DNA of 64,000 nt, from the NCBI RefSeq assembly GCF_965641715.1, contig NZ_OZ282454.1; one strand, 5' to 3'. Below the pieces are notes generated by a model. That model searched no databases, had not been told where the DNA came from, and was given only the letters and a program-made list of their open reading frames with translations. Below are positions 1 through 64,000 of this stretch, in pieces. Position numbers and translations under genes: made by a program. Every line of letters begins with the position of its first letter. Positions within the stretch are counted from its first letter, which is position 1. The DNA is from Escherichia coli (GTDB lineage Bacteria > Pseudomonadota > Gammaproteobacteria > Enterobacterales > Enterobacteriaceae).

Positions 1-198
1 AACCTGCCTGCCGTTGCTGAGGCGGAACCAGCGGGGGGCTGGCTTTTCTGTCCTGGCTGACGTGCCTGCTGCAGGTTGTGCAGGCTGCGCGGCCATGCCC
101 TGCGGATTCCAGAGTCGTTCAATTTCATCCCGGGTGGAGGCCTGCACGGCAGCGGCTGCCAGCAACAGGGTGAACAACAGTGATTTAATGAGAGACAT
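1..198 (-). CDS. trbB: TrbB periplasmic thiol:disulfide interchange protein, 5' portion only (gene runs off window start)
   Basis: minus-strand ATG at 198-196 gives MSLIKSLLF...; sits immediately downstream of traQ as in F tra operon order; recalled homology. Confidence 0.7.
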   Translation of the reverse strand, partial: MSLIKSLLFTLLLAAAAVQASTRDEIERLWNPQGMAAQPAQPAAGTSARTEKPAPRWFRLSNGRQV

Positions 199-469
199 GT
201 CTGCCCTCCTGCTGCCCTTCCATCATGGCCTGTTGCCTGGCTTCCAGTGCCTCACGCTCTTCCCGGCTGACACGGGCAATCCATGCATCCAGCACCTGGT
301 ATGCGCCGAACAGCACAAGGATGGCCGCAATCAACTCCGCCAGAAAAAAAGCCATCCAGGGTTTGCTGTAAACAAGACGGGCGACGATATGAAACCAGAC
401 ACCCAGGGAAAATACCCACATTCCCGTAATATCAAGCCGGGGTAAAGAGAATCTGCGTTTACTTATCAT
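185..469 (-). CDS. traQ: TraQ pilin chaperone
   Basis: 94 aa ORF matching recalled F TraQ (MISKRRFSLPRLDITGMWVFSLGVWFHIV...); operon position. Confidence 0.9.
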   Translation of the reverse strand: MISKRRFSLPRLDITGMWVFSLGVWFHIVARLVYSKPWMAFFLAELIAAILVLFGAYQVLDAWIARVSREEREALEARQQAMMEGQQEGRHVSH

Positions 470-587
470 GTTAAACTCCGGTTATTATTTACATGAGAGT
501 ATTTATGTCTGTAATATTCGCGTTTGTGTGATATTAATCAGATCAACCTCATTATTTTGTATGGTTTTTATTACCGTTTTATATGAC

Positions 588-935
588 TTAGCCTGTCATA
601 AGCCCCCTTATAAAAAACCACATCACTCCGGACCATACTGATGACAACATAATACAGATAAATATTCTTCTGAACCCGTCGAAGCTCGTAACGTTCGGTA
701 ATGAGCCAATAACCATTGGAACAACCATTGCTGCGCCCTGATTCATAATTGCACCACACAGAAACCAGAGACTGGCAGTCAGCACATATAAACACGCGAT
801 ATTAATAACAAGGAAAACCAGTGAGCTCAGGAGAAACATTTTCCTGTCATTACGCTCAGAAAAGAAATAACCGGCAATAATGACAAATATTAACAGAACA
901 ACACCTGTAAACATTTTCAAACAATCTTCACTCAT
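588..935 (-). CDS. trbA: TrbA inner-membrane protein
   Basis: 115 aa hydrophobic ORF, same length and position as F trbA. Confidence 0.8.
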   Translation of the reverse strand: MSEDCLKMFTGVVLLIFVIIAGYFFSERNDRKMFLLSSLVFLVINIACLYVLTASLWFLCGAIMNQGAAMVVPMVIGSLPNVTSFDGFRRIFICIMLSSVWSGVMWFFIRGLMTG

Positions 936-950
936 AAATCAAATCCGCGA

Positions 951-1694
951 TTAAAAATTGGGTTTAAAATCTTCAGAAACGTTCAGGAATTGTTTTGCCA
1001 GGTCGTCCTGCGAAATAAAACCGTATGATAACGGACGAACACTACCCTGTTTCGGGTCAACCAGCATCATGGCCGGGAAATATTTCACGCCGAGGCGCTG
1101 CGCCTGCCCCTGGTCAGTCCGGGAATCCGGCAACAGCGGATTAATCACGCCATCCACGGAAACGGGAATAACACTCAGACCATAGGTATCCCTGAAGCCA
1201 TTAATGACCTGCGCCAGCTGCCCGTCGATGGGGTCCTGCCCCCGGTAAAAGAACATGATGCCGTAGTGTTCAGCCAGTTTCGCAATGGCCTGTCGCTGCT
1301 GCGCCTGGTCTGCCGCCAGCTGGTTCCGGACCGTGCCGTTGTAATGGCTGTACTGCAGGTTATAGTCCAGTTCGGGATGCGCCAGTATGGCTTTTTTGGC
1401 GCTCATGGTGAAAAGCCCGGCCTGCTGAGTCCAGTAATTCTGCAGCCGGAAATATTTCACAAAATTATCCACGCCGGGATACAGAATAGCTTCGTACAGC
1501 GCCCGCTTTGTTGCCGTCTGCAGTGCGGCCAGTTTCTGCATAATGTCCGGCTCCTGACGGGGGGCTGCAGGTACTGGTTTATTTTCTTTTTCCTTCGGAT
1601 TTATTTTCTCGTTATACCACTGCCAGCCTGCATCTTTTCCTGACGCCGGAAAAATAAAGCAGCAGAGTAACCGTGGCAGTAATGCTTTATTCAT
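951..1694 (-). CDS. traF: TraF pilus assembly protein (thioredoxin-like)
   Basis: ORF 951-1724; start placed at internal Met (MNKALLPRLL) giving 247 aa as in F TraF. Confidence 0.88.
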   Translation of the reverse strand: MNKALLPRLLCCFIFPASGKDAGWQWYNEKINPKEKENKPVPAAPRQEPDIMQKLAALQTATKRALYEAILYPGVDNFVKYFRLQNYWTQQAGLFTMSAKKAILAHPELDYNLQYSHYNGTVRNQLAADQAQQRQAIAKLAEHYGIMFFYRGQDPIDGQLAQVINGFRDTYGLSVIPVSVDGVINPLLPDSRTDQGQAQRLGVKYFPAMMLVDPKQGSVRPLSYGFISQDDLAKQFLNVSEDFKPNF

Positions 1695-1947
1695 CTTCAT
1701 TCCTTTCATCACTTTTTCTTTCATCAGGTTTCTGCAGGTCAGTCAGGGCAGAAAAACAAAAATACAGAATAAACAGGAGCACACCGGAGTAAAAAATAAC
1801 GAAAGCAGCAGCAAGTATCTCACCTGCAGTGGTTTCTTTTACCGTATCCCACGACCAGATAATTACCGGGGAAATGACAATCGCTGTAATCAAAAGCCGG
1901 ATAAGAAAATCAATAAAACGGTTCGACGTGAATATGACTTTCATCAT
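1687..1947 (-). CDS. trbE: TrbE small membrane protein
   Basis: 86 aa ORF, hydrophobic, position between traN and traF as in F. Confidence 0.8.
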   Translation of the reverse strand: MMKVIFTSNRFIDFLIRLLITAIVISPVIIWSWDTVKETTAGEILAAAFVIFYSGVLLFILYFCFSALTDLQKPDERKSDERNEDE

Positions 1948-1970
1948 TTTCCCCGGTTATTTTCCCTACC

Positions 1971-3779
1971 TTACTGTCCTGCCTGTTTCAGCTGGTCAGC
2001 AATCTGCTCTTTCACTTTCTGCGTCAGAACACCACTGTCCGGGATTTTCTGGTTATTCATCAGGTCTTCGTAGAAGTTAGTGAAATCCAGTCTGTCGAAC
2101 TGAATTTTCTGCAGCTCATCAACCGTAATCCCCCGACAGTCAGGATGTTTCGCACTGCCAAAACTGATACGCAGCTGTCCGTTGCGCCCCTGCTGCTGGA
2201 CTATCTGCGCCAGCTTCGAATCAAACTGACAGTAACTGCGTTTTTTCTCCAGGCAGACACCCAGCACTTTCTTCGAACAGAACTCTCCGACACTGACGGT
2301 CAGTTTGTTTGATTTTGCTTTAGCCAGGGCCTTTTCATCACTGCTGCATTTGGCCAGCCCGATATCCTGTCCCCAGCCGCTGTCCTTACAGCAGTTGCTG
2401 TATCCGGCTGCAGCCTTCTTACAAAATTTCGCCTGACCGGTGAAAGCACGGACATCCACCCCGTTCAGCGCCGCAACATCCTTACCTGCTGCGGCCAGTG
2501 CCGCCAGCTGAGAAACGGCTTCGGCAAAATCATTACTCTGCCCGCTCTGAGCCTTATCACATTCGCCATCGAGACAGAAGACGTCTCCCCCACAGACCAT
2601 CACTTTCCCGGATGTTTTTGACTCACAGGAGTAGGTGGCATATTCATGCAGACAGGCACCTTCTTCGGAGTAAAAGGCGCACTGGTGTGACACCAGGGTA
2701 CAGGCAGGATTGTCGGTGTAGGTCTGACAGGTTCCCTTGTCTGCTGACTGCGTGACATACGTGTCCCGGTATGCCCAGCAGCTCTGGTACATGCTGTATG
2801 ACTGACCATCTTTCACCAGCGTCCTGTTCTCGCCAGCCTCCGTACATTCTGTTTTTGTCAGTTTCCCCAGCTCCTTGCTGAACGGGCAGCTTTCAGACCA
2901 GACAACATACGGGGTGTACGAGGCTTTTTTTACCCTGACAACCAGACGCAGCTTCATTGCCGTATGACGTCTGAATTTTGTATTCCCGACCCGGACGGGG
3001 TGAGATGACGTAAAAGCAACACCGGCAGTCAGTGTTTTCTGTACTGGTGTAAATGAGGCATCTGCTGAGTATTTGGCATTCCAGCTCAGTGGGGTTCCCA
3101 GTACTGTAATTGTCATAGGTACACTCTTCTGCAGGTAAGTACGACTCCAGCTGTAATGCGCATCGACAATTTCACCGGTAACGGGAGAGGTAATGGAGAC
3201 AACATACTGACCATTCACTTCACGTGCAGGTAGCTGACTCATTTCATACTCCAGCGTCCGGGTTTCCCATGTGGTACTCCCCTGCAGCTCCATACGGGCA
3301 GTTCGTGTGCAGTACTGCTCCACCTGTAAATCCCTCTCACAGGAGTAATTCGTGTATTCACTCCGGCTAATCTCCTGCGCACTGCACTGCTGCCCGGTGT
3401 TTCCCACAATGCTGTCAGCCCGGTTCACCACATCCCTGCCGGTCTGGATAAACGGTGCATCCGGTGAAAGAATGTCTTTCGGCTTGTTCATGAATGACTC
3501 TGTGATGGTTTTTCCGGTTTCACCGGTCGCCCATTCCGTGGTGCCGTCATTTTTCAGGCCACCATCCCCGCCGGCAGTCACGCCACCGTAATATTTTGTC
3601 TCGTCCGGATTCGCGTTATAGCCGGGGATACTCTCCTGTGGCTTAAAGCCCTGAATACTGCTGCTTCCCTGTCCTTTGATCTGGTGAGCAAAATCAGAGC
3701 CGGCCCGGTAATCACTGTTGCTGTCAGCCTGTGCCATGCCGGCAACCAGAGCCAGTATCAGAGGTAAAATACGTTTCAT
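1971..3779 (-). CDS. traN: TraN mating-pair stabilization outer-membrane protein
   Basis: 602 aa Cys-rich ORF with signal peptide; length and position match F TraN. Confidence 0.92.
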   Translation of the reverse strand: MKRILPLILALVAGMAQADSNSDYRAGSDFAHQIKGQGSSSIQGFKPQESIPGYNANPDETKYYGGVTAGGDGGLKNDGTTEWATGETGKTITESFMNKPKDILSPDAPFIQTGRDVVNRADSIVGNTGQQCSAQEISRSEYTNYSCERDLQVEQYCTRTARMELQGSTTWETRTLEYEMSQLPAREVNGQYVVSITSPVTGEIVDAHYSWSRTYLQKSVPMTITVLGTPLSWNAKYSADASFTPVQKTLTAGVAFTSSHPVRVGNTKFRRHTAMKLRLVVRVKKASYTPYVVWSESCPFSKELGKLTKTECTEAGENRTLVKDGQSYSMYQSCWAYRDTYVTQSADKGTCQTYTDNPACTLVSHQCAFYSEEGACLHEYATYSCESKTSGKVMVCGGDVFCLDGECDKAQSGQSNDFAEAVSQLAALAAAGKDVAALNGVDVRAFTGQAKFCKKAAAGYSNCCKDSGWGQDIGLAKCSSDEKALAKAKSNKLTVSVGEFCSKKVLGVCLEKKRSYCQFDSKLAQIVQQQGRNGQLRISFGSAKHPDCRGITVDELQKIQFDRLDFTNFYEDLMNNQKIPDSGVLTQKVKEQIADQLKQAGQ

Positions 3780-4417
3780 TTCCCGGAATCTCCTTTCCCT
3801 GCCAGTAAATCATGAGCCACCTGCCGGCAGTCACCCGTGGCGGCCACTTTCTCCAGCGCCTGGCCGACCCGCAGGTTTCCCCGGATGATGTCGTATCCCT
3901 GACTGCAGAACACCACCAGTGCCGGTACACTGCGAATGCCGTACTGTGAAAACAGCGTCGGGTCGATCTGAACACCATCAGTCGCGCCGTCTTTCACCAA
4001 GGACAGCACGGCTTCAGCGGTGGTCTTCAGGTCATTGTTCACCATGCCCCGCAGTGTGGCGGGTATACCGTAGTGCCGGGTTTCGCCCAGCATTCGTTTC
4101 AGCCCCTCTTCGGGAATGGAAAACGACACAAAATACAGAGCACCCTGCCGGGGTTTCCCGTCCTGCGAAGCCTGCTGTTTACGAACCAGCTCATCCAGGA
4201 AATGGTTATCTGAACGCTGAAGGGGGTTTTCCAGCACCTGTTTCCCCGCCCAGGCTTTCAGCTGATGGTCAGGTTTTTCACGCAGTTGTCTGCTTAAATT
4301 TTCCTGCTGCTTCAGGAACTGGCGGTTTTCAGGAGTGTTCACGTTTTCTGACGCCATAACCGCCCCGTTCAGCATCATCAGCAGTGCTGCCAGAGATTTC
4401 ATACTCAGCTTCATCAT
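3776..4417 (-). CDS. trbC: TrbC pilus assembly protein
   Basis: 213 aa ORF with signal peptide; operon position. Confidence 0.88.
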   Translation of the reverse strand: MMKLSMKSLAALLMMLNGAVMASENVNTPENRQFLKQQENLSRQLREKPDHQLKAWAGKQVLENPLQRSDNHFLDELVRKQQASQDGKPRQGALYFVSFSIPEEGLKRMLGETRHYGIPATLRGMVNNDLKTTAEAVLSLVKDGATDGVQIDPTLFSQYGIRSVPALVVFCSQGYDIIRGNLRVGQALEKVAATGDCRQVAHDLLAGKGDSGK

Positions 4418-4422
4418 TCACC

Positions 4423-5415
4423 TCACAGGAAGACACAGTTACGTTTACGCCACATCAGGTAGCCGAAGTTTTTCTTTGTATTGGGCGGATTTTTCCCGGT
4501 TTCCCAGCGGGTCACACTGCGCCCGAACGGGTGGCACTGTCCGCTGTCCGGGTACATATTCACCATCTGATAACGCCAGCGTTCTTTGGGCAGGATTGGG
4601 GACGGATATTCATTACAGACGGCGTTATTTTTCCCGATGGTTTCCATAATCATGCCCTGACGGTGCAGCTTGAACGCCATGCGTTCACTGACCAGCAGGG
4701 AGGACTGCAACGGACTGGACTCATTACTCACCCAGCCATTGAACGGGTACATACTGCCCTGCGAACCGGCACACTAGAACAGAACATCGAGAGGCATATT
4801 AAAGGCGCTGGCAATGGCATCTGCTGCACAGGCCCCCTGTGCTATCGGATTGGCAAAGATGACAGCTTCCGGATTGAGAATGGTGGTCAGGCTGCTGTCC
4901 GTCCAGGTGGGGTCAATTTCAGAAAGATAAGCGATATCCAGGTCACCACCTTCCAGACAGCCCAGCGATGTGATGATGTTAAGCCAGTACGTCAGCGGGT
5001 ATTTGTACCAGTGAACGTGATAGAACGCCCCGTTCACCTGCTTCTCATCTTTTTTCGCCGTTCCCTGTGCCGTTTTACCAAAAGCCGGCAGGCTGAAGCC
5101 CAGGTTAACCATGCATCCCGGTGACCGGGTGACGTCCGTCAGCGCCATCGGCTCCCAGTAACCAATGGCCAGCCCGATACGCCTGAACAGCGGCGGCGGT
5201 GCCGGACAAATCTGAATGGGCATCGACGGGTTCGCCGTGTCGGGGACCTTACCCTGACTGACTTTGATACTGCCCAGCGAGAGCGGGAAAATACAGCTCC
5301 AGCAGATATCCGTGATCGGGTTTACAAAACGCCCCTCACAGGCAGAATCCGCAGACGCTGCAGGGACATGACCGGCGAGAAGGAATAACATCAGCAGCCA
5401 CAGGCTTCGCTTCAT
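4423..5415 (-). pseudogene. traU: traU interrupted by an in-frame amber (TAG) stop at 4774-4776
   Basis: ORFs 4774-5415 (213 aa) and 4423-4752 (109 aa) are in the same frame, separated by TAG plus 7 sense codons (CAGSQGS); combined 330 codons equals full-length F TraU. Confidence 0.8.
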
Positions 5416-6044
5416 TTTCTGCCCTCCTCTGCCGGAATAAATTCCACCTTCAGGAAGCGATCGCCGGGAACGGCGCTCACCCGTGCCGGGACCTGATCAA
5501 TGCCGAGGCGCTGGCAGAGCACACCGTTCTGGTCAAAGTAAACACGGCTGTCCAGAGACTTCTGCATCTCCGGGATACTGCCCTGCACGAGGATAATTTT
5601 GCTCTCCAGTGTGGGCGGCGTCTGGCGTTTCATCCAGGCCACCTGCGCCGGATCATCGCCATTGATGAAATACAGCGTCTGGTTAAAAGGAACATACTGC
5701 AGCGGATTCATCACTTCACCCTGACGGGCAAACACCCGCCCTTCGTTATCCCGGATATCCGCAGCCAGTCTGACGGACGGGTCAAACAACCGGCTACCGT
5801 ATTTCTCCGTGCGTCCGATACCGGGCACGGCAGGGGGCCGCAGACTGTTGCGGATCACCCGCTCCTTAAAGGCATCCATTTTCCGGCCCATCTCACCGGA
5901 CTGCTCCAGTGCCGTCAGGCGCTGCATGATCACCGTCAGCATGTCCGGCTCCTTTACCGGCCACAGATCGCCCCAGGTACCAAGATCGGCGGCGGCCACA
6001 CTCTGCCCCCATATCAGCAGGGCAATCAGCCCCCGGCATCTCAT
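5412..6044 (-). CDS. traW: TraW pilus assembly protein
   Basis: start placed at internal Met (MRCRGLIALL) for 210 aa as in F TraW; signal peptide. Confidence 0.85.
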   Translation of the reverse strand: MRCRGLIALLIWGQSVAAADLGTWGDLWPVKEPDMLTVIMQRLTALEQSGEMGRKMDAFKERVIRNSLRPPAVPGIGRTEKYGSRLFDPSVRLAADIRDNEGRVFARQGEVMNPLQYVPFNQTLYFINGDDPAQVAWMKRQTPPTLESKIILVQGSIPEMQKSLDSRVYFDQNGVLCQRLGIDQVPARVSAVPGDRFLKVEFIPAEEGRK

Positions 6045-6427
6045 GGTTCCGCCCTCATTCGCCGGGCAATATCCTGCTGGATTTCCCGGGTGATATCCGG
6101 TGCCCCCTGTACCACAGCAGGCGACACCAGAATGACCGCGTGGTGTTTCTGCTGCCACGCCTGCAGGCTGGCTTCCAGTGCCGTGTTAAAACGCGCTGAA
6201 AGGGCTTTTGACTGTGCTTCTGACAGTTGTTTCTGACTGGCGCTGTCAAAAAACGCATCCACGGTCTGTTTCATGTTGAAGGCGACAGTCACCGGTGCGT
6301 TCAGTCTGACAATGCCGTAGCTGACGGCTGCGTTCAGTAACACTATTGCCAGGCATCCCGGCACCGTCCACCACCAGTGGCTGCGTCGTTCTGCCGTGAC
6401 GTCGGCGGGTTTCTGCGTTGAACTCAT
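6041..6427 (-). CDS. trbI: TrbI pilus retraction protein
   Basis: 128 aa ORF; operon position directly after traC. Confidence 0.85.
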   Translation of the reverse strand: MSSTQKPADVTAERRSHWWWTVPGCLAIVLLNAAVSYGIVRLNAPVTVAFNMKQTVDAFFDSASQKQLSEAQSKALSARFNTALEASLQAWQQKHHAVILVSPAVVQGAPDITREIQQDIARRMRAEP

Positions 6428-9054
6428 GCCACACTCCTGTATTTCTCATGTTCTTCCAGCCAGGCTTCCAGCGAAGCCATCTCCGGCCCTGACTTCTTCC
6501 ACGCCAGCTGCCACACCGCCTCATGAATACTCAGCCCCTCTTTACGCTTCTGCTGCACAAACTCAAAATCCGGGCCGTCAGAGCTGTACATGGCGCGGCT
6601 TAACGGGTCCACAAACAGACGGTGCCAGGAGGAGTGGTTCTCCACCTGCAGCAGGAAGGAACTGAACCACTGGTCTTTGGCCGCACCAAACTTACCAATC
6701 ATGTCGCGCTGCAGTGGCAGGAACTGGTCCGGATACAGCTGGTTGTATTTCGCGAACTCCTTCGCACTCTGTTTGAGGATCATTTTGTAGGAGGAGTTAC
6801 CCCATGCCGCGCGGGCAGCACTGGAGGCCTTGTCAGAGTCAAAGTCGACGATGTTCTGTGTGATGGTGATATAGGCACCGGTATGACGGCGGGCGGTACG
6901 GTAGCCTTTCTCAATAAATTCACCGACCTTGTGATTTTTGAAGTCCAGCAGACGCCAGCCTTCATCAATAACGTTCAGTTTCTTGAGGTTACGCGGCGTG
7001 CGGTACATCCTGTTCTCGATGTAGATAATCAGGGAGAACATCACCGCAACCAGCAGTGACGGACGGTCTTCCAGTCCGCCCAGCTCCAGCACCACCATTT
7101 TTGCGTCATCCCGCAGGGACGGCTCATCAGAGTTAAAATACTGGCCGTAAGTGCCGTTGGCAGTGTACTGGTCAAGCAGCACAATCATTTCGTCCAGACG
7201 GCTGCGGATAGTCGGTGACTCGGCATACTGCTCGCTGTCACTGGCGTTTTTCAGGAAATCCACCACGTCATCAATACGTGCCCTGTTCTCTTTGGCCAGC
7301 CATGATGCCCTGACCGCCTGCAGCAGCAGACCTTCATGCACTTCATCCAGGTTACCGTTGGGGCTGGCCATCACCGACAGCTGGTCGCGGACACGCTCCG
7401 CTGACTGGTCAATATCGGTGATGTTCGCAAACGGGTTAAAGCGCAAGGTTTCACCGTCCAGATATACGCCCCCCATGTTCTCACACAGGGACTTGTAGCC
7501 ATCCCCCATGTCGAACACCACGGCAAAGCCCCCGGAGTCCAGCACGCTGCGGATAAGTGGCTGTATCAGCCCGGTTTTACCGGCCCCGGAGGTGCCACAG
7601 ACCGCCATGTTGTAGTTGGTGTTATTCATCCCCCGGAAGAAAATATCGATAAACGCCAGCTGGTTACGGTAGGTGGGTGCCAGCAGACCTGCCGGTGTCA
7701 GGGGGTTATCCGCCACTAACGGCATCAGGTTGGCAACATTAAAGCTCTCTGCGCGCTGAACCACTCCGGCCTCTTTCAGCTGTTTAAACAGCCCTTTCCC
7801 GGCCATAAAGGGCAGGCAGGTCAGGAAATTGCGCATGTGGTTAAAGCGCGGTGAAATCAGCTCAAAACCGTTTTTACGAAAGCTGTTCAGGATGTCCTGC
7901 TCCACTTCCAGCGCCGTTTCATTATTGTCCTTGCAGAATGCTGTGATGTTGAGGAAGTAGGACACCACGGAGGACTGACCGGAGCCCAGCCGCTGACGCA
8001 GTTCCCCCCACTCCTTCGCCTCTTTCTCCACGGACGGAAACCATTTGGCATAGGAGGTCTTCGACTTTTTCTCCAGGTCCATGTACTTCAGGCTGGCTTC
8101 GCTGTGGGTTTTCACCTGGTCTTCCACCACCAGAGTCAGCGTCAGGATGAACGGACAGGAGATGGATAATTCCGGGTTCAGCAGGTTGCTGTAGTTGTCG
8201 GCCATGTTCCACAGGAAGGCGATTTCCGGGTTACGGGCCAGATGGAAATTCAGGATGCGGGCCGTGCTGTTCCTGCCGTTCTCACGCAGGCCCAGCGTCA
8301 GGTAATCAGCCCGGACTTTCAGATCAAAACTGTCCTCCACACACTGATAATTCAGATCAGAATACGGGTCCAGCTGACGTCTTTTCGGGTACAGGGAGTC
8401 CGGGTTATGGTTAATCATCTCCCCGACAATATCGATAAAGGCCTGTGCATCCACCGTCTGTGTGGTGATACTGGCCCCCTGTAACGACGCCCGGATGATT
8501 TTCACCAGGTTTTCCATTTCCAGAATGTCGGCCCGGCTTTTTTTCTTCGAAGGAGAACAGTACGAGATAAACACCCGGTAATGGCGCAGGGTCAGGGGCA
8601 GATTCATCCCCTCCGGCAGCGGAAACTGTGTCGCTGCCGCTTTCATATAATAGGCCCGGGTAATGGCGTTAAACCGTTCAGCCTGTTCACCTGACCAGGA
8701 GAACTCACGCAGCCCGTATTCAATCCTGTCACCAACCAGCTGACTGGACATCAGATGGATACACAACGGAATACCGCGCGGCAGTTTGGTGCGCAGCATG
8801 TGATCGAGGGCCTCCACAATGGACTCATTCGCCCCATTGATGGGAATGGCTTCCAGCATAAAGCCCATCGTGGTGTCATTCATGAACAGACCGGATTCCT
8901 GGTTATAATCACGGTACGGCAGCAGACGGCTGAACTGCGGGAAGCTCATTTCGCCCAGAACTTCATTGGCCTTTGCGGATTCGTCAGGCAGTTTCAGTGC
9001 TGTGACGAGGGAGTTAACCGCCTGAGTGACGGCCTCAAGTGGGTTATTACTCAT
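6424..9054 (-). CDS. traC: TraC conjugative ATPase (VirB4 family)
   Basis: 876 aa ORF near-identical to recalled F TraC N-terminus (NNPLEAVTQAVNSLVTALKLPDESAKANEVLGEMSFPQFSRLLPYRDYNQESGLFMNDTTMGFMLEAIPINGANESIVEALDHMLRTKLPRGIP); Walker A GTSGAGKT. Confidence 0.96.
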   Translation of the reverse strand: MSNNPLEAVTQAVNSLVTALKLPDESAKANEVLGEMSFPQFSRLLPYRDYNQESGLFMNDTTMGFMLEAIPINGANESIVEALDHMLRTKLPRGIPLCIHLMSSQLVGDRIEYGLREFSWSGEQAERFNAITRAYYMKAAATQFPLPEGMNLPLTLRHYRVFISYCSPSKKKSRADILEMENLVKIIRASLQGASITTQTVDAQAFIDIVGEMINHNPDSLYPKRRQLDPYSDLNYQCVEDSFDLKVRADYLTLGLRENGRNSTARILNFHLARNPEIAFLWNMADNYSNLLNPELSISCPFILTLTLVVEDQVKTHSEASLKYMDLEKKSKTSYAKWFPSVEKEAKEWGELRQRLGSGQSSVVSYFLNITAFCKDNNETALEVEQDILNSFRKNGFELISPRFNHMRNFLTCLPFMAGKGLFKQLKEAGVVQRAESFNVANLMPLVADNPLTPAGLLAPTYRNQLAFIDIFFRGMNNTNYNMAVCGTSGAGKTGLIQPLIRSVLDSGGFAVVFDMGDGYKSLCENMGGVYLDGETLRFNPFANITDIDQSAERVRDQLSVMASPNGNLDEVHEGLLLQAVRASWLAKENRARIDDVVDFLKNASDSEQYAESPTIRSRLDEMIVLLDQYTANGTYGQYFNSDEPSLRDDAKMVVLELGGLEDRPSLLVAVMFSLIIYIENRMYRTPRNLKKLNVIDEGWRLLDFKNHKVGEFIEKGYRTARRHTGAYITITQNIVDFDSDKASSAARAAWGNSSYKMILKQSAKEFAKYNQLYPDQFLPLQRDMIGKFGAAKDQWFSSFLLQVENHSSWHRLFVDPLSRAMYSSDGPDFEFVQQKRKEGLSIHEAVWQLAWKKSGPEMASLEAWLEEHEKYRSVA

Positions 9055-9179
9055 ATGAGTATTCCTTAGTGCGTTTAAAAAAGGAAAATATCAGTCTGTG
9101 GCCGTGGATATATCACGCAGTGCCATTCCTGAAACCACAGCACAAATAAGAGATGGAGGCTTTTAACAGGAAACTAGGA

Positions 9180-9569
9180 TTAACGTTCCTTTACTGAATG
9201 AGCATCATTTAATGCCTGAATTTGTTTTTCGCGAATCTTATTGCGCTCATTTTCTCTTACCCGTTTCACCTCTGCCATTTCGTTTCTTTCTCTACACGCT
9301 GATGCAAGCTCTTTTGCCTTACCAAGACTTAAAGGTTCAGGCTGATAATCAGATGTGTCAGACTTAATAGCTTCCTTAAATGCTTCTGCTGCACAGGGGA
9401 TATCCTGTGTAATCTCTGTCAGTTGTTCTGGTGTTGCAGGTTGTTGCTCAAGGTAGTCATTGTAAAAAAGACCACATATCAACATAGCCATAACGCCAAC
9501 AAATATAAAAGCCAGAACAGATTCTAAATATATCGACTTCATTTCATTTTCCTTTGAAGCAGTAAGCAC
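9180..9569 (-). CDS. hypothetical membrane-anchored protein (cargo inside tra operon)
   Basis: 129 aa ORF with one N-terminal TM helix, charged C-terminus; AT-rich relative to flanking tra genes; no homolog recalled. Confidence 0.5.
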   Translation of the reverse strand: MLTASKENEMKSIYLESVLAFIFVGVMAMLICGLFYNDYLEQQPATPEQLTEITQDIPCAAEAFKEAIKSDTSDYQPEPLSLGKAKELASACRERNEMAEVKRVRENERNKIREKQIQALNDAHSVKER

Positions 9570-9785
9570 TCATTGCCCCCCATTCAGTGTATCCATCACG
9601 TTGTTCAAAGGTTTATTTGTTTTAACTTCAATACATTCCCCTGTATTTCCAAATCCCCTGCCTCCGTGTGATTCGATTGTCCGAAGAACCTGCACGCATA
9701 CGTCCGTATTTGGCATGGGTGTAATATTCCAGCTTCCGCCACCGTTAATATTTTTTATCAGCACAAGAAAAATAAAGGTATGCAT
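9570..9785 (-). CDS. hypothetical small protein (cargo inside tra operon)
   Basis: 71 aa ORF abutting 9180-9569 (stop/start adjacent); AT-rich. Confidence 0.35.
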   Translation of the reverse strand: MHTFIFLVLIKNINGGGSWNITPMPNTDVCVQVLRTIESHGGRGFGNTGECIEVKTNKPLNNVMDTLNGGQ

Positions 9786-9864
9786 TCTTTATTACCTCCG
9801 CTTGTATATTAATCACTGAATATCCCTTCAGTTAACTTATGAGGTCATAAAACACTGCAGATTC

Positions 9865-10338
9865 TCATTCGGATTTATTCCCTTCAGTAAACTTCCGAAT
9901 AGTATCCTGTTCACGCTGACGGGTGGCAGACTCCTGCATTGCATCCACTTTCTCCTGCCAGAGACGCCGGATATCCTTTTCATCCCGACCAGTCAGTTTT
10001 TTACCGGACAGCAGACGGTTAAGCAGTTCCTGTCTCGCATCCGGTACGTCTTCAGTCAGACGCATAAGCTGAACCAGGCTCTGACGGCTGAGGACCATGA
10101 GTGATTCCGGCAGGAGGGTGAAGAAGAAAATAAAAAAGCATACCGCACCACAGCAGGCAAGGACCGCAAACAGGATTTTCAGATATATACCATCAACGCC
10201 GAACGCAGCAATAATACAGGGAATCCATGCAATACACGCACAAAACGCCAGGATGTTATATATCCGGTTATGTCTGCAATATATCTGTTGATGTTCATCC
10301 AGAATAAAATCTATTTTTTCATTTTCTGATTTATGCAT
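9865..10338 (-). CDS. hypothetical two-TM membrane protein (cargo inside tra operon)
   Basis: ORF 9865-10377; likely start at internal Met (MHKSENEKIDF); Cys-rich hydrophobic hairpin then charged tail. Confidence 0.5.
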   Translation of the reverse strand: MHKSENEKIDFILDEHQQIYCRHNRIYNILAFCACIAWIPCIIAAFGVDGIYLKILFAVLACCGAVCFFIFFFTLLPESLMVLSRQSLVQLMRLTEDVPDARQELLNRLLSGKKLTGRDEKDIRRLWQEKVDAMQESATRQREQDTIRKFTEGNKSE

Positions 10339-10552
10339 AGTGTTTCCTCTGCCTTTCCTGATACGCCTGACATTCAACGCACAACGTCACACCGGGAAAT
10401 ATTTTCCGCCGGGCTTCCGGAATAGGATTTCCGCATGCTTCACAGAGATAAACAGGAATACTATGAACATTTATTTTCTGGCGTATCCGGTTTATTCCTG
10501 TCATGGTCAGTTGTTCTGTCACTGAATATGCTTCATCGGCTTCATCACTCAC
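10331..10552 (-). CDS. traR: TraR (DksA/TraR C4 zinc-finger family)
   Basis: 73 aa with CxxC...CxxC (CEACGNPIPEARRKIFPGVTLCVECQ). Confidence 0.9.
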   Translation of the reverse strand: MSDEADEAYSVTEQLTMTGINRIRQKINVHSIPVYLCEACGNPIPEARRKIFPGVTLCVECQAYQERQRKHYA

Positions 10553-10686
10553 GGAATATTCCTCCCGACATGTTCTGACACGCTACCGCCCATCCCTTTT
10601 CACGCACAGGGCACTCGTTTTACAGGCAGATTATGAATACAGAAAGCCCGCCGGCATTGCCGGCTGATATACAACTTCAGGGCCAG

Positions 10687-11202
10687 TTAATTAATGCGTG
10701 GTTTTCCCCACGCAGACGGTTTAATAACAAAAAACACGCTGGATGGCTGATGATAAACATCCTGATTATCAATATAAGGCGCTATCCATAATGCTGCCGT
10801 CTGCTCACCCGTTCTTAGCGGACGGGGAGGTGTTACCGGCGCAACTGAACTGACCGGAACAACCGTTTTCACTTCCCGGGCAGCCGTAAACAATGGACGT
10901 GGTGCCAGCAGTTTCTGCTCCGGAAGTGCTGTCACCGCTGGTCTGCTGCCGGACGGAGTGGTCGCGGTGACGGTCTGCACCGGCATTGTCCGGAAGTTCC
11001 CTTCAGCCAGGCGCGGCAGTGATGCCGCAACCGGCTTTGCTTCTGAGGACTGCTCCAGTTTTTTGGCCTTCTCATTGGCCTGCTCCATCGTCATACAGGT
11101 ATCGGATGTGGTGGCGTTACACTCAAATTCCGTATTTGTTCCAGCGCAGCCGGAAAGTAATAAGGTCCCCAGCAGAGGAATAAATAAAGAAATCTGTTTC
11201 AT
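10687..11202 (-). CDS. traV: TraV outer-membrane lipoprotein
   Basis: 171 aa; lipobox LLLSGC; operon position. Confidence 0.9.
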   Translation of the reverse strand: MKQISLFIPLLGTLLLSGCAGTNTEFECNATTSDTCMTMEQANEKAKKLEQSSEAKPVAASLPRLAEGNFRTMPVQTVTATTPSGSRPAVTALPEQKLLAPRPLFTAAREVKTVVPVSSVAPVTPPRPLRTGEQTAALWIAPYIDNQDVYHQPSSVFFVIKPSAWGKPRIN

Positions 11203-11450
11203 TGCCCTTCACCTTTTTTATTACTCCCCACAACAGCAGAAATTAACTCTGCTGTCAGATTTGTTTTCCCTGCACAGGGATGTCCGGAGACCACTGTATT
11301 TCCCGGAGAAGAAAATAAGCTCATCGACATTCCCTTCTTCATCACACCGACAGCAGCCATATTAAAATTGTGCGGCAATGATTCAGAACTGAACTCCTTC
11401 GGAGCAGGAAGAACTATTTTTGTGGTGCAGTTACTGAGAACAGCATGCAT
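11199..11450 (-). CDS. trbG: TrbG
   Basis: 83 aa from internal Met of ORF 11199-11567; length and position as in F; trbD location not resolved. Confidence 0.6.
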   Translation of the reverse strand: MHAVLSNCTTKIVLPAPKEFSSESLPHNFNMAAVGVMKKGMSMSLFSSPGNTVVSGHPCAGKTNLTAELISAVVGSNKKGEGQ

Positions 11451-11505
11451 AAAATCATCTGATACGTTTTTATCTGGCACAACGCGGGCTGTAATAACAT
11501 TAATA

Positions 11506-12096
11506 TTACGCATGTTCATTTTTATCTCCGTTGCTTCTGTTTGTTCGGTCATCAGGGAAATAAACATGGCATTTCCTGATTTTTCCCGGCAGGGAAGCGT
11601 CTTCCGTATAAACGTCCTTCAGATATTCATCTGCGGTTACCACCCGGATACATTTCATTTTTCCGGGCAGCACCGGATATTTCCCGGTGATCGCTGCCAG
11701 CGAGACATACATCAGTGCCAGTGTTGCCCATAATGCGGTGACCAGTTGCATCAGTGACCGGTCAGTCTCCCTGACATAATCTGCAGCATCAGCCGCGCGG
11801 TAATGGCAGATATCCTGTATTTCTGATCTGCCTGAAGAATCAGAGGAAGAAAACCAGCATTCACTGACCGGGAACTGTCCGGCAGGTGCTGTTTGTCTTA
11901 CGAAGTTAATCTCCTTAACCAGTAATTTCCCCGGCGTGGTGTTGTCCTTCCATAAAACAAACAGAGCCATCAGGGCCATTGTGGCCAGAGGCAGAATGAC
12001 GGTGTACTTCAGACACCAGAACAGTCCTCGCAGAACCCGGGCGACAACATACCGGGCGGCATGGCACGCCTGACGGGCCGACATATTATTTGCCAT
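11506..12096 (-). CDS. traP: TraP inner-membrane protein
   Basis: 196 aa as in F TraP; operon position. Confidence 0.85.
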   Translation of the reverse strand: MANNMSARQACHAARYVVARVLRGLFWCLKYTVILPLATMALMALFVLWKDNTTPGKLLVKEINFVRQTAPAGQFPVSECWFSSSDSSGRSEIQDICHYRAADAADYVRETDRSLMQLVTALWATLALMYVSLAAITGKYPVLPGKMKCIRVVTADEYLKDVYTEDASLPGKIRKCHVYFPDDRTNRSNGDKNEHA

Positions 12097-13513
12097 CGTT
12101 GCCTCCTCCCTGGCTGCCGGACATAAACTGCTGCGGATTCAGGTTGCCCAGCTGCTTCAGCATCTGGTCAGTATTAAAGCCGTTAAGATGACTTTCAGCT
12201 GATGGCGGAACAGGAACCGGACTTTCCGGATTATCTTCTTCCGCTCTGTTCTGCGTGCGCTCCAGCGCCATCTCTTCCACGGTTTTCAGCTGGAAGCCGT
12301 CCTGGAACACCACGGTCACTTCGTTGCCCGCACCAATCGGTATCACCGGGTGATACTGTTCGGCACGTTTGATGTAGTAGTCACTGAGCGTCTGTGCGGC
12401 TTTCGATGCGCCGCCACCGATACCCATTTTAAGGACATCGCCGGCCCCGTAAGCAGCAGTGGCACCCAGCCCGACAGCCGGCTGGGAAGCACGCTCCATT
12501 CCCTGACCGATACCGTCAACAAATCCCGCGCCCCATGCCCAGCCGAGGATTTTGCCGTTACGCATCACCACTTCGCCCTTAATACCGTTTTTACCCCGGA
12601 AGCTGACATGCCCCTTAATCGGCATATCAATGGTTTTGCCGTCCTTCAGGCAGCTGATATTGCGGGTACGTACAATGGCACGCTCACTGGAGACATCCCC
12701 CCAGGCTTCCAGACCCACAAAACATCCCTTTGCGTCATACGTTTTGCTGTTCGGCATTTCCACCAGGCCGATGATACGCAGCTGCATCGGCACCGTGGAT
12801 TCATTACCAGTAACAGAGGCATTGGCATCCGCCCCTTCAATCAGCATGGCTTTCGCAAAACTTCCTGACGGAATGTACGGCAGCGAGGGGCCCTGTTTTC
12901 CCTCATTACGGGTGAACACCTTACGCTGTATCCGGTTAGGCACCGGTACAGACTGGTACGTCACCTGCGGTGGTGGCGTGACACCATTCCCGGGATAAAA
13001 CGCCGTCGGCGGTGGAACAGCAACGCTGCCCTGCGGCGGGAAAGATACGGGTGTGTTTCCTGGCTGTGGTTCGCCTTCCGGGCCGGGCGGTGAGGCTGGC
13101 GTCTGCGGTACTGGCTCACCGGTCGCGGTGACAGGATTTGCACCCAGGGCTTTCACCTGCTCTGCCAGTGCAGCATTGTCCTGTCCCAGCTTTTCAATAC
13201 GACGCTGGTCATCACCGCGCTGTTTGTTCAGGACATCCAGCTCACGACGGATTTCCTCATACTGCTTCTGCATCTGTGCTGCCGTCACCTGCATCTCTGT
13301 GGTGGCATGCTGACGCACCTTGTCATCAAAGGTCGTATCCACCACACCGGTCATATCCGGCACAGGCTCCTGTTCAGCCACGGTTTCACCGTTACCGGAC
13401 ATGTCCACATCAGACAGATACAGTGCCCCACCAATCGCGGAGGCTGCACCGACAACCACAATCCCCAGCCACAGGTACTGCTTGCGTTTCACAATGGTAT
13501 TGATACTGGCCAT
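12086..13513 (-). CDS. traB: TraB (VirB10-like)
   Basis: 475 aa, N-terminal TM, Pro-rich linker, conserved C-terminal domain. Confidence 0.93.
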   Translation of the reverse strand: MASINTIVKRKQYLWLGIVVVGAASAIGGALYLSDVDMSGNGETVAEQEPVPDMTGVVDTTFDDKVRQHATTEMQVTAAQMQKQYEEIRRELDVLNKQRGDDQRRIEKLGQDNAALAEQVKALGANPVTATGEPVPQTPASPPGPEGEPQPGNTPVSFPPQGSVAVPPPTAFYPGNGVTPPPQVTYQSVPVPNRIQRKVFTRNEGKQGPSLPYIPSGSFAKAMLIEGADANASVTGNESTVPMQLRIIGLVEMPNSKTYDAKGCFVGLEAWGDVSSERAIVRTRNISCLKDGKTIDMPIKGHVSFRGKNGIKGEVVMRNGKILGWAWGAGFVDGIGQGMERASQPAVGLGATAAYGAGDVLKMGIGGGASKAAQTLSDYYIKRAEQYHPVIPIGAGNEVTVVFQDGFQLKTVEEMALERTQNRAEEDNPESPVPVPPSAESHLNGFNTDQMLKQLGNLNPQQFMSGSQGGGNDGK

Positions 13514-14241
13514 CAGTTGCCCTCCCCGTCACGGATGACATACACATCCATGCGCGCACCTGCCAGTAACTGGCTGGCAGGCTGGCTGAACATCACGGCA
13601 CGGGTTCCCGGCTGCCAGAAGTCACTTTCCCGGATATTCAGGGCAGACAGCGTTTTATTTTCCACGGCAAAGCGGATCATCTTCAGGTGATTCCCCGTCC
13701 ATACAGCATCTGCCACTGAAGACAGCCCCGCCGGGGTCTGCAGGGTTTCTTTTGTCACCGGGACCTGATACCAGCCTGCAGGTAATTTTCCGCCACGGAC
13801 GGCTTGGCTGATGGTCACAAGCAGGGATTCGTAAGGCGTGGACGTTTCCCACGCTCCGGCTTCTTCTCCGGTTCCGCGCAGGTCACTGACCAGCTGAATG
13901 GTACGCCCCGCGCCTTCACGGGGAACGGCCTGAATGGAAAGATTCAGACCACGTTCTGTTTCCAGAATGAACGTAAAGGGCTTTTTGTTGACGGTGGCCA
14001 CCACCACACCGCCGGAGGCGGTCTGCTCATTATTGGTCAGGGCACCATCCAGACTGTTCACGGCGATAATCCGGTCACCGGGAACGGTAAACAGATTCGG
14101 GCTGGTATTGCTGATGGCAATACTGGCCTGACCACCGTTCACCATTGGCACCACGGTGGGGGCCAGCGTACCGTTTGCGGCCATCACGCTGCAGGAAAAA
14201 AACAAGCTGCCGAATATTATTGCCGTATTATTTTTTCTCAT
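13513..14241 (-). CDS. traK: TraK (VirB9/secretin-like)
   Basis: 242 aa with signal peptide; operon position. Confidence 0.9.
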
Positions 14242-14794
14242 CGTCTGTTTCCCCGAAATTATCCAGCCAGGTCACCCCGTTTTCCCGCTTCAGAATAAGG
14301 ATGTAATGTTTGATATCAGTGAAAGGTTTTGAATCACCAATCCAGGTTTTAAGCACACCACGAATTTCCACACGGCCATACTGAGGCCAGACACGAACAC
14401 TGGTCTGGAAAAAGGCTGAGTTCACGTTATCGTTTTTAATACGCTTCGCTTCTTCAGCCAGAATAACTTTCATCTGGTTCTGTGCGCCCGGGCGGATATA
14501 TTGCAGAAGCGCCTGATGTGAGGCATCGACGGTTTCTGATGAAACATTCAGACGGAGGGCAATAAATGACAGCGCCATCTGCTGTAAATAAGAGGCGTCG
14601 GCACTGTTCTGTGACACGGCAAAGGGGGCATTAAATGCCATTGGCGTCACGGCAGTGCGTTGCTCATTCTGAAGACGGTAGTTATTCACCACCTGAATGA
14701 CGTTAACAGAGAGGCTGAGAACAATAAGCACTGACATAAATATAAAGGCGATGGCCATTACACGACTGGTACTTAAACGGGCACCGTGTTCCAT
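14228..14794 (-). CDS. traE: TraE pilus assembly protein
   Basis: 188 aa, single N-terminal TM; length matches F TraE. Confidence 0.9.
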
Positions 14795-14815
14795 ATAACA
14801 ATCCTGGTATCAGTT

Positions 14816-15127
14816 CTATTTAATCCACTGCCGGAAACACGAATCGGGAACATTATGAAAAATACCGCGCAGCAGGGCTGTTGGCATATACCAGTAAATC
14901 AGGTCTCGTAACCAGGAACTGCCCCGCCCTTTTTTCAGTTTTTTAATCCCGAAATAAACCAGAACCGCTGCACCAATACCGAACAGATATTTCGATGTTG
15001 TGATACCCCAGCCAATACAGATTGCTGCGGGGATCAGTTCATCCAGTGGCAGGCCAAACCAGCGGCTCTGGTTGGTCAGTGTTTCCGGGAAACGATATTT
15101 CTTAAGTTTATTCTCGTCTCCCGACAT
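14816..15127 (-). CDS. traL: TraL pilus assembly protein
   Basis: small membrane protein directly downstream of traA; true start may be internal. Confidence 0.8.
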
Positions 15128-15141
15128 CGTTTTATTTCCTG

Positions 15142-15501
15142 TCAGAGGCCAACGACGGCCATACCCACAGCAATAAATACAGAGATGATGGCAAAACCGG
15201 CCAGGAACTTGACGTTTTTGGTCATCATGTACATGACCGCACCGACCAGAACTTCAGCCAAAACGACCCATTTAACAACACTGGAGTCCTTACCGAAGGT
15301 CGCCTTAACCGTGGTGTTACCGCTTGCCATCAGGTCCTGGCCCTGTGCTGCCATTGCCAGTTGCGGGAAGAACATCATCAGAACAGCAGCCGGGATCACA
15401 GCGCGAGCCAGGCGAAGCATATTCAGACGAGTGAATTTAGAAAAAAACGACTTCTTTTTGACGGGCGCAGAAGCACCCTGAACACTTAAAACAGCATTCA
15501 T
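15142..15501 (-). CDS. traA: TraA propilin (F-pilin precursor), group II / ColB2-like N-terminus
   Basis: 119 aa; leader ...FFPQLAMA then mature [21 protein letters not shown]...; 2 aa shorter than recalled F (AGSSGQDL). Confidence 0.92.
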
Positions 15502-15533
15502 AAGTTACCTCAATTTCGGATAAATGAATAAAA

Positions 15534-15935
15534 CTAGAGTGTATTAAATGTTATATCTTCCTCTTTATCTGCCTCCCTGAATATCTCCGAGTTATAAAAA
15601 TCAGGAAACTTGATCAAATGATCAATAACTCTGTCTGCAGCCTCATCTGTTTTACACCATCCACTACGATTTTTGGCTGCAATAAGTAGCTGGTTAGTTT
15701 CATCATCCAGACGCATTGTCAGATACTTAACCAGCGACTTACCATAGATATTCCCTGCCCTGTTAAACTTTGGATAGCGGTGAAGATGATCTTTAAGTCT
15801 TATTACTGCCTCAAACGATCGACTTCTTCCGCTTCTGTTACTTGCCTCAATTAATAGACTTTCCACATCTACAGGTAATTTTAGTTTTACCATCTTACCT
15901 GTTGCAGAACGTGTACCAAATCTTTTCAATAACAC
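15534..15935 (-). CDS. traY: TraY (ribbon-helix-helix oriT-binding protein)
   Basis: near-identical to recalled F TraY (KRFGTRSATGKMVKLKLPVDVESLLIEASNRSGRSRSFEAVIRLKDHL); probable non-ATG start. Confidence 0.88.
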   Translation of the reverse strand: MLLKRFGTRSATGKMVKLKLPVDVESLLIEASNRSGRSRSFEAVIRLKDHLHRYPKFNRAGNIYGKSLVKYLTMRLDDETNQLLIAAKNRSGWCKTDEAADRVIDHLIKFPDFYNSEIFREADKEEDITFNTL

Positions 15936-16027
15936 CTCCCGCTGTTTATCTTCTGGTTACCACTTATGTTTGCAGAATAATCAGAAAAGGTAAATAGACG
16001 GAAAGTCTATATTTTATTAACACTTTA

Positions 16028-16717
16028 TTAACGCGTATTTATGATACACATAGCCTTCTCGTACAAATAATGAATAAACTTTTTATTGTAGAGTAAGATG
16101 ATTAACTCATCTTTATTAGAAACAGAGAAGTAGTCGCATATCAGAGATGCGTGTTTCTTTGATGTGGAGATGGATATGTTTAATATTCTTGCTATAGCAT
16201 TATGACTGATTCCGGTGCTATATAAGTAAAAGACATCATTTACATATGATGATACAGAAGAATCATCACTCATTCTTCTGATTATATTTCTGATATCATC
16301 ACTGACAATCGTTTTTTGATTATAACTGTCTTTATGACGAACATGAGCAGCATCATAAAATTGCCACAGAATGATATTTCTGTGTCCATTAAGAAATGAC
16401 TGGACAGATATTGTCCAGAATCTGTTCTGAATAAAAACATCCTCTACAAGATTAAGATGCGTATGCTCATTCCTGTATGCTTCCATCTCTGTGACAGAGA
16501 TCAATTCACAAAAATCTCTCTGCGACAGAAGCCATTTTTCAGCACTTTGATCTTGTGTAAGAAATGACTCATGAAACAGCGTATTGCAAAAAATAAATTT
16601 TCCAGTTTCGTCCCTGATACAGGCTGGATTTGGATAATCCTGAATAACTGCCGTCAGATTTTCCAGCAGATCTATTTGACGAGCATGTTTTTGTTGAATA
16701 CGATCCATCGGATACAT
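16028..16717 (-). CDS. traJ: TraJ transfer activator
   Basis: start at internal Met (MYPMDRIQQKHARQIDLLENL) with GAGGAGG RBS upstream; 229 aa as in F. Confidence 0.9.
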   Translation of the reverse strand: MYPMDRIQQKHARQIDLLENLTAVIQDYPNPACIRDETGKFIFCNTLFHESFLTQDQSAEKWLLSQRDFCELISVTEMEAYRNEHTHLNLVEDVFIQNRFWTISVQSFLNGHRNIILWQFYDAAHVRHKDSYNQKTIVSDDIRNIIRRMSDDSSVSSYVNDVFYLYSTGISHNAIARILNISISTSKKHASLICDYFSVSNKDELIILLYNKKFIHYLYEKAMCIINTR

Positions 16718-16797
16718 AGGAACCTCCTCACAAAGGATTCTATGGACAGTCGATGCAGGGAGGAGAGAACTCCCTGCATCGGCGATTTTCAAATTCA
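16715..16797 (+). ncRNA. finP: FinP antisense RNA (approximate ends)
   Basis: antisense to traJ leader/RBS; perfect hairpin GATGCAGGGAG...CTCCCTGCATC followed by GATTTT. Confidence 0.5.
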
Positions 16798-16903
16798 AAT
16801 TTTAACGTGGCATTAACCACGTAATTAATATACTAATTATCTTTCGTACTGTCACCCTTTTAAATCATAAAAACTCTGATGTTTGAACGAAGTCAAATTT
16901 CTT

Positions 16904-17287
16904 TTATTCATCATCATTTTTTGGAAAAAATCGTTCCATCTCAGATGATACCTTCTCCCTGATATCTTCAACCATATTGGCATATTCAAACTTTGGATTT
17001 CCGGAGACATGAGGACTGAGAGACTCAATACCCAAAATTTTCGCTACTGATGATTGTGTTTTTACAACGCATTCAAGAAGCAATTTATTAAACTCAGTCT
17101 GATTAAATGCAGACTCTTTACGCTCCATCTGAGCCTCATGTACACGAAGCCCCAGTTCAAGAAGCATTGACGCTGTTGCTGAAAAACTGACATCTTTTTC
17201 CCTTGCCCCTTCCTGTCGACGCTTCTCAATAATCGCATTTATTTTTTCATAGGCATCATTGCTGATATACAGGTTCACCTTAGCCAT
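16904..17287 (-). CDS. traM: TraM relaxosome accessory protein
   Basis: 127 aa identical over its length to recalled F TraM (MAKVNLYISNDAYEKINAIIEKRRQEGAREKD...). Confidence 0.95.
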   Translation of the reverse strand: MAKVNLYISNDAYEKINAIIEKRRQEGAREKDVSFSATASMLLELGLRVHEAQMERKESAFNQTEFNKLLLECVVKTQSSVAKILGIESLSPHVSGNPKFEYANMVEDIREKVSSEMERFFPKNDDE

Positions 17288-17289
17288 TA

Positions 17290-17640
17290 GAGATTACCTT
17301 TTTTGAACATAAAATAAAGTTAATTTCGAAACACTAAAATTCATAATGCAAACAGGGACGCACCGCTAGCAGCGCCCCTAGCGGTATCCTATAAAAAAAC
17401 ACACCGCGCCGCTAGCAGCACCCCTAATATAAAATAATGTTTTTTATAAAAATAGTCAGTCCCCCCCCTACAAAGCGGTGTCGGCGCGTTGTTGTAGCCG
17501 CGCCGACACCGCTTTTTTAAATATCATAAAGAGAGTAAGAGAAACTAATTTTTCATAACTCTCTATTTATAAAGAAAAATCAGCAAAAACTTGTTTTTGC
17601 GTGGGGTGTGGTGCTTTTGGTGGTGAGAACCACCAACTAG
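17290..17640 (+). promoter_or_regulatory. oriT: oriT region with F-type nic motif; inferred nic between 17609 and 17610
   Basis: TTTGCGTGGGGTGT/GGTGCTTTTGGTGGTGAGAACCACC at 17597-17635; GCTAGCAGC-containing direct repeats and a long inverted repeat (17479-17516) upstream; lies between traM and geneX. Confidence 0.8.
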
Positions 17641-17700
17641 TTGAGCCTTATTGTGGAGTAGGTTAAATTATTTCCGGATAATGTCACCAGAGGTGAAAAA

Positions 17701-18210
17701 ATGAAAAAGTGGATGTTAGCAATCTGCCTGATGTTTATAAATGGAATCTGCGAAGCCGCCGATTGCTTTGATCTTGCAGGTCTGGATTACAAAATAGACC
17801 CGGATTTACTGAGAGCGATATCATGGAAAGAATCCCGTTACCGGGTTAATGCCATTGGTATTAATCCGGTAACGGGATATGGCAGCGGACTGATGCAGGT
17901 AGACTCCCAGCATTTTAACGAACTGGCCCGCTACGGAATTAAGCCAGAACATCTGACAACAGATCCCTGCATGAACATTTATACCGGTGCCTATTATCTG
18001 GCAATAGCATTTAAAAAATGGGGCGTATCCTGGGAAGCCGTTGGTGCATACAATGCCGGATTCAAAAAGAGTGAACGCCAGAACCGGAGGCGTCTTGCTT
18101 ATGCATCAGACGTTTACCGGATTTATACCGGGATAAAGAGCAGTAAAGGCATCCGGGTTCCGACCACGAAGAAATCACTCCCCCAAATTAACAGTGTGCA
18201 GAACAATTAA
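17701..18210 (+). CDS. lytic transglycosylase GeneX/Orf169 (P19 family)
   Basis: 169 aa with signal peptide and SLT-like motifs (ISWKESRY...GLMQV...AYNAG); first gene beyond oriT. Confidence 0.88.
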
Positions 18211-18468
18211 TATTGTATACATTGTCAAATACCGGTTATGCCGCGACAGCGGCATGGAAGGCCACACACAAAAATATCATATGAGTGATAATGCTGACTG
18301 GCCGAAGCCCCGCAAAGCGGGAACCCATCTTATATATATCCGGTAACTACGCAGCCTCCTGCCAGACCATTTTTCGCGGGCACAATATTTACAGACTACC
18401 GAAAAGCCAGTTGATGAAATTGAGGTATATCAGACGACACAGCAATGCCGCAGGATGATAATATAAGT

Positions 18469-18492
18469 AAAGCCCCGAAAAATTTTTCGGGG
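18469..18492. terminator. palindromic hairpin, possible bidirectional terminator
   Basis: GCCCCGAAAAATTTTTCGGGGC followed by T-rich run; between convergent geneX and ORF 18666-19328. Confidence 0.4.
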
Positions 18493-18665
18493 CTTTACTT
18501 ATATTATCATGACTTCCACTCCCTGAACTGTTCGGCAATCATCCATAATGCTTTGTTGATTCGGATATCACCGTCAATGCCTGTAATTGCTCTTGTTCTG
18601 GTATTTTTACCGGAGGCACTTCGCCCCGATAATCCACCTTTTATCATATTCTCCTGAACCCGCTG

Positions 18666-19328
18666 CTAGGTTGTCCAGAGATCGTTCTGTTTATCCTCCC
18701 AACGGCGGGGAGTAATTATTTGTTCAGGCGTCACTGGCGTTTTATTTTCATCTTCATACCTGACCATCAATGCAGCTCTGCCAAATAAATATTGTTCGTC
18801 ACTGTTAAGATGTATCCCTTTCATTGTCTCCATATTTTCAGTGACTTTATCAAAGACACCGGGCACTTCATACGCTCCCTCAATAACCTGCCCGACAATA
18901 TCACCTTTATGTGGAACGCGGATTTCGCCAAAATTATTCCCGCACACCAGGCCATTTGTGTAGACAAAACGAAAAATTCCTGGGATCATCTGATAACTGG
19001 ATGAACCATCATGTGAATTAAGCAGGGTAATTTCAGGAACTTCTTTCCCGTTAATATGCCCTTCCCTGCGAAGACGTAACATATGTTTACTGTATTCGCG
19101 GCGTCCCAAATCACGAACCCGACTCTGACAGGCAAAGAACGGCTGGAAACCTTCATCACGTAACTTATTGATGATATTGATGGTTGGGATATATGTATAA
19201 CGCTCACTCCGGGATTCATGTTTATCACCAGAAAAAACAGATGGAACAAACTGCATTAATTCGTCATCCGTTAACGGGCGCTCACGGCGAATAGAATTAT
19301 ATCGACCAAAACGGGAAGCTAATCGCAT
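18666..19328 (-). CDS. hypothetical leading-region protein (possibly DUF932-like)
   Basis: 220 aa ORF; family assignment from memory only. Confidence 0.55.
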   Translation of the reverse strand: MRLASRFGRYNSIRRERPLTDDELMQFVPSVFSGDKHESRSERYTYIPTINIINKLRDEGFQPFFACQSRVRDLGRREYSKHMLRLRREGHINGKEVPEITLLNSHDGSSSYQMIPGIFRFVYTNGLVCGNNFGEIRVPHKGDIVGQVIEGAYEVPGVFDKVTENMETMKGIHLNSDEQYLFGRAALMVRYEDENKTPVTPEQIITPRRWEDKQNDLWTT

Positions 19329-19438
19329 AACAGTAACTCCTTTATGAAGGCATAAAATTAATAAAAATTTTTTCGCTTAATATCATCCCCCCTCGGTTAT
19401 CGTTAACAAAAAGACAACAATTCCGAGGGGAAGGACCA

Positions 19439-19735
19439 TCAAATCAGGTCAGTTCGGGACTGACCAACCTGCCGAGTGAAAAGCAGTAACAGCGCGATCA
19501 ACTCATCAGCGTTTTTTCTGACAAGAGGAGTATGATTCTCCAGGCTATCCAGTAAGTCATGCAGCTCATTATTGACCTGGTGGAGCACCTTAAAGAGTGC
19601 ACCAGAATCCCGGCAGCTCTGATATGCAAGGTTTGCCTGAACTGCACGATTCTGCATAATCCCGATTTGTGCGATTGCGTCTTTCTGCTGATCGCCTGTT
19701 GGCTGATAAGTGGTGTTAAAAGAAAATGCGCTCAT
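19439..19735 (-). CDS. hypothetical leading-region protein
   Basis: 98 aa ORF immediately downstream (in transcription sense) of repeat copy A. Confidence 0.45.
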   Translation of the reverse strand: MSAFSFNTTYQPTGDQQKDAIAQIGIMQNRAVQANLAYQSCRDSGALFKVLHQVNNELHDLLDSLENHTPLVRKNADELIALLLLFTRQVGQSRTDLI

Positions 19736-19749
19736 AATTCCTCCTGTAT

Positions 19750-20100
19750 CTGATGTTTTCAGCCCCCATCATCTGTTGAGTTTCGGGACCCGCCGCAACG
19801 ACGAAGAGCGCGTGCGCGAAACGGCGTTGCCCCTTACATCCCGGCGGCTTTTTGCCGGGATGCAAGGAGCGCAGGCCACGGCGCGACAGAGGCGGCGCGA
19901 CCGGAACGGTCGCTGCAAGCCCGGGGTTTTCACGCATCGGACCGTAGCGACAGCCCGAAACCGCGCCAGCGGGTTCGGCGGAGACTGGCAGGTGCGCCAG
20001 CAGCTGCCTGTCGGAGTCGGGCCTGACGACCGGATGCCGCCAGGCAGCCGGGAGCCGAAGGTGCGCCCGGCAGACAGGACAACACTGCTGTAGTCAGAAT
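19750..20100. repeat. Frpo/ssi-like leading-region repeat, copy A (shorter; lacks the 5' block)
   Basis: about 330 bp near-identical to 25431-25770 and similar to 28750-28890. Confidence 0.7.
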
Positions 20101-20351
20101 CAGAGCAGGAAGAAAAAGAGAATAATCACGGGAAAGGTAATGTCATTTCTGACAACTGACCATAAACAGAGAAGGCGGGGGAAAAGAACGGGCGCCGCAG
20201 GCGCACGTTCATCCCCTTTCCCGAAGGGAAAGCGCCTTCCAGGCAGTCTGGTTGTTCATGCCCGTACAATGCCAGCAAGGAGAAAGGGGCCACCGGCGAA
20301 CCAGCAGCCCCTTTATAAAGGCGCTTCAGTGCAGTCAGACCAGCATCAGCC

Positions 20352-20378
20352 CTGAAAAGGCGGGCCTGCGCCCGCCTC
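20352..20378 (-). terminator. rho-independent terminator of hok mRNA
   Basis: minus strand GGAGGCGGGCGCAGGCCCGCC then TTTTCAGGG, just 3' of hok stop. Confidence 0.5.
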
Positions 20379-20385
20379 CAGGTTG

Positions 20386-20547
20386 CTACTTACCGCCGGA
20401 TTCGTAAGCCATGCTTGCCGTAACCTCCCTGTATCCGTCCTTCAGCCGTATTTCGCACAGACGATTCCGGGTCAGGAGTGTGAATATCAACAACGTGCAG
20501 CACACGATTAATACGCACCAGATAAGGGCGTTTCCCGGTAGTTTCAT
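20386..20547 (-). CDS. hok: Hok/Gef family toxin (FlmA/Hok-like)
   Basis: hand translation [53 protein letters not shown] (53 aa); not in supplied ORF track (under 60 aa). Confidence 0.85.
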
Positions 20548-20605
20548 GGTTTACTCCTCCTTGCAATTTGCACGGTAAGAGGCCATACTGACGTGGACTA
20601 GACAT
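20390..20605 (-). CDS. mok: Mok-like overlapping reading frame
   Basis: 71 aa ORF overlapping hok in a different frame, as in hok/mok/sok loci. Confidence 0.55.
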
Positions 20606-21064
20606 GCAAAGGCCTCGTGGGTTAATGAAAATTAACTACGGGGCTTTTGTCCTTCTGCCACACGACAGGATAACAAACCACCTTCACGTCATGAGGCAGA
20701 AAGCCTCAAGCGCCGGGCACATCATAGCCCATATACCTGCACGCTGACCACATTCACTTTCCCTGAAAATAATCCGGTCGTTCAGCCAGTTCACGGGCAA
20801 TCAGTTCATCCGCAAACAGTGGTGCATGCCTGTTGATACGTTTCTCCAGATTCCGCCGTCGTACCACAGCCTTACGTTCTTCGCTCCAGCGGCGCACCTA
20901 GCGGTCAGAAATAAAATCCAGACAGACCGCATACCCTGCACCGGCAACCCAGCGTGACATAACGGATGCCGGTGCAGGCTGCCCCGCCTCCACCACTTCT
21001 GAAACCAGTTCATGCTCGCCAGGACAGGGAGAAGGCAGTTTCCAGCGCAATGAGTAACGCCACT

Positions 21065-21784
21065 TCACGCCGCCTCCCGGAGTTTGTTCGGCACCATCCA
21101 CCGCTCCATCTCACGGACAGCGTGACCGGCCTCTCTTGCTGCAAGACTGGCTTCCGCAATAACCTGCCAGAACGGCATATTCTGCCACTGCCAGCGTTCC
21201 ATTCCGGACAGTGACGGAAAACGCTCGCCCCACTGCCAGAACAGGGTTTCCAGGTCATGCTCTGCCACCCGGTCACTCCAGCGTGCATGCCAGCTTCCGA
21301 CTGTTTCCGGCGAATGGAATGCCAGTTCGATTTCAGCCTGAGCGACCAGCGCCTGGTACGCACGGGCTTTCTGCTCTGCCTCCCGTGCCTGCTGGCGGCT
21401 GTACTTCTGCATGACCAGCGCGGATTTATGGCGACTTCGCTCCCTGACACGAAACCGCACCGACGGAAACACCCCCTCTGCTGCATCACCGGGAAGGGGA
21501 AGGAGGCAGACCTCGCCCTGTGTTTCAATCAGCACATCGATGGCATACAGCCACTGAAGACGGTTGCCGTGCAGTTCTTCTGCGGTCAGGGACGGCATGA
21601 AAAATCGCAGGTCAGACAGCGATATCCTGCGGCTTCCGTTCAGACAGCGGAAAAACGCCCCCGCATACGGATATTCCGCCAGCGTGTTACCCTGATGGCG
21701 GCGTTTTTCTGTCTCCGCCACCGCCCGCCATGCGGCCTGTTGCTCTGTGCTGAGGGGAACCAGTGCCTGTGAACGTGCGCTCAT
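21065..21784 (-). CDS. psiA: PsiA plasmid SOS-inhibition protein A
   Basis: 239 aa, same length as F PsiA; directly downstream of psiB. Confidence 0.9.
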
Positions 21785-22218
21785 ACCTGACCTCCTTCCG
21801 CCATCAGGATATGGATGATGTCGTTAACGCTGTACCCCTGCGTATCCAGTGACGCCGCCAGTGCCAGTGAATGGCTGACTGCTTCCGGTGCAAACCGCCG
21901 CTGCACCTGAACCACCGCAAACGGCTCACCACCGGCATTCACCAGAACCAGCACCCAGACCAGAGAGACATTTCCCGGTGAACATAACGCCAGGTGAAAA
22001 CGTTCGTGGACAGGCGTGAAACGGACCTGGACGGGGAAAAAGCCGCCAAACTCGCTGCCGTACTCGCCGTTCAGCGTCCAATTGTCCGGCGCATCCAGCT
22101 CCCGCATCACGGCGTGTGTCAGCTCACGACGTTCACCACTTCCGGCAGCCCGGATATCCTCATATTCCTGTGCGCTCATGGTCTGTAATACATCCAAGGT
22201 CAGTTCAGTTTTCATCAC
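21781..22218 (-). CDS. psiB: PsiB plasmid SOS-inhibition protein B
   Basis: 145 aa; recalled PsiB sequence ([47 protein letters not shown]...). Confidence 0.92.
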
Positions 22219-22269
22219 GGTATCTCCCTTGCTGCCGCCCCGTCTCCGGCGGGGCGGTGTGGTTGTTCA

Positions 22270-24228
22270 TCAGGCGGCATCAGCCAGGTTATCGGCGCGT
22301 TCAGTGGCATCCGTCTGTGGACGTGGTGAACCCATCCAGCCAGGCACCCAGCGGTTGTCTTTCATGTGGAACTCTGCATGTTCAGCGGCATCGCCTTTCT
22401 TCATCTTCTCCGCGTCCTGTGCGGCACCGGACAGTCCGGCATCATTCAGGGCTGCGATAATCTGCGGCTTTTTCAGGTGTCCGAAGAAGTTTGCTTTCGT
22501 CGGCTGCCACCAGTCGCGCATGTGAAAGCCGATAGCGGTTTCCAGCGAGTCAAGCGGACTGCGTGACGTGTGACCATACTCACGGGTCTGAACACCGTGG
22601 ATGCTGCATGCGGTGCAGAAACTGAGCAGGGATAACAGCACCTCCTGACTGAGTGACAGGAACGTCGTCATGTTCCGTGCCCCCCCCTCCGGCAGCAGGG
22701 CAGCAAGACGGGCTTTTTCTGCCATCATCGCCATGAATGCGGCACCTTCCTTCCCCGATGGCGCATCGCTGGTCAGCGAATAATGTTTACATTCCAGGCT
22801 GATTTGTGCTGGTTTACTGTACGCTCCGCTGCCAAACACATTCAGACAGAGCGTCCATGCCAGCAGTGCCAGAGATTTGTCCGGCTGTTGCATCAGCGCC
22901 GCCTGGACTGCCAGCGTGCGCTCTGAAGACATTTTCGTCAGCAGTGGCAGACTGATTTCCTCCACTGACGCTTTCTCCTGCACCTGTTCCGTGCGGTCAG
23001 CGTCGGCAGCCGCGTCATCCTCGCTGCGCAACTGCACACCACGCTGGACACATACGTTGCCATAACGCCAGGACACCACCACACCGCTTCCGGCACGCAT
23101 CTCCGGCGTCCACGCCATGACCTTCGCCATGCAGTCAATCAGCTTCATTTCAGCTTCCAGCAGGTCGGATTCCTCACAGTGGTTTTCCAGCGCGTCGTAA
23201 CGTGCCATCAGTTCGTTCAGGCGTTCTTCTTCCGCCTCGGTCAGCACCGCTTCCGGCTCCGGCAGACAACGGTATGTTCCGGCATCCTCACGGCAGAAAC
23301 CGACAGGCTCCATACGTCCGGCGCACCATTCCCAGCCTTCAGCTTCCCGAAGGTGTTCAGCGACAGCCTGGAGTTTTTCCAGCAGGGCTGCATCGAGCGC
23401 AACACAGTCCACATAGCCACCCTCGTCGTCGCTGAACAAATCGGTGCGCAGTTCGTCTGGCGAGAAGGCATCAGCCCCCACGAAGCGGAATTTACTGTTC
23501 CCCGCCACCGCCACTTCACTTTCGGTCACCAGACGACGAATGGTCTGCACTTCCGGTTTTCCACCCCATCCCGACTGACAGGCAGCTTCAAACACCTGCA
23601 CCTGACGCGCGGTGTCGTTCTCCAGCGCCAGCGCCTGACAGTGCTCTGTGGTGATGCGGTCTTCTGCCAGCGCACCGAGGATGACTGGTGCAAGGTCTGC
23701 CAGTTTCAGCATTCGCTGAACGTGGCGGGGTGAATAGCCCAGCAAATCACCGATTTGTGCAGGTGTTTTGCCTTCCTGCGCCATTGCGCGGAATCCGGCA
23801 ATCTGTTCGGCAGGGTGCATATCCCGACGCTGACCGTTCTCGGTCAGCGATGCAGCCGTCGCCAGTTCCTGCGGGATAACCTTCACGCGGACAGGCCAGT
23901 CCGCCGGAATGATTCCACGCTCTGCCAGCATATTGAGTGCTGCCAGTCTGCGACCACCTGCGGCGACACCGTGGCGGTCACCTGGCAGGGCATGCACGAC
24001 CAGATTCTGCAGCAGGCCGACGCCTTTAATGGACTCCGCCAGTTCGCTGACTGACTCCGCAGAATACGGCACCGTGCGCACATTCAGTGGTGATTTAATC
24101 AGTGAGGCCAGCGGCACGCTCACTTCCGCCGTCTGCGCCAGCAGGGCTGACAGGGCAGTCTCCTGCTCTTTTGACGGTTTACGGCTGGATTTACGCTCCG
24201 TTTTTGTCTTAGACTCTGTAACTGACAT
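22270..24228 (-). CDS. ParB/Srx-like nuclease-domain protein (F Orf652/YubM type)
   Basis: 652 aa; N-terminal ParB-like region; conserved leading-region position upstream of psiB. Confidence 0.85.
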   Translation of the reverse strand: MSVTESKTKTERKSSRKPSKEQETALSALLAQTAEVSVPLASLIKSPLNVRTVPYSAESVSELAESIKGVGLLQNLVVHALPGDRHGVAAGGRRLAALNMLAERGIIPADWPVRVKVIPQELATAASLTENGQRRDMHPAEQIAGFRAMAQEGKTPAQIGDLLGYSPRHVQRMLKLADLAPVILGALAEDRITTEHCQALALENDTARQVQVFEAACQSGWGGKPEVQTIRRLVTESEVAVAGNSKFRFVGADAFSPDELRTDLFSDDEGGYVDCVALDAALLEKLQAVAEHLREAEGWEWCAGRMEPVGFCREDAGTYRCLPEPEAVLTEAEEERLNELMARYDALENHCEESDLLEAEMKLIDCMAKVMAWTPEMRAGSGVVVSWRYGNVCVQRGVQLRSEDDAAADADRTEQVQEKASVEEISLPLLTKMSSERTLAVQAALMQQPDKSLALLAWTLCLNVFGSGAYSKPAQISLECKHYSLTSDAPSGKEGAAFMAMMAEKARLAALLPEGGARNMTTFLSLSQEVLLSLLSFCTACSIHGVQTREYGHTSRSPLDSLETAIGFHMRDWWQPTKANFFGHLKKPQIIAALNDAGLSGAAQDAEKMKKGDAAEHAEFHMKDNRWVPGWMGSPRPQTDATERADNLADAA

Positions 24229-24291
24229 ATATTTCTCCTTTGACCGGGATGGTTGTATGTCTGCCGGACGCGTTCCCGTCCGGCACCTCTC

Positions 24292-24564
<273 letters not shown>

Positions 24565-24582
24565 TTATCACAGTCAGCCCGA

Positions 24583-25116
24583 TCAGAACGGGATGTCGTC
24601 ATCGAAGTTATATTCGGGTTCAGACGGCGGCTGAGGCTCCGGCTGCGCGGCCTTACGTCCACGGCCTTTCGTTTTTGCGCCTCCTTTTTTCGTACCGGCC
24701 TCCGCCTGTGGTTCCGGCTGAGACTGACCGCTGAACTGTTGCCCCTCTTCCGGCTGAGTCTGAGCACCTGCGGCACGTCCCAGCATCTGCATGGTGCCCG
24801 TGGTCTTAACAAGGATTTCGGTGACGTAACGGGTGATACCGTTATCCTCCCAGCTACGGGTGCGAAGCTGACCTTCGATGTAGACCTGCGCGCCCTTGCG
24901 CAGATATTCACCTGCCACTTCCGCGAGCCTGCCGAACAGCACCACGCGATGCCATTCTGTCTGCTCCCTCATCTCCCCCGTCTGTTTGTCACGCCAGCTT
25001 TCTGACGTGGCCACCTGCAGGTTTGCCACTGCGCCACCGTTGGGGATGTAACGGACTTCCGGATCTTTTCCCAGGCGTCCTACGAGAATGACCTTGTTAA
25101 TTCCACGAACTGCCAT
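24583..25116 (-). CDS. ssb: plasmid single-stranded DNA-binding protein
   Basis: start at [25 protein letters not shown]-fold N-terminus, Gly/Gln-rich linker, acidic tail ending DDDIPF. Confidence 0.93.
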
Positions 25117-25140
25117 GATGTGTCTCCTTCTGTTGATGTT

Positions 25141-25770
25141 TTCAGCCCCCATCATCTGTTGAGTTTCGGGAGCCGCGGTTTTGACGTTTTGCGGGGACCT
25201 GCCTTTTGTTCCCTCCGGTATTCACCATCACCTGTTTGAGAACCTTCGCCGCAAGGGGCATCACTGCCACGGCCGGAAACGACTGTCCGGGGGCAGACCG
25301 CAAAAGTTTTTGCCGGCTTTTGGGCAAAAACTTTTGTGGGATGTGCATTTCACCCCTGGACTGACGGAGACGGTTGTGGCTGTCTTTGCCCCCGGCGACA
25401 GGGGTTCAAACAGGTGCAGGGCACCGGACACAACAACGGGCAGGCACCCGCCGCAACGACGTGAAGCGCGGTTTGCGAAACGGCGTTGCCCTCACATCCC
25501 GGCGGCCTTTTGCCGGGATGCCAGGAGCGCAGGCCACGGCGCGACAGAGGCGGCGCGACCGGAACTGTCGCTGCAAGCCCGGGGTTTTCACGCATCGGAC
25601 CGTAGCGACAGCCCGAAACCGCGCCAGCGGGTTCGGCGGAGACTGGCAGGTGCGCCAGCAGCTGCCTGTCGGAGTCGGGCCTGACGACCGGATGCCGCCA
25701 GGCAGCCGGGAGCCGAAGGTGCGCCCGGCATACAGGACAACACTGCTGTAGTCAGAATCAGAGCAGCAGG
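25141..25770. repeat. Frpo/ssi-like leading-region repeat, copy B (full length, about 630 bp)
   Basis: GC-rich, hairpin-rich; directly upstream of ssb in transcription sense. Confidence 0.7.
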
Positions 25771-25972
25771 AAAAAGAAGAACAGTAGCAGTAGCAGGAAC
25801 AACAACATCAGTAACAGACAAATGACAGGCATGAAGAAACAGAAGCCCCCATCAGAACGTCCGCGTAATGAAAGGGGCGGTGCGTCAGCGCGCCCCCTTT
25901 CAGCGCCACCGGCGCGCGGTCTTTTCCCGGCGCGGGCAGACGGGCATTTATCCTCCCGCCTGCCCTGTGTCA

Positions 25973-26536
25973 TCAGGCACGCAAACGAATAATCATCGTC
26001 GGAACACGGGTATAAGCAAACGTCCCGCGCGGCAGCTCCTCGCGGATGTCAGAAAACGGTAACAGCTTCTCCTGCTGGCGTGGCCCGTTCAGACAGACGG
26101 CGACCAGCACGCCACCCGGACGCAACAGGGAAAAGGCCCGCAGGATATGCCGGATATCCTGCCCGTGACTGAACGGCGGATTCATGATAATCCGGCTGTA
26201 ATACTGCGCTGGCTGCCAGTCCATGAAGTCATCACACTGCACCCTGACACCGTTAAAATTTTCCCGCAGATACCGGACCAGCCCGCTGTTAATCTCCACC
26301 GCATCACACATGGCCCCCGGCGCGATATCCCGAATCGCCCGCAGTATGGCTCCGGTGCCGGCAGAGGGCTCCAGAATGTGATCATGGTTGCTGATCTCCG
26401 CCAGCGTCACCAAGCGATCACAGACCGGGGCAGGTGTCACAAAGAGCTGAGATTCAGCCCGGATTTCAGCAACCGGTGCAGCGTTATCCAGCCCTGCGCG
26501 CATCAGCCTGATACGTTCTTTTAACTGACTGTGCAT
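25973..26536 (-). CDS. SAM-dependent N6-adenine DNA methyltransferase (small orphan MTase)
   Basis: 187 aa; motif I-like EPSAGTGA and motif IV NPPF. Confidence 0.75.
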   Translation of the reverse strand: MHSQLKERIRLMRAGLDNAAPVAEIRAESQLFVTPAPVCDRLVTLAEISNHDHILEPSAGTGAILRAIRDIAPGAMCDAVEINSGLVRYLRENFNGVRVQCDDFMDWQPAQYYSRIIMNPPFSHGQDIRHILRAFSLLRPGGVLVAVCLNGPRQQEKLLPFSDIREELPRGTFAYTRVPTMIIRLRA

Positions 26537-26583
26537 GTCATTATCTCCGTTATCCCCCGGGGATTTTCCCCGGGGGATAAGTC

Positions 26584-27945
26584 TTATTTCTGCGGGATTT
26601 CCGTGATTTTCATGTCGGTGATATACACATTCACCAGACGGAAATTGTTGTCCATTGTGCGGCGGTAACGATATGCTCCGTGCTCTTCTGTCTCTGCCAC
26701 ACTGCGCACGGCCTTACAGTCCCGGGGCAGGGCGGCCCACTCTGCCTTTGTCATTTCCCGGAAGCCTTCCCCCGGATAGTTGACTACAGGCGGACGCTTC
26801 GCGGCCTGTCTGGCGACAACGGCCTCTTCTGCCGATGGCGCTTTGTAGTCCGTGATGCGATCAGGCGTCACTTTCATCGTGCCACTGTACCCGAGGAAAC
26901 TGTAATTCGGCGTTGTGACTGAACTCACCGCCCCGTTGCTTTTGTTCACGCGGATGATGGTCAGCCACTCGCCCCGGCTGCAAACCTGCCCGCCCGGCTC
27001 AAAATCTTGTGTCCGGGTAACCACGCCGCCGCTTTCGTCCAGCATGGCACGCTCATAGATCAAGCGGTTCTGATAGTGGTTAACCCAGCGTTGCTGACGC
27101 TGAATCTGCCGTTCATGGCAGCGGATCGCAATTTCGCGGGCCTGCTCCGTGGTGATAATGTCATCATCCAGGGCCGACCATAACGATCGACTCCCTTCAT
27201 ACTGGCTTTTTTCTGCCGGGCGCGGATACCTGTCCAGCGGGAAACAGGCACTGATTCGGTCATAACTGCTGATAAGTTTTGCCATATTCAGATCCAGCGA
27301 TTCAGCCCGCCACATCGTCAGATATTTCTGCGACTGTGCGATGGTCTTTTCAGCCTTGCGCAAATCAGCCTCGATTTTTTTGATACGACGCCAGCGAACG
27401 TCCGGACGTTCTTTATACTTCGCGAGAAGCAGTGCCGACCGCGCCCGCGCCTCCCAGTATTCCGCACGTTCAAAGAGCATCACGGCACGTTTCATACCAT
27501 TTTCAATACGCTGCGCATCACGACGGGCGCGGCGTTCGCTGTGATGTCCCACAAGGATCGGCTGACCGGGCGGGATCATCGCGGCCAGTCTTTCCACTTC
27601 ATCAAGTGCCTGTGCGGATTCACTGGCCCGCTTTCCGCTGTATCCGGTAAACCGCTCCGCCCGTGCTTCCTGACGTTCAGCGAGCGTACTGTCTTCATCC
27701 TCAATCTCTCCGGCAAGTGAGAGGAGCACGTCTTCCCGGCCCGGTGTCCAGGCAGGAGCCACAAACAGCGCCTGTTTGGGTGCCCAGCGGAAACCGGCAT
27801 CATGGACTTTTTTATACGTCTCCGGGTCAAGACGTGACGCGGCATACAGGCGCAGTTTGTTGTCATCCGGTGAGTAGGTCGCGCGGTACATCTGCACAGG
27901 GCTGGCGGCTTCCGGGGCGGTCATGGTGATTGCTGCTAATGTCAT
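26584..27945 (-). CDS. hypothetical leading-region protein (possibly DUF3560-like)
   Basis: 453 aa ORF; family from memory only. Confidence 0.6.
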   Translation of the reverse strand: MTLAAITMTAPEAASPVQMYRATYSPDDNKLRLYAASRLDPETYKKVHDAGFRWAPKQALFVAPAWTPGREDVLLSLAGEIEDEDSTLAERQEARAERFTGYSGKRASESAQALDEVERLAAMIPPGQPILVGHHSERRARRDAQRIENGMKRAVMLFERAEYWEARARSALLLAKYKERPDVRWRRIKKIEADLRKAEKTIAQSQKYLTMWRAESLDLNMAKLISSYDRISACFPLDRYPRPAEKSQYEGSRSLWSALDDDIITTEQAREIAIRCHERQIQRQQRWVNHYQNRLIYERAMLDESGGVVTRTQDFEPGGQVCSRGEWLTIIRVNKSNGAVSSVTTPNYSFLGYSGTMKVTPDRITDYKAPSAEEAVVARQAAKRPPVVNYPGEGFREMTKAEWAALPRDCKAVRSVAETEEHGAYRYRRTMDNNFRLVNVYITDMKITEIPQK

Positions 27946-27996
27946 AAAATGTTCTCCTTCCGTCTGTTGCCGCCCCTCGCGGGGCGGCTCACCTCA

Positions 27997-28227
27997 TCAG
28001 TTAAAAGCGCGTTTCAGTTCGAGTGTGCGGAGCACCTGCCCGAAAGCCGTGTTTTTCATGGCGGGGATGTGTACACCACGCCCCCGGTGAAAACTCCGGG
28101 CTATGTGTCGCCCGAAGGCTTTCAGCACGGGGGCAATTTCCGGCGCGGGGATGTCTTCGCGTCTGAAACGGGGATGACGGCGGGGCTTTACAGCCGCTGC
28201 GGAAGGTGAAACAATACTTAAAGTCAT
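27997..28227 (-). CDS. hypothetical small protein
   Basis: 76 aa basic ORF first downstream of repeat copy C. Confidence 0.4.
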   Translation of the reverse strand: MTLSIVSPSAAAVKPRRHPRFRREDIPAPEIAPVLKAFGRHIARSFHRGRGVHIPAMKNTAFGQVLRTLELKRAFN

Positions 28228-28454
28228 AATTTAGCCTCTTATGACGGTTGAATGGAGCCGCAAAAACTGTTCGTGCAGTCTCTGCGGCGTGGATTAAGCA
28301 GGTCCCTGACCTGCTTTTTTCATATCTGCATCTGACGTTCTCCGGTGTTTTCCTCCTTCTGTTCCTGCGTTTTCATTACCTGCCAGCCGGATGACTGGCA
28401 GAATACATAAATGCGTATTGCCGGAGCCTGAAATAAATCCTGATTTTTAAAGAA

Positions 28455-28895
28455 CATCACCCGTTGAGTTTCGGGAGCCGCGGTTTTGACGTTTCGCGGG
28501 AACCTGCTGCTGTATTCCCTGTGGTATGAACTTCACCCGTTTGAGAACCTTCGCCGCAAGGGGCATCACTGCCACGGCCTGACGCACCTGTCCGGGGCAG
28601 AACGCAAAATTTTTTACCGGGTTCTGGGTAAAAAATTTTGTGGGCTGTTCATTTACCCTGGACAGTCAGTGCGACAGGTTGTGGCTATATGAGCCCCCGG
28701 CGACAGGGACTCATACGGGTGTGTGGCACCCGGCAGGCAATGAGCAGGGACCCGCTGCAACGACGGAGAGCGCGTGCGCGAAACGGCGTTGCCCCTTACA
28801 TCCCGGCGGCCTTTTGCCGGGATGCCAGGAGCGCAGGCCACGGTGCGACAGAGGCGGCGCGACCGTTCCGGTCGCTGCAAGCCGGGGGTTTTCGC
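28455..28895. repeat. Frpo/ssi-like leading-region repeat, copy C
   Basis: shares 5' block (GTTGAGTTTCGGGAGCCGCGGTTTTGACG...) and 3' block with copy B. Confidence 0.7.
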
Positions 28896-28931
28896 GCGGG
28901 CTGACAGGCGGCCTCCACCGCCTACCCTGTA

Positions 28932-29123
28932 TCACCTGTGTCTGCTGCCCTGAAGGATGTACTGACCACCGAGGAAAACAGCCTGCTGATTCGCTACAAA
29001 ATCGCAGATTTCATCAACAATCTGCGCGGTGGTGAGCGGTTTCTGTCCCATTTCACGACGCCGCGCATTAATCACGGCCCTGTAATTACGCAGAATTTCG
29101 CGGGTTTCCGTGCTGATATTCAT
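28932..29123 (-). CDS. hypothetical small protein
   Basis: 63 aa ORF abutting the next gene. Confidence 0.35.
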   Translation of the reverse strand: MNISTETREILRNYRAVINARRREMGQKPLTTAQIVDEICDFVANQQAVFLGGQYILQGSRHR

Positions 29124-29542
29124 TACCCGTTCTCCCCGTCCAGCGCCTGACGCATCACCCGCATAATCTCACGTTCTTCCCTGACAAATGCGTCACCGTC
29201 GCCCCCGTTCTCGCACCCGACAGCATGGAGGCGATAAATTTCACTACCAGCCATCACCATCACTTTTTCCAGCAGCACCGCAGGGACTGTTACAAGACGG
29301 TTTACGCGCTTTTCCTCCATCAGTTCATTGACAATATCGGAAACAACTCTGTCACATGCGCCATATACAAAAGCATCGTCCAGCCGCTGCATGACGGTTT
29401 CCAGCTCATCGTCTGACAGGTTCCAGTCCTGAGCCATATGGCGTACATCCCCACGGGTCAGCACTACGGCAAAAACGCATTCACTGTCCGGCACGTCTGT
29501 ATCCAGTACATCGCGGATAATTTCTTTAACAGTACAGTACAT
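29123..29542 (-). CDS. hypothetical protein, paralog of 32231-32698 (possibly DUF1380-like)
   Basis: 139 aa; shares motif NRLVTVPAxLL and acidic character with ORF 32231-32698. Confidence 0.55.
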   Translation of the reverse strand: MYCTVKEIIRDVLDTDVPDSECVFAVVLTRGDVRHMAQDWNLSDDELETVMQRLDDAFVYGACDRVVSDIVNELMEEKRVNRLVTVPAVLLEKVMVMAGSEIYRLHAVGCENGGDGDAFVREEREIMRVMRQALDGENG

Positions 29543-29588
29543 GTTCTCGTCTCCTTTACAGGGGCGGCATTGCCGCCCCGTCCGTTAA

Positions 29589-30014
29589 TCAGTCCAGTGC
29601 CGCATAAATCGCGTTACATTCGGGGTGAAATTCGATGTGGCTCCACAACTGCGCATCACGCATCCTGTACAGGTGTGCCAGCCCTGCGTTACCGCTGTCG
29701 TGGTACAGCCACAACTGGCGGTTAATCACAAGAGACATCAGAATGATGCCTGCGGCATCGGCACTGACCGTGCGGTCAAACCAGTTTTCACCGTTAACCA
29801 GATGAAAACGGTCGCCATCCGGCATCATGTAGCCGCCACCGTCCGGCAGGCGGATGAAATGCCAGAAGCCTCCCTGATATTCCGGCATCATTTTTTTCGC
29901 CAGCGCATACACTGATGCCTCGGCATACAGAAAATCGTTGCCAAACAGGTAAGGCAGAAAAGACAGACGGTCGATTTCTTCAACGTTCAGGGTGACAGAT
30001 TTTGCATACTGCAT
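29589..30014 (-). CDS. klcA: KlcA/ArdB-family anti-restriction protein
   Basis: about 141 aa from MQYAKS; recalled KlcA pattern DRLSFLP...FG...EASVYA...GGFWHF..LPDGGGYM.PD...VNGN...SADAAGI...AIYAALD. Confidence 0.78.
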   Translation of the reverse strand: MQYAKSVTLNVEEIDRLSFLPYLFGNDFLYAEASVYALAKKMMPEYQGGFWHFIRLPDGGGYMMPDGDRFHLVNGENWFDRTVSADAAGIILMSLVINRQLWLYHDSGNAGLAHLYRMRDAQLWSHIEFHPECNAIYAALD

Positions 30015-30120
30015 GGGATTTCCTCCGTTGTTCACATATTCCGCGACATCGGGCGGTGCCGGCGGCGACTTCCTTTGTGCTCTGTCCGGGGACCGGCAGG
30101 AAAAAGGCGGGGATTCTCCC

Positions 30121-31459
30121 CATAAGCGCTAACTTAAGGGTTGAACCATCTGAAGAATGCGACGCCTCGGTGCCTCGTTAAGACGATGCCTCGCGTTCTT
30201 CAATTGCGTTTTGTAGGCTGTCAGGGATACTGTCCCACGAATGGCCACCTGTAAGCTCCAGATGACCATTTTTGTTATTCTCCACAACGAGTTAGTTCTT
30301 CTTTTCGGATCCGGCACTTCTGGGGGGGAAATCCAGCGATGGCTGGATTATGTCGTCAATTAAAAATGCGGCGAGTAGATTAGCAAATATCCACGCTTTC
30401 GCGAGTTCAGGTTCCTTTGCACGCAAAGCATCCAGGTGCAGCAAACTTTTGAGCCGCTTAAAAGCCAGTTCAATTTGCCATCGCAGACGGTAACAATCAG
30501 CCACTTGCTCTGCTGAATATTCATCTTCCGGTAATGATGTTAGCAATAGCACATGGCCCGCTGCTTCCAGCGTTTCCGCCTGAACTACTCGTCCTTTTCG
30601 ACGATTCTCGCTGAGCAGTCGGGTTTTACTGATTAATGCTTTTTCGGGAGGAAGTGATACGGCAATGAGACGTGCCGGAAAGGGAGCTCCGGCTTTTTTA
30701 TTACCTGAATTGCCTATCATTACAGTGGTTTCACCGTTCTTACCGCAATCCAGCCCGCGCAGAAAACCCATCATGTCAAAGCGCATTCCTTCTGCAGTTA
30801 ACCAGCGCAATCCTCGCCAGTGAACCCGGACGATATAATCAGCTTCTCCAAAAGCAAGTGAGCGGATACATTCGGGACGCGAACCGAATCCCCGGTCAGC
30901 AATGCGTATCTCGTCTGCCGTTTGCGCAAATCGGTCCAGCCGTTCAGCGTCTCTGCTGTCGGTTAGCTCAAAATCAGTGAACTGACAGGTATGAGGATCA
31001 TATCCCATATGTAGTCGCCATTCAGCGCTGCCGCCCCCGGGCGCACTGATTGCTGTTCCATCGACAAGACGCAATCTCTTTCCGCTTGTACAACCCGTAA
31101 CTGCGGCGCGTACAGCAAGTGTTTGTGCGGCAAGTATGCCAAACCAGTCGGCGGCATTCCGCAGCCGCTTCAGGAGAGCCACGTCAGATAATGTTGCAAC
31201 GTCATGGAGCTGAGCCCATGCAGTGACTTCACGTAATGACATCCCCCCGGGGCCGTAAGCCAGCCCCAGACGTAGCAGAGTTGCAGCATCACGAATTTCG
31301 CGGCGGCGGGTTAGAGCCCCGGCATTACGTGCCGAAGTATCCAGTTCTTCGGGCTTACCAATATGGGCCAGAATTGCTGACCAGTTATCGTGAGAGTAAT
31401 TCATCGGCACGTTAAATCATATCAGGCGTAATACCACAACCCTTAAGTTAGCGCTTATG
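30121..31459 (-). mobile_element. IS186 (IS4 family), complete, with target-site duplication
   Basis: 1339 bp; terminal inverted repeats CATAAGCGCTAACTTAAGGGTTG (30121-30143) and CAACCCTTAAGTTAGCGCTTATG (31437-31459); flanking direct repeat GGATTCTCCC(C). Confidence 0.9.
30292..31410 (-). CDS. IS186 transposase
   Basis: 372 aa ORF matching recalled IS186 transposase (MNYSHDNWSAILAHIGKPEELDTSARNAGALTRRREIRDAATLLRLGLAYGPGGMSLREV...). Confidence 0.92.
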   Translation of the reverse strand: MPMNYSHDNWSAILAHIGKPEELDTSARNAGALTRRREIRDAATLLRLGLAYGPGGMSLREVTAWAQLHDVATLSDVALLKRLRNAADWFGILAAQTLAVRAAVTGCTSGKRLRLVDGTAISAPGGGSAEWRLHMGYDPHTCQFTDFELTDSRDAERLDRFAQTADEIRIADRGFGSRPECIRSLAFGEADYIVRVHWRGLRWLTAEGMRFDMMGFLRGLDCGKNGETTVMIGNSGNKKAGAPFPARLIAVSLPPEKALISKTRLLSENRRKGRVVQAETLEAAGHVLLLTSLPEDEYSAEQVADCYRLRWQIELAFKRLKSLLHLDALRAKEPELAKAWIFANLLAAFLIDDIIQPSLDFPPRSAGSEKKN

Positions 31460-31477
31460 GGATTCTCCCCGCCATCA

Positions 31478-32185
31478 TCAGCCCCTGATTTTTGCCAGGG
31501 CATCCGCCATGCTGCGGATTTCGACCCGGGCTTCCCGGACAACTTCCCGCAGAACACCACGGTCAAACCACCGGCGGGACGGTTCATCCAGTATACGCAG
31601 CACATCGCAGGCCAGCCCACTGGCCAGGATATGCTCAATACAATCGCTGACCAGATACATTTCCACCGCCGAAAAACGTGCGCCCCGGTTCAGAATGGCA
31701 TCGAGCACCACGGGCAGGTTTTCGTCGTCTTCATCGAGCCAGCAGGGGTGATCGCTTTCCTTCACGACCAGGCGAAAGCGGCGCGTCTGGCGGGTCAGCA
31801 ACGTCTGACCGCTTGTGGTCAGCGCCGCCCGGATACGCCGCGCATCTTCTGCCAGCCATTCGCCGGCATACGGGAAAGACACCTGCGTTTCGTCTGCCGG
31901 AAGTACCGGAAGCGACTGCCACTGACTGCCGGACAGAACAAGTTCCGCTCCGGTTCCGGTCAGTTTCTGAATGGCGGAGGCCAAGTGCGGCGGCAGTACG
32001 CCGCCGTGGCGGTTGATAAGTAACGTCGCCAGCCGGGGCGCATCCAGCCGCACGTAAATGCTGATCCAGCCCGGATACTTCGGGTTCCGCTGGTCAACAT
32101 CCGTCTCTTCCGGCCAGCCCTGCGCCAGTAGCAGGTTACGAGCGTGGCGATAAATCAGTGCATTCAGCGTTGTGTTTTCGTTCAT
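31478..32185 (-). CDS. hypothetical leading-region protein
   Basis: 235 aa ORF ending 18 bp from the IS186 right end. Confidence 0.55.
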
Positions 32186-32230
32186 GATTAATCGTTCTCC
32201 CTGTATCGCCGCCCGCAGGCGGCGATAACA

Positions 32231-32698
32231 TCAGTCGTTTTCGTGTGTGTTGTTTTTCAGCAGGGTGCGGGCCTGATTAACCACCGCCTGACGGCGGGTA
32301 ACGCATTCCGGGACGGCGAGGCCGTAATCACGGGCGGCCCATTCACGTTTCCACAGTGCCTGTTCGGCGGTCTGAATCAGGGACGCCAGCAGTTCAGCCG
32401 GGACGGTCACCAGGCGGTTTTCTCTCACGTTATTGATGATCTCCATCGCCACGCCGGAAGATATACCGGATTCAGTCCGCTGGTCTTCCGGGATGTCCTC
32501 CAGACGCGCCAGGACGGTCCTGATTTCATGATCGGACAGGGAAATATCCATTCCGTCAGCGAGGGCCTGAATCTCTTCCGGGGACCAGATAACCAGCATC
32601 AACGGCGTGTCTCCCGGATACTTTGCTGCCAGCGCCCGGCACAGCGTTTCGCATGTTCCGTACATTCTCATCTCCTTCTCAGTCTTTAAAGCACGCAT
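32231..32698 (-). CDS. hypothetical protein, paralog of 29123-29542
   Basis: 155 aa; shared NRLVTVPAELL motif. Confidence 0.55.
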   Translation of the reverse strand: MRALKTEKEMRMYGTCETLCRALAAKYPGDTPLMLVIWSPEEIQALADGMDISLSDHEIRTVLARLEDIPEDQRTESGISSGVAMEIINNVRENRLVTVPAELLASLIQTAEQALWKREWAARDYGLAVPECVTRRQAVVNQARTLLKNNTHEND

Positions 32699-32900
32699 CC
32701 AGTTCCAGAATTTCGGTATATGCCTCCATCAGGAGGCGGTTTGCGCGAAACAACGTCTGACGCACCAGACGTTCCGGCAGGGTGTCAGCATTAAAGCTGT
32801 ACCGCCGCTCCATCTCATTCATGGTTGTACGCAGGTCGCACATGACATTGGCCACCTCCGCCACTTCGGCGCGAAGTATTTCGTGTCCGGCATAGTTCAT
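32679..32900 (-). CDS. hypothetical small protein
   Basis: 73 aa ORF, translationally coupled position. Confidence 0.4.
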   Translation of the reverse strand: MNYAGHEILRAEVAEVANVMCDLRTTMNEMERRYSFNADTLPERLVRQTLFRANRLLMEAYTEILELDACFKD

Positions 32901-33635
32901 TTACGCAGCCTCCGGCATAAACCAGTCATCATTCGCGGCCCCCTGCTGCATGGGCCGTTGCACGGCGGCAAGGCGTTGCTGCCCGGCACGGTGATACTGC
33001 TCAAGCAGCTCGATACCGATATACCGGCGTCCGGACTGGAGGGCGGCGACGCAGGTTGAGCCGCTGCCTGCAAACGGGTCCAGCACAATTGCGTTCGGGT
33101 GTGTGAAGCTCTCAATCAGCGGTTACAGGCTGGTAACGGGCTTTTCCGTCGGGTGATGGCGATTGCCCGAATATTTCCAGCCCAGCACGTCCGGCGGCGG
33201 GTTTTGTGGCAGACGTGGACGGCCTTTTGCCAGGATGTAGGCGCATTCGTGGCGATAGCCCACATATGCGGCCTTCGATGTGTAGTTTTTGGTGAAGACC
33301 AGGTGACCAACAACGCTGAATCCCGCATTTTTCCAGGCGGCCATAAAGCGATCGGCGCGGTTCCAGCCGTAGAAGCTGACCATCAGCGCATCTTTTTTGA
33401 GTACGCGGAACATTTCATTACAGGCCGGTTGCAGCCATTCATCGGTTTTATCGCCGGCAATGGTACGCCCTGAACGGTCACGGACCCCCACCAGGTAAGG
33501 CGGGTCGGTAAGTATGAGATCAATGGCGTTATCAGGGATACGGGCCATAACATCGATGCAGTTACCGAGGACAAAACGGGACATAACAACTGTATGAACG
33601 CATCCCCGTTTGCAAGGCATCCGTTGTTCTGACAT
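32901..33635 (-). pseudogene. beta-class DNA methyltransferase interrupted by in-frame ochre (TAA) at 33123-33125
   Basis: upstream ORF has DPPY and ...HHPTEKPVTSL; after TAA the same frame continues PLIESFTHPNAIVLDPFAGSGSTCVAALQ (motif I). Confidence 0.75.
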
Positions 33636-33699
33636 CGACGATTAGTTGCAGCTCTGTATCCGGCCTTATTGCAGCCAGAGCTGCGGGCCACTATGAGAT

Positions 33700-35200
33700 T
33701 CGCTGACCTGAGCCTTATTCTCCTTACGGACTTTATATCCCGGCTGTTATTCAGATTTATCAGGTCACGGTCTTACCTGTCGTTGTCATCACTCGGGCCG
33801 CCAGAGCAACCTTTCAGCATTCACCCTTTTGTTAAGAGTTCATTATTTATCGGTATCAGCGATTAATATGGTCTGATACTGACATGGTTCCTGTCATACT
33901 TACGGTCATGGGCAGCTATCGCCCATACTGTTCGTGCCAGCTTGTTTGCCATGGCGACGATAGCCACACTGGCTGGACGACGTTTTTTCAGTTCGGTTAT
34001 CCACGGACCAGGTTCTTTAGTCAGTAATGCTGCCGCCCTTGCGCCATGAATAAACAGGGTTCGCAGATATGTATCACCACGTTTGCTTATCCCCAGCAGG
34101 CGAATTTTCCCTCCTGAGCCAGTCTGTTTGGGCACCAGACCAACATAAGCCGCGAACTCTCGCCCTGATTTAAACGCTGATGCTTCCCCCATGGTGGCCA
34201 CCGCTGCCGTCGCAATAAGTGGCCCAACACCAGGAATATCCAGCAACCGCTTACAGGTCTCATTCTGTTTCGCCACGCTGGCAAGCTGTTTTTCGATGTC
34301 TTCTATCAGGGAGTCCAGCTCATTCAACCGCTTATACTGGTTTTTCAGTACCGTGATGAGATACGGTGGCAGTCTCTCTTTCATTCGTTCCAGTGCTTCA
34401 GGGAACTCCCGCTCCATTGCTGCCCGACCTTTGTGGATGGTTTCACCAAACTCCAGTAACGTCCCGTGTAGGGCGTTAATTTGTGCGATCCGGAACTTCA
34501 CCAGTTGCATGCGGGTACGGTGCAGAACCAGTACCGACTGCTGTTCTTCTGTTTTGACGGCAATTTCTTTACCGGGCTGCTGAACCGCCATCCAGATAGC
34601 CCGGGCATCCATCACGTCGTTCTTGTTTCCCATGACGAATGCCTTAACGAAGCGGGCCTGTAACAAGCGGACGTTATGCCCCAGCTTTGTCAGCTCCCGT
34701 GCCCAGTGCTGAGAGCCTCCACAGGCCTCCATACCAATCAGGCAGGGTTCCCGGTTGCTGAAATATTCAAGAAAATCTCTGCCACGAAGTTGCTTATCCA
34801 CCACTTCACCTGTGTTCTCATCAATGAAGTGAACCTGAATCAGATGTTTTGCGATATCAACGCCAACCGGTGTATATTTCATTTGTGGAGTCTCCAGTCT
34901 GAGGGAACTTTATGCATCCCGTATTGGGCACAATGATGCCGGAAATCTGCGAGGCTCCACACCTCTCTGATTTCCCCCTTTATTCATCACTGTGCTCCGG
35001 ATTTAATGTTGGGGGATGCGTTCATCTCATTCTCCTTCTCTTACAGAAGACACCGGGAGGGCCCCCCTGTGGTGCCCGTTCCCCGCTGCCTGTGGGTTGT
35101 TCACCGCGTCCGGTAACGGGTCAGGCCGACCGTGGAATATCGCAGCCGTCGTCTTTTTGACGGCGAGAATATGCCGTGAAAGCGGCTTGAAGGGCGTTCA
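33700..35200 (-). mobile_element. IS110-family element (boundaries approximate, not determined)
   Basis: transposase gene plus non-coding flanks; this family lacks clear terminal inverted repeats so ends cannot be fixed by eye. Confidence 0.3.
33863..34882 (-). CDS. IS110-family transposase/recombinase
   Basis: 339 aa; MEACGGS...NKND.MDA (DEDD N-terminal) and LLDIPGVGPLIA...GLVPKQ.GSGGK...GISKRGD C-terminal motifs. Confidence 0.85.
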   Translation of the reverse strand: MKYTPVGVDIAKHLIQVHFIDENTGEVVDKQLRGRDFLEYFSNREPCLIGMEACGGSQHWARELTKLGHNVRLLQARFVKAFVMGNKNDVMDARAIWMAVQQPGKEIAVKTEEQQSVLVLHRTRMQLVKFRIAQINALHGTLLEFGETIHKGRAAMEREFPEALERMKERLPPYLITVLKNQYKRLNELDSLIEDIEKQLASVAKQNETCKRLLDIPGVGPLIATAAVATMGEASAFKSGREFAAYVGLVPKQTGSGGKIRLLGISKRGDTYLRTLFIHGARAAALLTKEPGPWITELKKRRPASVAIVAMANKLARTVWAIAAHDRKYDRNHVSIRPY

Positions 35201-35408
35201 TCAGAAAAGGGCGACAGGCTGGCGTACACTGTCACCGACGCCAGCCGGAAGTGGTAAAGGCGCCCGTCCCGTGCCCGCCGGACGCGGGACACTGACCACA
35301 GGCAGCGTTTATGCCGCGCCGCGTCAGCCGGCGCAGTAAAAAGAGGAGCACGGCGACATCCTTTACCGGAAAAGAAACGGGCGGTTGCCCGCCCGTCTCC
35401 GTCATACT

Positions 35409-36035
35409 TCATCCGCCATAATGCACCACATTGTCGACTATCCACGCAGGTCCGGTGACTTCCGGCAGCTCATCGTCATCTGTCGGGGAAGACCATTCCA
35501 GTTCCCCCCACAGCACATCAACGAGCTCTCCGCGCTCATACAACTGCCAGCCACAGAAATCACAGCCCTGTTCGGCATACCAGTGCTCCAGCGTGCAGCT
35601 GAAACGGCGGCTTAATTCTGCAATAACGTCGCTTTCCGGCTGACACCACGGAGTGTCGAAATCAACCTGAATGAAGTTGTCTCCCTGACTACTGATATTC
35701 ACCTCATACCCCACAGGCCACTTCACGCCATACCGTTCCGTATACCAGTGATATGCAGAAGGAACACCGTTCAGAACACCACCGTTAAAGCCATTCACTT
35801 CAACATCCAGGCGGGTCGGCAGAACCGTCAGCAGGTCAAACGGCATGGTATTTTCCGGCAGTACGTTGTCACACAGACGGTTCCACCACACCGATACATC
35901 CTCGTTACTCCAGAAGCCACACCAGTCACCTCTTTTTGCGGTGAAAAGTGCGGTGATGGTATCCCTGACATCGTCCGGTAATCCTTCCCAGCGACGCTGT
36001 CCAGTACCGCTCTGCAGCCAGAGTTCATGCAGCAT
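35409..36035 (-). CDS. hypothetical acidic Trp/Cys-rich protein
   Basis: ORF 35409-36302; start placed at internal Met (MLHELW...) because upstream part overlaps umuD-like remnant on opposite strand; hairpin terminator after stop. Confidence 0.4.
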   Translation of the reverse strand: MLHELWLQSGTGQRRWEGLPDDVRDTITALFTAKRGDWCGFWSNEDVSVWWNRLCDNVLPENTMPFDLLTVLPTRLDVEVNGFNGGVLNGVPSAYHWYTERYGVKWPVGYEVNISSQGDNFIQVDFDTPWCQPESDVIAELSRRFSCTLEHWYAEQGCDFCGWQLYERGELVDVLWGELEWSSPTDDDELPEVTGPAWIVDNVVHYGG

Positions 36036-36094
36036 CAGGCAGTTTTGCTCATCCAGCAGTACACCGTCCTGCACAGCCAGCGGTGAATCGATGA

Positions 36095-36336
36095 ACCAGG
36101 CTGGCGTGCAGAATGGTGATCTGCTGGTAGTGGACAGGGCCGAAAAACCACAACACGGGGACATCGTTATCGCTGAGATCGACGGGGAGTTCACCGTCAA
36201 ACGACAGCTGTTGCGCCCACGCCCGGCACTGGAGCCGGTTTCAGACAGCCCGGAGTTCCGCACACTGTATCCGGAAAACATCTGTATTTTTGGTGTTGTC
36301 ACTCACGTGATACACAGGACGCGGGAGTTATGCTGA
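36095..36336 (+). pseudogene. UmuD/MucA-like (S24 peptidase) gene, 5'-truncated
   Basis: C-terminal part ...SGESM...GDLLVVDRA...HGDIVIAEIDGEFTVKRL...FGVVTHVIH matches UmuD'; N-terminal region absent. Confidence 0.6.
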
Positions 36337-37576
36337 TGTTTGCACTGGCTGATATCAACAGTTTCTACGCCTCATGTGAAAAAGTTTTCCGCCCGGACCT
36401 TCGCAACGAACCGGTCATCGTACTCAGCAATAACGATGGCTGTGTGATCGCGCGCAGCCCGGAGGCAAAAGCTCTTGGCATCAGAATGGGGCAGCCCTGG
36501 TTTCAGGTCAGACAAATGCACCTGGAGAAGAAAATACATGTATTTTCCAGCAATTATGCACTGTACCACAGCATGAGCCAACGGGTTATGGCTGTTCTGG
36601 AGTCGCTTTCTCCCGCAGTTGAGCCCTACTCAATTGATAAAATGTTCATTGATTTGCGGGGGGTGAACCGTTGCATCTCTCCGGAGGTTTTGGTCATCAG
36701 CTCAGGGAACAAGTAAAGAGCTGGACAGGACTCGCCATGGGGGTGGGCATTGCGCCTACAAAAACGCTGGCCAAAAGTGCACAGTGGGCAACAAAGCAAT
36801 GGCCACAGTTTTCCGGTGTGGTCGCGCTGACGGCAGAAAACCGTAATCGAACCTTCAAGTTACTGGGGCTGCAGCCTGTTGGTGAAGTCTGGGGAGTAGG
36901 ACGCAGACTGACGGAAAAGCTGAATGCGCAGGGTATTAACACAGCGCTGCAGCTGGCGCAGGCTAACACGGCATTCATCCGGAAAAACTTCAGCGTCATT
37001 CTTGAGCATACAGTACGCGAACTCAACGGCGAGTCCTGCATATCTCCGGAAGAAGCCCCACCGGCAAAACAGCAGATTGTCTGTAGTCGCAGTTTTGGTG
37101 AACGAATCACAGACAAAGATGCCATGCACCAGGCTGTTGTTCAGTATGCAGAGCGGGCCGCAGAGAAACTACGTGGGGAGCGTCAGTATTGCCGGCAGGT
37201 GGCGACATTTATACGAACGTCACCCTTTGCAGTGAAAGCCCCCTGTTACAGCAATTCCGCTGTGGAAAAGCTTCCATTGCCTACACAGGACAGCCGGGAC
37301 ATTATTGCCGCAGCATGCAGAGCGTTAAACCATGTCTGGCGTGAAGGGTACCGCTATATGAAGGCAGGAGTCATGCTGGCTGATTTCACACCATCGGGTA
37401 TAGCGCAGCCGGGATTATTTGATGAAATCCAGCCCCATAAAAACAGCGAAAAGTTAATGAAAACACTCGATGAACTGAACCAGTCGGGAAAAGGGAAAGT
37501 GTGGTTTGCGGGGCGAGGAACCGCCCCTGAATGGCAAATGAAACGGGAAATGTTGAGTCAGTGTTATATGTATTAG
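36330..37576 (+). pseudogene. UmuC/MucB-like Y-family polymerase gene, frameshifted at T4 run 36688-36691 and 3'-truncated by IS
   Basis: ORF 36330-36716 (LADINSFYASCE...) and ORF 36671-37576 are consecutive parts in different frames; C-terminus ends inside IS481-family left end. Confidence 0.8.
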
Positions 37577-38769
37577 TCGCGACTTGATCTGACACATGAC
37601 CTTGAAAGGTTGAGAGTTACCGGTTTTGATATGGGTGTCGAATCCTTATACAAAACACGAGGTAACTCTCATGCTTCATACTACCAATCCCGTCATCAAA
37701 CACAAAGCCGGTTTGCTCAATCTGGCTGAAGAACTCAGCAATGTATCAAAAGCCTGTAAAATCATGGGCGTTTCGCGTGATACATTTTATCGCTATCGCG
37801 AACTGGCCGATGAAGGCGGTGTGGATGCGCTGGTTAATCGTAGTCGCCGCGCCCCTAACCTTAAGAACCGTACCGATGAGCTAACTGAGCAGGCCGTTGT
37901 CGATTATGCCGTCGCTTTCCCGGCGCACGGTCAGCACCGGACCAGCAACGAGCTGCGCAAACAGGGCGTTTTTATCTCAGGAAGTGGTGTCCGTTCTGTC
38001 TGGCTGCGCCACAATCTTGAAAACTTCAAAAAGCGTCTGAAAGCACTGGAAGAAAAAGTGGCTCGTGATGGCATTGAACTGACCGACAGCCAAATAGCCG
38101 CGCTGGAACGTAAAGCCAGCGATGACGAGGCTTGTGGTGAAATTGAAACCGCCCATCCAGGTTATCTGGGTTCACAGGACACATTCTATGTCGGCAATCT
38201 GAAAGGTGTCGGGCGTATTTATCAGCAAACATTCGTTGATACCTACTCGAAGGTTGCTCATTGCAAGCTGTATGTCACCAAAACACCGATTACTGCGGCT
38301 GATTTACTGAATGATCGTGTGCTGCCGTTTTATGCGTCTCAGGGCCTGCCAGTGCTCAGAATACTGACAGACAGAGGCACAGAATATTGTGGCAAAGTGG
38401 AGCAGCATGATTACCAGCTTTATCTGGCAATAAATGACATCGACCACACAAAAACTAAAGCGATGTCACCGCAGACGAATGGTATCTGCGAACGGTTCCA
38501 CAGGACGATATTGCAGGAATTTTATCAGGTCGCGTTCCGCAAAAAGCTGTATGGCGAACTCGACACATTACAGTCGGATCTTGATGAATGGCTGGCTCAC
38601 TATAATAATGAGCGAACCCATCAGGGGAAAATGTGCTGTGGCCGGACGCCAATGGAAACGTTACTTGATGGAAAGCACATCTGGGCTGAGAAAAATTTAA
38701 GCCAGATGTAATCTGACAGATACCTGTATAAATAACCGGTAACTGTCAGATCAGGTCTGAGCTAATACA
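37569..38769 (+). mobile_element. IS481-family insertion sequence, copy 1 (ends plus/minus about 10 bp)
   Basis: ends TGTATTAGTCGCGAC...GAGCTAATACA; one DDE transposase ORF; identical copy inverted at 48591-49790. Confidence 0.75.
37626..38711 (+). CDS. IS481-family DDE transposase
   Basis: 361 aa; N-terminal HTH; integrase core with SPQTNGICERFHRTILQEF. Confidence 0.85.
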   Translation: MIWVSNPYTKHEVTLMLHTTNPVIKHKAGLLNLAEELSNVSKACKIMGVSRDTFYRYRELADEGGVDALVNRSRRAPNLKNRTDELTEQAVVDYAVAFPAHGQHRTSNELRKQGVFISGSGVRSVWLRHNLENFKKRLKALEEKVARDGIELTDSQIAALERKASDDEACGEIETAHPGYLGSQDTFYVGNLKGVGRIYQQTFVDTYSKVAHCKLYVTKTPITAADLLNDRVLPFYASQGLPVLRILTDRGTEYCGKVEQHDYQLYLAINDIDHTKTKAMSPQTNGICERFHRTILQEFYQVAFRKKLYGELDTLQSDLDEWLAHYNNERTHQGKMCCGRTPMETLLDGKHIWAEKNLSQM

Positions 38770-39016
38770 ATTTATCAGCCGATTTACACGCCATAGGTGA
38801 ATCATGTTGAACGACTATGGCTGTTACTTCACAACACAATAACGCGTAATCATCAGTGCTGCTCAATGTGGCAACTGTTGAAAGATGTTCGCCATTTTAT
38901 AGAAACCGTCAGCCCATTCTCCGGAGGCAAACATGGGCTGGCGAAAGTGTAGTGGTATTAGGCACAGCTACTGAGTACGGATTTAACTTCGTATTGGATT
39001 TTATTGCCTCTGTTTA

Positions 39017-39718
39017 TTATAAGTACATCTGTAATTTATAAATCTCACTAAGCTTTACAGACGGATAATAATAACCTTGCCCCCCCCACAGACTTACATC
39101 TCTAATTTTATCCAGAATATATTGTGATTCAATTCCCTCAGCTATTACTTTTGAACAATGAGTTGAAATGCGCTTTATAATTTCACTGAAGTATTCTTTA
39201 TTAAGCGTTCTATAAAGAAAGTCTTTATCAAGCTTAACCGCCCCAACATCTTGTAATTGAGATATATTTATTTTACAGTTGTCAGCACCAAAATCATCGA
39301 CCCATATATGATTTGTAATATTTAGTAGCTTATTAACAATAATTCTACTATTTTCATGAAAATACGGAAATGTTTCTGATATTTCAAGAGCAATGAAGTC
39401 ATTCTCAATTATAGTTTTCTGAAGTTCCTTACAGTTAAAGATAAAAATGCAAGTATCATAATCAATATTAATTGAGCAAATTAAATCATTTTTGATAAAA
39501 AATGATTTTTGTTCAGCTATGGATTTTATTTGTTGCTGTAGTATATTTATCTTCATTGCTGAAGATAACCTCAGAAATGTATGTTGTGTTGATAATTGCT
39601 CGCCGCTTTGTGTATAAAAGCGACTTAGTACTTCAACAGCAACTAACTTGTTGTTTTTTATATCAACAATTGGCTCAACAATAAAATAAACACCCAAAAT
39701 ACAGCTCCAGTTTATCAT
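39017..39718 (-). CDS. EAL-domain protein (c-di-GMP phosphodiesterase-like, possibly degenerate)
   Basis: 233 aa, AT-rich; EVL in place of EAL, DDFGADN, KLDKDFL, EGIES. Confidence 0.65.
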   Translation of the reverse strand: MINWSCILGVYFIVEPIVDIKNNKLVAVEVLSRFYTQSGEQLSTQHTFLRLSSAMKINILQQQIKSIAEQKSFFIKNDLICSINIDYDTCIFIFNCKELQKTIIENDFIALEISETFPYFHENSRIIVNKLLNITNHIWVDDFGADNCKINISQLQDVGAVKLDKDFLYRTLNKEYFSEIIKRISTHCSKVIAEGIESQYILDKIRDVSLWGGQGYYYPSVKLSEIYKLQMYL

Positions 39719-40776
39719 ATGCTCTCATGAAATACAGTCGACTGTATTTCATGAGTATGTGGTAGTGTTTGCTACGATTAGCATCACCATCTAAAGTGAT
39801 AATGCGTGATAAATAAAATATAAACCACATAAAAAAAACATCAATCATCACAATATAAATTAAATATTTTTAATTTAAAAATGATGTAATGACTATAGAT
39901 GACATTTGCTCACGACGCACTTATATAGCAAAATAAATTTGCTGAGTCACATATGTTACCCTTCTTTTTAGATCTAACCCTTGCTGGCTAAGGATATATA
40001 TTTAAAAACCGCACTTTTTTTAGTGCTCAGTTTTTAAATACTGAGTGGATATCCTGTCGCTCTATTTTTGAAGATTAATTGATCTTATTATCCCCACATC
40101 AAGAATAAAAAGCAATAACAAAACTGAACATTATGTGAACTCCCAAGGGTTTTGCCCCTCTTGTCCGATACGGCATGATGTAACATATCGAGAAAATACT
40201 CTATTCTTATCTGTACAAAACTTTGAGTGAAGAGCGGGAAATCACGGAGAAGTAGTTATCAAAATATAATACTGGGGGAATACTAACCGAACCATTATTT
40301 AGGCAGGATAACAAAAAATGCATGGGACGATACTTGACGAACAGGCATGGAGGGGTTCCTGTGTAATTGATTCCACAAATTATTAGATCAATAAGCTCTA
40401 TGCCTACCCCCCCCATTACAGGGATTCCTCAGCACAGCTGTAAGTTCGGACTATGGGTAAAAAAGATACCCGTCAGGTAACGAGCTAACGCATTAATCAT
40501 CAGATGAGCGAAGTATCGTTTATTGTAAGTATGACCGCCACCAGAATGAATATTCAGCCTGTAACGCATTCTGGCGAATAGTCGGCTTCGATACAGTAAA
40601 CGACTCATTTGATAACGATCTTTATCAATAACTCAATTTTATGAGGTAAAAAAAACAGCACCGTATCTGCTATTACAGAATGAAGAACATTAAATAAACC
40701 TGAGTTATTATCCAACGCGGAAAACCGCCAGTGCTGTAAAATTACCAATAAAACAACCAGCAAGTCACGATTCTTT

Positions 40777-41163
40777 TTATTTCTTATATTTTGACAACAT
40801 TAAAAAATTAATTATTAGCTTATTATGCGCCCCCTCTCTATCGACGTAGCACCCTCTGCACCAGAACTCCCTGTTCCTGTATTTGAATTTCAAATCCCCA
40901 AACTGCTCGTAAAGCATCCGACTGCTTTTCCCTTTCAGATATCCCATAAAGCCGGATACGCTCATTTTGGGCGGGCTCTCCACAAGCATATGGATATGAT
41001 CTACGCAGCATACAGTTTCCATAATCCGTACACTTTTCCACTCACACAGCTTTCTCAAAATACTGCCTATTGCTCTACGCCTCTCTCTGTAGAATACCTG
41101 TCTTCGGTATATTGGCGCAAAAACGATGTGATATTTACAGTTCCATTGGGTGTGCGTCCCCAT
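40777..41163 (-). CDS. IS200/IS605-family TnpA-like (Y1 transposase), possibly degenerate
   Basis: WNCKYHIVFAPIYRRQ...CCVDHIHMLVESPPKMSVSGFMGYLKGKSS...; C-terminus diverges. Confidence 0.6.
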   Translation of the reverse strand: MGTHTQWNCKYHIVFAPIYRRQVFYRERRRAIGSILRKLCEWKSVRIMETVCCVDHIHMLVESPPKMSVSGFMGYLKGKSSRMLYEQFGDLKFKYRNREFWCRGCYVDREGAHNKLIINFLMLSKYKK

Positions 41164-42567
41164 TGCCCCCCCCCCCTTCCTTTTGATTTCTTGTCTGACA
41201 CTTGCAGTTGCCAGACCGCAGGGTGTTTTAACAAATCAAAAGTTTTTTTCTGTGCACAAAAAAAAACCGCCATGCCAGGCGGTTTGAAGCATAAGAATAC
41301 ACATTTTATACTTTGAGGTGTCGGGTGCCTCCCGAAATACCCGCCCAAAGACAGATATTGTGATTCCCCCGCTAAACCACTATATAAACCACCCTCGCAC
41401 TGAGGAACACCTCTGTAGTGTTATTCACAACACAGAAATGCCACATCACCGACACTACCAGAAACAGGAGAATTCCACCAATAATGCAGCATTCCTGTAT
41501 TGTGAAATATTAATACTGCAACTATACCTGACTTGGTATCATAGTAAGATACACTTGTTATCCCGTCTGTCGACATGAAATAAAAAAGCATTACTACATC
41601 TTTACAACTTTTAAGGTTGATACTACCGATGGTTCATATTAAATCAAAAATATAATTAGTTATAATGTGTTAACATATGTATATATTTGTATCAGACATG
41701 TGCATTTTATTCCTCCTTCTACTGCTCTCGCATTGGATTTTGCAAAAAACACCATGAACATGAACCATTTGGGATTGCACTCATTCAATTCTCGCAATGA
41801 CAGAAGAGTCACTTCGGGTTAACCGGTATATTGAAATGCCATCAGAGAATATATTTTAAAAAAGAGATAGGCTTGAATATATGATTAACACAAGTTCTAA
41901 TTTTGAGATGTTCTTTGCTATGCTGGTACTCTGTTAGCGCCCCCTCAGGGAAAAATCGTTTTTATTCGGCAGAACATGGAGTCCGGCATCCACGTGTTCC
42001 ATGTGGCTCAGGTTTATGGTATTTGCCCCCCCCCCGTTGTTTAAATATCAGGAAGGAAATCCTATTGCTGTTGCCGCAGGTGAAGATGTCGTTCCTTCTT
42101 CAACTCTATAAAACAAATAAAAGAGTTACAGCCCATGATGAGCAAAAAAATGGCTAGTGAGATCTTCTCAAAGAATCAGTGGAGTACGCTTTGTCGCAAA
42201 AATGAATAGCACCGCCCTAGTTGCCAACGGACATTGAATAAACCCTAGTAAGCCGTATTCTGGGCGTGTAGCGCACACAACAAGTATAACGAATGAAAAT
42301 CTTGGTAAGAAGACAAATAAATGGTTCGTAAATGCAAAGCGCGTTTATAGAATAAAAGTATGCGAGCGTACGCCTATAGTCACGTTACTTTATAGAAAAG
42401 GTATCTGGGCAGAAAAAATCTGAACCAGATTTGAGACGGTACATAGATTTGTGTAATTGCCTGATTTTGATATGTTCAATCCAGCATCAAATGAAGGTTA
42501 ATTTATGACGAAAAACAGTTACAGGCTCTGGCTAACTAACTGGCCAAAAACCTCAATCCCCTTGAAG

Positions 42568-43300
<733 letters not shown>

Positions 43301-43549
43301 TCATGTTGGCGCGCGAATTGCGTCAGATTAAAAAAAAGGATAACGTCAGACCTCATCTTTTCAGAAAAAGATATCTTTTAGTCGCCACGACACAAGAAAA
43401 AAAACTATTATTATTAAGAATGTGTTTTGATTGTTACTATGGGTAAATAGTATTATCCAGAAAATTACCAACATATATTAAACATTTTTTTAAGATTTTA
43501 TTATATTATTTTCTGGTTATCTTGGATATTACATTATATAGGAGGGATT

Positions 43550-55113: not shown

Positions 55114-55614
55114 CACCGTTATATGTATTAGTCGCGACTTGATCTGACACATGGCCTTGAAAGGTTGAGAGTTACCGGTTTTGATATGGGTGTCGAATCC
55201 TTATACAAAACACGAGGTAACTCTCATGCTTCATACTACCAATCCCGTCATCAAACACAAAGCCGGTTTGCTCAATCTGGCTGAAGAACTCAGCAATGTA
55301 TCAAAAGCCTGTAAAATCATGGGCGTTTCGCGTGATACATTTTATCGCTATCGCGAACTGGCCGATGAAGGCGGTGTGGATGCGCTGGTTAATCGTAGTC
55401 GCCGCGCCCCTAACCTTAAGAACCGTACCGATGAGCTAACTGAGCAGGCCGTTGTCGATTATGCCGTCGCTTTCCCGGCGCACGGTCAGCACCGGACCAG
55501 CAACGAGCTGCGCAAACAGGGCGTTTTTATCTCAGGAAGTGGTGTCCGTTCTGTCTGGCTGCGCCACAATCTTGAAAACTTCAAAAAGCGTCTGAAAGCA
55601 CTGGAAGAAAAAGT
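55114..55614 (+). mobile_element. IS481-family element, copy 3, 3'-truncated by IS66
   Basis: identical to first 500 bp of copy 1; transposase ORF 55181-55618 cut after ...KALEEKV. Confidence 0.75.
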
Positions 55615-55651
55615 GTAAGCGTACAGCGAGGGCCGTATTGACGGGGATGTG

Positions 55652-57190
55652 TTATTCAGCTGGCAGTGCTATGCGCCACGGAAGCAGTTCGCTGACCCGG
55701 TTGACCGGCCAGTCTGCTATGACGCCAAGCACATGGCGAAGGTAGCTTTCTGGATCCACGTCATTCAGTTTGCACGTCCCGATCAGGCTGTACAGTAGCG
55801 CTCCCCGCTCACCACCATGGTCAGAGCCGAAGAACAGGAAGTTTTTACGACCCAGACTGACCGCCCGCAGGGCATTTTCAGCGATGTTGTTGTCGATTTC
55901 CACCCAGCCATCGTTCGCATAGTACGTCAGTGCCGGCCACTGGTTAAGTGCGTACGCGAACGCCTTCGCCAACTCTGAGTGTCGCGACAGGGTCTTCATC
56001 TTTTCACGCAACCAGCTTTCCAGGGATTTCAACAGCGGTTTCGTTTTTCGCTGACGTTCAGCAAGCCTCTGCTCTGCCGGCATTCCCCTTATATCCGCCT
56101 CTATGGCGTACAACTGACCGATCTGCTCCAGGGCTTCTTCCGTCAGTGCTGACGGGATGCGGACGTGCACATCGTGGATCTTTCGGCGGGCATGAGCCCA
56201 GCAGACAGCTTCCGTTATCCCACCATTGCGATACAGCTCGTTGAACCCGGCGTACGCATCCGCTTGCAGCACACCGCTGAAGCAAGCAAGATGAGTCTGC
56301 GGATGGATGCCTTTTCTGTCCGGGCTGTAAGCGAACCACACTGCAGGTGCCAACGCTGACCCAGCATTGCGGTCATCACGAACATACGCCCACAACCGCC
56401 CGGTCTTCGTCTTCTTATTACCCGGCAGCAGTACCTGGACCGGGGTATCATCGGCATGGAGTTTGCCGTCAGTCATGACATAGCCATGAAGCGCCTCTTC
56501 CAGCGGAGACAGCAGCCGGCAGCATGCATCCACCCAGCCCGACAGCAGTGAACGGCTCAGCTCCACACCTTGCCGGCCGTATATTTCTGACTGGCGATAC
56601 AGCGGGGTGTGCTCTGCATACTTCGAGGTCAGCACGCGGGCCAGCAGCCCCGGTCCGGCGATACCCCGCTCGATGGGCCGCGAAGGTGCAGGTGCCTGCA
56701 CGATGGCATCGCACTGAGTACAGGCATGTTTTTCCCGTACCGTCCGGATAACCCGAAAGGCGCTACGCATCAACTCCAGCTGTTCGGCGGTATCCTCGCC
56801 CAGATAGCTCAGTGAACCGCCGCAGTTCGGGCAGCACGGCGCCGCAGGCAACAGTCGCTTTTCGTCACGGGGTAGTGATTCAGGGAACGGCTTACGGGTG
56901 CGGGTCTGAGGCAACGGACGCTGTACAGCCGGGTCATACACCCTACCAGTCAGCGTATCGCTCTCTTTCTGAAGCCGGTTCAGATCGGCTTCCATTTGTG
57001 CGATACGGCGGGAGACTTTTTCGGAACGACTGCCGAAGTTCATCCGGCGGAGTTTATCCAGCTGCGCCTGCAGATGGTCTATTTCGCGCTCCCGGTTGCT
57101 CAGCTTTTCCTGCAGGGCGTGGATCAGCGCCTCCTGTTCGGCCAGGCGCTGTTTCAGCAGGAAGATGTCGTCAGAAGAGATGTCGTTCAT
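55652..57190 (-). CDS. IS66-family transposase TnpC
   Basis: 512 aa; leucine zipper, CPNCGG zinc-finger-like motif, DDE core. Confidence 0.9.
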
Positions 57191-57239
57191 AAGCCCGTAT
57201 TTTACCGGGCTTATTCTGTGACAACCAGGATAAAGAGAT

Positions 57240-57587
57240 TTACAGCATGGTCAGGGAGGTCAGCAGCCGCTTGGGCTGTCGCCAGTCGATACCTTCCAGC
57301 AGCATCGCCAGCTGCGCCTGCGTAAGGAACACTTTGCCATCACGGGCTGACGGCCAGGCGAAGCGCCCACGCTCCAGCCGTTTGGTCAGGAGGCACAGTC
57401 CGTCACCGGTGGACCACAGCAGTTTAACCTGACTGCCGCTGCGGCCCCGGAAAATGAAAACATGGCCGGACATGGGATCGTCTTTCAGCGCCGTTTGTAC
57501 TTTCGCAGCCAGGCCGTTGAAGCCATTTCTCATATCGGTGATACCGGCAACCAGCCAAATTTTGGTCCCGGAAGGTAACGGGATCAT
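57240..57587 (-). CDS. IS66-family TnpB (orf2)
   Basis: 115 aa ([31 protein letters not shown]...). Confidence 0.88.
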
Positions 57588-57985
57588 CGCTTCAGTTCCT
57601 GTATCAGCAGAGTCAGGAGCTTTTCGCTGACATTGCCATTGAAGCGGAGCGTCCCGTGCCGGAACGTTACCTCACAGCTGATACTGAGGGTTTCCGGGTC
57701 CTCTGCGAGCGATTCTGGCTGTTCGGCAGCTGCATCGAGAGTCACAGGAAGTAGCTGGGGGCTCTCTGAAGAAGGTAATAGCAGCTTTCCCTCGCGCCAT
57801 TGTTGTCGCCATTTGAACAACAGATTGGCGTTAATGCCATTTTCAAGAGCAAGTTTTGAGATGGATATCCCGGGTTCACAGGAGGCAGCAACGAGCAGCT
57901 GTTTAAATTCGGGAGGATAATTAGGGCAGCCTTTTCGCCTGCCGGGAGTCACATTTTTCTGCATATCTGACACTTTGGTTCCCAC
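57584..57985 (-). CDS. IS66-family TnpA (orf1, HTH)
   Basis: 133 aa, overlaps tnpB start. Confidence 0.85.
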   Translation of the reverse strand: MGTKVSDMQKNVTPGRRKGCPNYPPEFKQLLVAASCEPGISISKLALENGINANLLFKWRQQWREGKLLLPSSESPQLLPVTLDAAAEQPESLAEDPETLSISCEVTFRHGTLRFNGNVSEKLLTLLIQELKR

Positions 57986-58086
57986 TACTTATTTGGTGGA
58001 CACCACTTTGTCTAATTCGTCAGATTCTGACCAGACGGTTCAGGCTGTACGCTTACCTACAAAAATTACTCTCCGAATTACCTCCT

Positions 58087-58662
58087 GTGTCAGCGTTATC
58101 CGTGTTCGAACTTGCCGAATGGTTGCCCGGGATCGTGGGAATGAAAGAGGACGACATTACTCTCTTCAGCAGACAACCAGAACAGCAAAAAACGGAACAT
58201 GACACAAACAGAAGACTTCGTAGTGGCTTTTACTGGCGCTTTTATTTTGCTTTTACCGCCCCTAGGGATGTCCGTTCGCCAGACTTTTTCAGCCGGATGT
58301 TCATTTTAGCAGGCGATCCTGACCGTCAGCGTGAACTAAGCGAACTTCTCTTTGGCGAGCTTGAAGAAACAGGTTTCTCCTCGCGGACATGGTTTGAACA
58401 CGTTATTGATAAACTCACCATGGAAATGCTCTCCCAGGCAACTCCCGCACAGTGCCTAGGATTACTCCGCTTTATATTTATTAATGGCACAAAGATCTCC
58501 AGGTACTATCGACAGCGGGATGGAATCATGGGGCTGGAATCCGCTGGGTTGACAGAACTGGCGGACAGGCTTTTTCAACTTACACTTAATGCCACTCATA
58601 GGGGGGGATCGACTGTTTTAGCCATGCCCAGCAAGATCGGCAAACGTTCAACTGGGCCATGA
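58087..58662 (+). CDS. hypothetical protein, probably a fragment of a larger gene truncated by IS66
   Basis: 191 aa ORF starting 31 bp from IS66 end. Confidence 0.35.
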   Translation: MSALSVFELAEWLPGIVGMKEDDITLFSRQPEQQKTEHDTNRRLRSGFYWRFYFAFTAPRDVRSPDFFSRMFILAGDPDRQRELSELLFGELEETGFSSRTWFEHVIDKLTMEMLSQATPAQCLGLLRFIFINGTKISRYYRQRDGIMGLESAGLTELADRLFQLTLNATHRGGSTVLAMPSKIGKRSTGP

Positions 58663-59132
58663 CGTATCTCCGTCATCTGCTCTGGCAAAATGGTCTGGCC
58701 GGTACGCGACCAGTACCACCGAATGAAAGGGTGCTAGGTAATGATGATTTAAGACATTTGTGTCAACAGGCTGCTGCATGGCTGGAAAATCCAGATAACC
58801 AAGAAGCCATTCTGGCGAACGGCGAACTGTCTGATTTGGTGTATGCCTGGCGGGAAATCAGCACCACCGAATCTGTTGCGACGTGGCTAACCTCAGTAAC
58901 TGACAAGGATGATGTTTTTCTTGAGGTCTTGCTGCGGCTCCGTTATGACGGTATCCGGACTAATATTGGCCGTTATCAGGGATTGAAACTAAATACCTTG
59001 GCTGAATTCTTTGGCGGAGAAGAGTATATCCTGAAGAGATTAGATAATATTGAAGCTAAAGGGCATCTGACTGAACTGACCAGTCAAGTGAGGAAAGCTA
59101 TCGAACTCGACTCTCCAGACATTCCCCGATAG
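58659..59132 (+). CDS. hypothetical protein (coupled to or frameshift continuation of 58087-58662)
   Basis: 157 aa ORF overlapping the previous one by ATGA. Confidence 0.35.
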   Translation: MTYLRHLLWQNGLAGTRPVPPNERVLGNDDLRHLCQQAAAWLENPDNQEAILANGELSDLVYAWREISTTESVATWLTSVTDKDDVFLEVLLRLRYDGIRTNIGRYQGLKLNTLAEFFGGEEYILKRLDNIEAKGHLTELTSQVRKAIELDSPDIPR

Positions 59133-59255
59133 ATCACTACGTCTGCTCAGGAAAGAGCAACTGAGAAAACTGACTAAGCTAATGCAGATTGTACACTTCG
59201 CCATACACTGTCTCAAAGGCCCATAACGGGCCTTATTCTTATAAAATGAACAGAA

Positions 59256-60188
59256 TCAGGCGCTAAACGCTTTTTCTTTATCAAAAGGAACACCTGCATA
59301 CGCCAGTTCGCTCAGCAGCTTGCGTTTCCATCCACCATGTTCATCAAGCTCGGTATAAAGTACGCCTGCGAGATCGGAAGGTATTTCGATGTCACCCTTC
59401 TTGAGTACCAGTACTTTCCCGCGACCAAGTTTCCCCGCGAAATATCCGAGTTCATACAAGACATTTTGACGTGCACGCAGTCGCGTGCTTTCAGATGCCA
59501 AGGCATTCCCGCTATCGTCAGGCGTCATCAGCACGATGGCAAAGCTGACATCTCCTGACTCCGCTTCAAACTTCTCGATAACCGTCCTTGAGCCGTCAGG
59601 GCGTTCAGAAAGTATGATCTCCTCAAGCCCTACACGAGAGATAAAACGGGCAACAGATTGAAGGGCATCATTATCATGGCCATGAACAATAAAAACTTTT
59701 CGGGAAACCGGACGTAGCACTGCTGGCTCAGGAGCGAACTGATTTTCCACATACAACTGGTAATCACGGACGAATGGGACAAGTAATGATGAGGTAAACT
59801 TGCGGACAGATTCAATAACCCTGCGGTCGTAGAAAAATGTATGCCAGAAATTAAATGAAAAATTGTTATCGATCGCCATTTTCTGTATCAGCAGCAACTT
59901 CAAGCCCAAAATATCAGCTGGTTCTTCAGGCCATTGCAGCACAGCGGAACCAGCCATGCTGGATTCAGTATCTCCACTCCTGGCCAGAAAGGCATCAAGC
60001 TCAATATTGCGGGTCAGGCGTTCATTAACTGCCTGCAAGTTATCTGAGTTCAATAGCCGGGCCAGTTGTTTAAGAGGTTGCTGATAGTTCTGAACGTCAG
60101 CGCGCTGAAGATCGAATACGCAATTTTTAAGTGACTGAAAGATATCAATCGCCATCCTGTCCGCTCTCCTGTCTTTGTTGTTCTGCAC
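59256..60188 (-). CDS. protein with C-terminal TIR-like nucleotide-binding domain (Cap12/pfam10137-like) and unknown N-terminal domain
   Basis: 310 aa; residues about 165-300: KVFIVHGHD...IEKFEAE...FAIVLMTPDD...RARQNVLYELGYF.GKLGRGKV..L.KG...PSDL.GV.YTEL; alternative start Met at 60155. Confidence 0.6.
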   Translation of the reverse strand: MQNNKDRRADRMAIDIFQSLKNCVFDLQRADVQNYQQPLKQLARLLNSDNLQAVNERLTRNIELDAFLARSGDTESSMAGSAVLQWPEEPADILGLKLLLIQKMAIDNNFSFNFWHTFFYDRRVIESVRKFTSSLLVPFVRDYQLYVENQFAPEPAVLRPVSRKVFIVHGHDNDALQSVARFISRVGLEEIILSERPDGSRTVIEKFEAESGDVSFAIVLMTPDDSGNALASESTRLRARQNVLYELGYFAGKLGRGKVLVLKKGDIEIPSDLAGVLYTELDEHGGWKRKLLSELAYAGVPFDKEKAFSA

Positions 60189-60435
60189 TGTCCAGAATCT
60201 GTTGGCGCAGATTTTCTTTCATGTGTTCGATTAATGGACTGACCATAGGATTAGTGGCATAACCAGAAGCGCGTTCGTCCACCATGGAGTAGGCTTCCTG
60301 AATTGCGTTCTCAATGCTGCTAGGATCGTTAGCATCAAAACGAACATCATAACTTCCGTTTAAGGCCTCCGTTGCTCTCTCAACCTCTTTTAGCTGTTTC
60401 TGCATTTTGTCTAAACCTGTGATTTTGACGCCCAT
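60145..60435 (-). CDS. hypothetical small acidic protein, upstream partner of TIR-like gene
   Basis: 96 aa ORF overlapping the start of 59256-60188. Confidence 0.45.
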   Translation of the reverse strand: MGVKITGLDKMQKQLKEVERATEALNGSYDVRFDANDPSSIENAIQEAYSMVDERASGYATNPMVSPLIEHMKENLRQQILDSAEQQRQESGQDGD

Positions 60436-61342
60436 AACAACCTCCGGACTAAATGAGATGTACCAGCCTGTATAGATAGCACGCCGGAAGAATGGGGTAG
60501 TGGATATCAGTCAAATTCTCCGTAATTTCATTAAGTTCCGGTTTTACCTTTTTCGGATCTTATTAGTGTAGAAGAACGATTGTTGCGGTGAGGGGATTAT
60601 TGCTTAGGAAGCAAAATTCAAAACTGACTAAGCCAGAAATAGCAACAACAAGATAAGGAAATTTTCCCCCTCAGCCCCTGCATGCCGTGAGGGGGAGCAA
60701 CTACCCAACTACAGTTTTCATTTTATGATACGTCTTCACTAGGTAATACCTGTGAACTGACAGAGTCTTTACGGAGTGTATGGCGGACCTAAATTTGATC
60801 CCTGAAAACTGCCAGCGCTGCGAGGACGAAGAAAGTATTACGGCTAAAGCCGTAATACCTCCCCATCCAGCTTCAAGCTATGTAGAAACTTATGTGGGTA
60901 GAGCAGTCCCGACAGGGCAGTACCGCATTGACAGGCCGTCAGGGCCGCTTACGAGCTTGTATGACAAGGGGGGCCGCCTGGATATAGCGAATTATTGTAC
61001 GGTAAGCCTTTTTTGAACAGCCTTACCTATTGCTATAGAGGGGAACTCCTACGTTATACGCCGCTTTCAGGGGATTCGACCTTAATGAAACAACTCAAAT
61101 ATGATCGACAACTTAAACGCGATAGTTGCTGATAAAATCAATCCATTACGCGTTTCAATTGATTAAATAATGCACTTAATGTACAAAAATTCCCGATCTC
61201 AAAACTGAACCCTAAAGATACCAGGCATCTCCCCCAGGAAGCGCCCTCATGCGTTTTCCTGTTCCGCCCCTGCCACCTACCTTCTGTTTCATACTTGTTG
61301 TATTATTGTTTTTGTTTTCAATCCCCAAGGAGACGTCGCTAT

Positions 61343-61510
61343 ATGACTGTGCGGGAGACAGAGGAAAACATTGAACAAATCTTCCCTGAGCTTTCGAACT
61401 TAATTGATATTATTAATAAATGGCTTTCCCATGGAAACATTGATCCTGAACTGGCACACTTCATCATTTATCTTCTTGATTACCTAACCACCACACACAA
61501 AAGCATATAA
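61343..61510 (+). CDS. hypothetical small protein
   Basis: 55 aa from ATG at 61343 with AAGGAGA RBS; followed by hairpin terminator. Confidence 0.3.
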   Translation: MTVRETEENIEQIFPELSNLIDIINKWLSHGNIDPELAHFIIYLLDYLTTTHKSI

Positions 61511-61620
61511 AAAATTTCCTTGCACATCCATTTTTTTGCGAATATTATTATTCCTGCTGAATATGATTCAATATCGCACGCTACTCATCCATCCCAGGAT
61601 AATAAGTACATAGGTTGAAG

Positions 61621-61650
61621 TTTCACCCCCCCCACTACGGGGGTGTTTTT
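61621..61650 (+). terminator. rho-independent terminator
   Basis: CACCCCCCCCACTACGGGGGTG followed by TTTTTTTT. Confidence 0.45.
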
Positions 61651-62552
61651 TTTACCAATAAACACAAATCACACCATCGCCATACTCTGTTTGCCAGACA
61701 TCGATTGGTAAATATGCGTAACTCGCTATAATACAAAAAGAAAAATCAGAACCAGAAACCAGTTTCCAGATAAAAAACACCCTCCCGAAGGAGGGGACAG
61801 ACACATTCATATTTCCCAAAACAGGAATTTTTATTTTTATGACGCATTAATGAAGTTACTTCATCTCCAGTAGATTAACTTCATTTAAAGTGGCGATCAA
61901 TCATATTTATTACGACTCTAAACTATTACAACAACCACAATAAGATATCACCTCAAATATAAAAGATAATTCTTACAAAAACGTTCCTAAAACAAAAAAT
62001 ACAGATAAACACCAATAAAAAACAGAAAACTCTTACACATTTAAATATGGTAAAATAATATAGAACTGTTAGTCTAATGGAGAAGGCGCATCTAATTCAG
62101 AGCAATCTATTGCGAAGAATCAGAGTAACAGGGCCCCATGATATAATCATGGGGCCCTGTTGCTTTTACAGATGTAAAAACGACCAATCATTTAACATCT
62201 GTTATCGGCACCGCCCCGGACGGGTTCGGCGCAAATATGGTATGGTACCAGCCCGGCAATTCACCTGCCGTGCAATCTGACGAAGCAGTACCGGCGTATG
62301 CAGATATATCGTCCAGACATATCTGCCGCATTCAGTCGGTGAGTAAAGCCTTCTCTCTCAAAAGAGGAGCAACAGTTATCCACAGATTCTGGGGATAACT
62401 GCGAAAAGAATATGTGCCAGGAAAGTCGGCTCCCGGGAAAAAGACCGCTGGCGGCGCAGCTGCTGGATACGAAAGCTGAGCTGAAAGGATCCCGGGAGGA
62501 CGTCCGTAAACTTCAGTCCCTGGCCCGTCATGACGGGAAGGTGAAAAAGTGA

Positions 62553-63161
62553 ATGCGGACACCTGGACCCGCCTGCAGGCCTTCCGACATGCTCTGCGCC
62601 GGGTATGATCACCTGAAGGATTTCCCGGCCGGTTGCAGCGAGCTGGCCAGCCAAACGCTGACTGATTATCTGACGGAAGACGGCAGCAACCTGTACTCCT
62701 GTATTGTCGGTACGCAGTGGGATAATGGTCCTGGCAGATACGGCCACGTCATTGCCGCCCCTGCCAGGGACTATATCGACCTGACCCTTGATCAGTTTCC
62801 AGGCTATCATAACCGGATTGTGGCAGAGCCCGTTGAGTCCGGCGGACAGCTCGCGGCAGACCTCAACAGGGAGCCTGCCATCAGTACAGCTGATGGAATA
62901 GTGGCCAGCGCATCAGATAAGGTTAATTACATTACTGAACAGAAAAATCGCCAGCCAATGGTGATCATTACAGAATGTTACAAACTGATCAGAATGACGG
63001 CAAGATTTATACCAATGTGCCAGTCATCTCAACTCTTCCAGCACCAGATATTCCCTCGCTTATTTATCATTTCAGACGTTGGCTCCTGCAGTTTGTCCAG
63101 GAACACCTTAGGTCGTTTAGCTACTGACTGGAAGGTGACACTGTCCGTCCTGTCGCTATAG
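62553..63161 (+). CDS. hypothetical protein (possible gene fragment)
   Basis: 202 aa ORF, no recalled homolog; overlapped by ORFs on the other strand. Confidence 0.25.
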   Translation: MRTPGPACRPSDMLCAGYDHLKDFPAGCSELASQTLTDYLTEDGSNLYSCIVGTQWDNGPGRYGHVIAAPARDYIDLTLDQFPGYHNRIVAEPVESGGQLAADLNREPAISTADGIVASASDKVNYITEQKNRQPMVIITECYKLIRMTARFIPMCQSSQLFQHQIFPRLFIISDVGSCSLSRNTLGRLATDWKVTLSVLSL

Positions 63162-64000
63162 GGCTTGATATAAACCAAGCAGGCAAGGGATCTGGTTAAC
63201 ACCTTTCCTTCCATAAAGTGTTTGAAGATCCAGAGATACGTATCCACAAGCTCCAGCCCTGTACTCAGTGTCCCCGACTGGAAGACCTGCGGTTCAGCTG
63301 GTATTTCCGTTACATCCATGACCGGTGTCTGCGCAGCAGTGCCTGTCATCAGGATATTCATGGAGCCAGTCTGTATGCGCCTCTGGCGTTGAAACAAACA
63401 TATGAAGTGTATTTCGGATATGACTGTACGCTCAGGAAGTACGGCAGATTCCGTCAAAAATTACCTGTAAAGACAGACTTCAGAAAAAACGGTGCTCGCC
63501 GCAGACCGGTGACCGGGCGAAGCCCGCGAACCGGCGAGGAAGCGCAATGGATCTGTAATCACAGTGAGCAGGTACGCCCTGAAGCCTTCATAATCGGTAG
63601 TGTATGCTGTTTTTCCGGAATGATTTATCCACATATCCAGAGGCCCGATCCAGTAAATAGATCCATGAATGATCAATAAAGGATCCATTAAAGATCCCCA
63701 TATCGCTACAAACCTTGTCACTCATGGGCCGGGACCACGATCACATAAGCTGTGGCATGTTACTGATAAACTGTAATATGCTAATGATAAGCTGTATTCA
63801 GTAATGCATATACTGAAGTAAGTTAATGACATAAACTATGGTCAGTACGCCAGACTCTGTTGTTAAATACAGACTGCAGGTTTTTCTTCAGTCAGTTAGC
63901 GGGGCTCTGACACACGATTTGCTGTTTATTCTTTTACTGTCCACAGGCAGGAGGCTTTCTGGAAAACGAAAATTCAGACATCAAAAAACTGTTCGGCGAG

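Follow-up and report, generated by a model that had tools for sequence, protein, structure and literature searches.

The 64,000-nucleotide stretch of Escherichia coli DNA that was analysed (the window, 64 kb) carries a complete copy of IS186 immediately upstream of klcA. With high confidence, this copy is a recent, lineage-specific insertion into a natural hotspot hairpin; it is probably in the main a by-product of target specificity, with a probably modest effect on klcA of uncertain sign. The window represents the leading region of an F-like plasmid of the IncFIA/FIB type, with traM and oriT near 17 kb. The leading-region genes all lie on the minus strand and point toward oriT (hok, psiA, psiB, parB-like, ssb, methyltransferase and DUF3560 genes, then a hypothetical gene, a DUF1380 gene and klcA). 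The klcA product is a predicted KlcA/ArdB anti-restriction protein, matching Pfam Antirestrict (PF03230; 1.5e-25) and the PDB entries 2KMG (KlcA; 1.2e-16) and 2WJ9 (1.5e-08). The 235-aa product of the gene on the other side of IS186 has no Pfam or NCBIfam match. In the proposed course of events, an IS186 copy, almost certainly from an E. coli host chromosome, would have transposed into the plasmid by the usual IS4-family DDE mechanism. The transposase would have recognised GGGG(N)CCCC, here the stem of a GC-rich terminator-like hairpin between the 235-aa gene and klcA, and the insertion would have split that hairpin, with duplication of the central part.

The element is IS186 by each criterion tested, namely transposase, ends, full-length identity and target type. 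The 1337-bp body (ATAAG...CTTAT; 30122-31458, minus strand) is identical to IS186A of E. coli K-12 MG1655 at 1337/1337 positions, with 0 mismatches. By other conventions the bounds are 30121-31459, when the 23-bp inverted repeats are included, or 30119-31461, when the adjoining CCC/GGG is counted as element. The canonical 23-bp terminal repeat (CATAAGCGCTAACTTAAGGGTTG) is present at the klcA-facing end and, reverse-complemented, at the transposase-proximal end, within 25-nt arms (30119-30143 and 31437-31461) that are 100% complementary (Table 1). InsL is identical to K-12 InsL1 over 370/370 aa and matches both Pfam DDE_Tnp_1 (1.6e-26) and the NCBIfam model for IS4 family transposases, transpos_IS4_1 (133 bits against a cutoff of 115). 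Chance cannot account for a transposase gene 100% identical to a known one that is enclosed by a perfect 25-nt inverted repeat and by a 12-nt direct repeat, and the intact reading frame and ends suggest that this copy would be transposition-competent. In PGAP annotation the element is named IS421 or IS186B, which are synonyms of one element; 2220 of the 5426 complete E. coli genomes carry it at >=99% identity, at a median of 3 places per genome, and many E. coli genomes have a 100% match. No second IS186 and only a single pair of ends were found in the 64-kb window. A composite transposon bounded by IS186 was considered and rejected, since there is one copy and the target duplication flanks that copy by itself. 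An earlier note on this DNA, which described a complete and simple IS186 insertion with intact inverted repeats and a target duplication, lying between klcA and its upstream gene, is borne out in these respects by the perfect 23-bp ends, the single copy and the confirmed coordinates.

Table 1. Coordinates of IS186, its target remnants and the adjoining genes in the window
Feature	Position	Strand	Details
klcA, ArdB/KlcA-family	29589..30014	-	141 aa; GGAGG Shine-Dalgarno 7 nt upstream
Junction of the 298-bp deletion that removed the ~300-nt hairpin	30053..30061	.	comparison with L002 and F
Split terminator remnant, klcA side	30099..30122	-	UGGGGAGAAUCCCCG then CCUUUUUCC on the minus strand; -7.9 kcal/mol
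Target-site duplication, klcA-proximal copy	30110..30121	.	GGGATTCTCCCC; direct-repeat search, 100%
IRR, transposase-distal end, toward klcA	30121..30143	-	23 bp; inverted-repeat match
insL transposase gene	30292..31404	-	370 aa; intact; co-directional with klcA
IRL, transposase-proximal end	31437..31459	-	23 bp; inverted-repeat match
Target-site duplication, distal copy	31459..31470	.	GGGATTCTCCCC; direct-repeat search
Split terminator, distal half, directly 3' of the 235-aa gene stop codon	31459..31477	-	-4.5 kcal/mol; T-run absent
235-aa gene upstream of IS186	31478..32185	-	homologue named 'YubG family protein' in one RefSeq record

The two copies of the direct repeat are identical at 12/12 positions. 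The length of the duplication depends on the convention adopted: the longest string is 12 bp, whereas 10 bp (GGATTCTCCC) remain with 23-bp inverted repeats, and the core is 5 bp (ATTCT) if, following Lee et al. 2016, the CCC/GGG is counted as part of IS186. The 10-11 bp given previously is thus right under the 23-bp convention but short of the longest string. This ambiguity of up to 3 nt arises because IS186 targets always end in runs of G and C. Removal of IS186 and one repeat copy rebuilds the target, GGCGGGGATTCTCCCCGCC, between the end of the 235-aa gene and klcA, 107 bp upstream of the latter. On the minus (coding) strand the target reads GGCGGGGAGAAUCCCCGCC followed by UUUUUCC and begins 5 nt past the stop codon of the 235-aa gene. 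The rebuilt site folds into a hairpin with an 8-bp GC stem, a 3-nt loop and a T-run (GGCGGGGA-TTC-TCCCCGCC; -15.5 kcal/mol). With a GC-rich stem-loop, a T-run and a position just past a stop codon, the target is terminator-like in form and is regarded here as a putative intrinsic (Rho-independent) terminator. The unsplit form, GGCGGGGAGAATCCCCGCC-TTTTT, is seen in two other plasmid loci (L003 and L004) and in F. In the window, the klcA-side remnant keeps the T-run and a 5-bp stem, is weakened from -15.5 to -7.9 kcal/mol and is still found by a promoter/terminator scan. The distal half has lost the T-run, and upstream transcripts should therefore now enter IS186.

The published target of IS186 is 5'-GGGG(N6/N7)CCCC-3', with insertions in both orientations, and the core was 6 nt (n=41), 7 nt (n=16), 4 nt (n=1) or 5 nt (n=1) long in 59 mutation-accumulation sites (Lee et al. 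2016, PMC5009759). The target in the window, GGGG-ATTCT-CCCC, fits GGGG(N)CCCC with a duplicated centre, and its N5 core belongs to the rare class (1/59). Only three GGGG-N5-CCCC sites and one N6 site occur in the 64-kb window. In K-12, IS186A occupies a near-twin hairpin, GGCGGGGATCACTCCCCGCC, just after dnaJ, which may be compared with the rebuilt target given above.

The insertion had been called recent, and comparison with relatives lacking the element had been proposed as the check. Such relatives were found, and IS186 is not present in all of them. The hairpin is uninterrupted in pRHB38-C15_2 (CP057088.1) and pRHB38-C13_2 (CP055625.1), with flanks almost identical to those in the window (2 mismatches over 10,122 bases on the left, 0 over 7,299 on the right). 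A third empty site is found in the E. coli RefSeq plasmid NZ_JBXSFL010000003.1, which is 100% identical across it. Searches of PLSDB and of 5,426 complete E. coli genomes found no occupied copy of the allele of the window (TTCT); the best junction matches (98.8%) start at query base 32 and therefore come from another flank lineage. Going by these comparisons, the insertion is simple, recent and lineage-specific. The multicopy nature of IS186 in many E. coli genomes raises the alternative that a chromosomal copy was mis-joined into the plasmid contig during assembly. A mis-join would not make a target-site duplication; the duplication here is a perfect one of a canonical IS186 target and the flanks rejoin exactly to the empty site of the relatives. 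An assembly artefact is therefore extremely improbable and was rejected.

Beyond this lineage, the same position has been occupied repeatedly. Among complete E. coli genomes, IS186 junctions at the hairpin were found in the same orientation as klcA in 85 records and in the opposite orientation in 55, while the hairpin was uninterrupted in 4093; IS186 thus occupies the site in ~140 (~3%) of the roughly 4,230 E. coli plasmid records that could be scored. These records are non-independent and no orientation bias is read from 85 versus 55. In PLSDB, 103 same-orientation junctions were found, one of them in Shigella sonnei. Six occupied loci were inspected; in all of them the position of IS186 is identical, and both copies of the duplication show the local allele. 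The duplicated string is GGGATTTACCCC in L001 and L002 (same orientation as klcA) and in L009 (opposite), and GGGATTTTCCCC in L006 (same) and in L007 and L008 (opposite); the string in the window is in the same orientation as klcA. Five sets of allele and orientation were observed (TTCT-same, TTTA-same, TTTA-opposite, TTTT-same and TTTT-opposite), and in each the duplications match. With three target alleles and both orientations represented, there were at least five independent insertions, a minimum that is drawn from alleles and orientation and not from records, which are not equivalent to independent events. The insertion is recent in this lineage, but the position is a hotspot and not the scene of a unique event, IS186 having inserted there independently in ~3% of more distant relatives.

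Occupancy of the same position in ~140 plasmid records could also be read as the trace of an ancestral IS186 that was lost from the relatives by precise excision. Against this, more than 4000 records, including F, keep an intact hairpin, the nearest relatives are empty, occupied sites show the local allele in both duplicates and are found in both orientations, and the body is identical to the K-12 chromosomal copy. An ancestral insertion is accordingly scarcely credible and was rejected on the intact hairpins, the duplicated local alleles and the empty nearest relatives. The preferred reading remains that of recurrent insertion, in which the terminator-like hairpin upstream of klcA is a natural IS186 hotspot in IncF plasmids.

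The simple motif does not account for the frequency of hits at this N5 site. Another G4-N5-C4 palindrome, GGGG-ATTTT-CCCC (cccccGGGGATTTTCCCCGgggg; GGGGATTTTCCCC), is present at 26559-26571 between the DUF3560 and methyltransferase genes and is empty in the window. Of 2643 homologous E. coli records, which are ~93% identical and may not conserve the motif, at most 7 show an interruption there. Since this palindrome is almost never interrupted, more than the bare motif must matter at the hotspot upstream of klcA, and perhaps the extended GGCGGGGA/TCCCCGCC stem lies behind the preference. In three plasmids (NZ_CP137163.1, NZ_JBWQDP010000002.1 and NZ_JBWGHW010000002.1), same- and opposite-orientation junctions between the klcA flank and IS186 are found ~7 kb apart, which suggests that the region has been duplicated or that an inversion has occurred between IS186 copies.

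The consequences for klcA depend on how the gene is normally transcribed. In L001, L002 and F, ~300 nt that are missing from the window lie between the target hairpin and klcA. When the transferred strand is folded as single-stranded DNA, the segment forms a single long hairpin (-84.3 kcal/mol, z = -4.8), with TTGCAT and TAAGAT motifs on one arm facing a small bubble. The F segment is 95.6% identical to that of L002 (compare L002 3291-3581 with F, locus L010, 8350-8755), and about 4,483 E. coli records contain the segment at >=80% coverage. In pESBL, a hairpin 5' of klcA has been described as a 'class 2' single-strand DNA promoter with a start site mapped by 5' RACE, and class 2 and class 3 promoters are stated to be conserved in F (PMC12672017). 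The ~300-nt hairpin in F and in the ~4,483 records is likely to be this class 2 promoter. By analogy, the normal early promoter of klcA would be the class 2 hairpin rather than read-through from upstream. Because this hairpin lies between the hotspot and klcA, IS186 at the hotspot would not sever klcA from it in most plasmids. The regulatory argument of the earlier note, which left out expression of klcA from the class 2 hairpin, is incomplete for this reason.

In the window and in the empty-site relatives the ~300-nt hairpin is absent, and a BLAST search of the L002 element against the window recovered the deletion flanks only. The segment was removed by a deletion of 298 bp, the ends of which carry short GCCG repeats; the deletion predates IS186, because the empty-site relatives share it. 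A sliding 300-nt fold across 17-38 kb identified strong hairpins at ~19791, ~23681, ~25191, ~28531 and ~35041 (-77 to -95 kcal/mol). All five sit in intergenic gaps upstream of operons, where Frpo-type single-strand promoters are expected. Between 29.1 and 35.0 kb there is no hairpin of -75 kcal/mol or stronger; one borderline window of -72 kcal/mol falls inside the 235-aa gene. A sigma-70 consensus scan of 29500-32300 found no promoter. A relaxed scan of the IS186 end and the klcA leader gave one weak 8/12 match, inside insL, and no evidence of an outward promoter, and a literature search on outward promoters of IS186 found nothing relevant.

It had been proposed that IS186 separates klcA from a transcript arriving from upstream and could thereby reduce early KlcA expression in recipients. 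This is possible, though on the doubtful side. The element adds 1.35 kb between klcA and everything upstream and is potentially polar. Lacking both the hairpin promoter and any sigma-70-like promoter in its 107-bp leader or in the adjoining end of IS186, klcA would need read-through, and a terminator-like remnant with a T-run lies between IS186 and the gene. However, the site was already the stronger putative terminator before the insertion, and the upstream transcript probably mostly ended there, given the terminator-like form and T-run of the target itself. In addition, the class 2 promoter was already deleted in the empty-site relatives, an IS110-family element further upstream parts the methylase operon from its hairpin, and insL is co-directional with klcA, so that IS-derived transcripts run toward klcA. 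The proposal is thus plausible in so far as 1.35 kb has been added, but is weakened by the prior terminator, the earlier loss of the promoter hairpin and the direction of insL. The deleted hairpin promoter, the lack of a sigma-70-like promoter, the upstream IS110 element and an in-frame TAA in the methylase gene together indicate that early klcA expression was probably impaired before IS186 arrived.

The opposite effect, in which IS186 keeps or raises klcA expression, is improbable. A strong terminator would have been destroyed and the insL transcript or read-through would face klcA across a weak hairpin, the two genes being in the same orientation, the proximal hairpin being weakened and the distal half being without a T-run. 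Against this, the residual hairpin retains its T-run, and both orientations are found at the site in other plasmids, with no sign of orientation-specific selection. Moreover, IS transposase promoters are usually weak, and at the lon promoter, which is an IS186 hotspot in E. coli, insertion abolishes rather than activates lon expression. The effect of IS186 on klcA is thus probably modest, and is uncertain in sign because insL is co-directional with klcA and the klcA-side copy of the terminator is weakened. We infer that target specificity, and not selection for a regulatory change, mainly accounts for the insertion. A more speculative and quite unlikely notion is that same-orientation insertions, by destroying the terminator, bring insL directly under an upstream operon whose transcription from single-stranded DNA starts immediately on conjugative entry, with the transposase induced in each new recipient; if true, this would couple the spread of IS186 to plasmid transfer.

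Other features of the region were observed in the course of the analysis. The IS110-family element (33591-35031; transposase 33863-34882, minus strand) lies 5 bp upstream of the start codon of an M.EcoGIX-like methylase gene and separates it from the single-strand hairpin at ~35041-35340 (-78 kcal/mol), which may be a class 3 promoter. The orphan methylase gene itself (~32901-33585) contains an in-frame TAA at ~33125 (minus strand; …AGC CTG TAA CCG CTG…) and has probably become a pseudogene, both in this lineage and in CP057088.1. IS481-family transposase ORFs at 37626-38711 (plus strand) and 48649-49734 (minus strand) have identical Pfam profiles (domains, scores and coordinates) and are inverted with respect to each other. 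Between them lie an EAL-domain gene (39017-39718), a TibC-like heptosyltransferase gene (43550-44725) and an AIDA-type autotransporter adhesin gene (44725-48588), a layout that resembles a composite transposon, and the window diverges from CP057088.1 at 38770. A 310-aa protein encoded at 59256-60188 (minus strand) carries a CAP12/Pycsar-effector TIR domain (Pfam, 3.4e-37) and is a possible anti-phage defence effector on the plasmid.

By itself, the finding of a canonical IS186 in a canonical target type is routine mobile-element annotation. The leading-region terminator hairpin of F-like plasmids is, as a recurrent IS186 landing site, usable as a lineage marker, and recurrence at the hairpin also warns that plasmids with an IS at the same position need not share ancestry. 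Within the leading region of this plasmid, the anti-restriction part is eroding, through deletion of the klcA hairpin, a nonsense codon in the methylase gene and insertion of IS110 and IS186. The lineage would offer a natural test case for the weight of early klcA and methylase expression in transfer.

The leading region of F and pESBL (PMC12672017) has the gene order of the window (methylase, hypothetical, DUF1380, 235/258-aa gene, terminator, klcA, DUF1380, hypothetical), with those genes all transcribed toward oriT in both. In the window, unlike F/pESBL, the ~300-nt hairpin 5' of klcA has gone with the 298 bp, there is a nonsense codon in the methylase gene, an IS110-family element stands between the methylase and its upstream hairpin, and IS186 splits the terminator. 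IS186A/B/C of K-12 (IS421; IS4 family) share body, InsL, 23-bp inverted repeats and target type with the copy in the window, which differs only in its location, the IncF leading region, and in a core of 5 nt rather than 6-7. The target type of IS186, its hotspot behaviour and its insertion in both orientations are already known, whereas a recurrent natural N5 target at a putative leading-region terminator was absent from the literature searched, in which no paper was found naming IS186 together with klcA. The fimA and menC hotspots (Lee et al. 2016, PMC5009759) share with the site upstream of klcA the GGGG(N)CCCC motif, repeated hits at one position and both orientations. Compared with fimA, menC and lon, the hotspot upstream of klcA is found on conjugative plasmids, in natural isolates rather than laboratory lines, and has an N5 core; unlike them, it coincides with a terminator-like hairpin between two early-expressed leading-region operons.

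Follow-up and report, generated by a model that had tools for sequence, protein, structure and literature searches.

The plasmid-borne DNA methyltransferase M.EcoGIX (WP_000086153.1) of pESBL from E. coli O104:H4, known as YfbB in R64 and as YfeA in F, has been placed in the beta family of DNA methyltransferases, and mutation of its DPPY motif to APPA inactivates the enzyme (Fomenkov et al., PMC7736820). M.EcoGIX is an orphan of IncI/IncF leading regions with promiscuous m6A activity on single-stranded DNA in a loose SAY context; it is silent during vegetative growth and has no fixed double-strand motif (PMC7736820). Upon entry into the recipient it protects pESBL against EcoRI and EcoGIII (PMC4288162). 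The operon is induced early in transconjugants; it is transcribed on the entering single strand from a 'class 3' hairpin promoter that precedes the gene and whose TSS was determined by 5' RACE (PMC12672017). Single-strand SAY m6A activity is known only for M.EcoGIX and M.BceJIII (PMC7736820, PMC4288162). For the insertion sequences of the IS1111 group, which are also of concern here, a seekRNA mechanism has been described (PMC11187229).

The methylase gene studied here is located in a 64,000-nucleotide stretch of E. coli DNA, which as a whole is called the window (Table 1). If codon 154 is restored to glutamine, the encoded protein and M.EcoGIX are of equal length and identical at 211 of 227 positions (93%); M.EcoGIX itself reaches 492 bits on NF010253 (cutoff 244). 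The plasmid lineage of the window and pESBL have the gene order DUF1281, small ORF, methylase, hp9, DUF1380, ychA-like and ardA in common. Past ardA follow ssb, parB-like, psiB, psiA, hok, DUF932, SLT and traM, all on the minus strand except SLT. This order was taken from the annotated plasmid pPE041_2, which is 99.9% identical to the window. The methylase is found about 15 kb into the leading region, where it reads toward oriT among ardA, ssb and psiB. Its neighbours are an insertion sequence (IS), hp9, the DUF1380 gene and the ychA-like gene, and a restriction endonuclease is not annotated nearby in four related records. The initial annotation, which was made from the sequence of the window alone, had described the gene as an orphan beta-class methyltransferase and as a leading-region anti-restriction methylase. 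Both attributions agree with the similarity to M.EcoGIX, the shared gene order and the lack of an adjacent endonuclease gene.

The methylase gene comprises 684 nt (227 codons plus stop) and aligns over this entire length without gaps to the intact genes of pDETEC14, pSTEC299_1 and pESBL-EA11. Translation of 33635..32901 (-) yields one frame that is interrupted by only one stop. At codon 154, the position of the TAA in the window, all aligned intact homologues have CAA (Gln), which is therefore the ancestral codon. The lesion amounts to one transition, C>T when read on the coding strand and G>A at 33125 of the plus strand. As a result the uninterrupted reading frame of 225-227 codons that characterizes the family is absent from the window. 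DPPY (motif IV) is situated N-terminally and DPFAGSGST (motif I) C-terminally in the same frame, which is the beta-class order, and the two are parted only by the TAA, exactly as had been noticed at first. The N-terminal fragment (153 aa) matches Pfam PF01555 (N6_N4_Mtase) with 59.7 bits at profile positions 1-132, and the C-terminal fragment (73 aa) with 62.7 bits at positions 174-219; for comparison, 138.8 bits (positions 1-219) are reached by an intact homologue. As each half matches the profile separately, they represent a genuine interrupted gene and not a chance pair of ORFs. The truncated product of 153 residues has kept DPPY and HPTEKP but has lost DPFAGSGST and everything downstream of it, i.e. 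the C-terminal blocks that align with CcrM and M.RsrI. With the catalytic DPPY half retained and the AdoMet-binding motif I missing, this product would presumably be unable to methylate DNA. A Dcm hot spot was considered as the source of the C>T change and rejected, since the context ...AGCCTGCAACC... does not contain CCWGG. The ATG of hp9 directly follows the methylase stop, so that translational coupling between the two genes, if there is any, would be lost through the premature stop.

Taken together with the results described below, we estimate the probability at about 0.85 that the window carries a dead orthologue of M.EcoGIX, in which an inherited ochre codon is combined with a targeted insertion of an IS between the Shine-Dalgarno (SD) sequence and the ATG and with later decay.

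Table 1. Position of the methylase pseudogene, the insertion sequence and associated features in the window.
Feature	Coordinates	Strand	Basis
hp9, 73-aa downstream gene (222 nt)	32679..32900	-	ATG abuts methylase stop (TAAATG)
M.EcoGIX-family (PRK13699 / PF01555) beta-class adenine DNA methyltransferase pseudogene	32901..33584	-	gap-free alignment to intact genes, Pfam, PGAP
Motif I DPFAGSGST (AdoMet binding), codons 169-177, 3' of TAA, untranslated	33080..33054	-	translation, Pfam, alignment
Premature ochre TAA, codon 154	33125..33123	-	plus strand reads 'tta'
HPTEKP, final conserved element before TAA	33155..33138	-	near-invariant in alignment; aligns with HPTQKP of CcrM (6pbd), M.RsrI
Motif IV DPPY (catalytic), codons 27-30	33506..33495	-	invariant columns D27 P28 P29 Y30
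1,441-bp IS1111-type (IS110 family) insertion sequence, gene-parallel, between methylase SD and ATG	33591..35031	-	comparison with empty sites of pESBL, pDETEC14
Putative guide (seekRNA) segments in IS 3' non-coding region	33706..33765	-	covariation with flanks in related elements
339-aa IS110-family RNA-guided DEDD-type transposase	33863..34882	-	NF033542 329 bits, cutoff 140
Orphaned methylase Shine-Dalgarno AAGGAG	35032..35037	-	empty-site comparison with pESBL
Long hairpin, transferred (template) strand, 5' of SD; candidate class 3 single-strand promoter	35084..35310 (approximate)	+	DNA folding
DUF932 nonsense pseudogene, TGG>TAG at codon 221 (18668..18666)	18507..19328	-	PGAP 'internal stop' in pPE041_2

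The occurrence of the TAA in other plasmids was examined in public records. A stretch of 851 nt that includes the TAA is identical in three of these (CP055625.1, CP057088.1 and NZ_JBXSFL010000003.1), the plasmids that carry the allele being pRHB38-C13_2 and pRHB38-C15_2 from a UK pig farm and pPE041_2 from Korean swine. On the identical sequence of pPE041_2 the PGAP label is 'DNA methylase, internal stop'. The window methylase is thus an ordinary pseudogene of a characterised family that was already flagged by RefSeq in identical sequence, and its initial designation as a pseudogene was correct. The window represents a fourth assembly of this lineage, because IS421 at 30122-31458 is present in the window alone; the four TAA-bearing assemblies differ among themselves in IS content and by scattered SNPs. 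The allele deviates by a single base from thousands of homologues, as would be expected if the TAA were an error of sequencing or assembly and the gene were intact in the cell. However, the same base was found in all four assemblies (the window, two from the UK pig farm and one from Korean swine), which excludes a random sequencing error, and the accompanying missense changes and the TAG in the DUF932 gene, both described below, are likewise shared. The chance that the stop codon is an artefact is therefore practically negligible.

Of 4,883 matching plasmid records only 2-3 contain the exact 61-mer centred on the TAA, and of 3,323 matching records from E. coli 1-2 do so; almost all other matches are one base off. 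In an alignment of 32 sequences, spanning homologues down to 72% identity, Q154 is at least 90% conserved. An intact methylase is annotated in 56 of 59 carrier plasmids, which were sampled evenly down a ranking of about 5,000 carriers. The TAA allele occurs in a single small lineage of pig-associated IncFIA/FIB plasmids. A natural split of the homologues at the TAA had been named initially as an observation that would overturn the pseudogene. The large clusters of homologous proteins are 225-227 aa in length and codon 154 is CAA, by which a naturally split gene is ruled out. Methylome data had also been suggested as a check, but they would not be informative for an enzyme family that is silent in vegetative cells and lacks a fixed double-strand motif (PMC7736820).

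An active enzyme might still be made by readthrough of the UAA, by assembly of re-initiated fragments or in a natural two-subunit arrangement. Split methyltransferases exist in other families, and in the window an in-frame GTG at 33086, just before motif I, opens an ORF of 61 aa. This GTG, however, has no SD sequence within reach (upstream it reads ...CACACCCGAACGCAATT-GTG), on which ground re-initiation at this position was rejected, and the resulting fragment would start right at motif I without the preceding helix. The methylase ORF is itself also without its own SD sequence. In addition, the stop is not conserved, unlike a recoding site, and none of the homologues is split here. Production of an active enzyme by any of these routes is thus very improbable.

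The initial annotation had let the gene begin at 33635, which is 51 nt too far upstream. By correspondence to the annotated intact homologues of pDETEC14 (IncI1), pSTEC299_1 and pESBL-EA11 the start is the ATG at 33584, and the 51 nt in question (33585-33635) consist of 45 nt of the right end of an IS and of the 6-nt spacer GTTGTT. In pESBL the empty site reads GTAAGAGAAGGAG-C-GTTGTT-ATG, including the SD sequence AAGGAG, whereas the occupied site in the window reads GTAAGAGAAGGAG-[1,441 bp]-GTTGTT-ATG. The insertion site is accordingly AAGGAG^G(C/T)TGTTATG, the target being also written AAGGAG^GCTGTTATG. A target-site duplication was not seen at the IS; instead, one base (C or T) of the empty sites of pESBL and pDETEC14 is missing when the site is occupied. 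The 14-bp subterminal inverted repeats ATGAACGCATCCCC / GGGGATGCGTTCAT (35025..35012 and 33607..33594) stand 6 nt and 3 nt from the ends of the element. Its 3' non-coding region measures 272 nt, i.e. the element has the IS1111-group layout with subterminal repeats. The same junction between IS and methylase was observed in 13 plasmid records with differing backbones, which include IncF plasmids of E. coli O104:H21, E. albertii, marmot STEC and isolates from sheep and pig farms. The IS end gave no match (0) in a scan of genome contigs, and Rfam gave no match over 32500-35600.

As a consequence of the insertion, the SD sequence of the methylase now precedes, by 6 nt, an ORF of 12 codons whose start lies at 35025 within the left end of the IS. 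Before the methylase ATG, where the sequence reads ...GGGGATGCGTTCATACAGTTGTT, there is no SD sequence at a usable distance. Upstream of the orphaned SD sequence a long hairpin is predicted that, folded as DNA, has a z of -4.4 in the window and of -6.1 in the equivalent region of pESBL, with the same long stem in both. This hairpin is a candidate for the class 3 promoter that has been described for M.EcoGIX. An SD sequence and a candidate hairpin promoter are therefore both present, but they are not directly upstream of the gene: the 1,441-bp IS intervenes and the ORF is now 1.44 kb away from both. The insertion would be expected to weaken or abolish expression of the methylase, after which selection on the gene may have relaxed; later decay would then account for the ochre codon and for the substitutions of conserved residues.

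Downstream of the transposase gene, the 3' non-coding region of the IS reads, at 33765..33706, ...CTGAATAACAGCCGGGATATAAAGTCCGTAAGGAGAATAAGG... and contains AAGGAG-AAT, which equals the left flank plus the tip of the IS, and ATAACAGC, which is the reverse complement of the right flank GCTGTTAT. The latter flank is that of the sheep plasmids; the right flank in the window is GTTGTTAT and has one mismatch. Since the non-coding segments match both flanks, the insertion appears to have been targeted to the SD-to-ATG site by an IS1111-type element with a corresponding guide. Related elements recovered from 16 metagenome contigs were used for comparison, and in these two guide positions covary with the flanks of the insertion site. 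The guide segments AGGAG and ATGCTGC belong to the insertion site CGAGGAG^GCAGCAGCAT, the segments GGAG and ATGCTTCC to CCGGAG^GGAAGCAT, and the segments ATGGG and ATAAGCT to TATGGG^GAAGCTTAT. A match between guide and flanks, with both flanks visible or well matched, was found in four other contexts (L014/L025, L017, L022/L024 and L009), and the match was merely partial in two more (L010/L019 and L027). In 8 of the 10 contexts seen the related elements were located in SD-to-ATG spacers, the chance expectation being about 5% per site. A literature search for IS1111 in combination with Shine-Dalgarno targeting gave nothing relevant. If it holds, the preference of this IS clade for SD-to-ATG spacers is a targeting habit for which that search found no description. 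One may speculate further that the primary lesion was the RNA-guided insertion of this element, its guide being programmed for the SD-to-ATG spacer of the M.EcoGIX family, that members of the clade with other guides silence other genes likewise, and that the leader ORF of the IS, behind a host SD sequence and a promoter active only upon entry, could switch the IS on at each conjugative transfer. This combined proposal is tentative and we regard it as rather doubtful.

Compared with the gene of pDETEC14, the nearest intact allele, the window methylase has 7 nt differences, of which five are non-synonymous (F34V, V77A, L130P, Q154* and A211P). Conservation at F34, L130 and A211 is 90% or higher, and among the 32 aligned sequences only that of the window deviates there. 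The initial claim that the gene was inactivated by a single ochre codon is therefore valid as far as the TAA is concerned, but the TAA is not the sole lesion, in view of the IS between SD and ATG and of three missense changes at near-invariant residues. The ratio of non-synonymous to synonymous changes is 5:2 in the window versus 29:54 between intact alleles, a difference that is not significant on its own (p = 0.10); a ratio of 5:2 is what unconstrained evolution would be expected to produce.

A second IS-bearing lineage, consisting of pRHB06-C20_2, three sister records and the metagenome contig L018, has lost the methylase independently by a +1 A frameshift near codon 85. An intact methylase is absent from 6 of the 13 IS-bearing records versus 3 of the 59 evenly sampled carriers, a difference with a Fisher p of 0.0007 by record and of 0.06 by lineage; the records behind the 6/13 are clonally related, and the comparison is not corrected for relatedness. 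The ochre codon could nevertheless have been the first and by itself sufficient inactivation, the IS being incidental because it arrived later or left expression adequate. An intact ORF is retained in 7 of the 13 IS-bearing records, some of them with diverged alleles of about 92% identity, which implies that decay is not an inevitable result of the insertion and that silencing of the gene may be incomplete. Moreover, the window allele is 7 nt away from an IS-free allele versus 31 nt from that of the IS-bearing pSTEC299_1. This suggests repeated insertion at one site or recombination, and the insertion in the window may be recent. On the other hand, the insertion removes the only good SD sequence and leaves the ORF 1.44 kb away from its promoter, the second IS-bearing lineage lost its ORF by a separate event, and disruption is enriched among the IS-bearing records. 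We therefore consider it possible, but less probable, that the ochre codon came first and was sufficient, and prefer the sequence of events in which the targeted insertion preceded the decay. An intermediate allele, either the TAA without the IS or the IS with this allele and CAA, was not found among the records, all TAA carriers having the IS. The insertion of the IS before the nonsense mutation is the least certain step of our explanation.

A second point-nonsense lesion had been reported for the window in the initial annotation, and it proved to be genuine. It concerns the TAG in the DUF932 gene, which is common to the window and the Korean pPE041_2, the homologue in pAA-EA11 having TGG. 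In addition, umuC is frameshifted and the DUF1281 gene truncated in this lineage (both in pPE041_2), and the umuC stretch is identical in the window; the IS421 mentioned above is inserted about 100 nt upstream of ardA in the window only. The leading region of this plasmid lineage is evidently eroding. Its lesions are inherited and of mixed type, which indicates that they are neither errors nor the signature of mutagenesis. From the two nonsense codons it had been surmised that the plasmid was decaying, mutagenised or burdened with sequence errors. Only decay is borne out, since both nonsense codons are present in the Korean assembly and the methylase TAA is found in the two UK assemblies as well. 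A strand-specific mutational signature that would join the two nonsense codons was also dismissed, because the change is C>T in the methylase and G>A in DUF932 on the same coding strand. Lost conjugation as the cause of drift in the leading region is not supported for the window, in which the visible tra genes are open: at 1-13.5 kb three open frames correspond in size to traB (475 aa), traC (876 aa) and traN (602 aa). CP057088.1 is typed as conjugative. In pPE041_2, traB is truncated.

Loss of the methylase could also have been favoured by selection, for example if m6A exposed the plasmid to modification-dependent restriction or hindered PolI-dependent replicons. Fomenkov et al. (PMC7736820) describe the sensitivity of M.EcoGIX-modified DNA to EcoKMrr in vivo and effects on the copy number of PolI-dependent plasmids, and two lineages have lost the gene independently of each other. 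However, judged by the even sample, about 95% of some 5,000 carrier plasmids have an intact gene, which indicates net purifying selection, and the TAA allele is limited to its one small pig-associated lineage. As DUF932 and umuC are broken in the same plasmid, general erosion fits better, and a selective advantage of the loss seems unlikely. Erosion of a gene deprived of its SD sequence by a targeted IS remains the preferred interpretation.

The plasmids with the TAA allele are a natural knock-out of M.EcoGIX function in which the conjugation apparatus has apparently been kept. Without this function, they are predicted to transfer less well into recipients with restriction systems. The RNA-guided IS is a more interesting by-product of the analysis than the methylase pseudogene itself. 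If true, a guide that matches the ribosome-binding region would show a mobile element disabling the anti-defence functions of a plasmid with sequence precision.

In comparison with known systems, the window copy is closest to M.EcoGIX, with which it has the beta-class motif order, the position in the leading region, the orientation and the neighbouring genes in common; the upstream hairpin regions of the window and pESBL are about 96% identical. It differs from M.EcoGIX by the TAA at codon 154, by the missense changes at F34, L130 and A211 and by the IS between SD and ATG. Given these differences the window copy is not expected to be expressed or active, and the promiscuous SAY m6A methylation and the protection upon entry are predicted to be absent. 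M.BceJIII of the Burkholderia cenocepacia plasmid pBCA072 is likewise a plasmid-borne orphan of the beta class with promiscuous single-strand SAY m6A activity (PMC7736820); it is a distant homologue on another type of plasmid and is likened to the M.EcoGIX class by description (PMC7736820). CcrM, M.RsrI and other solved beta-class enzymes (6pbd, 1eg2, 5hfj) share HPT(E/Q)KP, the DPF.G.G.T block and the N-terminal DPPY. These enzymes, however, are sequence-specific and act on double-stranded DNA, some with cognate endonucleases, and the similarity is restricted to the motif blocks (E ~1e-17 to 1e-12). As to the IS, ISEc11 (1,443 bp) is close in size to the element in the window (1,441 bp), and in ISEc11/IS1111 elements, as in the window IS, subterminal repeats are combined with an extended 3' non-coding region, parts of which match both flanks (PMC11187229). 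The two are nevertheless not the same element, because their targets differ: ISEc11 inserts in GTGAAAATACTG, whereas the window IS and its relatives occupy SD-to-ATG spacers instead.

The IS1111-type element of the window and its relatives in L009-L027 share the terminus ...GGGGATGCGTTCATACA. In 8/10 distinct contexts the element of this clade was found between a GGAG-type SD and the ATG, which lies 6-8 nt downstream, and at these sites its orientation is that of the gene. Among the genes concerned are, besides the M.EcoGIX-family methylase gene, ushA of Shigella pCP301 and an antitoxin gene of pSTEC299_2. Within the 3' non-coding region, two segments covary with the flanks. The putative guides of this clade are repeatedly directed at translation-initiation regions. 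The left end of the element holds a 12-codon ORF (MNASPNIKSGAQ), which after insertion is positioned 6 nt behind the SD of the host gene.

The methylase has been lost independently in IS-bearing IncFIA/FIC plasmids from sheep farms, and in a metagenome contig (L018). The lesion in the copies of L008 and L018 is an additional A (+1) within the TGGAAAAAT run, near codon 85. The PLSDB protein table has no entry for the gene, whose locus tag is skipped.

Features of the window and related records
Feature	Position	Strand	Remark
DUF932 leading-region gene	18507-19328	-	stop at 18666-18668
Short ORF downstream of psiA	20754-21068	-	PGAP label in pPE041_2
Class I SAM-dependent methyltransferase-like gene, second in leading region	25973-26536	-	187 aa
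DUF3560 gene	26584-27945	-	453 aa
ardA	29589-30014	-	
IS421 (IS4 family)	30122-31458		~100 nt upstream of ardA
IS1111-type element	33591-35031	-	relatives in L009-L027
Long conserved hairpin	35084-35310	+ (transferred strand)	upstream of orphaned SD
umuC stretch	36336-37576	+	identical to pPE041_2 umuC
AIDA-I autotransporter adhesin and its heptosyltransferase	about 43548-48586	+	mapping to L005
Second methylase knock-out			L008 (CP057981.1, pRHB06-C20_2), together with three sister records; L018

The initial annotation had called the methylase stop the second point-nonsense lesion in the window. The first is probably the TGG>TAG change at codon 221 of the DUF932 gene, which is common to the window and pPE041_2, a Korean swine plasmid of the same lineage. 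In the latter plasmid umuC is marked 'frameshifted' by PGAP and the adjoining DUF1281 gene is 5'-truncated. There the short ORF is labelled 'theronine dehydrogenase, internal stop'; it looks like a doubtful gene call and not a third genuine nonsense lesion. The methyltransferase-like and DUF3560 genes are intact in the window, and both are truncated by a deletion in pPE041_2. The adhesin and its heptosyltransferase are flanked by IS481 copies, and this cargo fits a pig-associated origin of all four lineage members.

IS421 is absent in the three closest public relatives; other E. coli plasmids carry it at the same flanks as the window. It has probably cut ardA off from its own single-strand promoter. 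Upstream of the orphaned methylase SD, the hairpin is now oriented into the IS. Its DNA fold gave z = -4.4 in the window versus -6.1 in pESBL, the plasmid encoding M.EcoGIX, and it probably corresponds to the class 3 single-strand promoter described in the literature.

What the first reader, a model, noticed from the sequence alone, without database searches (positions are those of the whole stretch)
33636..35408. IS110-family element with long structured non-coding flank: candidate bridge/guide RNA locus
The 339 aa recombinase has IS110-type DEDD and C-terminal motifs. About 500 bp of GC-rich, hairpin-rich non-coding DNA lies upstream (34883-35400) and about 220 bp downstream (33636-33862). 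In IS110/IS1111 elements such flanks encode the bridge RNA that programs target and donor recognition. Element ends and insertion site could not be fixed by eye.
Basis: partly seen in the sequence, partly recalled or inferred. Interest (0 to 1): 0.5.

Follow-up and report, generated by a model that had tools for sequence, protein, structure and literature searches.

The report
ISEc11-like IS with downstream bridge RNA
This is an intact jumping gene of a known RNA-guided kind (IS1111 group), and its guide RNA lies downstream of the recombinase gene, not in the long upstream flank; it is ordinary as a system, but it has landed exactly between the ribosome-binding site and the start codon of a plasmid DNA-methylase gene, as its relatives do at other genes.

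Summary
The 339-aa ORF is a real IS110-family recombinase. The element is a 1,442-bp IS1111-group insertion sequence (window 33592-35033, minus strand) with perfect 14-bp subterminal inverted repeats. It is 88% identical in DNA, and 93.8% in protein, to ISEc11, whose seekRNA has been studied experimentally.

Only 149 bp belongs to the IS. The other ~375 bp (35034-35408, 63% GC) is plasmid backbone found in over 4,600 plasmids without the IS.

The guide RNA lies downstream of the recombinase gene, at 33642-33780. A covariance model built only from relatives hits the window once, there (133.5 bits, E 4e-32). Its helices show compensatory changes: 98% of cells paired, 12 pairs changed on both sides.

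Two internal loops carry four guide segments. ATAACAGC and AAGGAG(AAT) match the target flanks. ATCTCAT and ATACAG match the IS ends. All four co-vary with flanks or ends across 27 relatives.

The IS sits between the Shine-Dalgarno AAGGAG and the ATG of a leading-region DNA methylase gene, which is truncated here. Other copies of this IS (allB, fdrA, mtnK and others), and most relatives, also sit between a ribosome-binding site and a start codon.

It is a new member of a known kind.

The parts
33592..35033 (-). The whole insertion sequence, 1,442 bp, with the left copy of the AG core counted as part of the IS (the convention used for ISEc11).
   Evidence: Empty site in L004 reads GAGAAGGAG|CGTTGTTATG. 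Homology to ISEc66 and ISEc11 starts and stops at these ends. Backbone homology stops at 35032.
35032..35033 (-). Left copy of the core dinucleotide AG. It is also the last two bases of the host Shine-Dalgarno sequence AAGGAG (35032-35037).
   Evidence: AG is the only sequence shared by both junctions when they are compared with the empty site.
33590..33591 (-). Right copy of the core dinucleotide AG, which belongs to the target side.
35026..35031 (-). Left terminal extension AATGAG. Together with the next base it forms ATGAGAT, the right-donor sequence read by the guide ATCTCAT.
35012..35025 (-). Left subterminal inverted repeat, ATGAACGCATCCCC.
   Evidence: Perfect 14-nt inverted repeat with 33594-33607.
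34883..35011 (-). Structured 5' leader of the recombinase gene. A long-range helix pairs GTGGAG (34955-34960) with CTCCAC (34885-34890), next to the recombinase Shine-Dalgarno GGAG (34892-34895).
   Evidence: RNA fold z = -4.0. Compensatory variants are visible in the alignment of relatives, but this helix was not tested formally.
33863..34882 (-). Recombinase (transposase) gene, 339 aa, intact.
   Evidence: It is 93.8% aa identical to TnpEc11 and TnpEc66.
33642..33780 (-). Bridge RNA / long seekRNA gene: a 5' mini-hairpin, a target-binding stem-loop and a donor-binding stem-loop.
   Evidence: A covariance model built without the window sequence matches here only, at 133.5 bits, E 4e-32. The consensus structure is supported by covariation.
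33743..33750 (-). Right target guide ATAACAGC, on the 5' side of the target loop. [quoted passage not shown]
33717..33726 (-). Left target guide TAAGGAGAAT, on the 3' side of the target loop. It has the same sequence as the top strand of the left target AAGG, the core AG and the first three IS bases AAT.
33728..33741 (-). Apical hairpin S2 of the target-binding stem-loop.
   Evidence: Three of its 4 pairs show changes on both sides.
33705..33766 (-). Target-binding stem-loop closed by helix S1 (GACCTGA at 33760-33766 paired with TCAGGTC at 33705-33711).
   Evidence: All 7 pairs of S1 show changes on both sides among the 27 sequences.
33693..33699 (-). Right donor guide ATCTCAT, complementary to the IS left end ATGAGAT.
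   Evidence: It co-varies with the left end in relatives: ATGTAAT/ATTACAT, ATGTCAT/ATGACAT, ATGAAAT/ATTTCAT, ATAAGAT/ATCTTAT.
33652..33659 (-). Left donor guide ATACAGAG, which has the same sequence as the IS right end ATAC plus the core AG.
   Evidence: It co-varies with the right end in relatives: ACAG, ATAA, ATAG, ATAAG.
33662..33689 (-). Apical helix S4 (GGCC/GGCC) and inner hairpin of the donor-binding stem-loop.
33610..33615 (-). TTGCAA, a candidate -35 box of a promoter that is completed only when the ends are joined. In the circle it reads TTGCAA-N17-CAGAAT; in the integrated state it reads TTGCAA-N17-CAGTTG.
   Evidence: Read directly from the sequence. A junction promoter was shown for ISEc11 (PMC11187229). 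Not tested here.
33594..33607 (-). Right subterminal inverted repeat, GGGGATGCGTTCAT, followed by the 2-nt extension AC (33592-33593).
33123..33584 (-). The target gene, a leading-region orphan DNA methylase. The IS separates it from its Shine-Dalgarno sequence, and here it is truncated to 153 codons. The remainder of the gene is at 32901-33086.
   Evidence: Matches NCBIfam NF010253 over profile positions 1-153 of 226. The intact gene is 227 aa in L001 and L004.
35034..35408 (.). Not part of the IS. This is a conserved, GC-rich, structured plasmid backbone spacer between the DUF1281 gene and the methylase gene, including an imperfect long inverted repeat (35084-35113 with 35278-35307).

Best explanation
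The feature is an intact IS1111-group insertion sequence of the IS110 family. It is a close but distinct relative of ISEc11 and ISEc66. It moves by RNA-guided, site-specific recombination.

Parts:
- The element encodes a DEDD recombinase.
- Downstream of that gene it encodes a ~140-nt structured RNA (33642-33780).
- The first internal loop of the RNA carries two guides for the target. ATAACAGC pairs with the top strand to the right of the crossover. AAGGAG(AAT) pairs with the bottom strand to the left.
- The second internal loop carries two guides for the element's own ends, ATCTCAT and ATACAG(AG).
- Crossover happens at the dinucleotide AG.

By analogy with ISEc11 and IS621, the element excises as a circle. 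Joining the ends completes a promoter (TTGCAA-N17-CAGAAT) that drives the recombinase gene and the RNA. The RNA-protein complex then inserts the circle at sites of the form AAGG-AG-(0-2 nt)-CTGTTATG.

In this window that site is the translation start region of a DNA methylase gene in the plasmid's leading region. The insertion removes the gene's ribosome-binding site, and the gene has since decayed.

Shown here: the ends, the repeats, the RNA structure, and the guide-to-target and guide-to-end complementarity with covariation.

Inferred from relatives, not shown here: that the RNA is expressed, that it binds the protein, that a circle forms, and that the promoter works.
For: Family and ends:
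- Recombinase domains and motif are present.
- The subterminal inverted repeats are a perfect 14 bp.
- Non-coding DNA is 272 bp downstream against 149 bp upstream.
- Comparison with an empty site fixes the insertion point and the AG core.
- The element is 88% nt identical to ISEc11 and ISEc66 over its whole length. Its recombinase is 93.8% aa identical to both.
- The downstream region of L005 is the very ISEc11 non-coding sequence used in the seekRNA experiments. In ISEc11 this region is essential, and RNAs of 82 and 154 nt co-purify with the transposase.

RNA:
- In a 27-sequence alignment, 98% of cells are paired, against 27-45% when the partners are slid.
- 12 of 24 pairs show changes on both sides, and 0 of 500 shuffles reach the observed values.
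- A covariance model built from 24 relatives, excluding the window and its two near-copies, hits the 64-kb window once, at 33642-33780 (133.5 bits, E 4e-32).

Guides:
- The ISEc11 guides CAGTATTTT and GTGAAAAT reproduce its published target GTGAAAATACTG.
- Across 21 elements, the longest exact match of a guide to its own flank averages 7.2 nt (right) and 7.3 nt (left). Against non-cognate flanks it averages 3.3 and 4.1 nt.
- L005 and L006 differ by one guide base, and their targets differ by the complementary base.
- The donor guides co-vary with both IS ends.

Activity:
- Copies of this IS with >=98.5% identical recombinase sit at more than 10 different loci, all of the form ..AAGG-AG|IS|AG-N0-2-CTGTTATG.
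Against: - No expression data are available for this element.
- Rfam has no family that matches the region.
- In ISEc11 the short 82-nt RNA was enough for transposition of a mini-IS. By length, that RNA corresponds to the 5' hairpin plus the target loop only, although its exact boundaries were not recovered from the paper. So the donor-binding loop may not be required, and the ends may be recognised mainly through the inverted repeats. The authors say the role of the long RNA is not established.
- In the window's own copy the right target reads TTGTTAT, one mismatch from the guide.
- Across natural sites the distance between the core and CTGTTAT varies by 0-2 nt. A fixed-register duplex of the IS621 type does not predict this.
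- The downstream flank folded as a whole is not unusually stable (z = -0.9).
Confidence: 0.85

Rival explanations
1. The guide RNA is encoded in the long upstream flank (34883-35400), as in IS110-group elements such as IS621.
For: - The upstream IS leader folds well (z = -4.0).
- The adjacent backbone is also highly structured (z = -4.1).
- IS110-group elements do keep their bridge RNA upstream of the recombinase gene.
Against: - 35034-35408 is present in more than 4,600 plasmids that lack the IS.
- The covariance model finds nothing there.
- The element has the IS1111 hallmarks: 14-bp subterminal repeats and a longer downstream non-coding region.
- All four guide segments lie downstream.
- The conserved helix in the 149-bp leader pairs with the region next to the recombinase ribosome-binding site. 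That looks like translational control rather than a guide.
Confidence: 0.03
2. The downstream RNA acts only as a target seeker: the short ~80-nt seekRNA, made of the 5' hairpin plus the target loop. The ends of the element are recognised by the protein through the subterminal inverted repeats. The second stem-loop serves processing, stability or regulation rather than donor pairing.
For: - In ISEc11 the 82-nt RNA alone supported 42% transposition of a mini-IS whose ends (50 and 46 bp) do not include the second stem-loop.
- The authors state that the long RNA's role is unknown and that IS1111 mechanisms may differ from IS110 mechanisms.
Against: - The two segments of the second loop co-vary with the left and right ends. 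There are at least five left-end variants and four right-end variants. That is hard to explain without base pairing.
- Durrant et al. predict donor-binding nucleotides in the right ends of IS1111 elements.
Confidence: 0.2
3. The element is an inactive relic, and the conserved downstream structure is only a leftover.
For: Several relatives are decayed: L007, L008 and L009 have broken recombinase genes.
Against: - The ORF is intact, the repeats are perfect and all guides are present.
- The identical recombinase sequence is indexed in 399 blocks of the public assembly collection; in the 10 places shown it sits at the same methylase site as in the window.
- Copies with 98.5-99.4% identical recombinase occupy more than 10 different loci, up to 8 places in one genome record.
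Confidence: 0.05
4. The structured GC-rich DNA at 35034-35408 is a single-strand DNA promoter (Frpo/ssi type) of the plasmid leading region. On this reading it drives the methylase operon, and now also the IS, on entry into a recipient cell.
For: - It lies in the leading region, upstream of a methylase gene.
- Its transferred strand folds far better than shuffles (z = -4.1), with a ~225-nt hairpin.
- Leading-region methylases and Frpo-like promoters are common.
Against: - It has no similarity to the three Frpo-type repeats of the same window at about 19.8, 25.4 and 28.7 kb.
- No -35/-10 pair was found on either strand of 35032-35408.
Confidence: 0.15

Closest known systems
ISEc11 (IS1111 group; seekRNA shown experimentally by Siddiquee et al. 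2024, PMC11187229)
   Same: - Same size (1,442 vs 1,443 bp) and a 339-aa recombinase that is 93.8% identical.
- Same subterminal repeats.
- Same RNA scaffold, with the top-strand-matching guide 5' of the bottom-strand-matching guide.
- Same -35 box next to the right repeat.
   Different: - Only 88% nt identical, so it is a different IS by the usual naming practice.
- All four guide segments differ.
- Its target is AAGG-AG-CTGTTATG, against GTGAAAATACTG for ISEc11.
- Its core reads AG, and its left extension is AATGAG against AATGTA.
ISEc66
   Same: - 88.9% nt and 93.8% aa identity, with the same architecture.
- The copy examined also sits between an AGGA-type ribosome-binding site and an ATG.
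   Different: - Different guides (AATAATTCTT and CACAGGAAAT).
- Different end variants (ATGTAAT and ATATAA).
IS621 bridge RNA (IS110 group; Durrant et al. 2024, PMC11208160)
   Same: - A two-loop RNA.
- Each loop has one segment matching the bottom strand left of the core and one matching the top strand right of the core.
- The core is a dinucleotide.
- A promoter is completed across the joined ends.
   Different: - The RNA lies downstream of the recombinase gene, not upstream.
- The order of the guides in each loop is reversed (right guide first).
- The subterminal repeats are long.
- The distance between the core and the right target varies by 0-2 nt in natural sites.
- The need for the donor loop is unproven.
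ISKpn4 / ISPst6 / ISPa25 (attC-targeting), ISPa11 (REP-targeting) and IS4321/IS5075 (Tn21 inverted-repeat-targeting), all IS1111 members
   Same: - Same family.
- RNA-programmed choice of one short site.
- The downstream non-coding region of ISKpn4 contains the same AAGGCCGGATA...GCAACC motif that flanks the left donor guide here.
   Different: Those elements target repeated, potentially folded DNA elements. This element and most of its clade target unique translation start regions of protein-coding genes.

Membership tests
IS1111 group of the IS110 family | N-terminal DEDD (RuvC-like) recombinase domain | tested here: met
   PF01548 matches residues 6-144 at E 1.6e-10. NF033542 matches at E 3e-98, 329 bits against a cut-off of 140.
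IS1111 group of the IS110 family | C-terminal Transposase_20 domain with the motif GL-P----S/TG | tested here: met
   PF02371 matches residues 210-285 at E 1.3e-21. GLVPKQTGSG is at residue 248. The motif is as defined in PMC11187229.
IS1111 group of the IS110 family | Subterminal inverted repeats of 7-17 bp set a few bases in from each end | tested here: met
   Perfect 14-bp repeat at 35012-25 and 33594-607. It lies 6 (+2 core) nt from the left end and 2 nt from the right end.
IS1111 group of the IS110 family | The longer non-coding region lies downstream of the recombinase gene | tested here: met
   272 bp downstream against 149 bp upstream.
IS1111 group of the IS110 family | Orientation-specific insertion at one short sequence, without a target duplication beyond the shared core | tested here: met
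   Comparison of the empty and occupied sites. More than 10 independent loci share the same pattern and orientation.
IS1111 group of the IS110 family | Circular intermediate with abutted ends that creates a promoter | not testable with these tools
   The sequence allows TTGCAA-N17-CAGAAT only after the ends are joined. This was shown for ISEc11.
Bridge RNA / seekRNA | A structured RNA gene in the long non-coding end, conserved among relatives | tested here: met
   RNAalifold and pair counts. The independent covariance model hit.
Bridge RNA / seekRNA | An internal loop with one segment matching each strand of the target, meeting at the insertion point | tested here: met
   Cognate matches average 7.2 and 7.3 nt against 3.3 and 4.1 nt for non-cognate pairs.
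Bridge RNA / seekRNA | A second loop whose segments match the two ends of the element (donor) | tested here: met
   The complementarity is present and co-varies. Its functional need is unproven for this clade.
Bridge RNA / seekRNA | The RNA is transcribed, bound by the recombinase and required for movement | not testable with these tools
   Shown for ISEc11, which has the same scaffold. No data exist for this element.
Bridge RNA / seekRNA | Match to a curated RNA family | tested here: inconclusive
   No Rfam 15 family matches 33300-35800 even at E <= 10. The library appears to hold no model that covers this RNA.
ISEc11 or ISEc66 (same IS, an isoform) | Near-identity in DNA and protein to the named IS | tested here: not met
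   88.3-88.9% nt and 93.8% aa identity. NCBI names this protein only 'IS110 family (RNA-guided) transposase', while it names relatives ISEc11 or ISEc66. ISfinder could not be queried.
Frpo/ssi single-strand promoter (considered for 35034-35408) | Sequence similarity to known Frpo elements | tested here: not met
   No similarity to the window's own Frpo-type repeats.
Frpo/ssi single-strand promoter (considered for 35034-35408) | -35 and -10 hexamers rebuilt in a stable hairpin of the transferred strand | tested here: not met
   A stable hairpin is present (z = -4.1), but the region has no hexamer pair.

The most novel reading that the evidence does not exclude
This IS belongs to a wide clade of IS1111-type elements, found in Enterobacterales, Xenorhabdus/Photorhabdus, Caballeronia and Comamonadaceae. 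Their programmable guides have repeatedly evolved to recognise translation start regions: a Shine-Dalgarno-like left target and a right target ending in the AT of an ATG. The insertion is always in the same direction as the gene.

Such a site places a promoter-less element directly behind a host promoter and ribosome-binding site. The element's own ATG (inside the left repeat) then sits 6 nt after the host AAGGAG. This would capture host transcription for the recombinase gene and the downstream guide RNA, while silencing the target gene.

In this plasmid the captured site is an orphan methylase gene in the leading region. The element could therefore be switched on during entry into a new host.

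Natural sites also point to recognition rules beyond the published model:
- a 0-2 nt slack between the core and the right target;
- a second motif, TC-N-GT, 5-13 nt upstream of the left target.
Probability: 0.35. Interest if true: 0.6.

Novelty: new member of a known kind. Interest (0 to 1): 0.35.

Why it matters
As a system it is expected. Bridge or seek RNAs are predicted in about 93% of IS1111 elements, and a relative with 93.8% protein identity has been studied at the bench.

Its value lies in three points:
- It is a clean natural example of retargeting. The scaffold is the same as in ISEc11, but all four guides have changed, with more than 10 natural sites to read the rules from.
- Those sites show features that the published rules do not cover: variable register on the right side and an extra upstream motif.
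- The clade's habit of landing between a ribosome-binding site and a start codon would explain how a promoter-less IS gets expressed. It also means that these elements silence specific genes. Here the silenced gene is a leading-region orphan methylase, a kind of gene thought to protect incoming plasmids from restriction, so the insertion may change how well the plasmid establishes in new hosts.

For annotation, it shows that the methylase 'ORF' starting at 33635 is an artefact of the IS end.

Tried and rejected
- Rfam gave nothing relevant, at gathering thresholds over the whole window or at E <= 10 over 33300-35800.
- Folding the whole 286-nt downstream flank gave no signal (z = -0.9). The structure appeared only after aligning relatives.
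- My first by-eye right target guide (AACAACG at about 33622-33628) was wrong. The alignment shows it is part of a conserved scaffold near the right repeat. The true guide is ATAACAGC at 33743-33750.
- The upstream backbone was tested as an Frpo-type element. It shows no similarity and no hexamer pair.
- A conserved leader peptide starting at the ATG inside the left repeat is rejected. Only the first 3-4 codons, which the repeat itself encodes, are conserved, and the lengths range from 6 to 50 codons.
- A metagenome scan with the left-end 26-mer gave only two loci.
- An exact-protein look-up with the window's own recombinase returned only the same methylase site. The two close variants were needed to find other sites.
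- A literature search found no paper linking IS1111/IS110 elements with Shine-Dalgarno or start-codon targeting. This covers only the open-access library that was searched.
Full report
CONTEXT. The window is the leading and transfer region of an F-like conjugative plasmid. Rfam finds the traJ 5' UTR and FinP at 16.7 kb and sok at 20.5 kb. Three Frpo-type repeat units lie at about 19.8, 25.4 and 28.7 kb. The genes around the finding are a DUF1281 gene (35409-36302, -), a DNA methylase (-) and umuDC-like genes.

CHECK OF THE OBSERVATION. The 339-aa ORF at 33863-34882 (-) is a genuine IS110-family recombinase. It matches NF033542 at 3e-98, PF01548 at 1.6e-10 and PF02371 at 1.3e-21, and it carries the motif GLVPKQTGSG.
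- A search with 35000-35420 matched at least 5,000 plasmid records, 4,689 of them over at least 80% of the query. Homology always ends at 35032.
- An IS-free plasmid (L004) reads ...GTAAGAGAAGGAG|CGTTGTTATGTCCCG... across the site.
- So of the '500 bp upstream', only 149 bp is IS. The remainder, 35034-35408, is a 63% GC backbone spacer.
- The methylase truly starts at 33584: the NCBIfam match begins at residue 18 of the ORF, and annotated homologues start at MSRF. The downstream non-coding flank is therefore 272 bp, and all of it is IS.
- Both upstream parts fold better than shuffles (z = -4.0 and -4.1). The downstream flank folded as a whole does not (z = -0.9).

WHAT THE ELEMENT IS. Plasmid and E. 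coli searches show whole-length relatives at 88-89% identity that NCBI names ISEc66 and ISEc11.
- The element has a perfect 14-bp subterminal inverted repeat, ATGAACGCATCCCC, at 35012-35025 and 33594-33607.
- The left extension is AATGAG and the right extension is AC.
- The only bases shared by both junctions, compared with the empty site, are AG.
- With one AG included, the IS spans 33592-35033 (1,442 bp).
- Long subterminal repeats and a longer downstream non-coding region define the IS1111 group. In that group the bridge/seek RNA lies downstream of the recombinase gene.
- The recombinase is 93.8% identical to those of ISEc11 and ISEc66.
- The downstream region of the ISEc11 copy I fetched (L005) is the same sequence listed as the ISEc11 non-coding region in the supplement of the seekRNA paper.

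THE RNA. I aligned the right ends of nine plasmid copies and then of 27 elements. The larger set included relatives with 52-88% aa identity from Xenorhabdus, Photorhabdus, Caballeronia, Affinibrenneria and Comamonadaceae genomes. The alignment shows a conserved scaffold interrupted by four short variable blocks.

RNAalifold gives this structure:
- a 5' mini-hairpin;
- a stem-loop (helices S1 and S1b, an internal loop and apical hairpin S2);
- a second stem-loop (S3, an internal loop, then S4 with an inner hairpin).

On this structure 98% of cells pair, against 27-45% when the partners are slid. Twelve of 24 pairs change on both sides, including all seven pairs of S1. No shuffle out of 500 reaches the observed values. 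A covariance model built from 24 relatives only, without the window and its two near-copies, hits the 64-kb window once, at 33642-33780 (-), with 133.5 bits and E 4e-32. It finds nothing in the upstream flank.

THE GUIDES. In ISEc11 the first loop reads CAGTATTTT on its 5' side and GTGAAAAT on its 3' side. These are the reverse complement and the sense of its published target GTGAAAATACTG, in the published order.

In the window the same positions read:
- ATAACAGC (33743-33750), the reverse complement of GCTGTTAT;
- TAAGGAGAAT (33717-33726), the same sequence as AAGG + AG + AAT at the left junction.

The second loop reads:
- ATCTCAT (33693-33699), the reverse complement of the left end ATGAGAT;
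- ATACAGAG (33652-33659), the same sequence as the right end ATAC + AG.

Evidence that these are real guides:
- Over 21 elements with both flanks, the longest exact match between a guide and its own flank averages 7.2 nt (right) and 7.3 nt (left). For non-cognate pairs it averages 3.3 +/- 1.1 and 4.1 +/- 1.2 nt.
- L005 and L006 differ by one guide base (C/G), and their right flanks differ by the complementary base.
- The donor segments follow the ends through at least five left-end variants (ATGAGAT, ATGTAAT, ATGTCAT, ATGAAAT, ATAAGAT) and four right-end variants (ACAG, ATAA, ATAG, ATAAG).

By length, the 5' hairpin plus the first stem-loop is about 80 nt and the whole RNA about 140-150 nt. 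These lengths correspond to the 82-nt and 154-nt RNAs that co-purify with TnpEc11. That correspondence is my inference from lengths, because the exact boundaries were not recovered from the paper.

TARGET AND CONSEQUENCES. The IS sits between the Shine-Dalgarno AAGGAG (35032-35037) and the ATG (33582-33584) of the leading-region methylase gene, in the same orientation as the gene. No purine-rich stretch replaces the lost ribosome-binding site. The gene is truncated to 153 codons here and to 157 in L003, but it is intact (227 aa) in L001 and in IS-free plasmids.

Copies of the same IS (recombinase at least 98.5% identical) occur immediately upstream of the start codons of allB, fdrA, mtnK, a DUF551 prophage gene and several other ORFs. 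They also occur at six sequence variants of the methylase site. All of these sites read [A/G]A[A/G]G-AG | IS | AG-N0-2-(C/T)TGTTATG. The element is therefore active and specific.

The joined ends would read TTGCAA-N17-CAGAAT. The integrated right end reads TTGCAA-N17-CAGTTG. This is consistent with the junction-dependent promoter shown for ISEc11.

BEYOND THE FINDING. In 21 of 24 non-redundant sites of this IS and its relatives, an ATG lies 4-12 nt after the right repeat. Most of those ATGs open a long ORF or an annotated gene, such as umuC in Pantoea and vapB. The left flank usually ends in GGAG, AGGA or GAGG. Chance would give roughly 13% per site for an ATG in such a stretch.

The position of the ATG inside the right target differs between elements. 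In most of them the G faces a non-pairing A of the guide. So this preference is not a fixed scaffold requirement. I found no mention of it in the papers searched.

Two further points are unexplained:
- The 0-2 nt slack between the core and CTGTTAT.
- A TC-N-GT(A/T) motif 5-13 nt upstream of the core in 7-8 of 11 distinct left flanks.

RESERVATIONS. Expression, protein binding, circle formation and promoter activity are inferred from ISEc11 and IS621, not shown here. In ISEc11 the short RNA without the second loop sufficed in a mini-IS assay. The donor-pairing role of the second loop therefore rests on covariation alone. The idea that the GC-rich backbone spacer is a single-strand promoter that would fire the IS on conjugative entry failed both simple tests, similarity and hexamer pair, and remains speculation.

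VERDICT. This is a real, intact IS1111-group element with a well-supported downstream bridge/seek RNA. It is a new member of a known kind.

Noticed in passing
window 33582-33591 and 35032-35037; loci L007, L008, L009, L013-L045, L057-L092: This IS and most of its clade (21 of 24 non-redundant sites) sit between a Shine-Dalgarno-like sequence and the ATG of a real ORF, always in the same direction as the ORF. Examples are the methylase, allB, fdrA, mtnK, umuC and vapB. The papers searched do not mention this.
   Followed up: partly
left flanks of L057, L059, L060, L061, L079, L082, L091; window 35042-35047: A second motif, TC-N-GT(A/T), lies 5-13 nt upstream of the core in 7-8 of 11 independent target sites of this IS. 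It has the same sequence as RNA UCCGUA (the hairpin S2 3' strand plus the start of the left target guide). In its TCTGTA(T) form it is complementary to the left donor guide. I have no explanation.
   Followed up: partly
right junctions in window 33582-33591 and L001, L003, L057-L091: The distance between the AG core and the guide-matched CTGTTAT is 0, 1 or 2 nt in different natural sites. The G of the ATG is invariant even though it faces a non-pairing A of the guide.
   Followed up: partly
window 32901-33584 (-): The methylase gene downstream of the IS is broken. It runs 153 codons to a stop at 33123, with the C-terminal part as a separate ORF at 32901-33086. It is also truncated in L003 (157 codons) but intact (227 aa) in L001.
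   Followed up: partly
L003 834-2500, equivalent to window position 35176/35177: In plasmid pRHB06-C20_2 a second, unrelated IS110-family element is inserted inside the GC-rich backbone spacer, in tandem with this IS. It is about 1.67 kb, encodes a 338-aa recombinase and has a ~545-bp downstream non-coding region. In the first search CP055625 also loses homology with the window from about 35182.
   Followed up: partly
window 35034-35408: This is a conserved 63% GC spacer with an imperfect long inverted repeat (35084-35113 with 35278-35307). The transferred strand folds at z = -4.1. A terminator-like hairpin (35055-35067, -) lies just before the methylase ribosome-binding site. A 103-114 aa arginine-rich 'hypothetical protein' is annotated over it in some records and is probably not a real gene. 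Its function is unknown. It is not similar to Frpo.
   Followed up: partly
window 19767-20119, 25150-25777, 28455-28897: Three copies of a repeated unit lie here. The first two are 5,658 bp apart, which matches the description of Frpo1 and Frpo2 of the F plasmid (about 5 kb apart, flanking the hok/sok-type locus). A third copy lies 3.3 kb further on.
   Followed up: no
window 34885-34890 with 34955-34960: A long-range helix in the IS leader (GTGGAG with CTCCAC) lies next to the recombinase Shine-Dalgarno sequence. Relatives keep it with compensatory variants: GTGGATCC/GGATCCAC, GTGGCTCC/GGAGCCAC and GGATCCTC/GAGGATCC. It is probably a translational control of the recombinase gene.
   Followed up: partly
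window 35012-35037: After insertion, the host AAGGAG lies 6 nt upstream of the ATG inside the left repeat, which opens a 12-codon ORF (MNASPNIKSGAQ). The ATG is conserved in all relatives because it is part of the repeat, but the peptide is not conserved.
   Followed up: yes
L058/L089, L075, L092: Some copies have mixed flanks: the allW-side left flank with an fdrA right flank, the allW-side left flank with a plasmid methylase right flank, and another left flank with the methylase right flank. These suggest deletions or plasmid-chromosome fusions by recombination between IS copies, or else assembly errors.
   Followed up: no
window 33592-35033; records: Recent NCBI annotation already calls this protein 'IS110 family RNA-guided transposase'. 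No record seen annotates the RNA itself, and Rfam 15 has no model that matches it.
   Followed up: yes

Follow-up and report, generated by a model that had tools for sequence, protein, structure and literature searches.

The plasmid operon impCAB encodes the DinI-like protein ImpC, the UmuD-like protein ImpA and the UmuC-like Y-family polymerase ImpB. The operon was reportedly first described from the IncI1 plasmid TP110, and its carriers among IncI1 or I-complex plasmids include TP110, R64, ColIb-P9, pTF2 and pMS7163B. SOS induction of impCAB is driven by two LexA boxes, published for pTF2 (PMC12211044), while over-expression of the operon leads to a severe growth defect (PMC10286972).

Here, a locus of this kind was considered in a 64,000-nucleotide stretch of Escherichia coli DNA (contig NZ_OZ282454.1), hereafter termed the window. 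The DNA comes from an F-type conjugative plasmid of porcine E. coli, which encodes AIDA-I as well. An earlier note, made from the sequence alone, had described a decayed umuDC-like mutagenesis operon at this position, a description that base-by-base comparison with intact plasmid impCAB loci has borne out. Very probably, the locus represents the non-functional remains of SOS-inducible, plasmid-borne impCAB within the leading region of this conjugative virulence plasmid.

Identity and layout of the locus

The region spanning positions 36076-37568 shares 97-98% nucleotide identity with impA-impB of the impCAB operon found in IncI1 and some IncF plasmids. As judged by this identity, the locus is a remnant of the plasmid impCAB operon, rather than of chromosomal umuDC. 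A megablast search of complete E. coli genomes and of PLSDB plasmids revealed that thousands of plasmids carry impCAB-type DNA. Those compared with the window include the IncI1 plasmid NZ_CP122770.1 (L002), CP057372.1 (L003; pRHB28-C15_2) and the Escherichia albertii IncF plasmid pEA36_2 (L004; NZ_CP117592.1). The features of the locus are as follows.

35409-36073, minus strand: 3' part of the DUF1281 gene, which in intact plasmids lies beside impC in divergent orientation; the 5' end of the gene is gone with the deletion listed next
36069-36083, unstranded: deletion junction; ~1075 bp (about 1.07 kb) are absent relative to L002 4675-5752
36076-36336, plus strand: impA (umuD-like) remnant, codons 60-145 and the stop codon, corresponding to 86 residues of the 145-residue ImpA
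36336-36716, plus strand: impB (umuC-like) 5' segment, codons 1-118, followed by eight out-of-frame codons and a TAA stop (36714-36716); Pfam IMS, E = 2.6e-30
36639-36641, plus strand: impB codon 102, AAA (Lys) as opposed to GAA, due to G>A at 36639
36688-36691, plus strand: T4 run in impB, T5 in the references; the 1-nt deletion shifts the frame
36692-37568, plus strand: impB 3' segment in the shifted frame, codons 119-411; Pfam IMS_C and DUF4113
37569-38769, plus strand: IS481-family element, copy 1, 1201 bp, interrupting impB; 346-residue transposase at 37671-38711
48591-49791, minus strand: IS481-family element, copy 2, inverted relative to copy 1
55124-55615: IS481-family element, partial copy 3, comprising the first 492 bp and cut off by an IS66-family element

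In intact copies, as annotated in L002 and pEA36_2, a DUF1281 gene on the minus strand is followed by the divergent DinI-like gene, umuD and umuC, and then by stbB/parM. In the window, this synteny is conserved on the left side, where the DUF1281 gene is found, while the right-hand neighbour has been moved off by IS recombination. Indeed, blastn and tblastn searches of the window did not detect stbB/parM, which in plasmid pPE041_2 (NZ_JBXSFL010000003.1) adjoins the impB tail. The left flank, comprising DUF1281, a DNA methylase gene, ardA, psiB and ssb, corresponds to a plasmid leading region. The window belongs to an F-type conjugative plasmid and encodes a TraC_F_IV protein and ParB, in addition to the leading-region genes ssb, psiB and ardA and the aah-aidA pair encoding AIDA-I.

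The DUF1281 fragment matches Pfam DUF1281 at positions 63-177 of 177, together with DUF1281_C, and so retains the C-terminal 220 codons (35412-36071); it is 98.8% identical to L002 4001-4674. In the identical plasmid copy, PGAP labels this gene 'incomplete, missing N-terminus'.

Other insertions were seen in the same flank. An IS110-family transposase gene (33863-34882, minus strand) lies between the DNA methylase and DUF1281 genes; it is also present in pPE041_2 and missing from the IncI1 reference, and the adjacent DNA methylase gene contains an internal stop according to PGAP in pPE041_2. Further into the leading region, positions 30122-31458 hold an IS4-family element of 1337 bp with IS421/IS186-like ends (CATAAGCGCTAACTTAAGGG) and a 372-residue transposase, missing from the otherwise 99.9% identical pPE041_2.

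The frameshift in impB

The start codon of impB overlaps the impA stop codon as ATGA. A switch of frame in the umuC-like gene at the T4 run had been noted earlier, together with the expectation that T5 would restore a continuous UmuC-like protein, and both points were upheld. The run is T5 in L002, in pEA36_2 and in the close relative pRHB28-C15_2, which bears a frameshift of its own elsewhere, versus T4 in the window. Once one T is restored, a continuous ImpB is obtained that scores 758 bits against NCBIfam PRK03609 (UmuC; cut-off 431), covering positions 1-411 of 422. The domains of UmuC are recognized in the two ImpB halves, namely the palm-fingers domain (Pfam IMS, 105.7 bits) in the first and the little-finger domain (IMS_C, 88.2 bits) and the UmuC-specific C-terminal domain (DUF4113, 51.5 bits) in the second. 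As it stands, impB is not a single reading frame of ~424 codons, given the 1-nt deletion and the removal of codons 412-424 by the IS.

It had also been suggested that the T4 run could be a sequencing error, in which case impB would be continuous up to the IS. The change does sit in a homopolymer. Yet the same T4 is found in three other assemblies from two countries, namely pPE041_2, from E. coli PEC41 isolated from a pig in Korea, and CP055625 and CP057088, both from UK pig farms. Identity with pPE041_2 is 100% over 3370 nt, and with the two UK records 100% over the impB segment; PGAP marks the pPE041_2 copy of umuC as 'frameshifted'. With four concordant assemblies of the same lineage originating from different laboratories and countries, an artefact is unlikely. 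Moreover, a run of four to five T residues is short for systematic error, and pRHB28-C15_2, from the same UK study, reads T5, showing the pipeline there to be able to call T5. Among 1714 RefSeq E. coli records containing this stretch, the exact 103-mer of the window occurs only in pPE041_2.

The same T5 to T4 change was also seen in an unrelated IncI1 plasmid, NZ_CP024152.1 (55114-55175), on an E102 background. The T run may thus be prone to repeated frameshifting, or the NZ_CP024152.1 record may be wrong; with the allele background being different, recurrent error and recurrent mutation are equally plausible. Taken together, a miscalled homopolymer in the window is judged very unlikely. The question is in any case moot because other lesions remain: the proposal that T5 would make umuC intact apart from its IS-truncated end does not hold, since an operon with T5 would still carry Lys102 and the IS, and would still lack a promoter, impC and a usable impA.

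Replacement of a catalytic residue of ImpB

At codon 102 of impB, the SIDE motif reads SIDK, such that the invariant, metal-binding catalytic glutamate is replaced by lysine. UmuC D101 and E102 are active-site residues, equivalent to D105 and E106 of Dpo4 (PMC4374754). The position can be equated with UmuC E102 because the UmuC model aligns 1-411 to 1-411 with no offset and, in a phmmer alignment, Lys102 sits under the invariant glutamate of 'sidEay' in solved Pol IV chains. ImpB of the window thus keeps D6 and D101 yet presents an incomplete catalytic carboxylate triad (D6, D101 and E102 in UmuC; D7, D105 and E106 in Dpo4), and is predicted to be catalytically dead.

The K102 allele is rare, with an exact 61-mer being found in only four of 2295 plasmid records (pEA36_2, CP055625, CP057088 and CP057372). 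It is restricted to a small group of IncF plasmids, among which pEA36_2 has the only K102 form of impB that is still a full-length ORF. It is conceivable, though very unlikely, that K102 was selected as a dead, non-mutagenic ImpB, serving for example in a checkpoint or RecA-modulating role or relieving impCAB toxicity. Were this so, the window would present the later fate of the K102 allele, not merely that of a neutral first hit.

The IS481-family element and the displaced impB tail

Homology to impB stops at position 37568, inside codon 412 of 424 and 41 nt (13 codons and the stop) short of the reference end, with the IS beginning at 37569. This agrees with the earlier description of the last umuC-like codons running into the left end of an IS481-family element. 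Past 37568, the impB frame continues for two IS-encoded codons before a TAG at 37574-37576. The element has 26-bp imperfect inverted repeats, matching at 21 of 26 positions and starting TGTATTAG, and its transposase scores 289 bits against NCBIfam transpos_IS481 (NF033577; cut-off 224). A DDE transposase, terminal repeats that begin with TGT and a short target-site duplication are all as expected of the IS481 family.

The frame that follows the IS (from 38770, 'LSADLHAIG') was considered as a continuation of impB and rejected, as the reference tail reads TTKWRDIPLARLG; the DNA to the right of IS copy 1 belongs instead to the side of the EAL-domain gene. Searches by blastn and tblastn did not detect the impB tail and stbAB elsewhere in the window; the tail was located in pPE041_2, beside another IS.

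In the window, the flanks of copies 1 and 2 mismatch within each copy and match between copies, with ATTTATC forming the right flank of copy 1 and the left flank of copy 2. In pPE041_2, one IS copy is bordered by ATTTATC at either end. At the copy adjoining impB, the left flank is TGTTATA and the right flank TATCAGA (the 3' end of aidA). The left and right flanks of a third copy are TATCAGA and TGTTATA-CAACTAAATGG, respectively, the latter corresponding to the impB tail followed by stbB/parM. From the pPE041_2 copies, three 7-bp duplications, ATTTATC, TGTTATA and TATCAGA, could be rebuilt, the copy of TGTTATA at impB lying at 37562-37568. The flank pattern in pPE041_2 therefore points to 7-bp target duplications, ordinary transposition into impB and later IS-IS recombination that swapped flanks; the three scattered duplications can be taken as the record of successive recombinations of this kind.

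The right flank of the IS at impB is the aidA 3' end in pPE041_2 and the EAL-gene side in the window. It follows that the segment between the two inverted IS copies (38770-48590) is inverted relative to pPE041_2.

The TTATA preceding the IS was also considered as part of the element, an option rejected in view of the 7-bp target duplications and of the AT-rich (TTAT-like) preference.

Additional observations concern the surroundings of the IS copies. The left flank of copy 3 ends in GTTATA, like the insertion site in impB, suggesting a preference for TTAT-like targets. The IS66-family element that interrupts copy 3 is ISEc8-like, with a transposase at 55652-57190 and accessory ORFs at 57240-57985. 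Between the inverted IS copies 1 and 2 lies the AIDA-I module, comprising the EAL-domain gene (39017-39718), aah (43550-44725) and aidA (44725-48588), in an arrangement resembling a composite element.

The impA remnant and the upstream deletion

The umuD-like frame had been described as lacking its N-terminal region and as starting at 36095. The first 59 codons of impA are indeed absent and a truncated umuD-like sequence is present at that position, but the surviving impA homology begins at 36076, ~19 nt earlier. The remnant matches Pfam Peptidase_S24 with 50.4 bits, at profile positions 41-115 of 116 only, and NCBIfam PRK10276 (UmuD) at positions 34-115 of 115 with 79 bits, below the cut-off of 110 because impA is truncated. 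The S24 fold is recognizable, with the dyad of Ser64 (GESM) and Lys101 (FTVKR) being kept. In alignments to solved UmuD and UmuD', ImpA A60 aligns with UmuD A56 and ImpA G29 with residue 1 of UmuD'. As such, the remnant lacks not only a start codon, a ribosome-binding site and the Ala28-Gly29 site of RecA-stimulated self-cleavage (equivalent to UmuD C24-G25) but also residues 1-31 of mature ImpA'.

Alignment of 35400-36073 to L002 4001-4674 and of 36069-37568 to L002 5746-7245 defines the deletion, by which what remains of DUF1281 at its 3' end is fused to codon 60 of impA. Lost were 238 nt from the 5' end of DUF1281, the intergenic region, the whole of impC and impA codons 1-59. Both LexA boxes, at L002 5264 (CTGTGTGTGGATTCAG) and 5291 (CTGTATATGCATACAG) and matching the published pTF2 boxes, fall inside the deleted interval. 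The deleted DNA, impC and the N-termini of ImpC and ImpA were not found anywhere in the window by blastn or tblastn. Likewise, no LexA box was found upstream of the remnant, and no plus-strand sigma-70-like promoter in 35400-37700.

The junction contains a 7-nt microhomology, CCAGCGG, present in both parental sequences, while seven more nucleotides (GGWRTGT) are gone on the DUF1281 side. A one-step microhomology deletion was considered and rejected, as no single-step model fits the junction; the options are the CCAGCGG microhomology with the extra 7-nt loss or a CTGC junction with three changes. The breakpoint was therefore kept as 36069-36083.

An ORF of 126 codons (35956-36336, plus strand) crosses this junction, its first ~40 residues being antisense DUF1281. 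In pPE041_2, PGAP annotates the corresponding sequence as an intact 'S24 family peptidase' (L001 6557-6937; WP_371179065.1). This CDS owes its annotation to the truncation of impA and is an artefact. Formally, a fragment derived from ImpA may be translated from this chimeric ORF.

At the other end of the remnant, C>T at 36331 replaces the final residue of ImpA (R145C) and gives rise to an additional ATG, in frame and two codons before the impB start (ATGCTGATG). This change is common to the window and pRHB28-C15_2, and is not seen in pEA36_2.

The remnant could be supposed to retain a function, either because ribosomes slip by -1 at GGTTTTGG and so restore ImpB, or because the chimeric ImpA fragment is UmuD'-like or dominant-negative towards chromosomal Pol V. 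An open frame of 126-163 codons leads into the ImpA remnant, and the Ser64/Lys101 dyad and C-terminal globular part of ImpA are kept. However, G GTT TTG does not conform to the canonical slippery heptamer, X XXY YYZ, and a T4 run is generally regarded as too short for transcriptional slippage; on such sequence grounds, together with the other lesions, programmed frameshifting at the T run was rejected. A restored ImpB would, moreover, remain K102 and IS-truncated, the ImpA fragment lacks the equivalent of UmuD' residues 25-55, and no promoter-like site precedes either on the plus strand. Finally, related copies bear unrelated and mutually different lesions, a pattern of neutral decay and not of a conserved new function. 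Retained function is accordingly judged very unlikely. Also very unlikely is an origin from chromosomal umuDC or from another plasmid paralogue (mucAB, samAB or rumAB), a reading favoured by the PGAP product names 'umuC/umuD' but opposed by the close identity to a DinI-like/umuD/umuC triplet lying between a DUF1281 gene and stbB/parM in IncI1/IncF plasmids, by the leading-region genes to the left, and by the fact that 1706 of the 1729 matching places in complete E. coli genomes are plasmid-borne.

The impCAB fossil, as predicted from its sequence, is thus an ordinary pseudogene cluster bearing at least five separate inactivating lesions. Given the lack of a recognizable promoter, the missing N-terminus of ImpA and the split, catalytically dead ImpB, we infer that nothing useful is expressed and that no Pol V-like activity is provided by the plasmid.

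Proposed history of the locus

The ancestral layout was that of IncI1 plasmids, with the DUF1281 gene, the divergent impC-impA-impB and then stbB/parM. The most parsimonious order would place E102K before the other lesions, followed by independent neutral decay in each descendant, because K102 is common to three related IncF-borne copies, two of which were examined, each showing different further damage; this order rests on parsimony over four to five sequences and may be confounded by recombination. In the lineage leading to the window, a deletion of ~1.07 kb took away the promoter with both LexA boxes, impC and the first 59 codons of impA, and the T5 run of impB lost one T. The IS481-family element transposed into impB codon 412, duplicating TGTTATA, and homologous recombination among IS copies then parted the body of impB from its last 41 nt and stbAB. 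Such IS recombination also inverted 38770-48590, containing the EAL-domain gene, aah and aidA, relative to pPE041_2. Loss of impCAB may have been favoured because its over-expression is toxic.

The dN/dS ratio of impB versus intact alleles is ~0.18 in all comparisons, with no long-term signal of relaxed selection. This value is what is expected if decay is recent; being uninformative as to recent decay, it is not in itself support for decay. It follows from the ratio that most of the 2-3% divergence would be old allelic variation under selection, with the decay being recent.

Relative to the earlier note, what has been added is the absence of impC and of the regulatory region, the E102K replacement, the clean insertion with a 7-bp duplication and the IS-IS recombination. 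In practical terms, the plasmid should not be counted as bearing a functional error-prone polymerase, and the chimeric 'S24 family peptidase' CDS left by automated annotation is really a pseudogene fragment. The three 7-bp duplications offer a clean record of how the IS481-family element reshuffled the AIDA-I region. Otherwise, this is a routine case, of little consequence, in which an accessory operon for SOS mutagenesis decays on a mosaic virulence plasmid rich in IS elements. Everything found here belongs to well-described families, and PGAP has already flagged the identical locus as a frameshifted umuC pseudogene.

Comparison with known systems

Relative to impCAB of the IncI1 plasmid L002, DNA identity amounts to 97.3% over impA codons 60-145 and impB codons 1-411, and the same divergent DUF1281 neighbour is present within a matching leading-region setting. 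In contrast to L002, the promoter and its two LexA boxes are missing together with impC and the first 59 codons of impA, stbB/parM is gone from this position, and impB contains the T4 frameshift, E102K and the IS481-family interruption.

The closest full-length relative, at 98.1%, is pEA36_2, which shares K102 and most of the lineage-specific substitutions. Its impC, its regulatory region and the 3' end of its impB are all in place and the run is T5, while impA has a nonsense mutation of its own, Y17* (TAC>TAA). In this plasmid, PGAP rescues the Y17* impA as a shorter, GTG-started 'umuD' (2571-3005).

In pRHB28-C15_2, which also comes from the UK pig-farm type of E. coli source, impB is 99.5% identical and encodes K102. 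The run is T5, but a different 1-nt deletion is found in impB (equivalent to 36744); impC and impA were wholly lost at a different junction, whereas stbAB and the 3' end of impB remain intact and no IS is present.

In pPE041_2, the 3370 nt of complete identity take in the remains of DUF1281 and impA, the broken impB and the IS, the right flank of the IS being different.

Finally, the locus resembles chromosomal umuDC, which encodes Pol V, in its two genes with an ATGA overlap, the Ser-Lys dyad of the S24 family and the Y-family fold, and ImpB numbering is the same as that of UmuC (D6, F10, Y11 and D101). It differs from umuDC in being a plasmid-borne paralogue that, in intact copies, is preceded by an extra dinI-like gene and that is here a pseudogene, with E102 replaced by lysine.

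What the first reader, a model, noticed from the sequence alone, without database searches (positions are those of the whole stretch)
39017..39718. Stand-alone, probably degenerate EAL-domain protein co-located with the AIDA-I adhesin
The protein has EAL-domain landmarks but EVL in place of the signature EAL and an altered DDFG(T/A)GYSS-like loop (DDFGADN). This resembles catalytically inactive EAL regulators such as YdiV-type proteins. A c-di-GMP-linked regulator travelling with an adhesin could couple adhesion or biofilm behaviour to the mobile element.
Basis: partly seen in the sequence, partly recalled or inferred. Interest (0 to 1): 0.45.

Follow-up and report, generated by a model that had tools for sequence, protein, structure and literature searches.

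The report
Plasmid EAL phosphodiesterase linked to AIDA-I
This is an intact small gene for a c-di-GMP-degrading (EAL) enzyme that keeps every catalytic residue, so it is probably not a dead YdiV-type regulator, and it belongs to an unstudied three-gene regulator set that travels with AIDA-I-type adhesin operons on pig E. coli plasmids.

Summary
The ORF is real: window 39017-39718, minus strand, 233 aa, or 226 aa from a homologous TTG start at 39697. It is a stand-alone EAL domain (Pfam E 9e-20).

The "degenerate" reading does not hold. All ten residues needed for c-di-GMP hydrolysis are present and invariant across a family down to 32% identity. YdiV keeps 4 of these and STM1697 keeps 6. EVL and a non-canonical loop 6 are normal in compact stand-alone EALs, including the active enzymes PdeH and SfaY. 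The closest solved structures are YdiV and STM1697, but their FlhD-contact residues are not conserved here.

The adhesin link is real and old. In a diverged lineage (67-70% protein identity, dS about 0.9-1.5) the gene sits between two Rob-like AraC regulators, next to a heptosyltransferase/AIDA-like operon. The same two regulators lie at window 51073-53044. Here IS elements have split the set, and an inversion between two IS481 copies has moved the EAL gene.

The gene is dispensable: 1 of 24 complete genomes with classic aah carries it.

Most likely it is an active accessory phosphodiesterase analogous to SfaY. No experiment exists. Interest is moderate.

The parts
39017..39718 (-). Stand-alone EAL-domain gene. 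It is 233 aa from the ATG at 39718, or 226 aa from the homologous TTG start at 39697. It carries EVL at residues 29-31 and loop 6 DDFGADNCK at residues 141-149.
   Evidence: ORF. Pfam EAL E 9.2e-20. All ten catalytic residues kept. AlphaFold model pLDDT 90.1. dN/dS 0.20 against the LD39-1 homologue.
39724..39755 (.). Perfect 32-bp palindrome CTCATGAAATACAGTCGACTGTATTTCATGAG directly upstream of the EAL ORF. It could be an operator or a 5' hairpin; its function is unknown.
   Evidence: Read. It occurs once in the window and only in plasmids with this EAL type. Homology with the LD39-type cassette begins just after it.
40104..40140 (-). Copy 1 of a conserved 37-nt element, about 386 nt upstream of the EAL start.
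   Evidence: There are 2 copies in the window against 0 expected. The same element lies about 370 nt upstream of AraC1 in all LD39-type loci.
40777..41284 (-). IS200/IS605-type tnpA (40777-41163) with its STnc490 leader RNA (41180-41284), inserted between the EAL gene and aah.
   Evidence: ORF. Annotation. Rfam RF01405 at 69.2 bits.
43550..44725 (+). aah, the autotransporter adhesin heptosyltransferase.
   Evidence: Pfam TibC_1st plus Glyco_transf_9. Annotation. Its protein is 70% identical to TibC and 90% identical to the LD39-1 enzyme.
44725..48588 (+). aidA, the AIDA-I autotransporter adhesin (1287 aa).
   Evidence: ORF. Annotated as AIDA-I in near-identical plasmids.
37564..38769 (+). IS481-family element, copy A.
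   Evidence: 1206-nt arm, 100% complementary to copy B. Annotated as transposase.
48591..49796 (-). IS481-family element, copy B, inverted relative to copy A. Together the two copies bracket the EAL-to-aidA segment.
   Evidence: The bracketed segment is inverted relative to pPE041_2 and CP055625.
38770..38952 (.). One half of an IS630-type relic, lying between IS481 copy A and the EAL stop codon.
   Evidence: Annotated as a pseudogene in pPE041_2, mapped to window coordinates through.
49808..50328 (.). The other half of the transposase relic. In pPE041_2 the two halves flank a single IS481 copy.
50677..50713 (+). Copy 2 of the conserved 37-nt element, about 360 nt upstream of AraC1.
51073..51918 (+). 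AraC1, a Rob-like AraC-family regulator with an N-terminal HTH and a C-terminal GyrI-like domain (281 aa).
   Evidence: Pfam. NCBIfam RobA model 134 bits, below its cutoff. 70% identical to the first regulator of the LD39-type cassette.
52211..53044 (+). AraC2, a second Rob-like AraC-family regulator (277 aa).
   Evidence: 68% identical to the third gene of the LD39-type cassette.

Best explanation
The gene most likely encodes a catalytically competent, stand-alone c-di-GMP phosphodiesterase of about 226 aa. It belongs to a plasmid-borne E. coli family of compact EAL proteins that are repeatedly found beside adhesin and autotransporter loci. It is one of three co-inherited regulatory genes: two Rob-like AraC regulators plus this EAL. 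These three accompany heptosyltransferase/AIDA-type adhesin operons. In the diverged LD39-type lineage the order is AraC1-EAL-AraC2. In this lineage the order is EAL-AraC1-AraC2, later split by IS630, IS481 and IS200 insertions and, in this window, by an inversion between two IS481 copies.

Inferred mechanism: when expressed, the protein hydrolyses c-di-GMP to pGpG using the standard two-metal EAL chemistry. Glu29, Asn84, Glu112, Asp141 and Asp142 would bind the metals, Lys162 and Glu194 would activate water, and Arg33 and Gln214 would hold the substrate. This would lower the cell's c-di-GMP pool and shift the balance between motility, curli/cellulose matrix and adhesin-mediated aggregation in cells that carry the adhesin plasmid. 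SfaY does this within the S-fimbrial cluster.

Shown here: domain, residues, fold, purifying selection and linkage. Inferred: enzyme activity, the targets, and co-regulation through the shared 37-nt upstream element.
For: - **Domain and fold.** Pfam EAL E 9.2e-20. The AlphaFold model has pLDDT 90.1 and pTM 0.88 and matches EAL TIM-barrels only.
- **Catalytic residues.** All ten are present when aligned to the active enzyme Bd1971 and to a canonical EAL. All ten are invariant in ten family members down to 32% identity, while mean column identity is 59%.
- **Comparison with characterised proteins.** In the same alignment YdiV keeps 4 of 10, STM1697 keeps 6 of 10 and PdeH keeps 9 of 10.
- **Precedent for the odd motifs.** SfaY has EML, no Arg, and loop DDFGSGNAG, yet it depletes c-di-GMP in vivo (PMC9602443, PMC6385356).
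- **Purifying selection.** dN/dS is 0.20 against the LD39-1 homologue and 0.19 against the E24377A homologue.
- **Old linkage.** EAL, AraC1 and AraC2 are 67%, 70% and 68% identical between the two lineages. Their dS values (0.90, 1.08, 1.52) are in the same range as Aah's (0.92). The cassette lies next to a heptosyltransferase in all five P0003 loci shown and in LD39-1.
- **Shared upstream element.** The same 37-nt element sits in front of both the EAL gene and AraC1.
- **Relatives beside adhesins.** Proteins 31-46% identical to the query sit beside eatA, at the end of a pap-like fimbrial operon and near bundlin and K88-type pilin genes.
Against: - There is no biochemical or genetic data for any member of this family.
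- Loop 6 is non-canonical, and this subclade has lost its second glycine. The query has G-A-D-N, whereas 42 of 57 related intact EALs have Gly at that position.
- The family shares with the STM1697 clade a 4-residue deletion in the helix after KLDKxF. In canonical EALs that helix contributes to the dimer needed for activity, and in YdiV it is the FlhD-binding helix (PMC3510510).
- The nearest solved structures are the non-enzymatic YdiV and STM1697.
- The gene is absent from 23 of the 24 complete genomes whose aah is at least 99% identical, so AIDA-I function does not need it.
- In this window it is separated from its partner regulators and bounded by IS elements.
Confidence: 0.55

Rival explanations
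1. It is a YdiV/STM1697-type EAL-like protein. It would act only by binding FlhD and so shut down flagellar gene expression in adhesin-carrying cells, with no c-di-GMP turnover.
For: - The best PDB sequence hits are STM1697 (1e-21) and YdiV (1e-11).
- The best fold hits are YdiV and STM1697.
- The top non-family profile hit (P0014) lies in the STM1697 clade.
- The 4-residue deletion is shared with that clade, and loop 6 is of the G-x-G-N type.
- Some STM1697 contact positions are similar in the query: F160=F167, K167=K174, L173->I180, K175=K182, H176->R183.
Against: - The query keeps ten of ten catalytic residues, against 4 and 6 in YdiV and STM1697. Such retention across a 32-67% identity family is not expected for a pure binding protein.
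- STM1697's FlhD contact residues are conserved within its own clade but vary freely in the query family. Position 179 is E, G, V or K. Position 187 is H, F, I, L, V or E. L136 becomes the catalytic-type F. V115 and L116 are lost.
- YdiV's F155, F181 and A184 are not kept.
- F167 and K174 are generic in this group.
- In a rough neighbour-joining tree the family is its own clade (97% bootstrap) and is not nested in either degenerate clade.
Confidence: 0.12
2. It is a trigger-type or sensor EAL. It would bind c-di-GMP, and perhaps hydrolyse it, but its main output would be protein-protein control of the two neighbouring Rob-like AraC regulators. These would in turn control aah-aidA or other plasmid genes, in the manner of PdeR with MlrA/DgcM.
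For: - The EAL gene is sandwiched between the two regulators with gaps of 146 and 189 bp in the LD39-type cassette.
- The three genes have diverged to a similar degree.
- The same 37-nt element lies upstream of both the EAL gene and AraC1.
- ETEC relatives also pair with an AraC-type (YdeO-like) regulator.
- The deviant loop 6 and altered dimer helix would fit a regulatory rather than a bulk-hydrolysis role.
Against: - This rests purely on gene neighbourhood; no interaction data exist.
- The AraC pair is kept without the EAL gene in 6 of 7 complete genomes that carry it at over 99% identity, so the regulators do not need it.
- Relatives beside pap-like operons have no AraC partner.
Confidence: 0.2
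3. It is a leftover passenger. On this plasmid the gene would be intact by chance but functionally irrelevant or silent, stranded among IS elements and on its way to loss.
For: - Only 1 of 24 complete genomes with classic aah (at least 99% identity) has it, and only 4 PLSDB plasmids have it.
- It is bounded by an IS630 relic, IS481 and IS200, and is separated from AraC1 and AraC2.
- Its likely start codon is TTG rather than the ATG of its homologues.
Against: - The reading frame is intact and all functional residues are kept.
- dN/dS of 0.2 shows long-term constraint in the lineage.
- The copies in five plasmids are 99-100% identical without disruptions.
- It retains a Shine-Dalgarno-like GGAG and its own copy of the conserved upstream element.
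Confidence: 0.1

Closest known systems
SfaY (PdeY), the stand-alone EAL phosphodiesterase encoded at the end of the S-fimbrial (sfa) gene cluster of NMEC/UPEC
   Same: Both are small single-domain EAL proteins encoded within an adhesin gene cluster. Both have a non-Ala E-x-L motif and a DDFG-S/A-x-N type loop 6 instead of DFG(T/A)GYSS. SfaY is experimentally a c-di-GMP-depleting enzyme (PMC6385356, PMC9602443), which shows that these deviations are compatible with activity.
   Different: The two share only 23% identity (58 bits) and SfaY groups with the PdeH-like branch in the rough tree, so they are analogues rather than orthologues. SfaY is chromosomal, co-transcribed with fimbrial genes and paired with the regulator SfaX (annotated as an HTH-type transcriptional regulator). 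The query is on a plasmid, sits beside an autotransporter adhesin, and is paired with two Rob-like AraC regulators.
STM1697 and YdiV/RflP, the EAL-like anti-FlhD4C2 factors of Salmonella and E. coli
   Same: They are the closest solved structures by sequence and fold. Like the query they are compact 220-240 aa stand-alone EAL barrels. They share the G-x-G-N type loop 6, and STM1697 shares the 4-residue deletion after the KLD motif.
   Different: They have lost 4-6 of the ten catalytic residues in my alignment (8 of 10 for YdiV by the count in PMC3510510), and they neither bind nor cleave c-di-GMP. The query keeps all ten. Their FlhD-contact residues are not conserved in the query family. They are chromosomal core or accessory genes, not adhesin-linked plasmid genes.
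PdeH (YhjH), the main motility-associated stand-alone phosphodiesterase of E. coli
   Same: It is the best NCBIfam model hit (PRK11596, E 1.5e-22). It is a single EAL domain of similar size with a deviant loop 6 (DDFGTGMANF) and a non-Ala E-x-L motif (ELL).
   Different: The query scores 80 bits against the 190-bit cutoff and is 21% identical, so it is not an orthologue. PdeH is a flagellar class III chromosomal core gene. The query is a low-G+C plasmid accessory gene.
tibDBCA locus of ETEC H10407 and the AidA-like gene upstream of pdeL (yahA) in EAEC/EHEC
   Same: These loci also place a glycosylated or AIDA-like autotransporter adhesin next to regulators and an EAL gene. Downstream of tibA lies a truncated LuxR-HTH plus EAL (pdeL-like) gene. 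In EAEC and EHEC an AidA-like gene sits directly upstream of yahA/pdeL (PMC4287979).
   Different: The EAL genes there are of the PdeL type and give no detectable tblastn match to the query family. tibD and tibB are CaiF/GrlA-type and LuxR-type regulators, not Rob-like AraC regulators.

Membership tests
EAL domain c-di-GMP phosphodiesterase (catalytically competent) | EAL domain (PF00563) above the curated threshold | tested here: met
   71.5 bits against a 31.3-bit cutoff, E 9.2e-20, covering residues 15-218.
EAL domain c-di-GMP phosphodiesterase (catalytically competent) | The ten residues required for catalysis and for metal and substrate binding (RocR E175, R179, N233, E265, E268, D295, D296, K316, E352, Q372, numbering recalled from the RocR literature; PMC3510510 confirms only that ten conserved residues are essential) | tested here: met
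   E29, R33, N84, E112, E115, D141, D142, K162, E194 and Q214 are all present and invariant in 10 of 10 family members.
EAL domain c-di-GMP phosphodiesterase (catalytically competent) | Canonical loop 6, DFG(T/A)GYSS | tested here: not met
   The query has DDFGADNCK. However, none of 57 related stand-alone EALs with intact catalytic residues has the canonical loop, and the active enzymes PdeH and SfaY also lack it.
EAL domain c-di-GMP phosphodiesterase (catalytically competent) | Measured hydrolysis of c-di-GMP to pGpG, and dimer formation | not testable with these tools
   This needs purified protein. The 4-residue deletion in the helix after KLDKxF leaves dimerisation uncertain.
YdiV/RflP-STM1697 type EAL-like anti-FlhD4C2 factors | Loss of catalytic and c-di-GMP-binding residues | tested here: not met
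   The query keeps 10 of 10, YdiV 4 of 10 and STM1697 6 of 10 in the same alignment.
YdiV/RflP-STM1697 type EAL-like anti-FlhD4C2 factors | Conserved FlhD-contact residues (STM1697: V115, L116, L136, V147, F160, K167, L172, L173, K175, H176, Y180; YdiV: F155, F168, H175, E179, F181, R183, A184, Q188) | tested here: not met
   Only the generic F167 and K174 are conserved. The other positions vary within the family, while they are conserved in the STM1697 clade (residues taken from PMC5622320 and PMC3510510).
YdiV/RflP-STM1697 type EAL-like anti-FlhD4C2 factors | Compact EAL-like fold closest to YdiV/STM1697 | tested here: met
   Foldseek gives YdiV E 3.4e-17 (TM 0.86) and STM1697 E 1.3e-16 (TM 0.82/0.91), ahead of active EALs at about 0.72.
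YdiV/RflP-STM1697 type EAL-like anti-FlhD4C2 factors | Physical binding to FlhD and repression of flagellar genes | not testable with these tools
   No complex prediction or assay was available.
PdeH (YhjH) orthologue group | NCBIfam equivalog PRK11596 above its cutoff; chromosomal flagellar-regulon gene | tested here: not met
   80.1 bits against a 190-bit cutoff. 21% identity. All 44 DNA matches in 5,426 E. coli genomes are on plasmids.
SfaY/PdeY-like adhesin-cluster phosphodiesterases | Stand-alone EAL encoded within or beside an adhesin gene cluster | tested here: met
   The gene is 3.8 kb from aah-aidA here. Homologues are adjacent to the heptosyltransferase/AIDA-like operon. Relatives lie beside eatA, a pap-like operon, and bundlin or K88 genes.
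SfaY/PdeY-like adhesin-cluster phosphodiesterases | Sequence orthology to SfaY | tested here: not met
   23% identity and 58 bits. SfaY falls in a different branch of the rough tree.

The most novel reading that the evidence does not exclude
The EAL protein could be a living intermediate between an enzyme and a YdiV/STM1697-type protein-binding regulator. On this reading it is a c-di-GMP-responsive trigger enzyme. Together with the two Rob-like AraC regulators it would form a dedicated plasmid-borne switch coupling AIDA-I-type adhesin expression to flagellar or matrix control, acting through the shared 37-nt element, through FlhD, or through both.
Probability: 0.12. Interest if true: 0.65.

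Novelty: new member of a known kind. Interest (0 to 1): 0.38.

Why it matters
The regulation of the aah-aidA operon is poorly understood, and none of the papers I found describes a dedicated regulator for it. This work identifies a conserved, uncharacterised trio of two Rob-like AraC regulators plus a catalytically intact EAL protein. The trio has been co-inherited with AIDA-type adhesin operons across a deep split, which gives concrete candidates to test.

It adds another case to a recurring pattern in pathogenic E. coli, where adhesin and autotransporter loci carry their own c-di-GMP phosphodiesterase gene. Other cases are SfaY in the sfa cluster, pdeL-type genes next to tibA and AidA-like genes, and EAL genes next to eatA and pap-like operons.

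It also serves as a caution for annotation. In compact stand-alone EALs, 'EVL' and a deviant loop 6 do not signal inactivity. The ten catalytic residues are the discriminating feature.

Tried and rejected
- **tibD or tibB orthology.** I asked whether the gene is an orthologue of tibD or tibB in the ETEC tib locus. I located the locus in H10407. tibD is CaiF/GrlA-type and tibB is LuxR-type, and the EAL fragment downstream of tibA is pdeL-like with no tblastn match to the query family. Rejected.
- **SfaY orthology.** I fetched sfaY from IHE3034. It is 23% identical and sits in a different branch. It is an analogue only.
- **AraC remnant upstream of the EAL gene.** I looked for a remnant of an AraC gene upstream of the EAL gene in the window using tblastn. 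None was found. Only the 37-nt element is shared.
- **Literature.** Searches for AIDA-I plus EAL or c-di-GMP found nothing on this gene. The papers that define the E. coli pangenome names for accessory phosphodiesterases are not held: Povolotsky & Hengge 2016 (PMC4686209) and Lindenthal & Elsinghorst 1999 (PMC96707). I therefore could not check whether the distant ETEC plasmid relatives already carry a name such as PdeW or PdeX. My memory of those names is uncertain.
- **Riboswitch or other RNA.** An Rfam scan of 36-54 kb found only the IS200 STnc490 RNA and no riboswitch.
- **Promoter scan.** The scan of the EAL upstream region gave no more matches than shuffled sequence, 10 against 11.5 expected, so it is uninformative.
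- **EAL-FlhD fusion model.** I considered folding a linker-fused EAL-FlhD protein. I did not run it because the tool returns no coordinates or contact information, so the interface could not have been judged.
Full report
**1. The observation**

The window holds an uninterrupted ORF at 39017-39718 on the minus strand (233 aa). Pfam finds one EAL domain over residues 15-218 (E 9.2e-20, 71.5 bits against a cutoff of 31.3) and nothing else, so the protein is stand-alone.

The gene is about 29% G+C in a backbone of about 50%. aah (43550-44725) and aidA (44725-48588) lie 3.8 kb away on the opposite strand.

The start codon needs a small correction. All homologues are 226 aa and align from the TTG at 39697, which has GGAG 7 nt upstream. 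In the LD39-1 homologue the frame upstream of that point is closed by a TAG. The product is therefore probably 226 aa.

**2. Is it degenerate?**

No. The protein was aligned to the active enzyme Bd1971, to a canonical response-regulator EAL, and to PdeH and YdiV from E. coli K-12 fetched for the purpose. It keeps all ten residues that the literature defines as required for catalysis and c-di-GMP binding (PMC3510510 states that ten conserved residues are essential). These are E29, R33, N84, E112, E115, D141, D142, K162, E194 and Q214.

In the same alignment the counts for characterised proteins are:

| Protein | Residues kept (of 10) | Source |
|---|---|---|
| Query | 10 | |
| PdeH | 9 (lacks the Arg) | |
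| STM1697 | 6 | |
| YdiV | 4 | |

The ten residues are invariant in all ten family members, down to 32% identity, while mean column identity is only 59%.

I examined 109 short stand-alone EAL representatives nearest to the family, taken from an exhaustive profile search of 1.84 billion proteins. Of these, 57 keep all ten residues. Among those 57, only 2 have Ala in E-x-L, 15 have Val, and none has the canonical DFG(T/A)GYSS loop. PdeH (ELL; DDFGTGMANF) and SfaY (EML; DDFGSGNAG) are proven phosphodiesterases with the same deviations. SfaY over-production depletes cellular c-di-GMP (PMC9602443, PMC6385356).

One caution remains. The query subclade has lost the second glycine of loop 6 (G-A-D-N here), whereas 42 of the 57 have Gly at that position.

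**3. The resemblance to YdiV-type proteins**

The resemblance is real but limited.

- By sequence, the closest solved structures are STM1697 (1e-21) and YdiV (1e-11).
- An AlphaFold model (pLDDT 90.1) matches YdiV (TM 0.86) and STM1697 (TM 0.82/0.91) better than active EALs (about 0.72).
- The family shares with the STM1697 clade a 4-residue deletion in the helix after KLDKxF, and a G-x-G-N type loop.

However, the residues by which STM1697 and YdiV grip FlhD (listed in PMC5622320 and PMC3510510) are conserved within the STM1697 clade and vary freely in the query family.

A rough neighbour-joining tree gives these results:

- The query and the LD39-type proteins form one clade with 100% bootstrap.
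- The E. coli plasmid family as a whole forms a clade with 97% bootstrap.
- That family sits inside an unresolved radiation of compact stand-alone EALs, most of which keep the catalytic residues.
- YdiV and STM1697 are separate degenerate twigs within that radiation.
- Members of the STM1697 clade itself (P0014, 42% identical to STM1697) still have all ten residues.

The family is thus a neighbour of the degenerate regulators, not one of them.

**4. Context and evolution**

*Distribution.* The gene is rare. At near-identity it occurs in four PLSDB plasmids and in one of 5,426 complete E. coli genomes, always on AIDA-I plasmids and, where the source is recorded, from pigs.

*The conserved trio.* Homologues 66-67% identical to the query (P0002, P0003, LD39-1) sit in a fixed cassette: AraC (280 aa), EAL (226 aa), AraC (282 aa). 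The cassette lies beside a TibC/Aah-type heptosyltransferase and an AIDA-like adhesin on one side. On the other side are an 894-aa autotransporter and a polysaccharide lyase.

The window carries the counterparts of both regulators at 51073-51918 and 52211-53044, at 70% and 68% identity. Both are Rob-like, with an N-terminal HTH and a C-terminal GyrI-like domain.

Synonymous divergence between the two lineages is of the same order for all four genes, and all are under purifying selection:

| Gene | dS | dN/dS |
|---|---|---|
| EAL | 0.90 | 0.20 |
| AraC1 | 1.08 | 0.18 |
| AraC2 | 1.52 | 0.14 |
| Aah | 0.92 | 0.08 |

The three regulatory genes and the adhesin operon have therefore been linked since before the two lineages split.

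*Rearrangement in this window.* In this lineage the order is EAL-AraC1-AraC2, and it has been broken up. An IS630 relic, later split by IS481, separates the EAL gene from AraC1 in pPE041_2.

In the window, two identical inverted 1206-bp IS481 copies (37564-38769 and 48591-49796) bracket the segment from the EAL gene to aidA. That segment is flipped relative to pPE041_2 and CP055625. The flip places the EAL gene next to umuC and places the 3' end of aidA next to the regulators.

*Shared upstream element.* A 37-nt element lies about 360-390 nt upstream of both the EAL gene (40104-40140) and AraC1 (50677-50713). It also lies upstream of AraC1 in every LD39-type locus. This suggests shared control, but its function is unknown.

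*Dispensability.* Of 24 complete genomes with aah at least 99% identical, only one has the EAL gene. Six of seven genomes with the identical AraC pair lack it.

**5. Wider family**

More distant members are also plasmid-borne and sit by adhesins or autotransporters:

| Relative (identity to query) | Neighbourhood | Source |
|---|---|---|
| ETEC plasmid EAL (44-46%) | Next to eatA, with a divergent YdeO-like AraC regulator | |
| P0177 (40-41%) | At the end of a pap-like fimbrial operon, upstream of a SPATE and a haemolysin operon | |
| P0010 cluster (32-33%) | Near bundlin-like and K88-type pilin genes | |

Independently, non-homologous pdeL-type EAL genes lie next to related adhesin genes. One sits downstream of tibA in H10407 and is truncated by IS66. 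Another sits downstream of an AidA-like gene in EAEC and EHEC (PMC4287979). Pairing of an adhesin with a phosphodiesterase gene is thus a recurrent theme.

**6. Mechanism**

The best-supported reading (confidence about 0.55) is an active accessory c-di-GMP phosphodiesterase. It would lower c-di-GMP in cells that express the adhesin island, analogous to SfaY.

| Explanation | Confidence |
|---|---|
| Active accessory c-di-GMP phosphodiesterase | about 0.55 |
| Trigger or sensor EAL working with the two AraC regulators | 0.2 |
| Pure FlhD-binding YdiV-like factor | 0.12 |
| Stranded passenger gene | 0.1 |

None of these can be settled without biochemistry.

**7. Novelty and score**

I found nothing in the literature on this gene or on the AraC-EAL-AraC trio. 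The functions of the tib-locus regulators are likewise described as undetermined (PMC7545054).

It is a new member of a known kind: an adhesin-linked stand-alone EAL phosphodiesterase. It has an uncharacterised regulatory neighbourhood. A specialist would find it useful rather than surprising, so I score interest at 0.38.

Noticed in passing
window 37564-38769 and 48591-49796 (segment 38770-48590): Two 100% identical IS481-family copies in inverted orientation bracket the segment from the EAL gene to aidA, like a composite transposon. The whole segment is inverted relative to pPE041_2 and CP055625, while the flanks stay collinear. A third, partial IS481 copy lies at 55119-55615.
   Followed up: yes
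window 40104-40140 (-) and 50677-50713 (+); L005-L012 upstream of AraC1: A conserved 37-nt element (GTTCACATAATGTTCAGTTTTGTTATTGCTTTTTATT) sits about 360-390 nt upstream of both the EAL gene and the first AraC gene. It is also found in the diverged LD39-type loci. It contains a GTTCA...GTTCA direct repeat spaced 11 nt apart. Its function is unknown.
   Followed up: partly
window 39724-39755: A perfect 32-bp palindrome lies immediately upstream of the EAL ORF. It is unique to this EAL type and marks the point where homology with the LD39-type cassette begins.
   Followed up: partly
L030 (ETEC H10407 chromosome) 17187-24102: In the tib locus, tibD is annotated as CaiF/GrlA-type and tibB as LuxR-type. 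Directly downstream of tibA are a LuxR-HTH fragment and a 132-aa EAL fragment (pdeL/yahA-like) truncated by IS66. This is a second, non-homologous pairing of an adhesin with an EAL gene.
   Followed up: partly
window 53149-53733 (+): A histidine-phosphatase ORF follows AraC2. Related plasmids annotate it as LPS core heptose(II)-phosphate phosphatase, and LD39-1 carries a gene with the same annotation about 10 kb from its cassette, beyond the autotransporter/lyase genes and an IS1. A heptose-phosphate enzyme beside a heptosyltransferase-dependent adhesin may not be a coincidence.
   Followed up: no
L012 15192-20282 and L005-L011: The LD39-type cassette is flanked on its other side by an 894-aa autotransporter and a polysaccharide lyase family 8 protein. 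This gene pair is absent from the window.
   Followed up: no
L013 (pETEC_74 of E24377A) 6468-12543; L014: Human ETEC plasmids carry an EAL protein 46% identical to the query, with all ten catalytic residues. It is divergently paired with a YdeO/GadX-like AraC regulator and, on pETEC_74, lies immediately downstream of the eatA serine-protease autotransporter gene.
   Followed up: partly
window 41180-41284 (-) and 40777-41163 (-): An IS200 copy with its STnc490 Hfq-binding leader RNA (Rfam 69 bits) is inserted between the EAL gene and aah.
   Followed up: no
window 36330-37576 (+): The plasmid umuC gene appears as two overlapping ORFs. It is annotated as frameshifted in pPE041_2, and it abuts IS481 copy A.
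   Followed up: no
L017-L021 (P0160 loci): A widespread 229-aa plasmid EAL (cluster of 1,040 members, 43% identical to the query) lies near plasmid-encoded PAS-HAMP-MCP chemoreceptor-like genes on several E. coli plasmids.
   Followed up: no

Follow-up and report, generated by a model that had tools for sequence, protein, structure and literature searches.

Two open reading frames beside ISEc8 in Escherichia coli are very probably the remains of a single pifA-family gene

Open reading frames beside ISEc8 and their intact relatives

The window, a 64,000-nucleotide stretch of E. coli DNA (contig NZ_OZ282454.1), holds two plus-strand open reading frames (ORFs), ORF1 and ORF2, which are both present in the sequence and overlap by 4 nt, ATGA (Table 1). 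ORF1 opens with GTG and encodes 191 aa, ORF2 opens with ATG and encodes 157 aa, and the first of them lies 31 nt from the last base of ISEc8 (58056). This element has the tnpA-tnpB-tnpC gene set of the IS66 family, and its 22-nt terminal inverted repeats, beginning GTAAGCGTACAG, share the GTAAGCG start of that family; the name ISEc8 follows the annotation of sibling GenBank records. On the other side, the ORFs converge with a gene for a CAP12/Pycsar-type TIR protein (PF10137) and its small partner, the ORFs of which are uninterrupted in the window. Both the position of the two ORFs next to an IS66 end and their convergence with a TIR-like operon had been proposed in the original prediction, made from the same sequence, and both were confirmed. 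In the sibling GenBank records two 'hypothetical proteins' are annotated over ORF1 and ORF2, with the start of ORF1 placed by PGAP at an internal Met codon of the parent gene (Met418, window position 58141).

Table 1. Features around the ISEc8 junction (positions are those of the window)
Feature	Position	Strand	Description	Evidence
Truncated IS481-family element	55118..55614	+	Left of ISEc8; 493-498 nt	99.8-100% identity to the beginning of complete 1.2-kb IS481-family copies in CP057088.1
ISEc8 (IS66 family)	55615..58056	-	2442 bp; tnpA-proximal end joined to pifA codon 390	
ISEc8 terminal inverted repeats	55615..55636 and 58035..58056		22 nt	
ISEc8 tnpC	55652..57190	-	512 aa	
ISEc8 tnpB	57240..57587	-	115 aa	
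ISEc8 tnpA	57584..57985	-	133 aa	
pifA-like pseudogene remnant (probable)	58057..59132	+	Codons 390-747 of a 747-codon KAP-family NTPase gene and stop TAG (59130-59132)	99.7% nt identity to CP057372.1; tblastn; PADLOC PifA
Mechanical ORF1	58087..58662	+	pifA codons 400-573, then 17 out-of-frame codons ending at TGA	
G7 homopolymer	58601..58607	+	-1 frameshift site	G8 in the intact sibling allele
pifA codons 574-747 in shifted frame	58608..59132	+	ORF2 (58659-59132) begins at internal Met591	
Terminator-like GC hairpin with T-rich tail	59216..59234	+	Between pifA stop and convergent TIR gene	Within the stretch matching intact relatives
CAP12/Pycsar-type TIR protein	59256..60188	-	Convergent neighbour outside the pseudogene	PF10137, E = 3.4e-37; PADLOC candidate PDC-S35, 1e-64
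Partner ORF of the TIR gene	60145..60435	-	96 aa; upstream of and overlapping the TIR gene	

The original prediction regarded the ORFs as the 3' part of a larger gene, and comparison with intact relatives bears this out. A megablast search of positions 57900-59300 against complete E. coli genomes returned six plasmids at 87% nucleotide identity, and all six matches start at query base 158, which is window position 58057 and directly follows the IS, and reach the query end or stop at most 6 bases short of it. The gene under these matches is annotated 'KAP family P-loop NTPase fold protein', has 748 codons and is directly preceded by pifC ('transcriptional repressor PifC'). The Salmonella plasmid pSE49-2444 is closer (90% nucleotide identity) and carries pifC, a 747-codon gene and, downstream and convergent, the same TIR gene pair. 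The closest intact relative is found on the E. coli plasmid pRHB28-C15_2 (CP057372.1; 99.7% nucleotide identity), where an intact pifC and a 747-aa gene are arranged as in pSE49-2444 and again have the TIR pair as their convergent neighbour. The truncated form recurs, at 100% identity, on two further plasmids, CP055625.1 and CP057088.1; together with CP057372.1 they come from one UK pig-farm study. Intact relatives thus have 747-748 codons, of which the window keeps codons 390-747 only. This clade is rare: alleles at least 80% identical in amino acid sequence to the intact parent were found on only 14 of the 72,556 plasmids in PLSDB, and the PLSDB records at least 95% identical to the window allele are the one intact and two truncated ones, with no others. 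In the set of RefSeq complete E. coli genomes, identity to the closest pifA reaches only 87%, and no genome has the ISEc8-pifA junction of the window.

Base-by-base comparison with CP057372.1 locates the damage. Similarity starts exactly at window position 58057, the first base of pifA codon 390, and no alignment extends into the 60 nt before it. Over the remnant (7001-8245 in the numbering of the CP057372.1 locus) there are four differences in 1244 nt: two synonymous substitutions (P458 and L473), the nonsynonymous L581Q, which is a window-derived change, and the loss of one G that turns a G8 run into G7. Past the remnant, the match continues to window position 64000 at 99.0% identity. The inactivation of the gene looks recent, because only three substitutions separate 1.2 kb of the window allele from its intact sibling.

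The single-base loss falls within pifA codons 571-573 and splits what remains of the gene into two mechanical ORFs. Consistent with this, tblastn with the intact proteins finds residues ~386-573 in frame 1 and residues ~572-747 in frame 3. The GTG 'start' of ORF1 is the internal Val400 codon of intact pifA, and ahead of the ATG of ORF2 the second frame still encodes codons 574-590. The ATGA itself is unchanged within the intact, single 747-codon ORF, where its ATG is the internal Met591 codon; together with the G8-to-G7 deletion, this implies that the overlap is a by-product of a 1-bp frameshift and no coupling signal. Two independently conserved ORFs with a stop/start overlap, as a translationally coupled pair would have, were not found. 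The original prediction had left the choice between coupling and frameshift open, and it is settled in favour of the frameshift; the 'gene pair' that it described consists of ORFs that do exist in the sequence, but the pair is a single broken gene.

As the lesion amounts to a length difference of one base, 7 versus 8 G, and homopolymers are a classic site of errors in long-read and hybrid assemblies, G7 might instead be an assembly error. The remnant would then be a single open fragment of 358 codons, still truncated by the IS and devoid of the NTPase domain. Yet G7 is common to three assemblies (the window, CP055625.1 and CP057088.1), whereas the intact sibling sequenced in the same study has G8, although the G7 records all belong to one lineage and are not independent of each other. 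We consider such an error unlikely, and it would alter the number of lesions, not the truncation.

The ISEc8 junction and the missing 5' part

The other lesion is the junction itself, at which the end of ISEc8 directly abuts codon 390, so that pifC, the promoter region of the operon and codons 1-389 have been lost, including the whole NTPase domain with its Walker A and Walker B motifs. The missing part was searched for beyond the immediate flank. A tblastn search of the window with PifC gave nothing significant (best E = 0.071), and one with intact PifA recovered the remnant only. In CP057088.1, a complete plasmid of 140,512 bp with an identical junction, neither pifC nor pifA codons 1-389 are present, and the 7 kb upstream of the junction point in CP057372.1 are absent from the window and from all of CP057088.1. 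The pifC gene, present in the intact relatives, is thus not found directly upstream in the window. In CP057372.1 the region just upstream of the intact pifC (2516-4447 in locus numbering) also holds a 'nucleotidyltransferase' and a hypothetical gene, a pair that may represent another defence module and that, like pifC and 5' pifA, is absent from the window lineage.

The flanks of ISEc8 bear on how the 5' part was lost. As stated in the original prediction, there is no target duplication: the 8 bp on the left, GAAAAAGT, differ from the 8 bp on the right, CTACAAAA. Two other ISEc8 copies on CP057088.1, which served as a positive control, have perfect 8-bp duplications (AAATCGGA and AATCAGTC), and the missing duplication is thus informative rather than typical of the element. 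It points to a secondary deletion or recombination at the ISEc8 copy of the window. Moreover, the left flank is a truncated IS481-family element, and therefore the two flanks of the IS were never contiguous. Fragments of IS21-family istA/istB genes are found still further left (53781-55111), and the whole pile-up of IS remnants on this side spans 53781-55614. CP057088.1, a 99.9% identical relative of the window that is rearranged (partly inverted) with respect to it, holds ISEc8 three times, together with at least four complete IS481-family copies.

We infer an IS-mediated deletion that followed or accompanied the insertion of ISEc8. In such a scenario, ISEc8 would have inserted into pifA or beside it, and a second IS-mediated event, after or along with the insertion, would have taken away both the 5' flank and the target duplication. 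Two routes would explain this second event: two ISEc8 copies in direct repeat could have recombined homologously, or an intramolecular transposition could have produced an adjacent deletion. An intermediate with both halves of pifA flanking ISEc8 was found neither in PLSDB nor among RefSeq complete E. coli genomes.

Family membership, predicted structure and expression of the remnant

The intact sibling protein matches the PifA model of PADLOC over positions 2-718 of 720 (E = 5.9e-264) and has the Pfam domain KAP_NTPase at aa 29-280. The same model matches ORF1 at positions 386-555 and ORF2 at positions 574-718. The two ORFs therefore cover the PifA model of ~720 positions only in part and, even together, do not match it at full length; the sequence is a fragment of a member of the PifA family, not a member. 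Pfam and NCBIfam scans of both ORFs returned no family, and their identification comes solely from the PADLOC PifA profile and the DNA comparisons. An alignment was made of 50 full-length PifA-family homologues taken from an exhaustive HMMER search; in it, the invariant residues of Walker A (G55, G57 and K58) and Walker B (D204 and D205) all lie upstream of codon 390, and neither Walker A (GxxGxGKT) nor Walker B (DDxD) is present in the remnant. The same alignment reveals a conserved motif in the C-terminal half, KRLGSPxHxRxYFAF, with invariant R442 and F453 (residues ~441-455, window ~58210-58254), as well as an invariant W654. The motif and W654 could mark a functional site of the C-terminal region of PifA.

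As modelled by AlphaFold2 (mean pLDDT 85.2, pTM 0.76), the intact protein has a P-loop/AAA-like ATPase at its N terminus and a helical region at its C terminus, and the half retained in the window is all-helical. Neither break coincides with a domain boundary in this model: helix 380-395 is cut by the IS junction and helix 570-582 by the frameshift. Neither the intact protein nor the retained half has a sequence relative in the PDB. With the whole modelled protein, the best Foldseek matches are RdrA of RADAR and STAND/ORC/Cdc6-type ATPases (E about 1e-5), which resemble it in having an N-terminal ATPase followed by a helical region, although the similarity of fold is weak (TM ~0.3). Foldseek gave nothing specific for the retained half, and the weak matches are judged to be driven by the ATPase half that is missing from the window. 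PHROGs matches were confined to the N-terminal part of the protein.

If the ORFs were complete genes, homologues of their own size would be expected. A word-indexed protein search with the C-terminal 358 aa gave five fragmentary matches only, and the exhaustive HMMER search with codons 390-747 gave 130 cluster representatives. About 60 of the 130 are proteins of 706-790 aa that match at ~390-740. There are also short C-terminal homologues of ~355-400 aa, two of which were examined. One (P0109) starts 11 nt from the end of its contig, and the other (P0097) has an upstream KAP_NTPase ORF from which it is separated by an in-frame TAG and three codons, so that both were rejected as stand-alone proteins. 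The homologues that could be resolved are thus about 706-790 aa long and not full-length at the size of the ORFs, the two short ones being a contig-end fragment and a nonsense-split gene, so that the finding named as a refutation of the original prediction did not materialise. On metagenome contig k141_323107 (ENA; 1576-3786 in locus numbering), a distant PifA-family gene is interrupted by a single in-frame TAG, which leaves a KAP_NTPase ORF of 377 aa and, behind it, a C-terminal ORF of 355 aa; the split reflects either a further pseudogene or an error in sequencing.

Expression of the remnant was assessed from its flanking sequence. No sigma-70-like site was found on the plus strand between 57800 and 59400, and no Shine-Dalgarno sequence convincing by eye precedes either the GTG at 58087 or the start chosen by PGAP. 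The pifA frame is open back into the end of ISEc8, and no ATG, GTG or TTG occurs in this frame between the preceding stop and 58087. With no recognisable promoter or ribosome-binding site, the remnant is most probably untranslated and non-functional. In addition to being frameshifted, it lacks its start codon, the entire NTPase domain, the repressor gene and the part of the operon nearest the promoter, and most probably it does nothing.

The retained half might nevertheless be expressed from an outward promoter of ISEc8 and have taken on a novel role, such as that of a decoy for, or a dominant-negative partner of, phage triggers or other PifA-like proteins. It is modelled as a well-folded helical region (pLDDT mostly >85), it keeps conserved motifs such as KRLGSPxHxRxYFAF, and its frame runs back into the IS end. 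However, the IS junction and the frameshift each break a helix, there is neither an in-frame start codon upstream nor a promoter-like site, and the one nonsynonymous change, L581Q, is window-derived. We regard such a role as very unlikely. A more specific version, in which the helical C-terminal half of PifA is the phage sensor and the remnant, transcribed from ISEc8 and translated from a non-canonical start, would bind phage triggers or the intact PifA-like proteins of co-resident plasmids and so modulate abortive infection, seems extremely improbable.

Two real small genes, translationally coupled through ATGA, would fit the annotation of two 'hypothetical proteins' in GenBank, and a stop/start overlap of this kind is a common coupling arrangement. 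The same ATGA, however, lies inside the intact 747-codon ORF, the last 17 codons of ORF1 are the out-of-frame product of the G deletion, and the start of ORF1 is an internal Val or Met codon, before which neither a promoter-like site nor, by eye, a Shine-Dalgarno sequence is seen. Furthermore, the exhaustive HMMER search gave no verified stand-alone homologue, and there is hardly any chance that the ORFs are two genes. Finally, G8 runs are prone to slippage, and contingency loci use slippage-prone G tracts, but the idea that the tract is a programmed phase-variation or frameshifting site regulating pifA can be dismissed as next to impossible, as the gene in the window is already irreversibly truncated and the G8 run is specific to the E. 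coli allele of CP057372.1, the same site reading GGGAGGGG in the intact Salmonella allele and AAGAGGGT in p94EC-1, which argues against a conserved slippery site.

We thus return to the reading of a single dead gene. Positions 58057-59132 very probably represent the 3' 48% of one pifA-family gene that no longer functions. With equally high confidence, we regard the remnant as a pseudogene, truncated by an IS and frameshifted, that derives from an abortive-infection gene of a divergent PifA clade and is carried on an IncF plasmid. No evidence contradicts the pseudogene reading. The suggestion in the original prediction that the ORFs are the remnant of a defence gene is also upheld, as the parent matches the PADLOC PifA profile over its full length and adjoins pifC.

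Relation to F-type PifA and the loss of pifA genes

PifA, the 'P' in the name of the KAP family, is the abortive-infection factor of the F plasmid, which senses gp1.2 and gp10 of phage T7 and brings about membrane depolarisation and nucleotide leakage (PMC8594841, PMC13001434). The intact parent of the remnant resembles F-plasmid PifA (PADLOC PDLC02361) in matching the PifA profile from end to end and in having the KAP_NTPase domain, and it resembles the F pif locus in being preceded by a gene named pifC by PGAP and in residing on IncF plasmids. It differs from F PifA in sequence, however, being only ~37% identical across 98% of its length; among the matches at this level are a plasmid of E. 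coli K-12 and an entry with the annotation 'phage T7 exclusion protein'. The surroundings differ too, as no pifB-like gene follows pifA, its place being taken by the terminator-like hairpin and the convergent TIR gene. From its homology, the intact parent would be expected to function as F PifA does, through abortive infection with membrane depolarisation and leakage, and the ~37% identity together with the PADLOC match suggests anti-phage activity for the clade of the window allele. Its phage specificity may differ from that of F PifA, because the two are only ~37% identical. In another defence protein with a KAP NTPase, mutation of Walker B abolishes protection (PMC12632615), which supports the view that a fragment lacking the NTPase domain cannot provide PifA-type defence.

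The two genes of the operon differ in how well they are conserved between the two clades. PifC of the intact parent is 72% identical to F-type PifC, compared with 44% for the N-terminal half of PifA; between the F-type locus of NZ_CP063154.1 (5141-7661 in locus numbering) and the clade of CP057372.1 (4744-8077 in locus numbering), identity is 72% for pifC and 37-44% for pifA. From these values, the PifA effector/sensor appears to have diverged much faster than its repressor PifC.

F-type pifA has also been broken by ISEc8. In the IncF plasmids NZ_CP063154.1 (5058-6571 in locus numbering) and NZ_CP076275.1, the tnpA-proximal end of ISEc8 abuts a broken F-type pifA, and 5 of 5,426 complete E. 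coli genomes have this F-type pifA/ISEc8 junction. Unlike the window, these two plasmids keep pifC and codons 1 to about 470 and have lost the 3' part of the gene, which lies in the opposite orientation relative to the IS. This shows that the ISEc8 truncations of F-type pifA and of the window allele were independent events and that IS-mediated loss of pifA recurs.

The kind of event described here, a dead gene truncated by an IS and frameshifted, is well known and ordinary. In GenBank records of this plasmid lineage, one pifA pseudogene should replace the two 'hypothetical proteins', and PifA should be left out of defence-system counts for the plasmid of the window. The intact parent locus, which lies outside the window and combines a rare PifA clade with the TIR candidate PDC-S35, could merit a study of phage specificity. 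More broadly, defence genes of IncF plasmids are lost through IS activity, and ISEc8 has broken two different pifA alleles independently.
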